A stretch of DNA of 63,096 bases, filler included, from Aduncisulcus paluster (lineage: Eukaryota): NCBI GenBank assembly GCA_024181965.1. It is 13 parts of 13 records of this genome, joined end to end, with 100 filler letters (N's around TTAATTAATTAA, not from the genome) between each part and the next. Parts side by side here need not be neighbours in the genome. Positions count along the whole stretch, not along the records: positions 16,342 to 27,758 come from BQXS01000190.1; 12 more parts are not named here. One strand, 5' to 3'. The notes below the pieces were generated by a model, which was not told where the DNA came from, made no database searches, and was given only the letters and a program-made list of their open reading frames with translations. This document shows, piece by piece, positions 1 to 63,096 of this stretch. Every line of letters begins with the position of its first letter. Position 1 is the stretch's first letter. Position numbers and translations under genes: made by a program.

Positions 1-33
1 ATGCAAAAAATATTGGGTTTATTTAATTATTAA

Positions 34-123
34 TGGATCGAAAGATATGACTTGGTTCAAGTTGTTGGAAAAGGTTGTTTTGAAAGTTTTTTGGAAGAAG
101 CTCATATTATAGCCATGAGTAGG
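34..123 (+). pseudogene. possible degenerate protein-kinase N-lobe fragment
   Basis: Reads WIERYDLVQVVGKGCFESFLEEAHIIAMSR, with a GxGxF-like loop, and is followed by a GTATGT donor-like site. No downstream kinase motifs were found. Confidence 0.2.
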
Positions 124-385
124 TATGTGATACCTCTAGATATAATATTAATTGAATGAGCTAAAACGACTTTAGTTTGCCGGTCAGAGAGATCCATTGC
201 AATAACATGATATTATCGTATATATTAGATATAATATCTTTATTATGTTGTATAAGTTAAGTTTTGTTTATTTGTTTGATAATATTCTTCCTTGAACATG
301 ATTTATAAGCTCAAAGGAGAAAGGGAAGGATGTTGTGATGTGTATTATTACCATAAATGTACAAATGTGCATTCATGGACGAGAC

Positions 386-441
386 GTTATGGCGTTGTAC
401 TAACAATGCCATGGTTGTGGGTTCAAGTCCCACACCGTCGC
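386..441 (+). pseudogene. tRNA-like fragment (3' ~56 nt; Ile-like body, anticodon AAC)
   Basis: Perfect T-arm GTGGG-TTCAAGT-CCCAC (417-433). Anticodon loop CT-AAC-AA has one stem mismatch, and GTTATGGCG resembles the 3' side of a D-arm. There is no 5' acceptor strand complementary to ACCGTCG. Confidence 0.55.
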
Positions 442-1845
442 TTTATTGTAAAGTTGACAGGCAACAGTTGTCACAGGTTGGTTGACAAGGCTTGTCATAG
501 GAATGGTATAAAAGAAGTAAATTGTGAACCACACCAAATCATTTTTATTGCGATTACCACAGTGGCCAGCTCTTTTCACCGCCATTACCCACTGCAACGA
601 AGATGCCCCGATTGCAGTAGAAAGGCCTTTACCTGGGGGGAAGCAGTGTCCGTTCGCCCAAAAATTTGGGAAATCTGAGGATAAATTCCTCGAGTTCGGC
701 CGAGACAAATTTGTATGTCCCTCTCTTCTCCTTTCCTCTCAGGCAGTCCCACGCTGTCAGAAAGGTGTACTGTGATGCAATATTGCGTGGAAGTGATTTA
801 CCATTACTATAGAGGACGATGAAGCGCGTGATAAGCTCTATATTGTCGAAAACTATTTTAAAGCAATCAAATTTATTGAAAATAAAACAGATGGAGACTC
901 TGATCTAAAAATAGATCATGAGAATCTAACATATATGGTTCGTTGCCTCTATAGTAATTCGTTTCAACTTGCTACGGATGTTATGGATTTTATATATTGT
1001 TTCTCAGGTGGTTCTATTTATAGATCATCATTGTGTACTGACTAGTTACAATTTACTGAATAAACAATGGACACAATGAGTTCTAAAAATAGAACGTGAG
1101 AAAATCTAAAAATAGAATATTATCGCACTAGTTATATCTCGTATATAACATCCTGCCCTGTCTTTGACAAAACCTCCTCCTCGTAGAAGGACTTTATAAT
1201 TCACAATTAATACCACACTGCAATGCTTTAATACGAAATTATTCTTAAAAGTCTGTATTGCTCATGAATTTTCACCTAAAACTTCCGAAAAGTAGATCAA
1301 AATAAATGTCTAAAAATTGCGAATTTTAGTGCAAAAATATGTGTAATTTTTCACCTATAATTTATAATAATTTTATAAAAATATTATCGAATTTTTATGT
1401 AATAATGATGAATTTTCATTCAATAATTTGGTCGAAATTTTCTTCGATAATTTTAAATTTTTGTACTGTGGCCAAACTAACTATAATGCGGTCCAATTTA
1501 TTAATAAACAGATCTCGAGCGAACCAATCTATTTTTAGAATGTCCCTGAGAATGGTCACCACATCCTCCTCTCACTTGAAGAGGGCATCTCATGGCCGAA
1601 ACCCTGTTCTCCTCTTCGTGATCATTCTCTTGGCGTAACAAACAACTATTATTTAAGCAAACAACACTCTCAGACCCGTTCGTGTAGCATATACCGGCTA
1701 CAGTCGGTATTCTGATCAAAATGGGCGCATGACGCATACAGCATCAATGCAAACATGAACACACATACAATCACAATCAAATGGCGTACACATACAACAC
1801 ATAACACGACATATGGCGTACACACAACAACACAGCAACACAACA

Positions 1846-1945
1846 NNNNNNNNNNNNNNNNNNNNNNNNNNNNNNNNNNNNNNNNNNNNTTAATTAATTA
1901 ANNNNNNNNNNNNNNNNNNNNNNNNNNNNNNNNNNNNNNNNNNNN
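1846..1945. other. artificial contig linker (44N-TTAATTAATTAA-44N); also at 3610-3709, 12127-12226, 16242-16341, 27759-27858, 29458-29557, 31066-31165, 32939-33038, 36203-36302, 52616-52715, 54231-54330, 55819-55918
   Basis: The identical 100-nt structure occurs 12 times. TTAATTAATTAA gives stop codons in all six frames, and ORFs are cut abruptly on each side. Confidence 0.98.
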
Positions 1946-2141
1946 TAAAACCGATTTTCGGTAAAACTCAAGAGATCTATTTTTTAGAAAATGAGGGATA
2001 ACAATTTCACTTCAATTCGATCTCAACACACTCCGGCGAACAACTATTGATAGTTTTCTTGCCTATCCTGTTGTGTTGAGCACTTTTAAGATATTTTTGG
2101 TTTTTATACGATTTTTTTATATTTGAATATTAAATTATATT

Positions 2142-3609
2142 ATGCATTCCCACGGTTTCTTCAGTGATTTTCTATATCGCTCACGATTGTGGCCTCTACT
2201 ATTATTATCTCTTTTTATTTCGGCTTTTCAAACTCTACTCCCTACTACTTATATAACGACGACACAACATGGATTAAATGCCATTGCAGTTCCATATTCA
2301 CAAGAAATCATTGAGAGTTGATATCTCAGGATATTCCTGGTTTTCACTTTCAAAATGATCTGTACAAAATTAATGTTACTGATATTTTCTTTGAAGGCGC
2401 ATCTGTTGGAGATTTTGTGGTTGATCTTGATGATATCGCCGGTATTACCGTTGAAACAAACGAATTGTCGTTTGAATTATCCTTCAATTTCACTTTCAAA
2501 ATGTTAGTATACCCATATTCATATGAATCCGCAACAATTCTACTCACTGCAGATCAGACGGCCTTTTTTATGACCGCTACATTCTTCTCTGAAAATAATT
2601 GCGATTTTATTTATATTTCCACAATTAATTTGACCTTTGGCGATTTTAATATGACTTCTAATGATGTTTCTGAACTTTTCAATGATATTTTGAGTGCTGT
2701 CTCCTCAGTTTTGGCCGTTTCCTTAGAAGGAGAGATAAATACAAAACTTGCTGGCATGATTAATGAGATTGTCGACGCCCTATTGGGTTGTTCATATTGC
2801 CTCGTTACAGATACGAAGAATGGAATGTATATCGATAATAGAGTTCCTTATGATCCATTGTTCTTTGATGGCTATTATGCTGAACCAATGTCTCAGATAT
2901 TTTATGATGGCACTCAAGAAGGATTTTATCAGGTAGATCCAGATACATACACGGAATTACCAGCAATCGTTGATTCAAGCGATTTGCAAACGATTATGAA
3001 ACCTGATTTCCTAGCTTCTGCATTCCATGCGTACAACCGCATTGATGGGTTCTTCCACTATGAAATTGAAGCGAGTGATCTCACTGACTTCCCGTTCCCC
3101 TTCACCCTCGCCACTCTCGAGCAAATGTTCTCCTCTTTGCCGCAATGCGTCTCCTCTCTGCCTGATTCCACACCTCTTCGTGCCGTGTTTGACCTTGGGA
3201 GCGATCCCGACGTGTCCATGATGCCGGGTGCACTCAGTGTGACGACGAATGATTTTGTCATATCCTTACAGGTCCAGGATACTCAAGGGACCTGTTCATC
3301 GGCCGGATCTTCCTCCTCTTCCTCTTCCTCTTCCTCTTCCTCGTCCACCGATTCTTGGGTTGAGGTGGTTTCTGCCCCGTTGGAAGTGATCATTGCTGCT
3401 GTGCCTACTCCCACTCTCGACAGCAACACCCAAGCCGTTCTGAGGTGTAATTTTGTTTTCAATATCTATCAAGCCATCCTTCTTGACGACTCGTCCATGC
3501 CTCCTCTCACCAATGTCTCTGCATTTGAACTGTTTAATTCCGTATTACTCGATTATTCTCTCTCCGGTAGTCTCTCTTCTTGGTCTGTTACAAGCTCTAT
3601 TTATATTCG
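2142..3609 (+). CDS. BPI/LBP/CETP (TULIP) family secreted lipid-binding protein; -1 frameshift at ~2318, 3' partial
   Basis: The ATG 2142 frame gives a signal peptide then YITTTQHGLNAIA (cf. BPI-family RITQKGLDY) and ends at TGA 2319-2321. The -1 frame continues with alternating beta-strands, a long amphipathic helix, IDNRVPYDP and a second domain starting LQTIMKPDFLASAFHAY. Confidence 0.7.
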
Positions 3610-3709
3610 NNNNNNNNNNNNNNNNNNNNNNNNNNNNNNNNNNNNNNNNNNNNTTAATTAATTAANNNNNNNNNNNNNNNNNNNNNNNNNNNNNNNNNNN
3701 NNNNNNNNN

Positions 3710-6456
3710 CTTCATCTCACATCTTTCCTTCTCTTTGTGTGTCACCTTTCTCTTTCCTCGCTTCTCTCTCGTCTTCTCTTTGTTCATCTCTCTCCACCTG
3801 TCTTAATGTTACTCGTACTCATTCCATTGCCCTATTTCTCCTCTCAAAATCTGTTTCTGTCGTCGATTCATGTATATTCATTATTATCAACCCTTCATCT
3901 TCTCTTTTCTCTCCTTCTTCCGTGTCAGTTGCCCTTGGTTGTCTCCAGAATATCATGAGAATCGAAGAAGCCATCGATATTGTATGCGAAAGAGCTCTGT
4001 TCGTCCATAAAACGACTTGTAATCCAATTCAACCTCCAGAGGCCAAACCTTTACCGTCTGAGCAAACTGAAAGTCACATACAACACCAACAAGGGAGATT
4101 TAAGAAACCCATGGGTCAACCACAATCATCTTTTCCTATCGATGGTCATAGAGTCCTTCTTGGGGCATGTCTGAAGTGTGTGGCTTCTGGATGTGCTGAG
4201 ATTGCAGGTGCATCCGTGTCTCTCCTTGTTGTGTGGCTTGGAAAGGAAGGTGAAATGAGGGAGAAGAAGAGGGAGAGTGGTAGGATCAAGGCAAAGACAG
4301 ATCGAGCACGCATGAGACAGAAACGACGACATGAGAAGAGGAACAAACGGCATAGCCATATTGTATCTGTCGCAAAGAAGCGATTAGGTGGAGATAGTAC
4401 CTCTTCTTCTTCTTTTTCTCTCTCCATAGGTGAACCTGAACAAGAAGGAGAGATGTACAGTTCAAGTGAAGACACAGAGGAGGGAAGCACCGGATATCTG
4501 AATGATTTAGATGATCGGAGCCATAGCGATTCCTTGGAGGACTCTCTGAAGCATTCAGGTCGTGGACAAAGGAATAAGGTGGAAGGAAAGAAGTCACCCA
4601 TTCCAAAGTCTCTCGTGTCTCTACTGTCAAGTCTAGTGGCTCTTGGAATGTTATGTGATATTGATGAAGAGTTAATCGAAGAAAAGGAGAGAATTATGAC
4701 AGAATTAGAAGCTGAGTGGGCATTTATTGGGAGAAAACAACCTTTTAAGAAATCTCCAGATACAAAGCAACCACCTGAGGAATTATTGAAAGCCAAAGAA
4801 AATAACACCGATCTTAAGGAATCTAGCACTGATATTCCTCATCTAAAAATAGAACAGCCAACTTCTTCGTCATCAGATGTTAGAACCCCCCAATCCATTC
4901 CAGTTCATCCCGATGTTCCTTCAACCTCTCTCTCTCCCTCTGAAGGAACTCTTTCTTCGCCTCTTGATGATGACGATACCATTCAAATCATGATATCGGA
5001 TGTGACTTGTAAGGAACCAGAGGGGGTCGATTCTGGGGTGTATGTGACTGATGTCGGCATTGGTGGAGATCTCTCGGATGTGACCGTAGTTCCAACATTG
5101 GAACAGATCCAAGCAGCTCGTGTATGGGCTCTCCACGGAATGTATTATGATTCATCGGCTTCTCAACAGAAAATGCTGCAAAATGAGACATTAAGTCTTT
5201 CTCAAGTTGAAGATCTTGAGAAAGTTTATGAGAAGAAAGATTATGTTCGAAGAGCAATGCTCCTCGCTGCAGAATCTGATCTTCTTGAGACTTCTCCTTT
5301 CCATATCAAGACTCCACAATCAACCTCTCTCTCTCCCTCTGAAGGAACTCTTTCTTCGCCTCTTGATGATGACGATACCATTCAAATCATGATATCGGAT
5401 GTGACTTGTAAGGAACCAGAGGGGGTCGATTCTGGGGTGTATGTGACTGATGTCGGCATTGGTGGAGATCTCTCGGATGTGACCGTAGTTCCAACATTGG
5501 AACAGATCCAAGCAGCTCGTGTATGGGCTCTCCACGGAATGTATTATGATTCATCGGCTTCTCAACAGAAAATGCTGCAAAATGAGACATTAAGTCTTTC
5601 TCAAGTTGAAGATCTTGAGAAAGTTTATGAGAAGAAAGATTATGTTCGAAGAGCAATGCTCCTCGCTGCAGAATCTGATCTTCTTGAGACTTCTCCTTTC
5701 CATATCAAGACTCCACAATCAACCTCTTCTTCTTTCTCAAGCCGCCACATTACCCATGGAGGCAGGGATCTTTCTGCAATTGATGGGAGACGAGCTCATT
5801 CATCCCTTGAGGTTACTAGGCCTTCCCTTGCCTCTTCCTCTTCTCGTCGAAGTCCAAGAGGACCCTACAGATCTTCAGTTCGCACAAGAGGAGCTGTGGT
5901 TACCGATGGAGTCATTGATGTCCAACGTAAGCATCCTTCTCACCTCATTCACAGATCAGCCACATCCCTTGCTTCACACCATCCTGCCCCTTTCATGGGT
6001 GATAATGTTGCCTCCTCCCCATCCTCAAGAGTATCTTATGATCTTCCGGCAATGTCAGCTCTCTCTCCTCTCTCGTCGTTGCAGAGACATCACTATCAAC
6101 CGCAGAGGAGTGGAGTTATCGATTTAACATCACCCATAACGCCAGCTCCTCCTTCTCGGACACATATAGATGCCGTTTCTGGGCTTTCTCGGTCACCATT
6201 TGCTAATCGTCTACCCGATATCCCTAAAGAACACTCTCATTTGCATGACGATAGGTCAGGATCTGATTATGTTTCGATTCATTCTCAACCTAGGGTTCTG
6301 AAGGGTCATTTGCAGCCACAAATATCAATCCCGAGATCATCAGCCCCCCACTCTCTTCCAAGAGCACTCCATTCTATGTCAAAACCACTCAGAATTCGTT
6401 CAAAAAACATACTTGCAGGGTGTGTTTTATCACAAAGGGACAAATCGAGGAAATAG
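3710..6456 (+). CDS. hypothetical Ser-rich/low-complexity protein, 5' partial, with an internal 133-aa duplication
   Basis: ORF of more than 900 codons running from the contig edge to TAG. No family recognised. Confidence 0.7.
4921..5727 (+). repeat. exact 399-bp tandem duplication (in frame)
   Basis: 4921-5319 matches 5320-5718. The microhomology TCAACCTCT occurs at 4921, 5320 and 5719. Confidence 0.95.
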
Positions 6457-6777
6457 GAATAAGGCGTTAAAATATACGAATTAATTTAATATTTCAATTA
6501 TTTTATTAATATTAACTATTTTACTTTTTAATTTATTGGAAAATTCTCCTCATTTTGGAAGATATTAACAAAAGAGGGAATTTTGGAGTTTTGAAGTATT
6601 TTGAAGATTTCTAAGACATAAAATTCCCTTGAAATAAAACATTTATTCATATTATGAAAAATTTTCATATGAAAATAAAATCCATTAATTTGTATTTTGT
6701 TCAGTCAATTTTTTAACATTCAATTCTTTACGCCTAAATTTATCCAACCAAAAGCTATTTATTTGTTATAATGATAA

Positions 6778-7944
6778 TTACTCTCTACCATCACCAGAAC
6801 CACCAGCAGGAGAACCAGTATCAGCTGAATCATCGGCATCTTCGGCGACGAGTTCATCTTTGTGTTCCAAAATGAAAGAAGCGGCAACATCAGGGTTTCT
6901 TCCAGTTTGAACGAAAATGCTGGCAGCAACACGGAAAGGAACACCAGTGATAGCAGCAACATTCTCGATTTGTTCTTTCTCTTCGCGAGTAATAGTCACA
7001 GATCCTGGAGGGGGAGCTCTTGGGGCTCCACCCATTCCAGCACCCATTCCAGCACCTCCCATGCCTCCCATGGGAGCGCCCATGCCTCCCATTCCTCCAC
7101 CGAGGACTTGTTGGGCAAGAAGACGAAGAACAAGATCAGGGTTCTCTCTGGCAAGAGCAATAAACTGAGCATTTCCAGTAGAGGCAGCCAATTGTTGAAT
7201 AGCTTCGGGGTTACTAGCAAGTCTCTGAAGAGCAGCGAGGGCTTGAAGACTTCCAGCCATACCACCAGCTCCACCAGCTCCAGCGAGACCTCCAAGACCA
7301 CCCATAGAAGCACCACCGTCTGAGCCAGTAGATTCACTGCCTCCCATGGGAGCTTCCATACCACCCATAGGGGCAGCAGGGACCTCGGGAATATGGTCTT
7401 CACACAAGAATTGAGAAGCTAATGAAATATCACCACGAGCAGCTCTAAGGGCTCTACGGTTCTTATCTTTATCAGAGAAACCCATTGAAAGCAAGGTATC
7501 CATACCTGGGGGGTCAGCAACCTCGGGAGTAGATGGAGAATCACGTTGACCAGTCGCGACAGGAGTAGTGGAACCAGTTTCGGGTGTTGTAGCAGGTGGT
7601 TGAGCTTGAGGGGCAGCGGGAGTATCAATTGGTTGAGTTGTTGTCACAGCAGGAGTGGCAGGAATGGTAGTTTCTTTAGGCTCGGGTTCTTTGGGTGCTG
7701 GCTTCTTCACTTTCTTGGCACGACCAAAAACAATAAGTGGAGCAGCCTCTGTTAATCCATGTTCAGTGACAGTTTTTTCATTGGCCAAAATAGCTCCCTT
7801 ATGACATATTTGAACACTAGATTCAACAAAAAGTCCAGGATTCTGTTCTAAGAAAGCTTGCTTCAGACGATCAATAGTCCAGTCACTTTCCACATGATCA
7901 ACCTCGAATTTCCTTTTTTTAATATCCATAAACTTCAACTTCAT
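6778..7944 (-). CDS. RAD23: UV excision repair / ubiquitin receptor RAD23 (UBL-UBA-STI1-UBA)
   Basis: N-terminal UBL (MKLKFMDIKKRKFEVD...HKGAILANEKTV), P/T/A-rich linker, UBA (LLSMGF...RALRAA), STI1/XPC-binding-like region (NPEAIQQL...ENP) and C-terminal UBA (ITREEKEQIE...VAASFIL). Confidence 0.9.
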   Translation of the reverse strand: MKLKFMDIKKRKFEVDHVESDWTIDRLKQAFLEQNPGLFVESSVQICHKGAILANEKTVTEHGLTEAAPLIVFGRAKKVKKPAPKEPEPKETTIPATPAVTTTQPIDTPAAPQAQPPATTPETGSTTPVATGQRDSPSTPEVADPPGMDTLLSMGFSDKDKNRRALRAARGDISLASQFLCEDHIPEVPAAPMGGMEAPMGGSESTGSDGGASMGGLGGLAGAGGAGGMAGSLQALAALQRLASNPEAIQQLAASTGNAQFIALARENPDLVLRLLAQQVLGGGMGGMGAPMGGMGGAGMGAGMGGAPRAPPPGSVTITREEKEQIENVAAITGVPFRVAASIFVQTGRNPDVAASFILEHKDELVAEDADDSADTGSPAGGSGDGRE

Positions 7945-8193
7945 TTTTTTACCTTTTGATGCAGAGATATATAACGATTTGTCAACCCAAAAAAAAAAAA
8001 ACGCCAATTTCCCTATTGAATTCCGAACAACCAAAAAAATCAGAAATCGATTTCTGATTGATTAATAATAATGATTGAATTAATTTATTTCAAAATAAGA
8101 AGTATCAATATTTATTGATTTGTTTGCTTTGATCTGTGTCGACTGATCCAGCAATTTCTCAGAGAAACATTATGATGATTGAATCTCCAAAAT

Positions 8194-8792
8194 TCATTTC
8201 ACTGCGATAGTGGTGGAAGATTCAGATAATCTCCGTTTGAATAAACCTGTTATCGGCATAATTGAGGCATGCAATGAACATTTTACATTTGATCCTGGTT
8301 GGAATCCTTTTCCTATTATTCTATAACGAGCTGCCACTGAGGGGTATTGTGAATGTTGCTGAAGGTAATTTGAAAACCGTTGAGCTTCATCAGCATTCTC
8401 TAAAATAATGTCCCAAACCACGCCTTTCTCTCCATTTTCACCTTCAACAACAAGATACAAATATAATTGTTTAACATTCCAGTTAAAAAGTTGAGGCAAA
8501 CATTCATGTCCTTTTAATGAGAATGAGAAATCAGATTGATTCGCGAATCCTCCTTTCTGGTAAGACATTGTTGATCTACAAAAAATAAGAATGAGAGGGG
8601 AAAACAATTAAATTTCTCAATTAATTATAATATTATAATTTTTACATACTTAATTGGTGAAACTTGATCAATTGATAATGTATATTGTTTATCTACAAGG
8701 TAGGAAGTAAAATGAGATAAAACCATGAGAATGGCAAGTACAGTGAGCAGAAAAGAGAATATTCCAATTAACCTAGCATGCCATGTAATCAT
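8194..8792 (-). CDS. SPCS3: signal peptidase complex subunit SPC22/SPC3; exons 8792-8650 and 8575-8194
   Basis: N-terminal TM helix, signature LFNWNVKQLYLYL and VVWDII. A 74-nt GTATGT...TAG intron (8649-8576) joins the two ORFs in frame. Confidence 0.9.
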
Positions 8793-8924
8793 TTTAGGGG
8801 TTAATAATGTTATATATGATGTACTATCTCCCAAAATAAGGAAAAAAAATCCTAAAATTTGTTAGGGTAATGAATGAAGTCTAATGGAAATAAAATTATG
8901 TTTATTATAGCTTTTATAGAATTA

Positions 8925-9638
8925 TTATTTGGAAAATCTTCGAAAATCTTGTCTACGATCATGTCTGTCGGAAGAATATTGTTGTCGAGAATGGGGCTGA
9001 TGATGTGATGTATCTCTTCTATTTCCACCCCTATACGAGTCATGATGATGGTGATGATCTCGATCAAAATGCCTAGGATTATCTCTTGAGTGCCGTTTAT
9101 GCTGATAGAAACTTTCTCTATCACGATCGGGAATTCTCCTTTTACCACCTTGAATATTCAAACTTCCGGCATCAACAGAACTTGTAAAAGTACGACGAGG
9201 TTTTGGAGCCTCGACTTTTTGCGATTTAACTATTCCATCCTGACTTTCAGCCATCTTCTCCAATTCTTCAGGAATTCGTATCTTTCTGGATGGATATTTT
9301 GCTTGTAATTCTTTAACTTTCATTTCAAATGCTTCTTTTGGAACCCCTTGCATCCCAAAAATAAAATGATCAACCATCACTCCAGTCGACTTTAAAGATC
9401 GGGGTATTCTCTTCAAATCTTCACCATGTACTTCAATCATATGTCTTTTCAATCCTGTTCCTCCGATTAAACACTTTCTACAACGGGGACACTTAAAATG
9501 CTTGATTTTTTGATGAGTTATCAGTACCTTTTCATCAGGAAAGTCTCTATTACAATACCAACAAAAAGGTTGTACATACTTCTTTCTTCTACATCTTTTC
9601 TTTTTATCTGATGGTGGAATTGAAGGATGTTTTTCCAT
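8925..9638 (-). CDS. ZNF207: BuGZ/ZNF207-like C2H2 zinc finger protein
   Basis: PFCWYCNRDFPDEKVLITHQKIKHFKCPRCRK...LKRHMIEVH and IFGMQGVP match the ZNF207 N-terminus. First ATG is at 9638. Confidence 0.88.
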   Translation of the reverse strand: MEKHPSIPPSDKKKRCRRKKYVQPFCWYCNRDFPDEKVLITHQKIKHFKCPRCRKCLIGGTGLKRHMIEVHGEDLKRIPRSLKSTGVMVDHFIFGMQGVPKEAFEMKVKELQAKYPSRKIRIPEELEKMAESQDGIVKSQKVEAPKPRRTFTSSVDAGSLNIQGGKRRIPDRDRESFYQHKRHSRDNPRHFDRDHHHHHDSYRGGNRRDTSHHQPHSRQQYSSDRHDRRQDFRRFSK

Positions 9639-9837
9639 CTCCAACCTTCAGCGAAGAAAAAACGTTTTTGGTTTGATTGGCTTCATGTGAGTATAATGGA
9701 AATTTTAAGGGGTATTTATTATGTCCAATAACTACAATTAGTTTCTTTTTTGGGAAGATTTGTCTGTGTTTCGAATTGTAACAAAAAAAGTAATCAAAAA
9801 CGAAATTTGAAATTTCGTCACCAATAGAGACCATCAA

Positions 9838-12126
9838 ATGAAAAATTTAGTTATCCGTCTAACTGAAAGTGGTGCTTTTCATGAAAATGATGGTTTTATC
9901 CATGCTATTAGGGGACAACGGGTCATAATCATTCTTCCAAGAAAAGCTTGCTATAATGGAATTCCCGATTTGTGTGTGAAAACAACGAAAACTTCGGCCC
10001 TTTATGATTCCCATACGCATAAGTTTTTGGAGATTAAACCCAATATTTCGTCCTTGCCTATCTCTGTTTATTCTCTCGATTGTTTCAGAGATTATTTTGC
10101 TTCCTTCATTCTCCCATTATCTTCTGATTCAGTTGAAATCTATTTGTCATATTCTGGGAGTTCTCCTCGGACTTCTATACCACAATATTTGTCTGTGAAT
10201 CCTCAACCTAAGATCAACGGAAAACCACTTCCTTTGGATTGTATCATGATGCAAACCGTTCATTCTCGTATTCTTGGTCCCTTAGAAAAATGGAAAGAGG
10301 TTTTGAAAGTTTCTAGTTCATCTGGATATAATATGATACATTTTAGCCCTGTTAATCAGATTGGAGGTAGTAATAGTGCTTACAGTATTTATAAACATCA
10401 CAGTTTGAATCATTCAATGTTTCCTAAACACTCAAAGCTCTCCAACGAAGAGAAATGGGAAGCTCTCAGGAAAGTGATCGCTGATGTTGAAAGAGAGCAA
10501 AATATGCTCTCTATTTGTGATGTTGTTTGGAACCATGCATCATATGATTGTGAAACACTTTGGAAACATCCTCAATGTGCGTACAATACCCACACTCATT
10601 CCTATCTGCTTCCAGCATTTGTCTTTGATTGCCATTTGAAAATATTCTCGAACGCAATTGCCAAAGGAAAATATCCTGACTTATCTCCTGTTACTTCAAA
10701 AGTGAATGAAACGGAATGGCTTGGAAATCTCCGTAACAGACTCCACATGCTCACCGAGTCTCTGAATCTCCATGAATACATCCACATTAACATATCACAG
10801 CTCCACAAAGATGTAGTCGATCCAGAAAACATGTCAGCCATGGGTAAGATCTTCCGTAAGTATCAGAGTAATAGTCTCTCTTCTCTCTCATCTTCTGAGT
10901 CTGATCACGTATGTTTCTCATCTTCTTCTGAGGAATTTCACACCCCCATACCTCTTCGCAAGTCAGATGCCCTTAGTCAGGGACATCTTGTGTATATTCT
11001 CGGTAATAACTACCATATTAGAGGTCGTAACAAGGTGATTCTTGATGTCATCAAGACATTCCGCCGTGTGATCGAGTGCATTCGTCTTGCTGAGATGAAC
11101 GATGGGGGCGGTAAACAAAGCATTGATGTTGGAACCACGATATCCTCTCAATCTGAGATCGTGAGACTGATCATTACTGCTGTTGAGAAATGGAATGTGA
11201 TCGTCAGAGACAAGATGCATGAAGATATGAAGTGTGCCGTGAATGCCCTCTGTGGTGATACTAAATATAGATTCTTCAATCCTCAAAGTAGATATTTTCA
11301 CTCTACCATATCTTCAAATTTACCATTATACACCCGTTTGTTCGTTGCTATCCCAAAGCACAGATCTTTGTCTCCTGATTGCCACAAACCTGAGACCACT
11401 GGGCATGGAATGACATCTCTCCCATCGTGGTACCCCAATACTCCTCCAGAACTGAGTGAAGGTGTTTATCAGCCTGGAACTCTTGTGGATTTCGATTCAA
11501 AATTCACCGGACTCGCTGTTAATGGATGGGTCATGTGCGACAAACCCACTGATAATTTTGCGACTAATGCTGGCGTGTACATTCGGAGAGAGATTGTTGC
11601 TTGGGGTGATTGTGTCAAGTTGTATTATGGAAATGTCCCCGAAGATTCCCCATTGATTTGGAAACTAATGGAGGATTACACGAAACGCATGGCCTCTGTT
11701 TTCCATGGATTTCGTGTCGATAATGCCCATGGTACCCCTGCTCATGTTGCTCGTCATATGCTCACCATTGGACGTCAGATCAGGAGAAACCTCTATGTTA
11801 ATGCTGAATTATTCACTGGGGATGCCCGTGAAGATGTGCACTTGATGTCAAAGCTCGCCATTCAATCGTTGATTCGTGAGGGTAGCAATCCCGGGTCCAC
11901 TTCTGATCTCTCTTCTTTCCTCCATCGTCTCACTGCTCCACCTGTGGGAACACTCTATGACCCTCAACACCTTCGAAGGAACAGAACGAGTGGAAAGACC
12001 TTATCTGTCCCATCTGTCCTCTTCGACTGTACCCATGATAACATCCCTTTTGTTGCCCAAGATAACAATGGCAATCCTTCATCCTCCCACGAACCTCTGA
12101 ATGTCCTTCCTCTCTCCACCTGTGTG
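9838..12126 (+). CDS. AGL: glycogen debranching enzyme (eukaryotic AGL/GDB1 type), 3' partial
   Basis: Motifs GYNMIHFSP, GGSNSAYSI, DVVWNH, LAVNGWV, YIRREIVAWGDCVKLYYG, GFRVDNAHGTP, AELFTG and FDCTHDN. Confidence 0.95.
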
Positions 12127-12226
12127 NNNNNNNNNNNNNNNNNNNNNNNNNNNNNNNNNNNNNNNNNNNNTTAATTAATTAANNNNNNNNNNNNNNNNNN
12201 NNNNNNNNNNNNNNNNNNNNNNNNNN

Positions 12227-15200
12227 TATCACTATCTCTAGCATTATTACTATCACTCTCATCATGGTCATTGTCCACTGACCCTGTCAATTGCTTTCTT
12301 TCTTTCACGGCCTCTTTGTTTCCATGTTCTTCCTCATCCTCAAAGATACTCAATGAACATCGACATCCTTCGTCTCATGTCACCTGCTCTTTAAAGCCCT
12401 TGAAGCTCTTGAAGTCTTTAAATCAGAGCAATCGTGATGGTAATGCACATCGTTTGTTCTTGCTCTTCACTCGGATGCTCTTCTTCATGGTTATATGTTC
12501 ATCAATATGCATGGTCTCTGCTGAAGTTGAAATATCCATCCCCGATGCAAACCTTCGAGCTGCTGTGTGTTCTGCTCTCGTTAGTTCTATTGGGCTTCCT
12601 GCTAATTGTCCAGTCATAACCAATATTGACATGCTGTCGTTGACTTCCCTCAGTGCGTCCTCTGTTGACACCTTCGAAGGATTGTCTTATGCTACGGACC
12701 TTGCATCACTCACCATCGATGGCACATCCACATCTGACCTTGAGATTGGCTCGACAGAGATTGGGTATCTTCCAACGTCATCCTTATCCACATTGTATCT
12801 GCAGAACATTGCATTATCTGAGGATGTGTCTTTATCCACATTCACAATGTTAACAAAGCTTGATCTGAGAAATACTGGATTGACAGACTCTCATAGTGTT
12901 CTTGGTTCTTTGAGTGGTGTTGAGGAGCAACTTGTTGAGTTGACCTTGCGAGACAATATTATCTCAGATATCTCTGCTCTATCCGGAATGGCGAATCTGA
13001 CGTATTTGCATCTGTACAACAATCAAATATCTGATGTGAATCCATTGGAAAGTTTGGTGGAATTGACATTTTTACACCTTGGCATCAATAATATATCCTC
13101 AATCTCTGCTCTATCTGGAATGATAAACTTAACGACTCTCCATCTATATTCAAATAGTATCTCAGATGTTTCACCTCTTGTCAACATCACTAATCTCACT
13201 GACCTTAGATTGTCATCCAACACTATCTCTGATATCTCTGCTCTATCTGGAATGTCAAAGATGTCAATTCTATATCTAGGCAGTAACAATATTTCGGATA
13301 TTTCTGATCTTTCTGAGATGTCTGAGATCAATACTTTGGCTCTTCATGCAAACAACATTTCAAATATATCTGCTCTATCTGGAATGAATGATATGAATAT
13401 TCTATACCTTTATTCAAATCAGATATCTGACATTTCCGATTTATCTGGAATGGTGAATCTAACCTATTTGTATCTGTACAACAATCAAATATCTGATGTG
13501 AGTCCATTGGAAAATTTGGTGAATCTGACATATTTACACCTTGCCGGCAATAATATATCCTCAATCTCTGTTCTATCAGGAATGATAAATTTAACGACTC
13601 TATATATAAATTCAAACAATATTTCAGACATTACTGCCCTCTCTGGAATGGGAGATCTTGTGACTTTATACCTCTATTACAACAATATTTCTGAAATTTC
13701 TGATCTTTCTGAGATGTCTGAGATCAATACTTTGGCTCTTCATGCAAACAACATTTCAAATATATCTGCTCTATCTGGAATGAATGATATGAATATTCTA
13801 TACCTTTATTCAAATCAGATATCTGACATTTCCGATTTATCTGGAATGGTGAATCTAACCTATTTGTATCTGTACAACAATCAAATATCTGATGTGAGTC
13901 CATTGGAAAATTTGGTGAATCTGACATATTTACACCTTGCCGGCAATAATATATCCTCAATCTCTGTTCTATCAGGAATGATAAATTTAACGACTCTATA
14001 TATAAATTCAAACAATATTTCAGACATTACTGCCCTCTCTGGAATGGGAGATCTTGTGACTTTATACCTCTATTACAACAATATTTCGGATATTTCTGAT
14101 CTTTCTGAGATGTCTGAGATCAATACTTTGGCTCTTCATGCAAACAACATTTCAAATATATCTGCTCTATCTGGAATGAATGATATGAATATTCTATACC
14201 TTTATTCAAATCAGATATCTGACATTTCCGATTTATCTGGAATGGTGAATCTAACCTATTTGTATCTGTACAACAATCAAATATCTGATGTGAGTCCATT
14301 GGAAAATTTGGTGAATCTGACATATTTACACCTTGCCGGCAATAATATATCCTCAATCTCTGCTCTATCTGGAATGTCAAAGATGTCAATTCTATATCTA
14401 GGCAGTAACAATATTTCGGATATTTCTGATCTTTCTGAGATGTCTGAGATCAATACTTTGGCTCTTCATGCAAACAACATCTCTGATATCTCTGCTCTAT
14501 CTGGAATGTCAAAGATGTCAATTCTATATCTAGGCAGTAACAATATTTCGGATATTTCTGATCTTTCTGAGATGTCTGAGATCAATACTTTGGCTCTTCA
14601 TGCAAACAACATTTCAAATATATCTGCTCTATCTGGAATGAATGATATGAATATTCTATACCTTTATTCAAATCAGATATCTGACATTTCCGATTTATCT
14701 GGAATGGTGAATCTAACCTATTTGTATCTGTACAACAATCAAATATCTGATGTGAGTCCATTGGAAAATTTGGTGAATCTGACATATTTACACCTTGCCG
14801 GCAATAATATATCCTCAATCTCTGTTCTATCAGGAATGATAAATTTAACGACTCTATATATAAATTCAAACAATATTTCAGACATTACTGCCCTCTCTGG
14901 AATGGGAGATCTTGTGACTTTATACCTCTATTACAACAATATTTCTGAAATTACTTCTCTGTCTGACCTGACAGAATTGACATCTTTATCACTTCATTCG
15001 AACCAAATAACTGATATTTCTGACTTGAGTTCTCTAACAAAGCTAACATATTTGCATTTGTACAACAATCAAATATCTGATGTGAGTCCATTGGAAAATT
15101 TGGTGGAATTGACAACCTTGGAACTTGGATCTAATCAGATTACTTCCATTGATTCTTTGTCAAGCTTGGATGATTTAGTATCTCTGTATCTCTATGAAAA

Positions 15201-16241
15201 TAACATCTCAGATATCTCTGCTCTATCAGGAATGATAAACTTAACGACTCTACATCTATATTCAAACAGTATTTCAGACATTACTGCCCTCTCTGGAATG
15301 GGAGATCTTGTGACTTTATACCTCTATTACAACAATATTTCTGAAATTACTCCTCTGTCTGACCTGACAGAATTGACAGCTTTATCACTTCATTCAAACC
15401 AAATATCTGATATTTCTGACTTGAGTTCTCTAACAAAGCTAACATATTTGCATCTTTCCAGCAATAATATATCCTCGATCTCTGCTCTATCTGGAATGAA
15501 TGATATGAATATTCTCTACCTTTATTCAAATCAGATATCTGATATTTCCGATTTATCCGGAATGGTGAATCTAACCTATTTGCATTTGTACAACAATCAA
15601 ATAGAATCCATTGAATCGTTATCAGGCATGACTGCTCTAAATACCCTTTTTCTTTCCAACAACTCTATCTCAGATATTTCCTCACTAAGCTCTTTGATCT
15701 CTATTTCATATTTGGAGCAGAACAACAATAATATTTCAGATCTTTCTCCTTTACAGAATTTAGATAAATTGACCCACCTTTGTCTTTTAGGAAATCAAAT
15801 AACGTCCACTGAATATTTATCTGGATTAACCAATTTACAGTATTTATCTCTTGCATACAATTCTTTGGAATCTATCGAATATCTATCAAATCTGTCAAAT
15901 CTAACAGTTCTGTTACTTTATGGCACTGGCATTGAAGATATCTCTGCTTTATCTGGAATGTATTTATTAGAGTATTTGCAACTGGAAGGAAATTATATTA
16001 CTGATATAACTCCTTTGAAGTTCCTAACGAAATTAAATTGGCTACATCTTGGATCAAATCGGATTGAATCAGTTGAACCATTATCTTACATTACTGAACA
16101 GTTGAATTATCTATATCTTTACAATAACAATATCTCAGATATCTCTTACCTTTCACAAATGACAGGGTTGTATCATTTATTTTTATATAACAATAACATC
16201 TCGAATATCTCTGCTCTATCAGGAATGATAAACTTAACGAC
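12227..16241 (+). CDS. very long secreted/surface LRR protein (~50 22-aa internalin/SDS22-like repeats), 3' partial; likely start Met near 12475
   Basis: Hydrophobic signal-like segment MLFFMVICSSICMVSA, cap IPDANLRAAVC, then LxxLxLxxNxIxDIxxLxx repeats up to the contig end. Confidence 0.92.
13240..14955 (+). repeat. array of near-identical 66-bp LRR cassettes with 396-bp and 462-bp higher-order periods
   Basis: Identical antisense ORFs at 13328-13615, 13724-14011 and 14582-14869, and a partial one at 14120-14389. Cassette order is A B C D E F G B C D E F G B C D E A B A B C D E F G. Confidence 0.93.
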
Positions 16242-16580
16242 NNNNNNNNNNNNNNNNNNNNNNNNNNNNNNNNNNNNNNNNNNNNTTAATTAATTAANNN
16301 NNNNNNNNNNNNNNNNNNNNNNNNNNNNNNNNNNNNNNNNNTATGGGAAGAGTATGAGCAGCTGATCTATAGTTATCCCTAATAAATGCATCCGCTGAAA
16401 AAGGATGAGGGCCTCATCAAAGTACTATTCTCGTCAAAATAAATAACATTTTCTAACGTATTTCTACTTTCATCATATTTTTAAAATGTTTTAGTAATTC
16501 TATATAGTTTTTTATATTGTATTCAAGCTGTTATTCTGTTTTGTTTGAACTTTGGTTTGTTTCCCGATTCGTAACTCAAA

Positions 16581-18246
16581 ATGACTTTGTTAATTAAAAA
16601 TGGTCACGTGTTCACATTAAATGATAAAGATGAAGATTTTGACAACGGTGCTGTTTTTATTGGAGAGAGTGGTGCTATTGTTGAACTTGGTCCTTCTGAG
16701 GAGATGTGTGCCAAATATGAGAAAGAAGCCGATGAAGTACTTGATGCTAAAGGTGGTATGATTGCTCCCGCCTTCATTTGTGCCCATGGTCATTTCTATG
16801 GTGTGTATTCTCGTGGTATGGATATGAAAGATGATCCTCCAAGTAACTTCCTTGAAGTTCTCGAACGTTTATGGTGGAGGTTAGATCGTGGCCTCGACGA
16901 GAGTACTAATCGTCACTCCACTTTGATTTGTCTCGTTGATGCTATCCGTTCTGGAACTACCACCATCTTCGACCATCATGCCTCCCCATACTGCACTCCT
17001 GGGTCTCTCGATACCATTGAGAAGGCCTGTAAAGACGCTGGAGTTCGTGCTTCCTTATGTTATGAGATATCTGAGAGAAACGGTGAAGAGGAATTCATCC
17101 GGGAGATTGATGAGAATATCAGATATGCCCTCAAACTCAAAGAAGAGATGAAAGATGAGAAAATGCCCCAATTCGCTGCTACAGTTGGTCTTCATTCTTG
17201 TCTTACCCTTTCTGACGATGGTCTCAAAACCATTCGTGAGAAGGTCACCGAGAGTGGTCTTAAGGACATTGGTTTCCACGTTCATGTTGGAGAAGGTCCT
17301 GACGATGAGATTGTTTCCATGAAGAAATTTGGAAAACGTTCCATTGAGCGTCTTGATGCCGCTGGAATGCTCAATCCCCATTCCATCTGTTGTCATTGTG
17401 TTGCCATCGATGACAAAGAACGTGATCTCGTGAAGAAAGCTGACGCTGTTATCGTGCACAACCCTTCAAGTAACATGAACAATGGTGTTGGTGCCCTTGA
17501 TGTTCCCAAGACTCTCGACGCTGGTGTGTTGGCAGGTCTCGGAACTGATGGAATTGGCCTTGACATGATTAAGGAATACTACTTCGCTTACATGCTCCAA
17601 AAACTTGCCAAGGGCCATCCCAGTGCAGGATCCATGGAGGCATTCAACCTCTTGTTCAAGAACAACTCAAAGATCGCCTCTCGTCACTTCGGGTATAAGA
17701 TTGGAGTGTTGGAGCCAGGAGCAGTTGGAGATGTCATTGTGCTTGATTACTACACTCCCACTTCATTCCACGGTGGCAACTTGCCATGGCATGTCATGTT
17801 CGGAATGGGCTCAAGAAATGTCAGCTCAACCATCTCAAGNNNNNNNNNNNNNNNNNNNNGCCAAGGGCCATCCCAGTGCAGGATCCATGGAGGCATTCAA
17901 CCTCTTGTTCAAGAACAACTCAAAGATCGCCTCTCGTCACTTCGGGTATAAGATTGGAGTGTTGGAGCCAGGAGCAGTTGGAGATGTCATTGTGCTTGAT
18001 TACTACACTCCCACTTCATTCCACGGTGGCAACTTGCCATGGCATGTCATGTTCGGAATGGGCTCAAGAAATGTCAGCTCAACCATCTCAAGGGGTAAAG
18101 TCCTCATGAGAGAGCGTGAACTCGTGACTCTTGATGAGAAAAAGATCATGGCTGAGGCTAAGGCTGAGCACATGAAGGTCTGGGAAAAGGTCTGGGAGAT
18201 TGCTGAGAAAGAAAAGAAGGAGAGGAAGGAAAAGGAAGAAAAGTAG
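16581..18246 (+). CDS. ssnA: SsnA-like metal-dependent amidohydrolase (bacterial type); the apparent break is an assembly overlap (17607-17839 = 17860-18092)
   Basis: Motifs CAHGHFYG, PPSNFLEVLERLWWRLDR, GTTTIFDHHASP, GLHS, HVHVGEG, HCV, HNPSSNMNNGVG and GLGTDG. Intronless. Removing the overlap gives one continuous ORF. Confidence 0.88.
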
Positions 18247-18428
18247 GATGTGCTCATTATCGCGATAATTCAATTTTCTGAGATTATTTTTACTTTTTCT
18301 TGATAGGTTCAAACGTTTAGAAGCTAAAATTAGATTAGAATTTCTAAAAACAAAAAAAACTTGATATTATTATCAATGATTAAAATCTATCCCTGATCAA
18401 GATTACTCAATAAACAAACATTTTGAAG

Positions 18429-20846
18429 TTATCCCCCATTCTTCTTGCACCATTTCACCTTTTTCTGATATTTGAGAAGTTGGGGAGCAATCGAAGGAAC
18501 CGAGGAGAATCTGTGAATTAGTTTTGACCAGTATATGATTCCCCAAACATTTTTACCTCCTTCTTCCTTCTTTTTCTTTATCATCTCAAACCAACTATCA
18601 AGAAGACCATCTTTAGTACAATCATGGACTTCAATGGCTTGGGAAGGAATACAACTCAAGTTACCAAAGAAACATAAAGAACGAGCGATAACATCTGCAT
18701 CAGACGTAATATCTTTGGAAGAAGAATCTTTCAGCACATCCAAGACAGGATGAAACACAAACCAGAGTTGTGAGGAACGATCTTTATGAGGGTGAATGTT
18801 GTCCTTATCAAGAGTGAAATTCTTCAAGATATTTACCCACAAGTAAAATGACTTCTTATCAGGATATTTCTTCATCCAAGGTAAGATGTGAGGAAGAAGA
18901 AGGGATAAGAGGGAGTCTTTGGTTGGATCATCTTTGGCAAATGCAATATTTCGACACGTATCAAGGATATCTGCAATGAAAGAGTCGCTAAAAATAAATC
19001 TCAGACCAAGACTTAATATCTGCGAGAGAAGTGAAGAGATTTGGAGGTAAATTTTTGGACAAATGGGCAATACGTAAGCAGTAGTAATATGAAGAATCGT
19101 AAACAATGAGATTGTGATAGGACTAACTCCAGAATCTGTTGTTCCACTTTCTTCTTCCTTCATCCCCAAAACAGATACAACTCGAACCATTGAAGGTAAG
19201 AAACAGTCAATCATATTCTTAAGGGAAGCACTATCGAGGTTGATCTTAAGAGTATTATCACCATGTGTAATGAAATGCCTTGTGAACAAAGAAAAACATT
19301 CAAAACAAAGAGTGAAAAGATTTTGATGGGATGTTATTGAAGAGGGAGAAGAAGTATATTCATCAAAGATAGCTTTAATACGAGATTGAGATTCTTCATA
19401 GAGGGATTTAACGGCAGATTGGGAGGAAGATCTTTGAATTGAAACAATTAAAGCTCTCAAATCCATCTCTTTTCCCTTTAGAATAGTTTCAATCTTCTTC
19501 TTCTCTTCTTTCTTCTTCAACTTGAGTTTTAAAGCCTCAATTTCTTTCTTCAAGTCTTCTTCAGAGTCTTCTTCTTTGTCGTCCCCAATGCTTGTTGTGG
19601 ATTCATGATGATAACTCGTACTATCATCCCAACCTTTCGATATCTTAACACTTTCAAGAGAATCTCCACTTCCTTCACTTTCCTCGATGCATCCAGGATC
19701 GCCTTTATGCTTGGCAAGCTGAACCCTCACAATATCCTCAATGGATGGACATTTCCACCCTTCTCCAATCTTTGGAAGAAGAGATTTAATGGATTGAACT
19801 TTCTTGCAGGCTTCATGAACACTCATACGTTCATCAATGTCAACTTTTGTCAATCCTTCGAATATTTCATTCAGACAGGAATAAACAGGTTTGAACTTAC
19901 CATCTTCAATGGTCTTGAGGGTTTTGAAAAGAGAAGTTTTAGAGAGTTTTGGACCCAACCCTTTTGAAATGAGTTCTAAAAGCCCCTTAACATATTCAGC
20001 AGGAGAATCAATCCATTGTAATACTGGATTCTGAACGAAAGGATCTTGCCCTTTGAACATGGCGAGAATAGTAAGACCGAGAGAGTAAGCATCACTCTCT
20101 TGGCTTTGGTCTCCTTGAAGAGCTTCACATGAGTTGTAAACAAGTGTCCCACAGATAAAGCGTTTGGGTTTAGTTTTGTCATCTTCAGATTTGGATTTCT
20201 TTGAAGAAGATACAAAGCTCGTACACGATATGGAAGAGGAGATGGAGTCTTGGATCTGAGCAAGACCAAGATCAGAAAGAACAATGATACATTTCAGAGA
20301 ATCGGGATCAACACGAACAAGGAAGTTATCAGGCTTAATGTCTCGGTGAACAAGGCTTGGCTTGGCTTTAAACACTTCAGCAAGACACTCGATCATTCCA
20401 ACACATAAAGCACTCACTCTTAGGGGATCAAGAGTCATGGGATCAAAGTGAGTGGAGTCAGAAGATATGCTTGAAGATCCATGCTTTCCCCAACTCCTAG
20501 CAAACTCCTTCACACTACCTCCAAGACAAAACTCCATACAAAACCCAAACACACCTTTGTAATCCTCATCAAGAAGGTCAAGAATGTACATGGGGCGAGG
20601 AATACGATTGAAACATTTGGGATTCATGAATAGTTCTACTTGGATATCAAACTCATCACGACATGAGTCAACGACTTTCTCATCCCCGACTCGGATCAAT
20701 TTTTTCAGAACACATGGTTGAGAAACACCGTCAATACACACAATATAAACCATTCCAAACCCGCCTTGGCCACAAATACACAAGGACTCAATAGCGGAAG
20801 GAGAGACGATAGTCTTGCTATCTTTTTTGCGTATATGTCCATACAT
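18429..20846 (-). CDS. Ser/Thr protein kinase with coiled coil and helical (ARM/HEAT-like) C-terminal region
   Basis: Motifs GQGGFG, VLKK, MEFC, HRDIKPDN, DLG, GTLVYNSCE and SDAYSLG. The C-terminal ~350 aa are Leu-rich and helical. Confidence 0.9.
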   Translation of the reverse strand: MYGHIRKKDSKTIVSPSAIESLCICGQGGFGMVYIVCIDGVSQPCVLKKLIRVGDEKVVDSCRDEFDIQVELFMNPKCFNRIPRPMYILDLLDEDYKGVFGFCMEFCLGGSVKEFARSWGKHGSSSISSDSTHFDPMTLDPLRVSALCVGMIECLAEVFKAKPSLVHRDIKPDNFLVRVDPDSLKCIIVLSDLGLAQIQDSISSSISCTSFVSSSKKSKSEDDKTKPKRFICGTLVYNSCEALQGDQSQESDAYSLGLTILAMFKGQDPFVQNPVLQWIDSPAEYVKGLLELISKGLGPKLSKTSLFKTLKTIEDGKFKPVYSCLNEIFEGLTKVDIDERMSVHEACKKVQSIKSLLPKIGEGWKCPSIEDIVRVQLAKHKGDPGCIEESEGSGDSLESVKISKGWDDSTSYHHESTTSIGDDKEEDSEEDLKKEIEALKLKLKKKEEKKKIETILKGKEMDLRALIVSIQRSSSQSAVKSLYEESQSRIKAIFDEYTSSPSSITSHQNLFTLCFECFSLFTRHFITHGDNTLKINLDSASLKNMIDCFLPSMVRVVSVLGMKEEESGTTDSGVSPITISLFTILHITTAYVLPICPKIYLQISSLLSQILSLGLRFIFSDSFIADILDTCRNIAFAKDDPTKDSLLSLLLPHILPWMKKYPDKKSFYLWVNILKNFTLDKDNIHPHKDRSSQLWFVFHPVLDVLKDSSSKDITSDADVIARSLCFFGNLSCIPSQAIEVHDCTKDGLLDSWFEMIKKKKEEGGKNVWGIIYWSKLIHRFSSVPSIAPQLLKYQKKVKWCKKNGG

Positions 20847-21310
20847 CTAAAAAAATTGGGAAGAAACGGGAGATAGACGGCAAAGTGATAATGGGAAAAC
20901 ATGACACATAAATATGGATGAAAGAAAAGAAAAAAATTTAAAAAAAAAAGGTAAACATACTTAAAGTCCTTCAACTTCAATATTATTTCAGGTGTAACAA
21001 AAACGTTGAGCATTTTTTTCTATTAGCAATTCTTTCTAATTTCCTGGGAAAATGTTATAAAATGACGATAAATAGTAGAATTCAATTTTTTTATCTGTAA
21101 TATTTTGGAATTGTCTGTTGTTGACACGATATATCACTTTCAAATGCTAAAATGCTTTAAAATGGCATGCCACTAAACTTCTATGTGACAAAAATATTTT
21201 TCTTCAGGCTCTTTAAGCTCAATTTATTACTGAATCAGAGCAAGGAATTACTCTAAGATTCAGAGACATCACCCTGTTACAATGAATCTTCAGTTCAAAA
21301 TACTGAGAAT

Positions 21311-24122
21311 TTATTTTTGAATTCGAATTGGTTGAGGCTTTTTCAACCCTTCTTCAGCGATGCTTTTCAGTGTTTCCAGCTCAGAGGCGAGGAATATCAT
21401 TTCTTCATGAAGGAAGGTGTTCTCAGGTGTGGCGTAAAATGATGATCGATGCTTATGAAACTGATGTGAACAACAATCCTGATCTTCCGGAAGAGGTCCT
21501 CTTCCACCCAGTATAGGGAAAGAGGCGGTCAAAGATGACTCACGGGCCCGTTTGTTCTCGAAAACAGCTTCATATCCTCGTGTAATGGCACCAATGCCCG
21601 TGAAAGTAAGGGTCGGAAATTGTGGTTTATATCCTCGATCGTCAATATATGCAGGTGAGCGGTGAGGTGAGTGAGAAGAATGTGAGGAAGAGGATGAAGG
21701 GGATGGATGTATGTAAGATGATGTTGATCTTTTCTTTGGCAATAACAGACGGATGCTCCCTCCACCATGAGTTTGGGTGGGAGACAAGTCACCACGTTCA
21801 ATGAGATCTTCAACTTCTTCGAGAGTACGACGAGTCTTTGGAATATGTCTATTTTTAGAATACCTAGAAAAAGCAGACAGAGCTGATATCACAGAAGGTG
21901 CTGACACGGCCCCAAATTTATGCTCCAAGCAATTGCATGAGTAACCATAGATCCCACCATCAGATCCCAGCCCAGAATAATCTCCATAACAGCCACTGTG
22001 GCGATCAGTTACGCCTACAATCACTCCTCCACCAACTCCTCTTCTTCCTGCACGTGGAGTCCCACCGCCAGGATAACACCCGACTCCCATTGAGGAATGG
22101 GGGTGAGGTTGAGAGAGAATACCTCCTTTGACAAGCGATGACGATAATTGCGCAAAACCACTATTTTTAGTATCTTTGCGTGACCTCGTCCATTTTTCAA
22201 ATACCACCCGTGAAATACAATTTATCCGCATGGCAGGCAAAGAACACTCAGCAGCACTGTCACGGAGTTGGAAAGCAGCGAACACTGCCATAGAACTGAA
22301 TGTAGAGTGAAGAGGAAGAGGTTTGGGAGATAACATTGAGTTGTCAGGGATAATATACTCCTCTCCCTCACTCGAGGGGTCTTCAAAACATCTATCCTTT
22401 TCTCTCTCCCGCGAATGAGTATAATACTTACTATTTTTAGTATCATGAGTGTTATTTGAGAAAGATGAGGATGATGTGGACGCTATTGAAGGCTGTGTAT
22501 GATTGGGATTCGATTGGTGATGAAACACCACGGCACTGCTCCTAGAAACATTCTTAAGATCGTTATTCTTTGCTTGTCCAACCCCTAAATACGTTGACAA
22601 TGAGTGTTTAAGGTGAATCGGGACCAGGGAAGAAGAAGAGGCCGAAGAGGAGGATGGGGAAGTGACGGAAGAAGCAAAGAGCATTGGAGGAGGAATATAT
22701 TTATGTTCTAAAGTTTTATGGGAAATACTATGTGATGCAGAGCCTCCAACAAGGGACGAAGAAGAGGAGGAGGACGAGGATGATGAGGAAGAGGTTGAAA
22801 ANNNNNNNNNNNNNNNNNNNNTGGTGATGAAACACCACGGCACTGCTCCTAGAAACATTCTTAAGATCGTTATTCTTTGCTTGTCCAACCCCTAAATACG
22901 GTGACAATGAGTGTTTAAGGTGAATCGGGACCAGGGAAGAAGAAGAGGCCGAAGAGGAGGATGGGGAAGTGACGGAAGAAGCAAAGAGCATTGGAGGAGG
23001 AATATATTTATGTTCTAAAGTTTTATGGGAAATACTATGTGATGCAGAGCCTCCAACAAGGGACGAAGAAGAGGAGGAGGACGAGGATGATGAGGAAGAG
23101 GTTGAAAAGGAAGAATCGAGAGCACTTTCAAGCTTCTGACGCTGTTGATGAAGTATTTGATGGTGAATAACGCCACGAGTATAGTCATATATTGGATGAG
23201 AAAAGAATGAAGAGAAGGCAGAGAAATATTTCGATTCAAGGAGGAACTTGTATCGTATTGGTTGCTTTTTCTTTGTATTCTTGGGAGTTGGAGGGAGAAT
23301 CAATGCTCCACTTTCACTATGATCATGACTAGAGCCAGAACTGGTTGTAGCCGATTGTTTCGACGATTCCCGGTGGTACTGCAAGGGAGATGAACCATGC
23401 CGCCGTTTCATGCCGAAAGAGAGCCGCCCACCCTCAGAACTGAGAGATACTGTTGGATGAGGGCAACTATCTCCTATTGAATGTGTTTGATGCTTGTGAC
23501 CACTCGCAATGCTCGAAATCTCTTCTGTCACACTACTGGAGAAGCGGTCAAACAAGAATAATTCAGGCATAACTGTTTGCATGGCAGTTCTAACCTTTCC
23601 TATCCTTTCTCTCTCGACATCGGGATTATATCTGGCTTCGGCAAAGGCACCGAGCTGAACAAGTCGTTTAGAGAGAAGATTGAGTTTATCATCAGCAGGA
23701 CCATAAGAATTGCGTTTTGACTTTGCATCAATATTCGATTCTTTAACAATAAGGGGTTCTCTAAAGGCAAAGAGACGAGCAGCGACACGATAAAATCGAT
23801 CCTTCAATTCGTATATTTCACGCCTTCTAAACGGAAATTTCTGTTGAATAACAGTAAAATTACAAGAATATTTTTCGGCTAAATTAAATAACTCGTCAGT
23901 TTCTTCTTTGGACCAGAATCTAGTTCGAAATAAATGATAATACTCAATGTCAGTATAACGTGGGAATGTAAGGGCCAATCCAGGGGGAATATGTGCCGGT
24001 GCACTATCTTTACGATGTACACATAGAATATTTAGACAGGCTGGATGTGGGCTGACAGTCCAAGTGGCGCCGAGTCCAGACTCTTTGGAAGATATATTAG
24101 ATAATAAAAATGGGGTGGACAT
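21311..24122 (-). CDS. DMAP1/Swc4-like SANT-domain protein with a long low-complexity tail; split by assembly overlap (22515-22801 ~ 22822-23108)
   Basis: YTDIEYYHLF...WSKEETDELFNLAEKYSCNFTVIQQKF...YELKDRFYRV and YNPDVERER match the Swc4/DMAP1 SANT region. Confidence 0.78.
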
Positions 24123-24383
24123 CAAACTTAAATGTATTAAATATATAAATTTCCCAACTAATTCTATATAGGGCCCCAAACCCGCAAGAAATCCTCCATT
24201 CTTTTGAAAATTTAAAATCCATCAGCAGCAGGTGATATGATTAGCATTGAGAGATATAATAACATAAAAACTAATAATAGAATATAGGTAAATTTCTAGA
24301 AAAATCCAATTCCAAATTTTCACTCTTTATTCAGAAGATTATCTCGATTTTCAATTTCATCATGTTTGATAACACTTCAAATC

Positions 24384-25502
24384 ATGAGTATGATTAAACT
24401 TCTTGAAACAACCCTTGAGAATGCGAAAAAGGTTGAGAAACAGAAGACTATTGATAAGCTTCTTGTAGAAAAAGAAAAATATGAATCTTGTATCGAATTA
24501 AAACTAGAAAGGGTTCAACAACTTCAAAAATTATATAACCATGAATGTAGAATGTTAATAGAAGCTTGTGAGGATTCTTCTGGGTCTTCTGGTCTTGAAG
24601 GCTTGGAGTGTGATCTGAAACAGAGTGAGAAATTAAAACACTCGATGCAGATGAATTGCTTTGCTAGACTTGCATCAATTTTTTATATTTGTCCCGGATC
24701 AACGCGTAAACCAGAATGGTGGACAGGTACTGTAATCAGTTATGATGATGTCATTTCTACCACTTCAGGGGCATCTTTACCGACAGACAAATATTCATTT
24801 GATAATTTTCAAGCATTGGGAGCATCTATATGCGATAAAACTCCGAGATATTGCGGTCGAGTACCACATTATCCAGGAGTTCTCCTTCTTTCACATGACA
24901 ATGTTGAGGAATCAAATGCTGCCATTTATTTTGCTGCAAAGCTCATCATGTATACAGCAAGTTATCTTTCTATTCCTCTTCCGCACGATATTCTTTTATG
25001 CGGAAATCGTTCATTTATTTCCGATTCTATGGGATGTTGGTATCCTTTGTTCATTTTGAAAGGCGAAAGTAAGGTTTCTTTAAGTTCAGATGGGAGTTCT
25101 TTGCGAAGTGCTGTCTCTCCTTACGAAGAAGTTAATCCGAAGGCCACATCTTCCTCAGATGGCAAATCAGATTCTTCGCGGGTAATCATGGACTCTTTCT
25201 CTCGATTTGCACACCATCCTCATAGTTCCATTCCCACATCCTCCACTCATTCGTCACATTCAAGATCTCACTCTTCACACAGTGTTCATTCTGGTTCAGA
25301 TGCTGGATATACACGGAAAAAAGACGGCAAGGGATTACACTCTTTTTCAATTCCACTCAGTTCCATGGGATTATTGCTGTTATCCAGAAATCTTGATACC
25401 ATCATGATCCAGCGTCACCTCGAGACCCGTGCATATGATGGAATAATTGGAGCCCTTGGAAGATTATTCATGTGCGATTTATTGATGGCAAAGGGAGTTT
25501 AA
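24384..25502 (+). CDS. ATG14/UVRAG(Vps38)-like coiled-coil protein
   Basis: N-terminal coiled coil, then NAAIYFAAKLIMYTASYLSIPLPHDILLCGNRSFI...YPLF and GLLLLSRNL, resembling the ATG14/UVRAG conserved blocks. Confidence 0.65.
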   Translation: MSMIKLLETTLENAKKVEKQKTIDKLLVEKEKYESCIELKLERVQQLQKLYNHECRMLIEACEDSSGSSGLEGLECDLKQSEKLKHSMQMNCFARLASIFYICPGSTRKPEWWTGTVISYDDVISTTSGASLPTDKYSFDNFQALGASICDKTPRYCGRVPHYPGVLLLSHDNVEESNAAIYFAAKLIMYTASYLSIPLPHDILLCGNRSFISDSMGCWYPLFILKGESKVSLSSDGSSLRSAVSPYEEVNPKATSSSDGKSDSSRVIMDSFSRFAHHPHSSIPTSSTHSSHSRSHSSHSVHSGSDAGYTRKKDGKGLHSFSIPLSSMGLLLLSRNLDTIMIQRHLETRAYDGIIGALGRLFMCDLLMAKGV

Positions 25503-25581
25503 CACATATTATTAATAATTTATTAATCATCTTATTAAAACATAACTTTTACTGATAGAGACTATCACCGTAGTAAACAGA

Positions 25582-27018
25582 TTATTTCTTTTTCCTACTC
25601 TTCTTTCCCTTCTTCTTTTTCTGTTTCAATGGGTGTTTAGCATTTATCTTTTTCACTCTTAATTCGATAGCTGCTTGACATTCTCGATGTACCAAAGACA
25701 TGCCCATTTTGCCTCCAAAAATAGGAACATCGTGCTCAGAAAATAGTTTCTCACAGATCCCACAGACTCGAGGATTGCATTTCTTATCGGTGTGGAAAGC
25801 TTTGTGCCCAACAACAACGAATGTTTCTCCTAATTTGAGATGACAATGGGCACAGGTCATTGGTCGGTAAACAGGGATTTCATACGGACAACCGACAGTT
25901 TTAACGGTATCATATGTCGTCGTAAACCGGGTTGGAGCGTGTTCCATGATAACTTTGGAAGTGTCACCGAGGGAAGCGCCAAGCTCATCAACATCTTCGA
26001 CTTCAGCACCAGCTTTAATTGAGGAGAGAAGAGATGCGAGTTCTGTCTTGGGAATTTCACGAGTGAGCGAAATTGTCTTGTCTTTTCCTTTCTTTTTGGG
26101 TCTAAATTCTGTACAGGCACAAATGACTGCAAATATTTCACTGCAAGGTGAAGAAGTATCTGTCCACCGAGGCAGTCCTGAGGATGTCATGTTAAGCAAA
26201 ACAGGAGCTTCTTGTTCCTCTTGGGCCTCATCTCCTTGCCCATCAGAGAGCTCAATGACTTCAGGCTCTTCCTCCTCTTCCGCAGGTTGTTCTTCTGCAT
26301 CGTAGGAGTAATATTCATCCTCATATTCATATTCATATTCCTTAATAGGGGGTTTTGATTGTGGTTTGGCCTGAGATTTTGCCACGGGAGTATCTTGGGA
26401 ATCCTTGACAGAGCCTTTCTTTGAATCCGATTGTTCAGCTTCTTCTTCCTCTTTTTCCTCAAATAAACGCTTGGGAACCCCCGATTTGGTTTCGTGACCA
26501 TATGATATCAAAGCAATTCCTAAGTTTCGCATCCGAGAATTGAAAAAATTTCCTCTATCCTTCATTCCAACATCCAAATCCAACAGAATCCGAAAAATCA
26601 GTTCCTGTGGTGAAGTTACACCACGAATGACTGTGCACCACGGTGCTCCAACATATTCCCCGTATTGTTGAAGGGTCTTAGGTCCAAGATCTTTTACCAG
26701 ATCAGCAATTCTTGTTTCAGGCGTTATTGTTTCCAATATATCAAAACCAATTTTATAAGCAATCATGGAAAGTGTTGAATCAATTGAAACTCCTGAAGCT
26801 GATGAAAAGAACTCCAAAGTTCTGTGATTGTCAGAAACTGTCTTATCCATTTCAGAAACATATTCATAATCCACAGCATCCTGATCGGGCATATATTTCT
26901 TTATCTCTTCAAGATGTTTCATTAAGAGAGTTGGTTTAGAACGGACATCATTGAAAAAAGAAATGAACTCTTCAATAAATTCAGTTTCTTTGATTCTAGT
27001 TCCACCTAATGTATCCAT
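25582..27018 (-). CDS. CAP/SCP-like domain plus C-terminal LIM-type zinc finger protein
   Basis: FNDVRSKP...YGEYVG...SPQELIFRILLD...DRGNFFNSRMRNLGIA is a degenerate CAP-like region. CAHC-x16-H...C...CGIC...HREC is LIM-like. Acidic linker and Lys-rich tail. Confidence 0.6.
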   Translation of the reverse strand: MDTLGGTRIKETEFIEEFISFFNDVRSKPTLLMKHLEEIKKYMPDQDAVDYEYVSEMDKTVSDNHRTLEFFSSASGVSIDSTLSMIAYKIGFDILETITPETRIADLVKDLGPKTLQQYGEYVGAPWCTVIRGVTSPQELIFRILLDLDVGMKDRGNFFNSRMRNLGIALISYGHETKSGVPKRLFEEKEEEEAEQSDSKKGSVKDSQDTPVAKSQAKPQSKPPIKEYEYEYEDEYYSYDAEEQPAEEEEEPEVIELSDGQGDEAQEEQEAPVLLNMTSSGLPRWTDTSSPCSEIFAVICACTEFRPKKKGKDKTISLTREIPKTELASLLSSIKAGAEVEDVDELGASLGDTSKVIMEHAPTRFTTTYDTVKTVGCPYEIPVYRPMTCAHCHLKLGETFVVVGHKAFHTDKKCNPRVCGICEKLFSEHDVPIFGGKMGMSLVHRECQAAIELRVKKINAKHPLKQKKKKGKKSRKKK

Positions 27019-27858
27019 AAGAATATATGGGATTTATAAATAAATGTATTTCAAAGAAGGATCAGAAGAAAAACGCTCACATTTCGTTTCCATTTTTAAA
27101 TGTGCACTGATATTGCTATAGCGCACTTTTACAAACAGATATCTATATTTAATCATCATTCCTATAAATATTTTTCGAATGGATACACCAGATCTGATTA
27201 TTTTGTCAAAATTCTCCGTAAAGCGGATGCATTTATTAGGGAAGGGGAGATACTAAAAAGACAGAAATAAAAAGAGAAAAGAAAGGCATTGAAGGATATT
27301 AAAGGGTATATTAGGTGGTAACAGACTGACTGCAGTACGATAAAGTTTCAGACAAGAAGGATACTGATTGTAGTGTATTCAGCATAGAGACGAAGACACC
27401 GAAAGGCAAACTCTACCAAGTAAACAATGTAGTGAAAAAACTAGTGAACAAAAGTTGCACATAGTGTGTAACTAAAGAACCGAGGAGTAGGGAGGAATAG
27501 GTGTACGATAATCAATAGAAATTTCTGAAAAAGGCAACAGCAAACATATATTGAGAAGATTTAGCAAGACAAGGCATCAAGATGCTACTCTCTAGAGCCA
27601 TTAAAATAAGCTAAGTCATTTTAGAAAGGAGTCGAGAGTGAATAAGAAGCAATGAAACCAAGTATTGATTAAAAATTGGGTATTAGAGAATGTAGGTGTA
27701 GTTCACTTCAGTATAATGGAGAATATCAAAATATGCTGATGGATCGAAATGGGTAACTNNNNNNNNNNNNNNNNNNNNNNNNNNNNNNNNNNNNNNNNNN
27801 NNTTAATTAATTAANNNNNNNNNNNNNNNNNNNNNNNNNNNNNNNNNNNNNNNNNNNN

Positions 27859-28225
27859 CACTTACAATTGTTCCGACTATCCCAAAAATCATCAATCCAC
27901 TATAGACCTCTTCTTCGGGAAAGTTTTCATCGTAAAAGTAATGTTCGCAACCAATAACTAAAAATATACAAAACAAAAACGATAAATAAATCGCAAAGGA
28001 TTATCATAGAATTGTAAATAAGTAAAATGTCAACATACCAATCGACACAAAGAATGTATACAAAGAATTGCATATCCAAATTGCAGGAGTTACCTCTTGA
28101 AGTTCATCTTGCTTATCAACACACCCAGCAATACTCATTGGAATACCAACGAGAAAATTAAGAGCATTAATAAGAAAAAAATCGGTCCACACGGCATCCC
28201 ATCCAGAATCATAAAATTCCACCAT
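27859..28225 (-). CDS. hypothetical multi-pass membrane protein, 3' partial; exons 28225-28039 and 27957-27859
   Basis: An 81-nt GTATGT...TAG intron (28038-27958) joins ...FFVSI to VIGCEHYFYDENF...LMIFGIVGTIV in frame. Three hydrophobic segments. Confidence 0.6.
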
Positions 28226-28875
28226 ATTTGTTAAATATCAATATCAATATTTACACAAAAAAAGTGGGAAATGAACTCTATAACCCAACACACAGAAATC
28301 AGCCGATTATTCACATCATTATTAGCAAGTTTACACATGTAAAATTCAGAATAGAATTTGAATATTTTGTTAAATGTCTTGGCGATCCTGGAAAGAGTTT
28401 TTGGAACCTTCAGAGTGAACTATCAAAGAATTATGTGAGAGTACATGTTTTAAATCGATATGAATTGTGCTATCAGATTATATATCTACAACATAACCGA
28501 AATAAAATGATCTATTCCTGAGATAGCAAAAAAATGGATCCATGGGAACAGAAAAACATGAAAACATAATTTATTATTCTATTATAAAACCAAGTCCCAA
28601 TGTTATTTCAAATTTTTAAGCTCATTTTCAGCGATAACTCTTTGTTCGGCAGCTATAAGAACATAGATTTGTTTAACGTAGCTCTATCCAGTATATTAGG
28701 AATTTGGAAATATACTCTATGATAATTATCATTCTTTATTTGATTTGATATAATTTTAATAATGCCTCAATAATTGATGATCAATTTGTTAAATCAAATC
28801 GAATTGATCTTTCCAGTCCTTCATTGGAGTTATTTTTCTTATTTTTTTGCTATCAATTACAATATAATACTGATA

Positions 28876-29368
28876 ATGTCTGCACCTGCAGTTGGAATTG
28901 ATTTGGGTACAACATATTCTTGTGTTGCCGCCTTCGAAAATGATCGTGTTGAGATCATTGCTAACAGTCAAGGAAACAAAACCACTCCTTCATATGTTGC
29001 CTTCACTGATGAGGAGCGTCTTATTGGAGATGCTGCCAAGAGTCAAGCTGCTATGAACCCTGCTAATACCGTCTTTGATGCCAAACGTCTCATTGGTCGT
29101 AAGTTCTCCGATTCTGAGGTTCAACGTGATATCCTTCACTGGCCCTTCAAGGTTGTCTGCCGTGATGGTGACAAGCCTTTCATTGAGGTTAAACACAAAT
29201 CTGAGACCAAGGTCTTCTCTCCTGAGCAGATCTCCTCCATGGTTCTTGGTCGTATGCGTGATGTTGCTGCCGATTACCTTGGAAAGAAGGTTGAAAAGGC
29301 TGTTGTTACTGTTCCCGCTTACTTCAACGATTCTCAGCGTCAAGCTACCAAGGATGCTGGAACTATCT

Positions 29369-29402
<34 letters not shown>

Positions 29403-29457
29403 CACTGCTGCCGCTATTGCTTACGGTCTCGACAAGAAGACTGAAGGTGAGAAGAAT
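28876..29457 (+). CDS. HSP70: cytosolic HSP70, 3' partial
   Basis: Motifs [49 protein letters not shown] and [14 protein letters not shown]. No signal peptide and strong codon bias. Confidence 0.97.
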
Positions 29458-29557
29458 NNNNNNNNNNNNNNNNNNNNNNNNNNNNNNNNNNNNNNNNNNN
29501 NTTAATTAATTAANNNNNNNNNNNNNNNNNNNNNNNNNNNNNNNNNNNNNNNNNNNN

Positions 29558-31065
29558 CTGCTCCAGGAAAGCAATGTTTCTATTGTAGAGAGTTTGGACA
29601 CAGGAAGTTTGAGTGTCCCAAACTCCCAGAAGAAGAAAAAGCCGCGATGAGGGCAAAGTATGCTGCCTCTAAGAGGCGCTCCTCAAGACCGAACGTCTAT
29701 GATAATCCAATGAAGGCTAGTGCCATAAATAAATTCTTCGAAGGTTTTTATCCGAACAATTTTGTCAAAATGGATTGGCAAGAGCCCATACCAGGATCTC
29801 AATTGAGAATAAAGACGGACAACCCGTCACAGTCATAGCACTGTTGGATAGTGGAGCCAACATCAATCTGTCTCCAGGAAAGCTGCAGAGAGGTACAAGT
29901 TACTTCCAGCTGATGTGAAAGAAGAAGAGATGGAACATGTAATCCAAGGTGTTGCATCTACATCTCTGAAACCAAGATGTGAAATACACTTGGTTACATC
30001 CATCCAAAGAATGGATGAAGAAGTACCAAGAAGAAAGACAATTCCTTTCTGGGTATGTGATGAGTTAACCACCGGAGATGAAATCATCCTGGGGTACAAG
30101 GCAGCAATAGCCTTGGGAGCCATGCAGTTCATGGTGCCAATAGAAGGGAGCACCATGGAGAAGGAAGAGCCAGAAGATGGCAAGGTAGAAGAAGACCAGG
30201 TCGGTGAGTGGCTGCAACAGGCCGAAGATTTGGCGAAAGAGTTCAAATGTGCTGCATTGATCAGCACGAGACCGACAAAGGTGGCTGCAAGTGCCAAAGG
30301 TATGACTAGAGAACAACTTGGTCAACAGATAAAGGAGACATTGAACAGTAAACATCAATATTGTTACTCATTACTCCTTGACATTCACTGCAGATATGCC
30401 CATGTGTTTGATTTGAGTGAATTACCTCCAGCTAGATACCCAGCATTCGGGATCAAGCTGATAGAGGGTGAAAAGGTGCCAAAGAGTCACCTAAGACAGA
30501 TACCGTGGTCGAGAGGACCAATGCTCCAAGCAGAGCTGGACCGACTCAAGAAGTTGGGTACGATCGAAGAGATCAAACATGAGACACGATATGTCAGTGC
30601 TATTGTGTTGGTCCCTAAAGGGGATGGAGTGAGATTGTGTGTGGATTATAGGCCACTGAATAAGGCAACCATGACATTGCATAGAGCTGTCGCCAGAGTC
30701 GACGAAGTTGTACGCATGTTACACGGAAAGAAATTGTTCATCATACTGGACTTAAAATCTGGATATCACCAAGTTGAGATCGAAGAAAGTAGCAAGGAGT
30801 ACACTACATTCATAACGAAGTTCGGAACGTTTCAATATAAACGGATGCCGTTTGGGTTAAAGAATGCTCCTGCATACTTCACAATGATGCTAGATGATAT
30901 TTTAGCAGGACTGGTCAGAGTGAACTGCCTGATCTATATGGATGATATCATAGTATTTGGAGCAACGCTTCAAGAGTTGATTGCCAACTACCTAAAGGTG
31001 TTGGATAGGTTGTCAAAGGCCAACATGAAAGTAAACGTGCTGAAAATGCAGCTCGTATGTGAAGA
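29558..31065 (+). mobile_element. Ty3/gypsy LTR retrotransposon internal fragment (gag zinc knuckle - aspartic protease - RT)
   Basis: CFYCREFGHRKFEC (CX2CX4HX4C). ALLDSGANINL in the -1 frame, with another 1-nt shift at ~29870. RT motifs LCVDYRPLN, LDLKSGYHQV, RMPFGLKNAP and YMDD. Confidence 0.95.
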
Positions 31066-31165
31066 NNNNNNNNNNNNNNNNNNNNNNNNNNNNNNNNNNN
31101 NNNNNNNNNTTAATTAATTAANNNNNNNNNNNNNNNNNNNNNNNNNNNNNNNNNNNNNNNNNNNN

Positions 31166-32938
31166 CGCGCATTTCTTTGAGGATACTCCACAAGTTGCCC
31201 ATCTCTCCGATAATGTGTGTCATTCTGACAATTCTGAGGGTGCATTCAGAACTCCATTGGATGCATGTTCCATGTGTTACTTCTTCGATACACCCATATG
31301 TCTCTCTGAGATAAGTGTCATCACATTCGATCCCATTTCAGAAGACAACCAATACAATACCCCAGGGAAGATCAGTGTGGTTTGTTTCTGTCGAGAGCGG
31401 GCTATTCCGTATCACTTCCAGCTCCAAACACCTCTTGAGGGTGTCTATCTCGCACACATTCTGAAATTCCCATGCACTACTAAATATGTTGAGAAAGTGT
31501 TGCTTCTGTTTGAACGACAATCAAGCTCCTCACGGTCTGTATCAGGTGACCATTGGATATCATCGAACGTGATGCATGTCGGATTGTGGGAGAGGATGAA
31601 AAGAGGAGATATGGAGAAGATGAAGATGAAGGAGAAGAGGATATTCGAGGAAATGTTTGACCATCTATTCCCCAAAACTCGCGAGTACTTTGATAGTTCC
31701 ACTCGTATCTCGGAAGATCTTGAGACTCATGCCAAAGCAATGGAAGACATTCGGCATGATACTGAAATGCACAGAAAAACGATGAAGAAGATCAATAAGA
31801 CTCTTCAGACAACGCTTGCAAGGTATCATCACGATGAGCGTATCCTGGAGATAATCAAAGAATCTGAGGCCAAGTTGTCCCAGAAAGTCTCGATGGAGTT
31901 GGAATTGAAACGTTTGATCCAGGGTAGTAAGAGTGAGAGTGAGAGTGAGAGTGAGAGCAGACCTTTGGATTCTGAGCCCGGAGAAAAAGATAAGATTGTT
32001 GATGTTGAATCTAAGACTAGGGAACAGAAGACATGTCTCATTCTCGATCATCTCGGAGTTCAACCCCATTCTACCGCTTCTTCTCCCAGAATTTGTGTCC
32101 ACCAACCTTTGGAAATCTATCGTGAAGGATGTTCGATCTGTGATCAGATTAAACAGTATCAGGATCAACTCTCCAAAGGAACTCCTCTCTCTGCTTTCTC
32201 TTCCTTGATCACGGACATTGCACATTCTTTCCATGATGGTGACATGTTGACTTGGAGAACCCTCATTTCGAAGATGTTGGTGACATGTCATTCGCTTCCT
32301 GCACTTAAACAGCACACGTTGGAAGACTTTGACAAATCCATCCAGGCTTCTATGGAGGTGTTGTACAAGCAAATGCTTGAATCGTTGAGTTTGTGTGATC
32401 GAGCTGCTTCGTTATTTAAATTGTATGAACGATGTTGTGCTCTGCTAGAATCATTGTGTGGTCATAGTCATGGTCGTGGATGTGATGATGATGAATGTGT
32501 CGATGATGGATCTGTTAAATCTTATAAATATGACCACTCCATGTTCTTTTTGAAGAAGGACATTTTAAGTGAGGTCTTCCTCGAGAAGCATGGCAAAGTG
32601 CTGGATATCGAGGGAATATCGAATGATGAGGCGAAGAAAGAGGAATTCTCAAAATGCTTTGATGCTGTCAATGCGTGGAACGAGATGAGTTGTGCTGTTT
32701 TGTTGGATGATGAAGATGGAGCAGAAAGAATCAAAAGGGATGAATACGAAGAAGATCTGAGAGCGCATGAAGAAGATCAGAGAGAGCACGAAGAAAAAGA
32801 GGAAGAAGAAGAAGACAGATATGAAATTGAGGAACGAGATGAGGGAAAGGAAGAGAAGGAAGAAGAAGTAGAAGGTCGAATGAAAGATAAAGATGATACT
32901 GAGGAAGAGGAAGAGGAAGCGGAAGAGGAAGAACATGG
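31166..32938 (+). CDS. hypothetical protein (beta-rich N-terminus, coiled coil, acidic tail), partial at both ends
   Basis: ORF of ~590 codons spanning the whole contig. A (GAGAGT)n tract at 31931-31957 encodes SESESE. Confidence 0.7.
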
Positions 32939-33038
32939 NNNNNNNNNNNNNNNNNNNNNNNNNNNNNNNNNNNNNNNNNNNNTTAATTAATTAANNNNNN
33001 NNNNNNNNNNNNNNNNNNNNNNNNNNNNNNNNNNNNNN

Positions 33039-34848
33039 CATTTTCTCCCCCTTTGAAGATGTAAGAGAGAAGATAAGGTATGAAGGAAGTGGAGAACTGG
33101 ATGATTCTCCTCCAATACAAATACAAGCACCCTTAATGGGAGTAGATGTGGAGAAAGGAAGGGAGATATCTGTAAATTCTCCCCGATTACGCTCTCCTTT
33201 CATCATCTTTTGTGCTGCAGAACTCTGATCATATTCTTTATCACCTTTTCCCTTGGTCCTATTCTTTGCTTTGATGACAGTTATATCAGGACTCTTAACA
33301 TTTGGGGAGTCTCGGGGAATTGGAGAGCAAGATTCGTCACCTTCATGAATAAACTCTGATTTAATGGTGGGCTACATATCATTTTTGAAAAAGAGATATA
33401 TAATGGTATTAGAAACAAATCGAGAGATAATATTGTAAAACAAGATTAGCGTGAATCGTATCAAATAATAAAACAAAGAAATGTGAAAATATTAAACCAA
33501 TAAAATATAATGAACATACAGCTTTAGACCATTGTTCCTCAATGAATTCTCGAATACAACGTTCTTCAGGGGTTTCTTCTCGAAAGAATATGAGGGAGGG
33601 GATGTCAAAACATCGACTATTCTTCCCCCACCAACTTCCTTTCCCTTCAATCTCACACAATACAACATTATCCAAATCAATAGGAAGGAAGTGCCATTCA
33701 TATGAATGTTTAGGTCTTGTGAATTCATACTTCTTGAATGTCTTCTTACCATCACAATCAGTGAAAGTGAAGAGAAGAGAGGGTGAACAAGCATACTTGT
33801 TCACACAGATATAAGCACCTTTCATTGGACTAGGTGACGGGAATGGGATGGAAAGATGGGATAAAGCAACACCAGATTCCCCTTTTAACATTCCTTGTGC
33901 TCTTGAACTCCTATCATACAGCTCAGATTCCTTACTCTTCGAATCATCTTTGCACTTAATCATTGCGAATGAAGGATCTACAAGCTTTGGATCATTTCGT
34001 GGAATGGGAATAGAATCTCTACCTCCGTCCTTAACAAACTCTGGATTCACAACTGGAGCTTCAGACCAAAGTTTCTCTCTGGCTTCACGAGATTTGATTT
34101 CTTCAGGGGTTTCTTCTCTACAAATGAAAATGAGGGATTCGATTTTAAAATACTCTTCCTTTCTTCCTCTCCCTGTAATCTCGCATAGAACAACATCAGG
34201 GAGATCAATAGGGAGAAAGAACCAGCTTGTTTTTTCTAATTCAGGAAATTCTTATTTTTTAAACATTTTCTCCCCCTTTGAAGATGTAAGAGAGAAGATA
34301 AGGTATGAAGGAAGTGGAGAACTGGATGATTCTCCTCCAATACAAATACAAGCACCCTTAATGGGAGTAGATGTGGAGAAAGGAAGGGAGATATCTGTAA
34401 NNNNNNNNNNNNNNNNNNNNCCTGTAATCTCGCATAGAACAACATCAGGGAGATCAATAGGGAGAAAGAACCAGCTTGTTTTTTCTAATTCAGGAAATTC
34501 TTATTTTTTAAACATTTTCTCCCCCTTTGAAGATGTAAGAGAGAAGATAAGGTATGAAGGAAGTGGAGAACTGGATGATTCTCCTCCAATACAAATACAA
34601 GCACCCTTAATGGGAGTAGATGTGGAGAAAGGAAGGGAGATATCTGTAAATTCTCCCCGATTACGCTCTCCTTTCATCATCTTTTGTGCTGCAGAACTCT
34701 GATCATATTCTTTATCACCTTTTCCCTTGGTCCTATTCTTTGCTTTGATGACAGTTATATCAGGACTCTTAACATTTGGGGAGTCTCGAGGAATTGGAGA
34801 GCAATAGAAACCAGCTTCATGAATAAACTCTGGTTTAACTTCTTGAAT
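33039..34848 (-). pseudogene. tandem ~170-aa lineage-specific domain protein (three domain copies, the last partial) with an in-frame TAA; 148-nt intron 33519-33372
   Basis: Repeated unit KPEF...PIPR...KGA.IC...KKYEF...FLPIDL.DVVLCEI.G...REETPEE. The first unit has KK*EF (TAA at 34252-34254 and 34501-34503). A GTATGT..TAG intron joins WSKA to PTIKSEF in frame. 34172-34400 is duplicated at 34421-34649 across the gap. Confidence 0.7.
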
Positions 34849-34910
34849 CTAACAAATTTAATTGAGCATTTAGTGGAAATGAAGCAATAAAAAACACCCG
34901 AAAGAGAAAA

Positions 34911-35434
34911 GGGGTTATGAAAGCAATATGGGCATTAATTTTCAAATTAATTATGTAAAACATCATAAAATGTATAAATTCGAAAATTTTCAGAAACATA
35001 CAAAATATTGGCTACGTTTTGAGCTTGGTTCGCGGGAAAATATTGACATTATGTTCTAAAATATGTATGATGAGAACACGAACGATAATAAAAATAATAT
35101 GATAATTTTAACAAAGAATGTCATCACAATCATCGAACATGAAGTGAGTTTCAAGGAGGAAATGAGGACAAGAACAAAACAAAGGGTTATTAAAGCAATA
35201 TGGGCATTAATTTTCAAATTAATTATATAAAACATCATAAAATGTATAAGTTCGAAAACTTTCAGAAACATACAATATCTTGGCTACGTTCGCTTGGCAT
35301 TGGATCTATTGTGTTCTAAAATGTCTATGATGAGAACACGAACGATAATAAAAATAATATGATAATTTTAACAAAGAATGCCACCACAATCATCGAACAT
35401 GAAGTGAGTTTCAAGGAGAAAATGACGACAAGAA
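34911..35434. repeat. imperfect ~260-270-bp tandem duplication, non-coding and AT-rich
   Basis: GGGTTAT.AAAGCAATATGGGCATTAATTTTC occurs at ~34912 and ~35183. TGTTCTAAAAT...GAAGTGAGTTTCAAGGAG occurs at ~35052 and ~35312. Confidence 0.85.
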
Positions 35435-35937
35435 TAAAAAAGAACAGCCAGCGGGAGAACCAGTGAATAAAACAGGGTGATTATGGATTGACAAGAAGTT
35501 AATATCTAACTAACGAAAAATTATGACATACAATATTTTCAATATTTCTTTTACAACGGGAAGAAATGAAGTTTTAGAATTCAAAACTCTGTATAATAAC
35601 AATGCAAGATGACATTGCAGAATATATCGATTAAAAAATATAAATGGTTTCTTTCTAACATATATTGGATAACAATCGTGTCATTCCACTCCTGACACAA
35701 AATCGTTTCCTAAGTCCCGAGTTTTGTTCACATATTGCATTGTAAAGTTTTATTATATGATGAAAAGTTGTGGTTGTAATCTGTGAATGTCACTTATTGG
35801 TAGATATCCAATTCGTTTTGACTACCGATTGAAATATCATATTTCTCAACGCCTAATTTGTTATACATTTACTTTTGAGATCTGCTTATCCCAATTTCTG
35901 ATAAAACAATCTTATATTATCATGTTCAGCATATTGC

Positions 35938-36202
35938 TTAGTTTTCATCCTTTTTCTCTGCATTTATCTCGTTTTGAACCAAACTTAATTTTATCATTGC
36001 CATCGAAACTCTTTCTTCTGCTTCAATAACTCTCCTTTCTGCTTCTCGAACTCGAATCTCAGCCATTTTCACCCTTATTTCTGCAATTTCTTTTTTTCTA
36101 AGAAAGTCATGAATTTTTTGAATTAATTCCATCTCTGAACTTAAAGCTTTTGAGATTAATGCATCAATTTTTGATAGTTCTTCGTGATCATCGCGTTCAT
36201 GA
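35938..36202 (-). CDS. C-terminal coiled-coil fragment of a hypothetical protein, 5' partial
   Basis: Open from the contig edge: HERDDHEELSKIDALISKALSSEMELIQK...AEIRVKMAEIRVREAERRVIEAEERV. Confidence 0.5.
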
Positions 36203-36302
36203 NNNNNNNNNNNNNNNNNNNNNNNNNNNNNNNNNNNNNNNNNNNNTTAATTAATTAANNNNNNNNNNNNNNNNNNNNNNNNNNNNNNNNNNNNNNNNNN
36301 NN

Positions 36303-37149
36303 ACACCAACATATCATTGATAAAAAGACCACACCATCAACGATATCCCCAAGTGTTCAATTGCTGTTTGATGGAGTTGTAAGCTTATGCAGTGGAAACA
36401 AAATATCTGGGGCTTCAACCATGCTGAACCATGGCTGGCAACATGAACGTTTGTCTTCATCGATGAAGGAAATGCCTGGAATGGAACAAGGAGAGGATGA
36501 TAGTAGTAGAGATTCTCATTCTAAAAATAGCACAATGATGTCTGATCATCAAAAAGAAAAGCAGAGCCGATCGACTCCTGGAAAAAGCAATCTCCATGGC
36601 CCTCTTTTCTCTCATGTGGTTCAAACCATGCGAAAGGATCAAATTGAAGTGAAGAAAGAAAGAAAAAGAAGGGAGCTTGTTAAAAAAGAAGAGAGACAAA
36701 GGTTGGTCAAAGTGGAAGAAGAAGAAGAGAAGAGAGCTGCAAGAGCAAGGAAACGACAACTTCTTGTCGACCAAGAAATGCAAAAAAAGAAAGATAAGGA
36801 AAAGGGTGCCGTATATTCTGTTTCATATTTATTTCCTCATTCTCCTCACAAATCTCTCTCTTCTCCCAAATCTGCATCGTTACAACAACCGTTAAGAATA
36901 TCCAGCACAGACTCATCAAGGTCGGTTGCCATTGTTCCATCGAAAAAGAGGATTCCAAAGGTTAAACCACCGCCACCTCCATCCAAAGCCTCTTCACTTG
37001 AACCAATGCTTTCCAAGGCGGCACCAAAGCCTTTATCCTCTCCGGGTGTGTCTTTTTCATCGTTAATGTCATTTGAGGATATTATGAAGGAAAGTGATGA
37101 TTTTCTGGCCTCTGTTAATGCCACTTTGGAAATGGCAAAGGAGGGATGA
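36303..37149 (+). CDS. hypothetical charged/Pro-rich protein, 5' partial
   Basis: Open frame from the contig edge to TGA 37147-37149, with a K/E/R coiled segment. Confidence 0.6.
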
Positions 37150-38265
37150 AACAGTAATAATGGTAACGGCACGTACGTCAATTCTGTGTGTAGAGTGTCA
37201 ACTTCAAGTTGATATTATTGGAGTTGACGTCCCAATAGATCTCCCCTACCTGACGTTTCGGATGGACACCCCCCGGTAAGCATAATAACTACATTTTATT
37301 TATTTTTTATTATCCATAATTCCTTCTCTTTTCTACTGAGTCAGTAGCTACTGACGTAGTTTTTCTTTTTGAGTTATGGATAATANNNNNNNNNNNNNNN
37401 NNNNNGTAGAGTGTCAACTTCAAGTTGATATTATTGGAGTTGACGTCCCAATAGATCTCCCCTACCTGACGTTTCGGATGGACACCCCCCGGTAAGCATA
37501 ATAACTACATTTTATTTATTTTTTATTATCCATAATTCCTTCTCTTTTCTACTGAGTCAGTAGCTACTGACGTAGTTTTTCTTTTTGAGTTATGGATAAT
37601 AACCAATTTATGTCATTTTATGACGATCGCGATCCCAGGACTTCGGTCTGTGGGAGTACGCCCAACTGGGTGGGGTTCTTGACTCTCCTTCTGCTCGAGA
37701 CAAGAGTGGCCCTATCCAGTATCAGCCCCATAATCATTCATCTTCGGTTCGAGCCCTTAGAGGGAGATTTTATTGCTTCTTTGGTTATGGGGTTTGATTT
37801 TCTGGCCAGGTCAGACTGGCCTCTATTAATGCCACTTTGGAAATGGCAAAGGATGATATTTGAACGGAGTAAAAGGTCGTATTTTTATCAAAAAAAAGAA
37901 AATATATTATTTTTGGGTGACAATATATCTGTTACTGGTTTAATCACGCTGTGATGGTGATCAACCAAATTAATCTGCGTTTTATCAAAATTCAAACAAT
38001 TTATTAATGTATTTGATATTATTGAAGTATTAAGTTATTTCTATTCAATTTTTATCTTGCAAATTCGTTCTATAACCTGATCCGGGTGAAATCCCGATAA
38101 GAATACGTGGGAAAGCATCAAAAATATCGATATAATAAGGAAGAGGACATTAATACATAATATTTCATTCACAACAATGGTCAAATTTGAATAAACTCAT
38201 GGTAGATTCCAGGGCAAGCATCCTTCCCTATTTTGTCAACAGATCTGAAACAAAATATCTTTTAA

Positions 38266-38883
38266 ATGTCTGAACAAGAACCTGTAGAACCTACAGAACC
38301 AAAAGAACCTATGCAACCCAAGGACCAAATGATTTCTGAGCTCAAGGGAGTAATTGACAGTGTTCAAGGATTTAGAGAACTTGCCAAAAAGCAAAGCCAA
38401 GTTGTCATTCCTCGTCTTCAAGCTAAAGCTAAGGCCTATAAAGAAGCCTATGTTGAGTTGAGTGCAATCATCAACCATTTTTTGCGTGAGCATGATGTTA
38501 CTATGGCTGTCACTGAGGTGAACCAGAGGTTACTTCTCTCTCCTAAGCCTGGAGCCCGTGGACAAGATGCTGGAGCCTCTCCTTCTGCTGCTTCCCACGT
38601 TGAATTGATCCGTCAAGGTCTTGAACAACTCAGGTTGCAAGAAGAGCTTAAGGAAAAAGATTTCAACGAGGAAACCAAAGAAATGAAAGATGAGATTACA
38701 AAACTGAAAGTCGTCAATGAGAGGATGAAAAAGAGGATTTCAACCTTATCATCTGGAGCTGCTTTCGATGAAGATGCTGAAGAGAAGGCTGAACGTGTGA
38801 GATTGGTTGTTATGCTATTTGCTTTGCTTATTGCCCTTGGTATTATTGTTGTTGGTTCTATCTTTTTAGCAAAGAAGAAGTAA
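38266..38883 (+). CDS. tail-anchored coiled-coil membrane protein
   Basis: 205-aa ORF with coiled coils, a C-terminal TM (LVVMLFALLIALGIIVVGSIFL) and KKK. Codon bias resembles the highly expressed genes here. Confidence 0.75.
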   Translation: MSEQEPVEPTEPKEPMQPKDQMISELKGVIDSVQGFRELAKKQSQVVIPRLQAKAKAYKEAYVELSAIINHFLREHDVTMAVTEVNQRLLLSPKPGARGQDAGASPSAASHVELIRQGLEQLRLQEELKEKDFNEETKEMKDEITKLKVVNERMKKRISTLSSGAAFDEDAEEKAERVRLVVMLFALLIALGIIVVGSIFLAKKK

Positions 38884-39127
38884 ATTTATTCGATTTAATA
38901 TCACACGATTTGTTTTTTTCCTTCAAGGTAGTATCGATATTTATGAGAAAAGAAAAAGAAATTCACCTGTTAAAAATGATAATTTAGAGGATGGTCGTTA
39001 ATATCTTTTCATAATTTAGATAAATTTCAACACATAGCCATTTTTTCGACCAGTAGAACCCAAATCCGAGTTTTGCCAGATCGCAGTCCGCCGTTTCTAC
39101 TTTGGGCGATAAAACACTTTTACACGA

Positions 39128-39418
39128 ATGCGACCTCGTGATATTTGCAATTGTGATTGCGAGGGGTCAACATATTACCTTGAAATCTCTTGTTCTTTGT
39201 GTAATAGGAATGTATGCAAAAGAGCTTTCAATCAATGTCAAAATCAATATTCATTTGAACAAAGTTCGTGTATTCAGAGGTTATCGGGAATATCTGTCCT
39301 CTCTCTCATATTTTTTTTTACAGGATTTCTTCTCTTGCTATATATCGTTTTTGTTGTGAGAAATGTTTCTGAAGCGCGAAAGAAATTGAAGGTTTGTCCG
39401 TATATAGCTCCAAAATAA
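39128..39418 (+). CDS. small Cys-rich single-TM hypothetical protein
   Basis: CNCDC...CSLC...C...C...C followed by a hydrophobic helix and basic residues. Gene boundaries are uncertain. Confidence 0.4.
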   Translation: MRPRDICNCDCEGSTYYLEISCSLCNRNVCKRAFNQCQNQYSFEQSSCIQRLSGISVLSLIFFFTGFLLLLYIVFVVRNVSEARKKLKVCPYIAPK

Positions 39419-39808
39419 TATTCAATTTTCAGATGTTATTGATTTTTGAATGTCAATAGTTTTTTGAATGGATGGTTGCTATTTTGGCAGGATTGGTTCA
39501 CTCTTTGTATTTGTCGATTATGCATAAATATAATCCCAAAAATGAGCACTACTTCACTGATTATTAAAATGATAAAAACATAGGGACATGGTGCATTTGT
39601 CGAGTAATTCAAGTTGGAAATGACTACGTATGAAAATAGTAAAATTCAATGTATACTGCATATTGATACTGTCCGACAGTAGAGTCAATGGACTGGCCGG
39701 CAGTCATTCCTTCTCCACTCAATTTGGTTCAATCGTACACAAGTTGTGTTGCATCTCTGTTTTCTTCACGGATCAAAATTATTTTTTTCTTTTTATTTGA
39801 CCTAGTGT

Positions 39809-40210
39809 ATGTCTTGCCCTCAATTTTCATTCCCGATTTCAAAACAGCAAACAATAGAAAAAACATCATTATCGATCATAGTACAACTCTTTGATGATAG
39901 AATTTTTTTTTCTATTTCCGACTGTAACAAATTGGGTACAATTTATAGCGTGTCTACAACGATGAATCCATATGCAAAAGCTCTAAAAACCGAAAAAGAT
40001 TCACATTTTGATACATCGGTTTCGCAAATTTCTGGTGTTGAAACTAATGAATTCTATGAATTATTGTGTCTTAGACTAAGTGAACTATCACTAAAACGAC
40101 CACTTATTGTGTCTCTGAGTATTCGAACTCTTAACTTGGAAATTATTAAAGTAATAGAAAGAGAAGCCCATAAAATGGTAATAGCATGTTTTGATCAGTT
40201 AAAAAAATAG
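39809..40210 (+). CDS. PSMG3: proteasome assembly chaperone 3 (PAC3/PSMG3)-like
   Basis: 133 aa. IIVQLFDDRIFFSISDCNKLGTIYSV...SQISG...YELLCLRL...RPLIVSLSIR follows the PAC3 pattern. Confidence 0.65.
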   Translation: MSCPQFSFPISKQQTIEKTSLSIIVQLFDDRIFFSISDCNKLGTIYSVSTTMNPYAKALKTEKDSHFDTSVSQISGVETNEFYELLCLRLSELSLKRPLIVSLSIRTLNLEIIKVIEREAHKMVIACFDQLKK

Positions 40211-40391
40211 ATTTATTTTTAATGATTGTTCTATGATCTTTTCAAAGGGTCTATATGGTTTTCAGTGGTGTTTGAACAATTATTTTAATTCGTCTGATTA
40301 AAATATTCAATAAATTCGGACGATTTGATTTTATTTTGATATTCTAATGTAAGGGATCACGATTTTAGGAAAAAACCGATTATTTGTCAAA

Positions 40392-41511
40392 ATGGATGGA
40401 AAATCAAAAACTTTTATAACTAGAACAGATGTGTATGTAGTTTTTATTGTTTGTTATGACTTTGTTTTGGGTTTTACCTCTTCATATTAATGTCTTGATG
40501 GATTTTTTTAAGAACCGAAAGATTGGTGAAGTTAGTTCGAAAAGACGTATGTTAATGTGTTTAAAATGTTGTATTTCTTCTTATTTTATTGGTTTTGAGT
40601 GTTTATTTCTTTTTTTTAATGAACAGAAAGAGAATGCTGGTTCATTGTCGATAGCCGCTTTAAAAAGGCGCCAAGAATTGGTTGATATTGATAGACAGCT
40701 CCGTGCAACGCGTCAAGATACCTTAAAGAAACATGAAGATCTTGATATTCGCGAAAAGGCCCTTCTCCACCGTCAGGCTGCCTTCAGTAAGAAAGTCAAA
40801 AGATATTATCAATATATTAGTGATTGTGTCTCGAAGCGAGATACGGCTCTAAACAATATTCAAAATTTGGAGAGGTCTTCAATTCTCGATGAGGAGAAGA
40901 TTGATGGTTATCGGTATAAAATTGAAAATGCAAAGAAATCTCTCAGTTCACTCATCAAGCATGTAGATATGATTGCCAAATATATCAGATTCTTATCATC
41001 TGTCGTGGAAGTGGAGCCATTATTTGGAGTTCCTGAGGACGTTCTTGAGAGGTATGAAACCCTTCGGTTGACGTGGAAATCGCTCTGGAGAGGTGAAAAT
41101 GCCGCCAGAGTACGTGTGAGAAATGCCCAGCAACAGCTTCATGAACTTGAAAAAACGTGTGCGAAAGAGAAGACGGAATTTCAGAAAACTAAAACTTTGG
41201 GTGTTGCAAGATACCTTGAAGAAGAAGAAAAAGCGGAGGTCAAAAAGGCACAAATGAGTGAGATGACTGCTAAAACCGCCGATAATGCCACCACCGTATG
41301 TCGAATTCACAGTGCTGTTGATAATATGCTGTCAAGGAGTACTATAAAATTGTCTCATGTTCACGTTGTATCCACAGATAAAGTTGGGATTTTGTGTGAT
41401 AATATTCAATACATTGAGGCGTTAATAGGAAAAACTATCGAAGTAGAAAAGGATATTTTGGCTTCTCCTTCAAAGAAAATCCCAGGAAAGACAAAACCCG
41501 GTCGAAAGTAA
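40392..41511 (+). CDS. CCDC42/CFAP73 family (DUF4200) ciliary coiled-coil protein; exons 40392-40432, 40513-40546, 40627-41511
   Basis: Two 80-nt GTATGT...AG introns restore one frame (MDGKSKTFITRTDVTERLVKLVRKDKENAG...). Motifs LKRRQEL, SKRDTA, KYIRFLSSVVE and DVLERYETL. Confidence 0.75.
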
Positions 41512-41872
41512 TCAAATTTAATTTTTTTTTTTCAATGATTATTAAAAATTTTTCTCAAAAAATAATGTACTTTATTTCTACTGTTAATACCAATCTTTTT
41601 GATAGGATCTATTTGTATTAAATAACTAAGATTGAGATGCTTTAGGCGATGCTTTCAGAAGATCAGACATGCGAAGAGCGTTGTTCCTGCCAGTTTATTC
41701 AATTTGGTTTCTGATACCCCTTTTGTAAGAGGTCTTATAAACTTTGAGACAAGGTGAATAACTATTCCAAAAACTCCTGCTTCAAATATAAAGTTTATAT
41801 TATTTTATCATTATGTATGGAGCAATACAAAGTTTTGAGTAAAATTATAGATTATTTTTGAGAATTGAAGTT

Positions 41873-43579
41873 CTATTTGGCTTTGGTTTTTCTAACTCTT
41901 CTCTTAACTTTCTTTCTCCTCTTTCTTTTCCTATCTTGAGATTCAAATTCAAGCACAGCAATCCCGTTCTTAAAATCCCTCTGCCTTTCCCAACGGCCGC
42001 TTCTATGTTCTTGACCGAGGGCGCACAAACAAAACTCTCTCCCATCAATCTTCAGTACAGAAATTCCATTGACGAACCCAGGAACTTCAATAGATTCACG
42101 AACGTCGAGGGAACCACGCTCAGAATCAATAAACACGCCATATACATGTCCACGAGCACCCAATATGGTAAATTGGCATGTATCGTCAACAAAAGTGGAA
42201 GAATGAAGCTTCGACGACGATTCATGTTCTACCTTGAGTTCAGCAGTAACACCACTAAGGAATTGGGCTGGATGATCAGGGTGGATAAGATCACGGGTGG
42301 GTTGGTGTTCGTGGATTGAATCTATTGTGATTGATCTCACTGACGAGCTCGGGAGTTTCAAGGGAAGTTCACACATGGTTCCATATTTTTCATCATCGGT
42401 CTCTTTGGCTTTTTCATTGTCTTTTGTCACTTTTCTTGTCAAAGTAACAAACGAAGAGAGTAACTTTTCAGAAAATCTTCTTTTCCCTTGAGATTCATCT
42501 TCTATATCTTCCTTCTCATCTTCACTGACCGAGTCATCAAGAGGTATCAACTTTTTCTCTTCAGACTTACTATTAGGTATAATATCTCCTTTTTGGTCAA
42601 TTCGAACGACTCCTTTGGGTTTTTTCTTTCCAAGATCCCATATTTCAACCACGCCACATTCACTACCACATGCAATAAAATGACGCCCATCAACGGGAAC
42701 AATGCAATCCCAATCTCCACATTCACAGGTTTCGGCGTTTGCCCTGACTATGCCATCATCAAGGGCACCAACAACTCCACCTAACTGATAAACAAGTTGA
42801 GTATCACCTCGAACACGCCACACACGTGCTGTATGATCATCGGCTGAGCTCAACAGACGGCCAGGGCCAGATTGTTCAAGACGTCTAATAATGGAACCGT
42901 GTCCATGCAGAGTCTTCAGAAAACAACGATCACGCCAATCATTAACACGAATGACTCTATTTGAGTGAGCAGAGAGTAATAAAGAGGGCTTGTCTTGTTT
43001 GTAAGTGGCAGCAAGATCAATTTTGACATCATCAAGGAATAGAACATCTGTCACGGGAATTCTATCAAAATAAGATCCAAATACATCCACACTTGCACCT
43101 GTTTCAGCATCCCATAGACATACCAGTCCATCTTCACCTCCAGATGCCAAAATTTTACCATCAGGAGAGAGAGATAATGATGACACACATCCACGGTGTG
43201 ATTCGTTGGGAGGAAGTGGGCCTATTGAGGAAACAAATCGTTTCTTACTTCCAACTTGAGCTTTATATCTTTGAACATGGGGATGAATCTCGCCTTTCCG
43301 CAAGGATCGTCTTCCAACTACATCCCATTCCCGAACAATTCTAATTTGAGCTTCTTTATCCAAATCAATCGAATATTTTGAGATTGTTCCATCTTTAGAT
43401 GAAATATAAAACTCTCCAGTTTCGGAATTAGAAACAATATCTGTACAACTCAACTTGTGGTGAGCAAGTCTTTGTACGGATTTCAATTTCATTCTATTTT
43501 TAATTATTCTTATTTGTTCATCATTATCGCTACTTTCTTCATCTCCTGCGTCAACTCCATAGACAAGACCGAGTCCCAT
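41873..43579 (-). CDS. RRP9: U3 snoRNP WD40 protein RRP9/U3-55K
   Basis: WD40 repeats (LSLSPDGKILASGGEDGLVCLWD; LHGH...DHTARVWRV...TQLVY) and the C-terminal signature GQEHRSGRW...KNG. Start is uncertain. Confidence 0.85.
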   Translation of the reverse strand: MGLGLVYGVDAGDEESSDNDEQIRIIKNRMKLKSVQRLAHHKLSCTDIVSNSETGEFYISSKDGTISKYSIDLDKEAQIRIVREWDVVGRRSLRKGEIHPHVQRYKAQVGSKKRFVSSIGPLPPNESHRGCVSSLSLSPDGKILASGGEDGLVCLWDAETGASVDVFGSYFDRIPVTDVLFLDDVKIDLAATYKQDKPSLLLSAHSNRVIRVNDWRDRCFLKTLHGHGSIIRRLEQSGPGRLLSSADDHTARVWRVRGDTQLVYQLGGVVGALDDGIVRANAETCECGDWDCIVPVDGRHFIACGSECGVVEIWDLGKKKPKGVVRIDQKGDIIPNSKSEEKKLIPLDDSVSEDEKEDIEDESQGKRRFSEKLLSSFVTLTRKVTKDNEKAKETDDEKYGTMCELPLKLPSSSVRSITIDSIHEHQPTRDLIHPDHPAQFLSGVTAELKVEHESSSKLHSSTFVDDTCQFTILGARGHVYGVFIDSERGSLDVRESIEVPGFVNGISVLKIDGREFCLCALGQEHRSGRWERQRDFKNGIAVLEFESQDRKRKRRKKVKRRVRKTKAK

Positions 43580-44064
43580 TGAACCAAAAATATTGATTGT
43601 TTGCAATTGCGAGCTCTAGTATAAAATAAGCTTGTATAATGGCGATCCTTTGCCCAAATTTGAATTTTTTCATAATATAAGATTTTATTTATTCGATTAC
43701 TTAACTGAACTACGAGATTGAATCTTTTTGTTGGATTTGATCGAGATAAGTTTCCTTATCGAATATCTAGATGTAGAAGAGCACAAGATGTTGCATTCAA
43801 AAGAAAAATTTGAACAACTATACATCCTTTTTGTGTGACAACTGCCTTCCATCCTATGATGGCCAGTTGAGGGAAATATGTATTATTGATATTGTTTTAT
43901 GTCATTTATTGAAAAATTTTCATCTTTTATCGGTTTATATACTTCACTTAGTTTACTGTTGATCATCTCATGTCATCTCAAAATTGACATGGTTTGTCTG
44001 TTCATATCTCACTCCCTCATCCTTCTTTTGTCGGGTATATTTAATTTTGTATTCCCTTTTCGTG

Positions 44065-44874
44065 ATGAAGTTCATAGTTTTTGCTGTTTTTGCTCTCTTG
44101 GCGGTGTGTTTGGCTGTCCCAACTGAAAGAGAAGTTTTGGAGACTATTTATGATTCCATGGGTGGTGCTGATTGGACTATTAGCACTGGATGGATGACTG
44201 ATGCTGACATCTGTACTTGGTATGGTGTGATGTGCAACAATGGAGTTGTGACTTATTTGACCCTTGATAATAATAATCTTGTTGGATCCATTCCTGATGA
44301 CATTCAGTATCTTACCTTCCTTAAATCCCTCTACATGAGGAACAATACTGTGGAGGGGACTATTCCTGATGGTATATGTTCCCTTTCCAATTTACAATAC
44401 CTTAACCTTGTGAATAATTACATTACTGGTGAAATCCCACAGTGTATTTGTAATTTGGACCAGATTAAATACATCTATCTCTCTCAAAATATGCTTGAAG
44501 GAGCTGTTCCTGACTGTTCTGAAGGTGAATATGATGTTGAGATTCCTCTCTACTCTTTGATTGAGATGCACGTTGATTGCAATTATTTGGATGGAGAATT
44601 GAGCCTCTATTTCCTTAGCTTGCCATATCTAAAGGAAATATACACTTTCTGTACTGAGCTTGCTTGTGTGGAGGAATATGAAATTCTCCTCGGCCTTGGT
44701 TACCGCTGCACAGAAACCGAGGCATACTGTGAAATTTGTTTGAAGGTTCCTATCTTGCCTCACTGCGCTCCTTATGTAGTGTACAGTGAGACCTGTGGAA
44801 AGTACTATCCCATTGAACCTCCTGTCAATCCTTCCCCCCCAACTGACAGTCACTGCAACATCATTGTTGAGTAA
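44065..44874 (+). CDS. Giardia-type cyst wall protein homolog (signal peptide, LRRs, Cys-rich C-terminus)
   Basis: EREVLETIYDSMGGADW...WMTDADICTWYGVMC, LVGSIPDDIQYLTFLKSLY, GTIPDGICSLSNLQYL, GEIPQCIC, EMHVDCN, LSLPYLKEIY and C..YCEIC...C...CGKYY parallel Giardia CWP1/2 along the whole length (~270 aa). Confidence 0.85.
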   Translation: MKFIVFAVFALLAVCLAVPTEREVLETIYDSMGGADWTISTGWMTDADICTWYGVMCNNGVVTYLTLDNNNLVGSIPDDIQYLTFLKSLYMRNNTVEGTIPDGICSLSNLQYLNLVNNYITGEIPQCICNLDQIKYIYLSQNMLEGAVPDCSEGEYDVEIPLYSLIEMHVDCNYLDGELSLYFLSLPYLKEIYTFCTELACVEEYEILLGLGYRCTETEAYCEICLKVPILPHCAPYVVYSETCGKYYPIEPPVNPSPPTDSHCNIIVE

Positions 44875-45055
44875 GTTGTAACATGGCAATTATCATATTA
44901 TTTGTAAGAAAAAAGTAAATGGTTGCTTTAGTTGATAAATTCAAATTTTGAAAATCGCTCACACTATACTGTGGATCACGGTATGGAAATATACTCAACA
45001 TTCCAGAGTTTATTGAAATTATGGGCATAATCCCACACAATAGTCATAATGGCTG

Positions 45056-45883
45056 TCATTTATCGCCAAGTAATTCTAGTAATTCAACAATTGATTGGCC
45101 TTCTTGTAATTCAATTGGAAATCCAGAACATCTTTTTTCCCGCTTTCCTGCTTTTGCAAGGACCTTTTTTTCTTCGGCAGCCTTCACTAATTGATCATAA
45201 GTAAATGGAGAAGGGTCAGTCAATCCACCAAATGGTGAAACATCAATAATTTTCCATTCTTTTTTATCGTTAATTATGACATCACATACATAACATGACA
45301 TTGGAAGGGCTTTAAAAGTTACAGACATAATGTCACGAATGATATCGCCGAGTTTTGACATTTTGGATTTTCCTTTTTCATTCCGAGATGATATTCCGAT
45401 ACATATTTTATCAAAAACGAAAAGACGAAACTCATCTTCTTCAGGAATATCGATATAAGGTTGTAATATTAATACGGGAGAGACACCTTCCCAGCTAGAA
45501 TCCTTCTCAGCAACCCCAAAACTGATAGGATTCCTTTCGATACACTCAACAAATTTCTCACTGGTTTGTAATAACTCCATGATCTCCTCATATGATGTAC
45601 AAAATCCATCAGATCGGGGTAAGACATAAAATGCATCATCAAGCGACATCCAATTAACCCTCACAAATACTTTTTTTCTAAATCTCGTTATAGCTTCATC
45701 AACATATTCAAAAAATGAATCAAATTTAGGAGGATCATGAATTCCATCGGATAAAATAAACTCAGTAACCTCCTCGGGAATACTAATTAATACAGAAGGG
45801 AGAGTAAATTCATTTAAATTTTTATACCAATTATTAAAAGAACATGATATTAAATCCGAAGTAAGAGGAGTATTCATAAGCAT
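45056..45883 (-). CDS. CDC123: CDC123/D123 ATP-grasp protein (eIF2 assembly factor)
   Basis: Motifs CSFNNWY, VFVRVNWMSLDDA, LLQTSE, EFRLFV...IGISSR, YVCDV and IIDVSPFGGLTDP. Confidence 0.88.
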   Translation of the reverse strand: MLMNTPLTSDLISCSFNNWYKNLNEFTLPSVLISIPEEVTEFILSDGIHDPPKFDSFFEYVDEAITRFRKKVFVRVNWMSLDDAFYVLPRSDGFCTSYEEIMELLQTSEKFVECIERNPISFGVAEKDSSWEGVSPVLILQPYIDIPEEDEFRLFVFDKICIGISSRNEKGKSKMSKLGDIIRDIMSVTFKALPMSCYVCDVIINDKKEWKIIDVSPFGGLTDPSPFTYDQLVKAAEEKKVLAKAGKREKRCSGFPIELQEGQSIVELLELLGDK

Positions 45884-46090
45884 AATCTAAAACATTTGAA
45901 GTTGTAAAAAAATTGCTAAAAATAGATATATTAATATTCTAATTTAAATTAAAATACTTTTGGTAATATAATTTTATTAAAGTATAAATATTATCAAAAT
46001 TAATTTTTTTAAATCTATATTTAGATAATTTTTATCATGTTTTCTGAATAAGTAATATTATTATGAGGTTTTTGTACTATTATTATTATT

Positions 46091-46762
46091 TTATTGAAAT
46101 ACTAATTGAATTTGAAATATATATATCTCTTTATACCATTTTGAAGAGGATAATTCTAAGTTTAATTTTTTTGAGGGAAGTTGGAAGCAAGAATTCGAAT
46201 ATGGTGGCGCAGCAATAACAAGATATTGAAACGATTCTGAATTAGGTGGTCTTTTTTCTTCTGGAATTTCAAAAGGTGATAGAATTCGATACAAGGGATC
46301 AATTCTAAAGATATGTGGGAGTTCAATTTCGAATAATATAACCGCTTTTCCACTTATCGGGTGTTGAAGTTTTTGAATTTTGAATGCAGGAGTTCCAATT
46401 TTCTGAGAAAAGGAAGAAAATCTTCTTTTTTCTGACAATTTTTTTTCATAAGAAAGAACAAAATCTGGGGTAGAATGTCGGCTTCTCCCATACTTTTTTT
46501 GATTATATGCAATTAATCTTAATTTGTGATCTCGAGTAGCCGTATGAATAAAATAAGCATCTTCACTCTTATGTTCAGAGCCACACAAACGGCATTCGAA
46601 TGTATTTCGATTGGTTTTTAGAACATATGGATCTTTTGATAAATCTGTTTTTCTTTTTGTTAGCTCTTGTCTTTTTCTTTTTTGATAAGTATGATAAAGA
46701 TGGGCTGGCGCATCACCGCCGCCTCCCAAACTTACACCCCAATTTCTATCTCGCCCTGACAT
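46091..46762 (-). CDS. SF3A2: splicing factor 3A subunit 2 (SAP62/Prp11)
   Basis: DLSKDPY...FECRLC..H..E..Y..H....H (matrin-type zinc finger), KIGTPAFKIQK, YRILSPFE and FQYLVIAAPPY. Confidence 0.9.
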   Translation of the reverse strand: MSGRDRNWGVSLGGGGDAPAHLYHTYQKRKRQELTKRKTDLSKDPYVLKTNRNTFECRLCGSEHKSEDAYFIHTATRDHKLRLIAYNQKKYGRSRHSTPDFVLSYEKKLSEKRRFSSFSQKIGTPAFKIQKLQHPISGKAVILFEIELPHIFRIDPLYRILSPFEIPEEKRPPNSESFQYLVIAAPPYSNSCFQLPSKKLNLELSSSKWYKEIYIFQIQLVFQ

Positions 46763-47049
46763 CAAATAGAGGTAAAAAACAATGAAAAATAAGAAGGGAT
46801 TATGGCAAGACAACAAATAGAACAAAATATAAGTAATTTGCGACTGTATAGTTATTAGATTCCAAACTAATGTTAAATTTCTTTAACGGAACATAAATCA
46901 AATATTAACTCTTTTATTATTCCATTTAACTATATGTGCAAGAAGATAAGAGGATATTCTCTAAAATCATTAATTTCTTGTAGTTTAGAAGGAAAGGAGG
47001 AATTTTCAAATCTTTTTTTGTTATACTTTACTCTTGAAATTAAGAAAAT

Positions 47050-47679
47050 ATGGAACGTGGAATTGTTAAACTTGTCCAAGTCCCTCTTGGACTTGATCCG
47101 GAACTCTGTCGCCAATTCATATCAAAACATACCAAAGTTTTTAGAATTCATTTTAAAAGGAGGAAAGTAAGTGATGGGGTCCGTTCGATGAAGAGGAAAC
47201 ACACCATATTAAGGTTTGAATGTGGATGGTTTGAAGTAGAATCGTTTGATGAGGCTAATAGACTTGTAAAAATGTTGAATGGTACACCCATTACGAAAAA
47301 GAAGTGTGAATTGGCTAAATCCAATTGGAGTCTTGTTGTTTCTGATAAAGACACTGATTGGGAAGATATTGAAGTGTCTGAATCGTATGAAAAGGTATTA
47401 CGGGCAAGAAAACTTAAAAAATCACTCTCAAAAGCTAAGGAAAAACAGATTAGAGTGAAAGATCGGGTTTTGAAGGATCAAGCCAGACATTATATTGTTC
47501 GGCGGAAAGAAAAGAAAGAAGCCGCTCGTAAACAGCAAGAAGGGAAAGGAATTGGAAAAATTGGAAAATATGGTGACTCGTTTCAAACTGTAGTTGGTAT
47601 TTCTTCATTTGCCTCAAAATCTCAAAAGAAATCGAAAAGTAGATGTATTGATAAGGAAATATTTAATTCTATTTTCTGA
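47050..47679 (+). CDS. ESF2: pre-rRNA processing protein ESF2/ABT1
   Basis: GIVKLVQVP, RFECGWFEV...A......LNGTPITKKK and W...WEDI match the ESF2/ABT1 RRM region. Confidence 0.8.
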   Translation: MERGIVKLVQVPLGLDPELCRQFISKHTKVFRIHFKRRKVSDGVRSMKRKHTILRFECGWFEVESFDEANRLVKMLNGTPITKKKCELAKSNWSLVVSDKDTDWEDIEVSESYEKVLRARKLKKSLSKAKEKQIRVKDRVLKDQARHYIVRRKEKKEAARKQQEGKGIGKIGKYGDSFQTVVGISSFASKSQKKSKSRCIDKEIFNSIF

Positions 47680-47717
47680 ATGTTGAGAAAAATTGGATTA
47701 TATTTGTTTAATTATTT

Positions 47718-49682
47718 TTACTTTTGAAACTCTGAAGATTTTGAATCTTTCATTGCCACACGCATCAGAGAGGCAGTCTGATTAATTCCTTCTGAAATCC
47801 GACAATTAATCCACAGTAAACAATCTGACAATCCAGAATGAACAGTTTTCTTGTCTAATAAATCCTTTTCTAACGTTTTTTCTTCCTTTTTCAGGCGATA
47901 TATAGTTTTGTTGGATTCTTCCAATACATCAAATGGATGGGACCGTCCAGTAAGCATTTTTCGACAATATCTTTGTTCTATTTTTAGATTTGAGAACAAT
48001 TCGGCACTTTGATCTCTCATGGAACGGGTAGCTTTCATTGCTTGGAAAACAATTCCCAGCTTTTCTTTCAACATCCTCACAAAAAGCTCACGTTGCCGAA
48101 TAATCTCAATAAGACAAACCATTTCTTTCTTTTTTAGCTGTTCTTTTTTCACAGAGACCAAAAACTGGTCGATTCTGGCTTTATCATCAGCATCAGAGAT
48201 TGTGTGCTTTGATTTGAGGTCTTTTTCTTTGAAGGTATCCTCGGAAGGAGCATGTCTATTCTTGTTTAGTCCATCAACGAGAGTGCTTACACCAATTATC
48301 GGATCATATTGACGATGTTTGAAGAAAGAGATTGCCTCAACCTCCCGGATTGATAAAGTGGACAAAGATACGTGCAATGGTGAGGATTCTCCGAGAAGAA
48401 GGCGAGATGGGGGCACAGTAATAGATGGACATATCGAGAGAGGAGAGGTGTGATATGTATATGTGTAAAAGAGATTATCTTCCAATTCTTGGAGTTTACG
48501 CCGGCTTTTACCAGAAAAGTTTCTAAATATAGTATCAATAAATGTGTGGGGATGTTGCACAATTGCAGATCCACCGCATGGCAATTGTTCTCGAGATTGG
48601 GTCTGATCACGGGGTAAGGTTATTTTTTTCTTGCCAAGATCTTTTAAATCGGATTCGTTCAATCCTTCTTGGAAAGAAAACATGGGAATAAATTGTTCAA
48701 ATCGCTCGGAATGGACCAGCTTTCCACCACTCAACATCAAGTCGAATGCATTCAATTTGGATTGTCCTTCGTGATATTTTGTTGCATTTGATTANNNNNN
48801 NNNNNNNNNNNNNNTAGATGGACATATCGAGAGAGGAGAGGTGTGATATGTATATGTGTAAAAGAGATTATCTTCCAATTCTTGGAGTTTACGCCGGCTT
48901 TTACCAGAAAAGTTTCTAAATATAGTATCAATAAATGTGTGGGGATGTTGCACAATTGCAGATCCACCGCATGGCAATTGTTCTCGAGATTGGGTCTGAT
49001 CACGGGGTAAGGTTATTTTTTTCTTGCCAAGATCTTTTAAATCGGATTCGTTCAATCCTTCTTGGAAAGAAAACATGGGAATAAATTGTTCAAATCGCTC
49101 GGAATGGACCAGCTTTCCACCACTCAACATCAAGTCGAATGCATTCAATTTGGATTGTCCTTCGTGATATTTTTGTTGCATTTGATTATATTTCTTCAAT
49201 AATTTGTTTGAATTTGTTCTTGGATGAGCTCCTACTCGATCAACAAGAGGACGAGTCCCTTTGGGTGAGAATGAAGTGTGCGAATGAGAATGGGTGGTGG
49301 AGGAATTGATAATCCGATGATAGCCAGACGGAGGACGAGCTACAGGATTTTTTTGAGTCACTAAAAGAGATTCTAACTTGGAGATGCGAATAGAAGGAGT
49401 AGTATCGGTAAAAGTTGAACTCGGTTGGTCTGAAGCAAAAGTACGGGCACCAAATTCAGTATTCGGGATAGTAGTAGAATAAGTATGTTTGTATTGAACT
49501 CGAGGAGAAGGAGTCTTGTCTGAAATGGGAGAAGCTGTAAAACTTCGCTTGGAAATTGATCTGGGCGACAGATTCTTATTTGATTTAACGCTTAAGGTGT
49601 TTGGAGTCTTCTTTGGCGTCAATTTACCACGATATTTGGAACTTTGGCGAACTTTGTCAGGAGATTCACTTTCACCAGCCAT
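47718..49682 (-). CDS. hypothetical protein with S/T/P-rich N-terminus and C-terminal coiled coil; split by assembly overlap (48422-48794 ~ 48815-49188)
   Basis: The two ORFs share the duplicated flank and merge into one frame. Confidence 0.7.
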
Positions 49683-49969
49683 TTTATCAACTTGGGGTGA
49701 TGTTTCTATGTATTAAAGCAAGTAAAATATATAATAATATAAATATAAAAACTATATTAAGTAATTTTCAGGCGATAAAGAATATAAAACTTCATGAGAT
49801 ATTTCGAGTGAGAAAACATACGCATTATCAACAATATTGATCAAAATAAAAATAAAAATGTTAAAACGAAAGAAAAAATACAGATTTTGTTACAGCCGAA
49901 TGCTGATCTCTACACAAAGACCAACTTTTTTCGAATTTTTTAATTTCGTTTTGGCCCAACAATACTAAT

Positions 49970-52224
49970 ATGCCAACTCAGGCAACGGCAAGAGATAGAC
50001 GTAGTGCTAGAACAACTACGAAAAAGAGTGGTAAAAAGAAAGGAAAGTCATCTGTTGACAAGGCAAAGAAGTACGATAAACTAAAAGTATGTACAATTGT
50101 ATTTTTGAAATTTTCAATTCAATATAAGATGGGACCCCATATAATTTACCAATTTTTGATTATATATGTTATTGTTTTTTGTTCTCACCAAATGTTTTCA
50201 AATTCTCTGTTTCATCATTGTTCATTGTGAATTTTTGTCTTGGTTTGTAGCCCCCTGTTTTTCAACAGCCAGAACCTCTTGATTTGGATGAAAAAACACT
50301 TGAAGCGGAGCATACGCGAGTGTTGTCTACAACAAATCCCAATGCCCCGGATAACATTGTAAGATTCTCCTTTAAAGAGGGAGCATATAAATTGGAAAGC
50401 CTTGTTCAACAGGCTGAGTTCCATCTTTCAATGGATGGTCCTCTTATTTTGGCGGATTCCGAAGAAGCCAGACTTCACCGTGAGAAACAGGAGGAAGAAG
50501 AGAGATTAAGGAAACGACAGGCCGAAAAGTCAACTGGTGTGGGTATCGGCACTGGTACTTCAACTGAACCTTCCACTGTTCTTCGCAACCAGTTTAATTT
50601 TACCGAAAGAGGTGCTCAAATCTTCATTCCTCCTCCAAAAGAGGTTGGAGTGTATACTGAACCCCCTCCAACTGATGTTTTACGTGGAAGTGTTACACAA
50701 TGGCAAATATATGATGCTTATCAGAAAGAAATCACTCAGCGGATCAAAATGGCCAATATTCAGCGTAAAAGGAGGCCAGAAAAGAAATCGAGCGATGAAG
50801 AAGATACAAAGAAATTTGGATTCCCTGAAGGAGTTGCTGAAATGGAAGAAAGAGCCACTAGTTCATCTGATGCCGCAGAGATCGTTCTTCCATCTTCTCT
50901 TGCTTCTTCCCTGTCTATTGTTGAAAGGATGGTGAGCCAAAACGGTTTGAGTGATGTTATTCTCGATTTTAAATATTGGGATGATCCCAGAGATGCTTAT
51001 CGTGAGGAAGGAAGTCTTTTGCCTTTGTGGGAGTTCGCTTACGAGAAGACAAAGAAAAGGGTTGTCACTGGGATGGCTTGGAACCATAAATACCCCGATT
51101 TATTTGCTGTCAGTTTTGGTTCCTTCGCCTTCAAGGCTGGAATCTCCACAAAGAAACAGCGTGGGCATGTCCTTTGTTACACTCTTAAGAACCCCGGTTA
51201 CCCATGCAATGTGATCCCTACTGATGCTTATGCTATGTGTGTATGCTGGCATCCAAAGAAACCTTCAATTTTGGCCGTCGGTTTCCATGATGGAAACATT
51301 GCTCTGTATGATATTTCATCCTCTTCTTCTTCCTCCTCTTATTCCCTCATTACATCGACCAATAGCAGCACGGGAAAACACAAGGATAGCGTTTGGGGAA
51401 TTAAATTCCAAAACACTGATAGTGACCGTGTCATGAGTGTTCTTTCCGTCTCTCTTGATGGATCTGTGATCACTTGGAGCGTTGTTGGGGGCGAGATAGC
51501 CATTGCAAACACCACAACTTTGGTTGTTCCCGACAAGGAGAAGGAGGAGAGCAGCAAGGAAAAGAGTGATCTCGATGTGGTTGGTGGAACTTGTATTGCT
51601 GTCCCAAACGGAGAAGATGAGTATGTATTCGTTGTTGGAACAGAGGAAGGGCCATTACGGCTGTGCAGTCGGGCGTATGGAGGTCAGTATCAACAGTCAT
51701 TCATGGGACATTCTCTCGCCGTCTATGGAGTCCAGTTCAACCAATGGTGCAATGATGTTTTGTTGAGTTGCAGTGAAGATTGGTCCATTAAATTGTGGAA
51801 AAAGGGAAGAACAACCCCTATTTGCACCCTTGATTGTGGCTGTGCTGTGTTGGATTGTGCGTGGTCTCCTCACTCTTCTTCCGTTTGTATGGGAGGGCTG
51901 TCCGACGGTCGTGTTGTTATGTATGATCTGAATTACTCAACCGCAAAGCCCAGATGTGTACAACAAGTCGTTGGGGGTCGTGTAAGCCGAGTGTGTTTCA
52001 ATCCTGTGTACCCCATTGTCCTGGTTGGTGACGACCGTGGTAAGGTTTGTTGTTTGAAGATTAGTCCAAATTTGCGTCGTATTTCTCAGGTTGTGAAGAA
52101 AAAGGGTACTGAGGAAATATCAAAGCAAGATGAAGAGAAGATAGTCGAGGAAATGGAAAGAGGGAAACTTAACTCATTCATTTCTCATTCCATTAAGGCT
52201 AGGAAGGCAGCAGGGTTAGAATGA
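49970..52224 (+). CDS. DNAI1: axonemal outer-arm dynein intermediate chain 1 (IC78/DNAI1); exons 49970-50086 and 50251-52224
   Basis: Motifs TRVLSTTNPNAPDNIVRFSFKEGAYK, LRNQFNFTERGAQ, QWQIYDAY, VERMVSQN, DFKYWDD...EGSLLPLWEF and WD40 repeats. In-frame 164-nt GTATGT...TAG intron. Confidence 0.95.
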
Positions 52225-52293
52225 ATGGTTTACTAGTAAAAATCACTGATTGTAGGCATATATTTGATATTGCTGGGTTCAAGGCACTGACTC

Positions 52294-52615
52294 TTAACGC
52301 GAGGAATCCAAAACAACGTCGAAGGCGGCAAGACAATCACATGAATGCTTCAAAAGGTCAATGCATATATGAATGGATTCATTATGTGTGAGCAATTTGT
52401 CTCGTAATATCTCGAGCTCAGAATCAGAATAAGACATCCCAAGTTTCCAATTTTCAAGTTCTTGCCGGAAATTCCACCTTTTTTTACGCATAATGAGCCG
52501 GAGATCTGCAAGAAATTTCATAATTTTTGCTGAGAGTGCATTGACAAACTTTTTCTTTTCAAAATCATCAGAATTTGTCAATATCGTTTGCATTGAGAGA
52601 ATGTGTGGCATAGTT
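52294..52615 (-). CDS. hypothetical protein C-terminal fragment, 5' partial
   Basis: Open frame from the contig edge, convergent with DNAI1. Confidence 0.4.
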
Positions 52616-52715
52616 NNNNNNNNNNNNNNNNNNNNNNNNNNNNNNNNNNNNNNNNNNNNTTAATTAATTAANNNNNNNNNNNNNNNNNNNNNNNNNNNNN
52701 NNNNNNNNNNNNNNN

Positions 52716-53347
52716 GAGTCAGCTTCTTGGAGATGTATTTTATAACTCTGTCTCCTCCTTCACTTGGTTGAGTCAACACTCCTCCAAGGCCAATTGTAGA
52801 GGCATCAGTGTGGAGGACTAAGGGCAACGAGTAATCAACATGACACAGCAATGGGGACGAAGTCAAGTGTTTCTTGATCTTGTTGTGAGCTTCGTCACAC
52901 CTTTCATCCCATATAAACTCCTTATCCTTTGCCATCAGGTCTGTCAAAGGGGCAGTAATAGTTGCAAAGTCTGGGATAAACTTCCTGAAAAAGTTAGCAC
53001 TCCCCATGAAAGATCGAACGTCTTTAACATTCTTTGGGGCAGGTTGCTCGAGCAGCTGTTCGATTCTACTGGGGTCGACAGTGATTCCATCCTTGTTCAC
53101 TAACACTCCAAGGAAATCAGTTTCTTCGACACCCAACTTACACTTAGAGGGTTTAAGTCTCAATCCAAACTTCTTTAAGCATTCGAAGGTGCTTCTCAGG
53201 TTGTCAATGAAAGTTTCGTGGGTACCGTAAACAAGGAGATCATCGACAAAGACAACGCACTTCCCACGAAGTACAGGTTCCAAACAACACTGCATTGCAT
53301 ACTGGAAGTGGTTTGGGGCATTACGTAGCCCGAACGGCATACGCTTC
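52716..53347 (-). mobile_element. Ty3/gypsy pol fragment (RT C-half, connection, RNase H), interrupted by a nested LTR
   Basis: Motifs KRMPFGLRNAP, FVDDLLV, LKPSKC, FLG, VRSFMGSANFFRKFIPDFATITAPLTDL and LHTDASTIGLGGVLTQ. Confidence 0.95.
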
Positions 53348-53980
53348 TGTTATAACGTTGCAAATTTACTGAAACAAACAAATAAACCGAAGCTAAAAAT
53401 AGCAACATGAGAAATAAAATAAAATCATATAAAAATACCTAAAATATCATAACACTACCTTTTTTCCTTTTCAGGGCTATACCCACTCAGAATGTATATA
53501 AAATGCTATTACACCGGATATATTGATGATTTTAAAACCAATATGGCTGATATTCAAGATGATAATTTTTTGAAAAAAACTTAGAAAAATTTCGAAAATT
53601 TGAAATCGGCAAAATTTTACAAAATGTGAATTTTGCCACATTTGAATGTTTCTTTAAAGTCGAAGTTTAGAAATTTATAATCACTCTCTATTGCGGTTAT
53701 TTCCCTTACTAAATCTATTTAATATATTTTATAGATTCTTAGATAAGGCATGATGAGTTGTTATCTCCTGATCAGGTGGTGCCACAGCGATATTAATAGT
53801 GTTTTTGAAGACTCTTCTGCCCATTCATTATATTTTGCCTAGTTATTCTCTGATCTTTGTGAATGTATTAGAAGATGATTTCTTCAAAGTATTCCCATCG
53901 ATCTCGATGATTTAGTTCTAAATAGAAATTGTATTGAGAGTTTTTTGTCAATATTTCAATAGGAATATTCACTAATATCA
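53348..53980 (-). mobile_element. putative 633-bp 3' LTR
   Basis: On the minus strand it begins TGATATTA and ends TTATAACA (TG..CA, imperfect terminal inverted repeat). It is preceded by purine-rich GAAGACGGGTAGGGTAA and ends exactly where the other element's RT resumes. Confidence 0.65.
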
Positions 53981-53985
53981 TTACC

Positions 53986-54230
53986 CTACCCGTCTTCATC
54001 TCCTAACTCTTCCTTCAGCTTTGGATGTTCCTTGAGATAGTCGTCGACGGCTTCCGCAAACTTTACCTCTTTGTACGGGAGCCAGACATTCTGATCATCG
54101 CCATATCCCAGGAGACCAGGAATTCCCTCGAACGCTTGCCTCGTCTTCCTCGATGGGATAGGATCCGATCGATCTGGTATTCTTCCTCGTCGAGGGCTTG
54201 GGACAGCTTCTGATCTTCTTCAGGTTCATC
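53986..54230 (-). mobile_element. chromodomain at the end of a chromovirus-type pol (frameshifted)
   Basis: Reads EEEYQIDRILSHRGRRGKRSREFLVSW, then after a frameshift at ~54108, GYGDDQNVWLPYKEVKFAEAVDDYL...*. The stop is followed directly by a PPT-like tract and the LTR. Confidence 0.8.
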
Positions 54231-54330
54231 NNNNNNNNNNNNNNNNNNNNNNNNNNNNNNNNNNNNNNNNNNNNTTAATTAATTAANNNNNNNNNNNNNN
54301 NNNNNNNNNNNNNNNNNNNNNNNNNNNNNN

Positions 54331-55051
54331 CACCAAGACAGATAATGGATGTAATGGACCTTCTGGGGATAGTGCCTGATTTACACACCTCAATGAAGGT
54401 AGGAAATGCCGGGATACTGGCTATACCGACCACAGCGGTTCCGACAAGCAAGGAAAAGGAATTAATGGCAAATGGGCCAAATATAGTAGTAACATTCTTC
54501 TGAACAAAAATCTCAATCGTATAAACAATGATATCGAGGAATATAAGAAAAGTTCCAAGGTGGCTGGACGCATCACCCTCTCTAATGTCCTGAATGATCA
54601 AGACAGGGTTGATGGTAATGATAGTGCCGCATATACCGAAAATAAGCCCCAAAACAAGGATTTTGGTGATCTTTTCCCACCCTAAGATGGAACTTATCAC
54701 CATGGCAATGAAAGGCTGGGTGGCATAGATGACTCCACACATGATTGCACTTGTGTATTGCAGCCCAGTTGCAAGAAGGATCTCGTGAACTCCATGGATT
54801 AATCCAAGAAGCAGGAACCATTTCCCATGATTCTTAATGGCTTCTTTTGTAGGTTTATCAACGATAAACACGAATGGCAAAAGAATCAGCCCACCCATAG
54901 CAACTCGCATAAGGGCTACAATTGTTGCTGGAATACCTCCATTTCCATCGTCATCACCATTAATAGCCCATTGTACCCAAAAATCAACAAGAGAATTGAT
55001 ACATTGATCGAGAATGAATAGAATAATGGCGAAGATCTCTACTGATTCCAT
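54331..55051 (-). CDS. EamA/DMT superfamily transporter, 3' partial
   Basis: Multiple TM helices with motifs LMRVAMGGLILLPF, GLQYTSA, QPFIAMVISSILGWEKIT...GLIFGICGT and LGTFLIF...VQK. Confidence 0.88.
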
Positions 55052-55918
55052 TTTAAGAAATTAACAGTATAAAAGCAGGGAAATATATAAAATTTTAGAT
55101 GTTAGCACAATCTAAAGGGAAATCATCCAAAAAATAGGCTTGAGTATTCGATTATATGAAAAGTCTATAATCAAGACATTTACAGACTGGCACTGGAGAA
55201 TTAGAAAGAATATTGAAATCAAGTGTACCATATTTATCGTGTAAATGACATTATATTCCTATAAAAACTTTAAATGGTTACAAATTCGGTTCTTTTTTTT
55301 TTTGACTCGGAGGCTAAATAAAAATTCGGTTATTTGTGTCAACCGACTTGATAATCAAGTTAAATCAACTCAAGTTAAAATGTTGTGGATTAATTGATCG
55401 CTATCAGCACAAACCCCTTTATTTGTAATTTATTGCTGTTTCGGAAAAAAGTGTCGTTTTCTCACTTCAAAATTGGAAAATAAATATAAAATAAAATAAA
55501 AAAAAATTGGTTTAAACAGGCTATTATTGTATTTTTTCAATCAAAACATGTGAATATTTCTTTATGTTGGATGTTAAAAAAATCACATTGGTCTTTCTTC
55601 GGAGTTCATGAACCAATTGTGATGGATGCGGGTTAAAATTAATTTCTTGATAAAGAATAATTCAAGGGATACCGGGGGTCATAGTGAAATGACTGAATTA
55701 ATGGTGGCTGATGTTAAAGATTTGCAGAGGGCCATTTTTGTAAAAGCATCCACATATCTAAAGCAATTCCACTTTGATCCACCTACTAGTGCTCCTCCAC
55801 CAACTATTGAATGGCATCNNNNNNNNNNNNNNNNNNNNNNNNNNNNNNNNNNNNNNNNNNNNTTAATTAATTAANNNNNNNNNNNNNNNNNNNNNNNNNN
55901 NNNNNNNNNNNNNNNNNN

Positions 55919-58695
55919 ATGAGAGCGTACTCTCCTCGCTGACTGTGGATGATCTCTCCACCATCACATCTCTCACCATCCCAAACACTGTATCTTCCCT
56001 CACAGGGCTTGAATATGCCGAGCACCTTGAGATCCTTTCGTTTGAGCCTGGGAACACTCTCATCTCTGATCTATCACCCATTGCATCCTTAGCCTCGTTG
56101 TATGTGCTTGAGCTCGATTCGCTTGAAAACATGGATGTATCACTTCTGAGCACATTGACGGATGCTGTCGGTGCTCTGAAGATGGATCTTGAGTCTGACA
56201 CTTCACGCTGGAATGGAACGTCTGAATCGTACTGTGTTGGTCTGTGCTCGTTGCGTTCCTTGGAGATCAGTGGGAGTGATGATTCCATTGGTTCCGATCT
56301 GTCATCATTCACTTCTTTGCTGAACAACATTGCCATGTGCAGTGGTCAGTGTGTCAGCAGTGATGATGATGGAACGAAAGTGTATCCATTGTCATCCACT
56401 CTGACACATCTTGATCTCTCCTCCAATGCTATCTCTGATCCTACCATCGTTTCACTCCAGCCTGGTCTCTCTGGTGTGACTCATCTGACTCTGAGTGACA
56501 ACTCCATCTCTGACCTAGTTCTGTTGCAACAAGCTATTGATGATTCCAATTCCACAATCGCATATGTTGATGTGAGTGACAATAGACTTGATTGTGGGTC
56601 GAGTGTGTCTGAGTGTTTGAATGCACTCGCTGATATCTGTGAGCGGGATATATCTGGATCAGGTGATGGAAATGATGGCGTTGAAGTTGTGTTCGGAGAT
56701 GTGGATGGCTCGTCTGGAGATGTTTCCCAGGATACAACTTCTCCATGTGGATCTAAACCCATTTCTATTTCCTCTATATTCTGTTCTTATTCACAAGATC
56801 ATCTTGTGTGTCAGGTCAATGATTCTGCAGATGATGATGGAAGTGAATATGTATGTGTCTGTGGGTCAGGATACTATGAAGACACTTCATCTGGAGAATG
56901 TGTTTCAGCTGCTACTGTTGTTTCTTCTTCTTCTTCTTCTTCTGCATGCTCCAATTGTGGTGGTGAGCGTGGTACATGTGTGTATGATGCTGACTCTGAC
57001 TCTAGTGATGNNNNNNNNNNNNNNNNNNNNCCCATTTCTATTTCCTCTATATTCTGTTCTTATTCACAAGATCGTCTTGTGTGTCAGGTCAATGATTCTG
57101 CAGATGATGATGGAAGTGAATATGTATGTGTCTGTGGGTCAGGATACTATGAAGACACTTCATCTGGAGAATGTGTTTCAGCTGCTACTGTTGTTTCTTC
57201 TTCTTCTTCTTCTTCTGCATGCTCCAATTGTGGTGGTGAGCGTGGTACATGTGTGTATGATGCTGACTCTGACTCTAGTGATGAATCATTGCCATTCTGT
57301 GAGTGTTCTGATGGATGGTATGGGACTGATTGCTCGTCCATTTGTCCTGTTTCTGACGATCTTGGTTTGTGCAGTGGATCATCTCGTGGAACATGTGATG
57401 CTGCCACCCATATATGTGTGTGTGAGTCTGGGTATTATGGATCTTCATGCGACCTCTATTGTGATAGTTTGTCAAGATGTGGACTGCATGGTCGATGTTC
57501 TGTCGGTGATCTCTCTTCCTCCTCTTCTTCTGAGACATTGTATTGTGAGTGTGATGCTGGATGGAATGGATCAACATGTTTCACTCAATATCCTGTTGAG
57601 ACTGTTGAGTATGTGAATGATGATGATGAAACAAACCCAACTATCGTTGATTATGTATGTGGAATCAATTACTCCACAGATCCATCTTCATCATATTCAG
57701 ACTATGCAATCTATTCATCAGACACTGACACATATTCGTGTGACTGTTCCTCCTATGGTCTCATCACTGATGCATCCACATCCACATGCATTGATCCTGC
57801 GACTCACCCTGAATACAAGGACATTGCTGGAAATGACACAGCTTGCTTGACCTGTGGAACAACCACGGATAGTCATGGCACATGTGTTCTTGGTGAAGGA
57901 GAAGATAGTCTCATAGCCATGTGTCAGTGTGAATATGGATGGGGTAATGATGTGGATGGTGAGAGTAGTTGTTCAGAGAATATATGTGGAACTGTTGGCG
58001 AAGATGAATGTTCCTCCCATGGTTCATGTATATATGATTCTTTTGAGTCCTCATGTTTATGTGATGACGGATGGGGAGGGGTATCGTGCAACATTAAAGA
58101 AAATACTCTTAAGATTCTGATGTGGGTTTGCATTTCTGTTGCCATTGTATCTCTCATTTCTTGTATCATTGGATTTATTCTCTGGTATCATGAATATCGT
58201 TTGGTTCCAGTGACTCAGACTCCCAAGGATGAGAATAACATTCATGAGCTGGATTCTCGAGTTCAAAGCTCTGACATACAACAAATCACCGATATATCTC
58301 CTAAATCTGAGCATATTGAAGACTTTGAACCCCAAATTCATGACAGAAAACAGATTTCCAGCGATAATGATCTTCAATTACCAATCAAATCTCATAAAAT
58401 CGTTGATGTTCGGGATATTCCTTCTCTAGATTCAGATTTTTTGGACGATTCCAAAATCTCGACAGTGACCATCAAGAGAAAGGTGAAAAAATCATCCAAA
58501 TCTACACATTCAAAGAAATCAAAAAAGGACATACATTCTCCGAGAGCTAAATCGAAACACAAAAAGGTAAAATTATCATCTCATGTTCAACCATTACATA
58601 TTTCGTCCGAGGATACTCATTCTCCATCAACAAAGAAACATAAGCGCAAATCTAATGCGAAACAAACAAGAAAAAAGGAATCCAAGGGTATCTAA
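55919..58695 (+). CDS. LRR + EGF-like repeat type I membrane protein, 5' partial; assembly overlap 56758-57010 ~ 57031-57283
   Basis: LRRs (LTHLDLSSNAISD; VTHLTLSDNSISDL), multiple CxCxxGWxGxxC tenascin/teneurin-type EGF repeats, TM ILMWVCISVAIVSLISCIIGFILW and a basic cytoplasmic tail. Confidence 0.88.
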
Positions 58696-59055
58696 ACGAT
58701 TTAATGATCTTCAATTCCGAATTGACAGGAATATCAATAATTCTTTGAAATATAAGGCAATTATCAAGTTTTTATTGTCTTAGATGATGTTGTTGAAAGT
58801 TTTAATAATAAATAGTCTTCATTTCGGTTTTTTCACTCCCGCCTGACAACTTTTTTTTTTGGCCATTAATATTCTTTAAAATAATATAAGAACGAGTAGA
58901 ATAAATTTAAATTAATTCGCAAAAAATCGCAAATCTTGTTTTAATTTTTTGGGTTTATTATTCTTCAAGTTCAGGAATCAAAAAAAATTCTTGAATCGTT
59001 TTTTCCTTCCGTATAATATATCAAAAGAAAACAAATGGCTTGATCAGCTTGTTAC

Positions 59056-59322
59056 ATGCCTTTAGCTTCACTTCTTCTTGTTTTGCTCGCTCAGATATTC
59101 CCATGCTTGCGTCCGCCCGAAGAAAAGAAACAACCCGCCGCCTGTCCTTACAAACCGAGAGTTAGAATTCAACCAAAACCTGTTGTTATTAAACCCAGAC
59201 CCGTTGTTTCCAAACCCACTGAACCACTAGTAAGAACTCCACCTGCCCCTCCTTTGCATACTGCTGTTTCCAAAGAAAGTAGTATCCCAAAGACGTCTGA
59301 ACTTGACAAAAAAGAAGAATAA
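59056..59322 (+). CDS. small Pro/Lys-rich hypothetical protein with hydrophobic N-terminus
   Basis: 88-aa ORF with higher GC than its AT-rich flanks. Confidence 0.45.
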   Translation: MPLASLLLVLLAQIFPCLRPPEEKKQPAACPYKPRVRIQPKPVVIKPRPVVSKPTEPLVRTPPAPPLHTAVSKESSIPKTSELDKKEE

Positions 59323-59839
59323 TTAATTCTCAATGAAGACTCCCTTATAATTTTAGTTTGAAACATTTTATTATTGTTCTTGCTCCTCTGTGACTGTGGT
59401 TGACAGAACCTTTTTGGATGTAAACCGCTGAGAGGACAAAATACGTATTTTAGCATTTATTTTTGTGGATGAAGCTCTGCAGAATGTGTCTAAAATGCTG
59501 TTTTAGGTGCAAATAATGAGATGTTCCTGATAACTACAGCAATAAATATTTCTCGAAAATTTACTAATTTTTTGAATGTGTAATAATGCAATTCCAGAGG
59601 AAAATCCAAAAATAATTAAAAACTGAATTCAATAAAATGATAAAAATCAACAAAAAAAAGGAGGAAAACTATGTTGTTGTTGAGCAAAAAGAGCCAAAAA
59701 AATATTGGAGTGGAAATAAGAAAATAGAATAAAATAGAAAGATACAAGATGAAAGAACATCCAGCCATTCACACATAAAATACTGTAACAAAATAGAATA
59801 TATAATATCCATAAATAGTATAGTAGTTTCTCAATGATT

Positions 59840-61609
59840 CTATTTATAGAATTTAGGCACTGGAGGGGGTCTACTCGAAGGCATGCGAGGCTTTCGAGTA
59901 GAAGGGAGATGGTGTGAAAGTGGAGAAATTGTAATAATGCTTGGATCTGTCTGGCATTCTTGTTCAATCGTTTCTACCAATATTTCTCTTTCTCTCTCCT
60001 TCTTTTTGGGGGATATATGTAATTCTATGCTTGAAGACAGGTATTTGGATGCCAATTTATCGACACAAACTTTTGAAACGTATCGTTCCATATTTTCTAC
60101 CCATTTGGTGACATATTCGCAATTGGATGTCGATTGTTCATAGGCCAGACACACGTGATTCCTGATTTGACTCGATAAGGAGTGCATGTTTCGGCTGAAT
60201 TGCATGACATTCTTGGATTCCTTGTTTTTACAGACCAATACGACAACCATTTTTTCAATTTTGGTCAGATAATCAAGAACGACGTGAACAATATTATCAA
60301 GATCGCCCCGTATGGTCTGTGTTTTAATTCCTTTAGGACCACAAACATCCCCAGTACCCTCAAGAACAGTTTCAGCTATGATCGCATGCGGATATGTCAA
60401 TGAAGACATCCCTAAACGGTGAGATTCTGAGCTTAAGGGGAGTTTAAGCGAGCTGTGGAGTGGATCTTCGTATAAAATAGCACGTTTGGTGGCCTCAAAT
60501 AGCAATTTAAAGTCAATCTCAGCATTTGAGGAGTCTGACATGAATCCTGCCATATCTGAGGTTAATTTTTTATACAAAGTGTCCAATAAAATCATACACG
60601 AATTGATAGATGATACGTGAGTGGCGTAAAGGGAAGATATCTCCGAAATACGATCAAATAAACCAAACATGGTGGTTTCCATCATCTGCACAAGCAAATG
60701 CTGCCGTTCATTCGTTGTTCTGGATGTTTCTTCGGTCTTTCGAACCTCTGAATGCATTGATTTGAGTTGAATGGATAGCGAAGAGATGGTTTCTTTCTTG
60801 GATTTTAGATCATTCTCCACATCGATCCTATAACGCTGATATTCTGAGGTTTGGAGCCGATATTTCTCCTTTAATTCTTCTAATTCTCGCTTTGCATCAC
60901 GTTTTTCTGTCTCACAAAGAGATAAAGAGGACAGTAATGTTGAGTGCTGATTCTGAAGATGTAAATGGGAGGAAGATTCTGATTTTTTGGCTAATTCAAG
61001 GGAGTCAATCTTATCTTGTTGCGATTTAATGGTCGATTTCTGGGTTTCTTTAACACTACTTAGCTCAGAAACCAAGCGAGAGAGTTCTTCTTTTTCTGCT
61101 TCCAATTTCTCACAAATAGCGGTCGTATATTCGGAATTTTCCTTCGCGTCATCTTCTAATGTACGTTTACCTTGTTGTAATTGTGAAATTTTCGATTTAT
61201 ATTTCTCAATTTCATCACTTTGAGTGGCAATAATGGATTTTTGGGAAATAGTCGCCAATCTTTCTCGCTCAAGTTGTTGGCCCAATAATTTCACTTGTTC
61301 TTCTAATTTCTTATTTGTGTGTAATGCTTTTGCTCTTGATTCGGTGCTAGATGCCAGTAAAGACTGCAATCGAGACACTTCGACTTTATGAACCTCTTCC
61401 AACGTGGAATTGGTGGTTTTACAGGCAAGTAATTCTGATTGTAATTCCTGAATATGAGCATTTAATGTTTCATATGCTAAAGATGACAATTGAATAGAAC
61501 TTTTCACTTGGGAAGCTGAAATATGAGAAGAAGACGACAAGACATCATCTTCTCCTGGGTTTTCAACATCAAAATCGAAATTTTGTGTTAATTTATAACC
61601 TGGATCCAT
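59840..61609 (-). CDS. long coiled-coil hypothetical protein
   Basis: ORF of ~590 aa with a heptad-rich N-terminal 300 aa. First ATG is at 61609. Confidence 0.75.
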   Translation of the reverse strand: MDPGYKLTQNFDFDVENPGEDDVLSSSSHISASQVKSSIQLSSLAYETLNAHIQELQSELLACKTTNSTLEEVHKVEVSRLQSLLASSTESRAKALHTNKKLEEQVKLLGQQLERERLATISQKSIIATQSDEIEKYKSKISQLQQGKRTLEDDAKENSEYTTAICEKLEAEKEELSRLVSELSSVKETQKSTIKSQQDKIDSLELAKKSESSSHLHLQNQHSTLLSSLSLCETEKRDAKRELEELKEKYRLQTSEYQRYRIDVENDLKSKKETISSLSIQLKSMHSEVRKTEETSRTTNERQHLLVQMMETTMFGLFDRISEISSLYATHVSSINSCMILLDTLYKKLTSDMAGFMSDSSNAEIDFKLLFEATKRAILYEDPLHSSLKLPLSSESHRLGMSSLTYPHAIIAETVLEGTGDVCGPKGIKTQTIRGDLDNIVHVVLDYLTKIEKMVVVLVCKNKESKNVMQFSRNMHSLSSQIRNHVCLAYEQSTSNCEYVTKWVENMERYVSKVCVDKLASKYLSSSIELHISPKKKEREREILVETIEQECQTDPSIITISPLSHHLPSTRKPRMPSSRPPPVPKFYK

Positions 61610-61740
61610 TGATATTGTTACAAAATTCACGTTTTCAAATTCCCTCTTTATTGAGTTTATTATGTGTAAATATTTATGTGGATATCGTCATTATACATGA
61701 AATAGTGGAATATATTTGCCCAATACCCAAGATGAATGAT

Positions 61741-63096
61741 TTATTCGAACCACTTGATGAGAGTGGCTTTGATGGCCTCATATACAACACCAACAGTGCC
61801 TACTTCAAGGTATTCCTCTGGAGTGTGGGGGTTAGCGATAGTGGGACCAACACTGACAGCGTCCAATGTGGGGTAAGATCTTGTGAACATTCCACACTCA
61901 AGACCCGCATGGATTGCAGCGACTGATACTTCCTTTCCGTATTTATCCTCGTAACACTTCTTCATAACAGCCAAAAGATCGGAGGAAGGGTTTGGTTTCC
62001 ATCCACAGTAAGGATCCAGAGGCTCACTGACAGTGCAATAACCAGTAGCCAAAGCAATGGTTGCTATCTTCTTGTACACGATATCAAGGGAGCTATTGAC
62101 AGAAGACCTGGGGTGGAGATGGATGATAAACTCACCTTCTTCGTTCATCTTGATGGAAGCAAGATTGCAACTTGTCTCCACAAGACCAGCAACATCAGCA
62201 CTCATGCGAATGACTCCATGGGGCAATGAGAGGAGTAAAGAGACCAATTGAGTGGAAGACTCGGCTGTAAGAGGACTATCGGTGTCAGATGATCCCTCTT
62301 CAACCTCAATGACCATCTCAGGGTCGGAGGTGCCATACTCAGCAATCAAATCAGTGGCAGCAGCTTTCATAGCAGCAACGTACTTATCCTTGTCCTCAAC
62401 TGTGGCAAAACATAAGTCACATTCACAGGAACGAGGGATAGCGTTGGGTTTAGAGCCTCCAACGATTGTGATAATCTCAGCTTTCTGGTCACAACAGGCA
62501 AGAAGAGTGGCAACGACACGAATGGCACTGGCACGGGGCTGTTGGATCTCAACTCCACTGTGGCCACCTGTACATTGCTTCACGGAGATATGGACAGGAT
62601 TGGAAGGAGCTTTGGAACAACGGGAGGGAGAATACTTCAAAGAAACTTCAATTCCTCCGGCAGAACCAATGGTGATCTCACCAATATCTTCAGAATCAAT
62701 GTTGATCATAGATGTGGCCTTGAAAAGGCCGGGTTCAAGCTTCTCAGCACCAGACATCGTGGTCTCTTCATCAACAGTGCATAACAACTCCATACGACCA
62801 GTGTTCTTGGCTAAATCTTTGTCAAGAAGAATGGATAAACCCATGGCAACACCAATTCCATTATCAGCACCTAAAGTAGTCCCTTGGGCCATAAGACATT
62901 GTTTACCATTAATATCTTTAAATTGAAGCTTAATAGGATCCTTAGAATCGTCATATTCAACTCCTTCACTGCATTCAAGAACCATATCCATATGAGCTTG
63001 CATAATAATGGGCTTTTTGGCTTCATATCCAGGAGCAGCAGGTCTAGCAATCAACAAATTTCCACTGCATTCCTCAACCTTATACTCAAGAGAATA
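61741..63096 (-). CDS. pepD: aminoacyl-histidine dipeptidase PepD (peptidase M20C), 5' partial
   Basis: Motifs QAHMDMV, TTLGADNGIG, TVDEETTMSGA, INIDSED, GSAGG, GGHSG, LVETSCNL, IHAGLECG and GPTIANPHTPEE. Confidence 0.93.
   Translation of the reverse strand, partial: YSLEYKVEECSGNLLIARPAAPGYEAKKPIIMQAHMDMVLECSEGVEYDDSKDPIKLQFKDINGKQCLMAQGTTLGADNGIGVAMGLSILLDKDLAKNTGRMELLCTVDEETTMSGAEKLEPGLFKATSMINIDSEDIGEITIGSAGGIEVSLKYSPSRCSKAPSNPVHISVKQCTGGHSGVEIQQPRASAIRVVATLLACCDQKAEIITIVGGSKPNAIPRSCECDLCFATVEDKDKYVAAMKAAATDLIAEYGTSDPEMVIEVEEGSSDTDSPLTAESSTQLVSLLLSLPHGVIRMSADVAGLVETSCNLASIKMNEEGEFIIHLHPRSSVNSSLDIVYKKIATIALATGYCTVSEPLDPYCGWKPNPSSDLLAVMKKCYEDKYGKEVSVAAIHAGLECGMFTRSYPTLDAVSVGPTIANPHTPEEYLEVGTVGVVYEAIKATLIKWFE

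Follow-up and report, generated by a model that had tools for sequence, protein, structure and literature searches.

The window, that is, the whole stretch of Aduncisulcus paluster DNA that was analysed (63,096 nucleotides), consists of several assembly records placed end to end and separated by 12 linkers of 44 N + TTAATTAATTAA + 44 N. The gene ssnA lies on a record of 11,417 bp (16342-27758) which also carries a protein kinase gene, a DMAP1-type SANT gene and, between these two, an open reading frame without known identity. A preliminary description of the region had placed a kinase and a DMAP1-like gene on the same scaffold as ssnA, and both indeed lie within this record. The HSP70 gene of the window (28777-29457) is on a different record. 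The features of the locus are as follows:

16342-16580, plus strand: 5' flank of ssnA, running from the beginning of the record to the start codon (preceding linker at 16242-16341)
16581-17839, plus strand: first part of the ssnA coding sequence, comprising codons 1-419 and 2 nt more (NF005540 456.4 bits, PF01979 124.9 bits)
17840-17859, no strand: scaffold gap of 20 N between overlapping contig ends, with duplicated flanks
17860-18092, plus strand: artefactual second copy of 17607-17839, to be collapsed (233 bp identical)
18093-18246, plus strand: ssnA coding sequence, part 2, with Lys/Glu-rich tail and TAG at 18244-18246; the joined coding sequence is in frame
18247-18428, no strand: spacer of 182 bp separating ssnA from the convergent kinase gene, bridged by a DNA-run contig (18216-18603) and an X2 contig (18158-18613)
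18429-20846, minus strand: host protein kinase (PF00069), on the same contig as the 3' end of ssnA
22822-24122, minus strand: DMAP1-type SANT/Myb gene (PF16282 SANT_DAMP1_like, 56.5 bits), on the ssnA record beyond a further 20-N gap

The open frame of ssnA starts with the ATG at 16581 on the plus strand and, in both the ORF listing and the raw sequence, enters the 20-N gap at 17840-17859, so that the interval 16581-18246 is not one ORF. The 233 bp in front of the gap (17607-17839) recur behind it (17860-18092) with 0 mismatches, and the frame resumes beyond this duplicate to end with the stop codon TAG at 18244-18246. After collapsing the duplicate, the coding sequence comprises 16581-17839 and 18093-18246, corresponding to 1413 nt in frame and a protein of 470 amino acid residues. 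The whole interval had initially been taken as the gene; an SsnA gene is present there, but the interval also contains the gap and the artefactual duplicate. The absence of introns, also claimed at that stage, agrees with the colinear profile match and the open frame.

The 233-bp duplication is an assembly artefact, an unmerged overlap of two contig ends, because positions 333-407 of the SsnA profile are covered twice, the repeat is absent from all 14 aligned homologues, the window has six 20-N gaps of which three share an exact suffix = prefix structure (duplicates of 233, 229 and 196 bp), and a 431-nt contig of the DNA run X1 crosses both ends of the duplication unbroken. This contig reads from 18245 back across 18093/18092 and 17860 and continues for another 45 nt, whereas a real tandem repeat would be expected to break the assembly graph at 17860-18092. 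The presence of ssnA is already annotated in GenBank, under the label "protein ssnA, putative", but the gene is mis-modelled. The deposited proteins GKT28215.1 and GKT25764.1 (528 aa each) contain a false internal repeat of 58 residues because the gene predictor bridged the gap. They differ in one residue and represent two nearly identical copies on separate contigs. The contig listed for GKT28215.1 has exactly the length of the ssnA record. In practical terms, both deposited ssnA proteins are wrong by this repeat, and its cause, overlapping contig ends, recurs in the assembly.

The ssnA record is nuclear host DNA of A. paluster, a free-living anaerobic fornicate. A homology search with the neighbouring kinase (E <= 1e-5) yielded 84 proteins, the window's own and 83 others. 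Every one of the 83 belongs to Aduncisulcus paluster, 82 being NCBI entries and the last an entry of an older transcriptome. The remaining records of the window are plainly eukaryotic, with genes for glycogen debranching enzyme, HSP70, D123, SF3A2, WD40 proteins, DUF4200 and a retroelement reverse transcriptase. The relative synonymous codon usage of ssnA correlated with that of 17 pooled window genes at 0.72, within the range of 0.53-0.88 obtained when each of these genes was compared with the rest of the pool, and with that of HSP70 at 0.81, in line with the HSP70-like codon usage reported in the preliminary description; ssnA from five MAG loci of prokaryotes, four of them Chloroflexota and one Cloacimonadota, gave values from -0.26 to 0.57. 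Two overlapping DNA-run contigs, 17860-18245 and 18216-18603, span the stop codon, the spacer and the 3' end of the kinase gene. The 3' part of ssnA is also covered by X2 contigs and one X3 contig of 256 nt; X3 is a run of another study and year, all three runs exist as contigs, and the assignment of X2 and X3 to RNA is a guess. Relatives of the protein from the same clade are encoded on a 1.03-Mb contig in Carpediemonas, a 0.65-Mb contig in Anaeramoeba and contigs of 3.95 and 3.72 Mb in two isolates of 'Eukaryota sp.'. Because of the kinase homologues, the codon usage, the bridging contigs and these clade-mates on megabase contigs, a contaminant or chimera is very unlikely as the source of ssnA.

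The gene has a single exon and encodes a true, full-length metal-dependent amidohydrolase of the SsnA family. The 419-aa part in front of the gap scored 456.4 bits with the NCBIfam SsnA equivalog NF005540 (cut-off 444; profile positions 2-407 of 444), and the 3' piece (17860-18243) covers positions 333-442 of the profile, end-to-end colinear with the first piece; the full-length SsnA-type gene proposed for 16581-18246 on the plus strand is thereby borne out, with both profile ends covered. With TIGR03314 the 419-aa part reached 437.9 bits, just below the cut-off of 455.5. The deposited model (P0270) scored 538.2 bits with NF005540 and 519.2 with TIGR03314, above both cut-offs and slightly inflated by the repeat. 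All ten other eukaryotic homologues passed both cut-offs, with 482.6-555.6 bits for NF005540 (444) and 458.4-538.0 for TIGR03314 (455.5). The comparison with AtzA, GuaD and MtaD families suggested earlier gave a clear result: with the 419-aa query, no rival NCBIfam family scored above 174 bits, whereas their cut-offs range from 294 to 991. The best of them was NF004701 (173.7 bits, cut-off 609), and guanine deaminase (96.3, cut-off 351) and MTA/SAH deaminase (109, cut-off 779) scored lower still. A TRZ/ATZ, MtaD or GuaD-type deaminase identity is ruled out by these scores far below the family cut-offs.

The residues H69, H71, H233, H235, E238, H272 and D323 do not vary among 15 sequences, and E. 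coli SsnA has the same residues at the aligned positions. We take H69/H71, H233/H235, E238, H272 and D323 to be the metal and catalytic residues of the amidohydrolase. The A. paluster protein shares 37% identity with E. coli SsnA over 366 aa. It has no N-terminal extension and carries a Lys/Glu-rich tail of about 17 residues beyond the profile end; among the aligned homologues, a similar charged C-terminal tail is found in Ergobibamus only. No solved SsnA structure was among the PDB matches, the best of which was an MTA/SAH deaminase (102.9 bits).

The best matches of Aduncisulcus SsnA were proteins of other anaerobic protists, at least ten of which carry related copies. Sequence identities were highest for Ergobibamus (52%), Barthelona (49%) and Carpediemonas (47%), followed by 47-48% for the isolates TZLM1-RC and GEM-RC1, deposited as 'Eukaryota sp.' and taken from metamonad papers to be Skoliomonas, and by 45-47% for Stygiella, Pygsuia, Mastigella, Anaeramoeba and Cantina. 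With A. paluster, the 11 named eukaryotic SsnAs cover five lineages, namely Metamonada, Discoba, Obazoa, Amoebozoa and Stramenopiles, and the carriers among the eukaryotic matches are anaerobes or microaerophiles only. Six of the eukaryotic homologues come from transcriptome assemblies; the SsnAs of Ergobibamus, Barthelona, Pygsuia, Mastigella and Cantina are transcriptome entries. Deposited labels vary between 'putative selenium metabolism protein SsnA' (Carpediemonas membranifera), 'aminohydrolase ssna-related' (Anaeramoeba flamelloides) and 'amidohydrolase' (Stygiella incarcerata). A scan of approximately 186,000 prokaryotic reference genomes gave 575 relatives, of which the best was 43% identical to the A. 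paluster protein.

In a FastTree reconstruction of 263 sequences (without P0001, P0270-P0274 and sequences outside 380-560 aa), all 11 named eukaryotes fell inside a subtree of 28 leaves. A more careful tree (IQ-TREE, LG+C20+F+G4, PMSF) was calculated from 58 hand-picked sequences, with long branches and near-duplicates dropped and E. coli SsnA as outgroup, and resolved two protist groups. Group A (support 100/98) unites Fornicata with the barthelonid/skoliomonad group and contains Aduncisulcus, Carpediemonas with P0003, Barthelona, Ergobibamus with P0012, TZLM1-RC and GEM-RC1. Group B (97/96) contains P0007, P0008, P0014, P0018, Pygsuia, Anaeramoeba, Cantina, Stygiella with P0085, and Mastigella with four unnamed sequences. 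The branch joining both groups is weak (83/30), and that of E. coli SsnA is long, with 2.8 changes per column. None of 83 named prokaryote loci fell inside the 23-row eukaryote-rich clade of a further FastTree of 112 rows (support 94). A quick IQ-TREE of 63 rows with named prokaryotes recovered the eukaryote-rich clade with the same support of 94 and placed it in a 98-supported set with Thermoplasmatota (P0011, P0053), Anaerolinea (L003), P0031 and P0109; next outward were a thermoplasmatotal sequence (L049) with Thermoproteota (L023, L024) and two Bacillota. The nearest named prokaryotes are hence a mix of archaea and Chloroflexota.

Inside the eukaryote-rich clade there are 11 or 12 unnamed sequences, P0007, P0008, P0014 and P0018 among them. 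The relatives of P0008 in the reference prokaryote genomes were 41-53% identical, and in its homology search the named relatives reached 62% at most, with Anaerolineae (57-62%) as the best. Should these four sequences be prokaryotic, two or more transfers would be required. In an AU test, the topology uniting group A and the eukaryote-bearing part of group B as one clade without the four was not rejected, at a close p = 0.068.

The A. paluster protein is nested among source-named SsnAs in these trees, in which all rows, including the outgroup, are SsnAs. Because of this nesting among prokaryotic SsnAs, ssnA of A. paluster is best read as a gene of lateral origin, and by profile it does not group with generic eukaryotic deaminase types. 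The lateral transfer of a bacterial gene, as initially proposed, holds as to the lateral origin; a bacterial donor is not established because the nearest named prokaryotes comprise archaea as well as Chloroflexota. The transfer is ancient, and neither recent nor private to A. paluster, since ten other anaerobic protists carry clade-mates. An anaerobic eukaryote would have taken ssnA from a prokaryote long ago, and the gene would then have been inherited vertically within Fornicata and the barthelonids/skoliomonads; the other protists may have acquired it again (two or more acquisitions), or a single origin may have been followed by protist-to-protist transfer. That ssnA is a real host gene of lateral origin we regard as highly probable.

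The reductive urate pathway, an oxygen-free breakdown of uric acid that is described as bacterial, was worked out for gut bacteria in 2025, when two studies reconstituted it from E. coli and Clostridium (PMC12507026; bioRxiv 10.1101/2025.04.24.650524). XdhD or XdhAC reduces urate to 2,8-dioxopurine, the ring of 2,8-dioxopurine is dearomatised by YgfK or, in C. difficile, by UacX, and ureidomethyl-hydantoin is formed from 2,8-dioxopurine by YgfK and SsnA with NAD(P)H; ATP is obtained from YgeW with the carbamate kinase YqeA (PMC12507026; bioRxiv 10.1101/2025.04.24.650524). SsnA has been called the most identifiable marker of this pathway, and formation of ureidomethyl-hydantoin is known for E. 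coli SsnA only (PMC12507026). We considered XdhD, YgfK/UacX, SsnA, HyuA, YgeW/UacY, YgeY, YgeX and YqeA as the pathway set. An M20 gene of the window (61741-63003) was ruled out as YgeY and represents a PepD-type dipeptidase (TIGR01893, 367.7 bits).

Those prokaryotic SsnAs that are closer to the protist clade than E. coli SsnA keep the pathway context. At a locus of Cloacimonadota (L004), ssnA is found with genes for M20, PALP, Mo-hydroxylase and OTCase-fold proteins. In Anaerolineaceae (L001), a YgfK-like gene (Fer4_20 + Pyr_redox_2) lies directly upstream of ssnA, and F420 biosynthesis genes are present too, while a luciferase-like gene adjoins ssnA in Anaerolineales (L002).

Once 2,8-dioxopurine has been reduced by an enzyme, Aduncisulcus SsnA would open its six-membered ring by hydrolysis, yielding ureidomethyl-hydantoin, and would thereby perform the committed ring cleavage in reductive purine/urate breakdown. 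The route would end in pyruvate, ammonia and carbamoyl phosphate, the latter serving for ATP formation via carbamate kinase, so that a bacterivorous anaerobe without oxidative phosphorylation would turn the purines of its prey into ATP. A carbamate kinase has been published for Ergobibamus, Carpediemonas and Pygsuia (PMC5052871). We infer the ring-opening role from the family biochemistry, i.e. from the E. coli SsnA characterized in 2025, and the A. paluster enzyme probably catalyzes the same reaction; its substrate is an extrapolation, given 37% identity and the long branch of the E. coli protein. A complete reductive urate pathway in A. paluster has a slightly less than even chance in our estimate. 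Overall, a laterally acquired host SsnA that acts in the ring-opening step of reductive purine/urate breakdown is the best explanation of the locus, and one we hold with moderate confidence.

The strongest competing explanation accepts ssnA as real and laterally acquired and has the enzyme act on another cyclic amide or amidine, alone or with other partners and without a urate pathway, for example in nucleobase salvage or detoxification. The first step of the pathway requires a molybdenum hydroxylase, and many anaerobic protists reportedly lack molybdenum enzymes, which would favour such a different substrate. So would the modest identity to the E. coli enzyme, the many substrates of the related TRZ/ATZ, MtaD and GuaD families, and the window itself, where none of the 15 other proteins of the E. 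coli urate cluster found a match across its 63 kb (tblastn, E <= 0.01); eukaryotic genes are unclustered, so that the context is uninformative. However, every one of the 11 eukaryotic sequences exceeds the curated cut-off of the SsnA equivalog, the pathway context is kept in prokaryotic relatives nearer than E. coli, and neither pathway paper describes a further function of SsnA. We therefore consider a different substrate possible, yet rather unlikely.

Improbable by comparison is a descent of ssnA from the archaeal ancestor of eukaryotes with no later lateral acquisition. The single clade of 11 named eukaryotes from five lineages (94 in the broader trees, 83/30 in the careful one) would fit such a descent, as would the archaea among the nearest named prokaryotes (Thermoplasmatota P0011; nearby L049 and the Thermoproteota L023 and L024). 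Yet these archaea are mixed with Chloroflexota (L003) in the closest prokaryotic set, no Asgard SsnA was found among the best 80 of the 575 reference-genome relatives, the carriers among the matches are anaerobes only, the internal order of group B departs from the eukaryote tree, and many independent losses would be required. Finally, an origin of ssnA in one of the culture's food bacteria, with mis-assembly onto protist DNA, is scarcely credible and already contradicted, for although the culture was not axenic, the assembly is fragmented (25,863 contigs, N50 4.6 kb; PMC9933649) and a gap lies within ssnA itself, this gap marks contig ends within the gene that overlap by 233 identical bases and were left unmerged, the 3' end of ssnA, the spacer and the kinase share one contig bridged by DNA-run contigs, the codon usage is host-like, other protists (45-52% identity) are closer than the best reference prokaryote (43%), clade-mates reside on megabase eukaryotic contigs, and a second ssnA copy is present on another contig.

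With a laterally acquired host SsnA as the preferred reading, what is new is the context: anaerobic protists share a conserved enzyme that marks a route which the 2025 work describes as bacterial. In the freely accessible literature, no paper was found that places SsnA or the reductive urate pathway in eukaryotes. The main texts of both pathway papers (PMC12507026; bioRxiv 10.1101/2025.04.24.650524) contain no mention of protists, and 'eukaryot' occurs in one reference title only. The readable supplements of PMC11316075 have no occurrence of six pathway terms, and the main text of PMC13198582 does not contain 'amidohydrolase'. No literature was found on the Stygiella amidohydrolase, and matches for ssnA in eukaryotes were SSNA1 and other namesakes.

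The gene joins those that are patchily common to unrelated anaerobic eukaryotes, and its presence in at least 11 anaerobic protists hints that the urate route may exist in eukaryotes. Whether eukaryotes ferment purines for ATP becomes a testable question with SsnA in eleven anaerobic protists, and partner enzymes of the pathway, if present, would make the gene far more interesting. At its widest, and tentatively at best, free-living anaerobes of the five lineages might run a prokaryote-derived 2,8-dioxopurine fermentation that turns prey purines into pyruvate, ammonia and, via carbamate kinase, ATP, its genes, which would go back to one ancient donor near Thermoplasmatota or Chloroflexota, having spread among these protists as part of a common 'anaerobic toolkit'.

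Among known systems, SsnA of E. coli K-12 (b2879) is of similar length to the A. paluster protein and likewise has no extra domains; both pass NF005540 and TIGR03314 (the A. paluster protein via its deposited model) and are identical at the metal and catalytic positions. In contrast to the E. coli gene, ssnA of A. paluster is nuclear, monocistronic and of host codon usage and has no ygfK, xdhD or hyuA neighbours; its product is longer by the charged C-terminal residues, and the E. coli protein remains a long-branch outgroup. The SsnAs of Carpediemonas, Anaeramoeba, Stygiella, Ergobibamus, Barthelona, Pygsuia, Mastigella and Cantina belong to the same clade at 45-52% identity. Aduncisulcus differs from them by its two copies mis-modelled as 528 aa, and Stygiella by an N-terminal extension. 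The SsnAs of Anaerolineae and Thermoplasmatota are the nearest named prokaryotic ones by tree (P0011, L003), whereas they share at most 43% identity with the A. paluster protein and are encoded in operons beside a YgfK-like or luciferase-like reductase. TRZ/ATZ, MtaD, GuaD and 8-oxoguanine deaminases (PDB: 4f0r and 7ww2) belong to the same amidohydrolase superfamily (PF01979); they are deaminases or dechlorinases rather than ring-opening enzymes, and the PDB matches reach 45-103 bits. The laterally acquired arginine deiminase pathway of metamonads involves other enzymes and another substrate and is experimentally established, whereas the urate route of protists is proposed. As an analogy, it nonetheless represents a prokaryote-type catabolism of nitrogen compounds in anaerobic protists that yields ATP via carbamate kinase (PMC5052871).

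The window contains twelve spacers of 100 bases, at positions 1846-1945, 3610-3709, 12127-12226, 16242-16341, 27759-27858, 29458-29557, 31066-31165, 32939-33038, 36203-36302, 52616-52715, 54231-54330 and 55819-55918. Each is built as 44 N, TTAATTAATTAA and a further 44 N between separate records, and claims of linkage are therefore valid only inside one segment. Six gaps of 20 N also occur. Comparison of the window sequence revealed exact flanking duplicates, the suffix before the gap being repeated as the prefix after it, at three of them:
17840, duplicate of 233 bp
34401, duplicate of 229 bp
37386, duplicate of 196 bp
22802, 48795 and 57011, the other 20-N gaps
The duplicated flanks are contig overlaps left unmerged, and gene models of A. 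paluster spanning such gaps likely contain false repeats or frameshifts.

The following genes and gene fragments were recognized besides ssnA:
18429-20846, minus strand, kinase gene of a very large family
61741-63003, minus strand, PepD-type aminoacyl-histidine dipeptidase (TIGR01893), the gene continuing past the window end
12271-16293, plus strand, leucine-rich-repeat protein of >1,250 aa (LRR_4, 630 bits), interrupted by the record end
29930-31065, plus strand, and 52716-53340, minus strand, retroelement reverse transcriptase/RNase H fragments, both interrupted by the record end
The leucine-rich-repeat protein is composed of near-identical units of 22 residues.

All other homologues of the kinase (83 of 83) came from A. 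paluster, the family being seen in no other species among the matches. Hundreds of DNA-run contigs covered parts of the kinase gene, as expected of a multi-copy family. In the contigs of the DNA sequencing run X1, word depth was 2568 over the 3' end of ssnA (17860-18245) versus about 1240-1300 over the spacer together with the single-copy stretches of the kinase gene (18216-20900). This approximately twofold depth would be consistent with ssnA being deposited in two copies whose 3' flanks differ, contig depth being no measure of copy number.

The product of 61741-63003 scored 367.7 bits against TIGR01893 (cut-off 343.75); its PepD type rules it out as YgeY, a partner enzyme of SsnA in E. coli. 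The gene of this protist encodes a bacterial-type M20 enzyme and is possibly another lateral acquisition.

Among the SsnA homologues, that of Stygiella incarcerata (P0009) carries an N-terminal extension of ~25 residues (columns 1-25 of the SsnA alignment A1), which the other aligned SsnAs lack and which may target the protein to the mitochondrion-related organelle. The 955-aa homologue P0186 combines a 4Fe-4S ferredoxin-type region with an entire SsnA domain (residues 504-917) in one fusion protein, an architecture in keeping with the way SsnA is functionally coupled to YgfK, an iron-sulfur reductase. For anaerobic ciliates, PMC13198582 describes a carbamate kinase fused to a carbamoyltransferase, the fusion having been acquired laterally.
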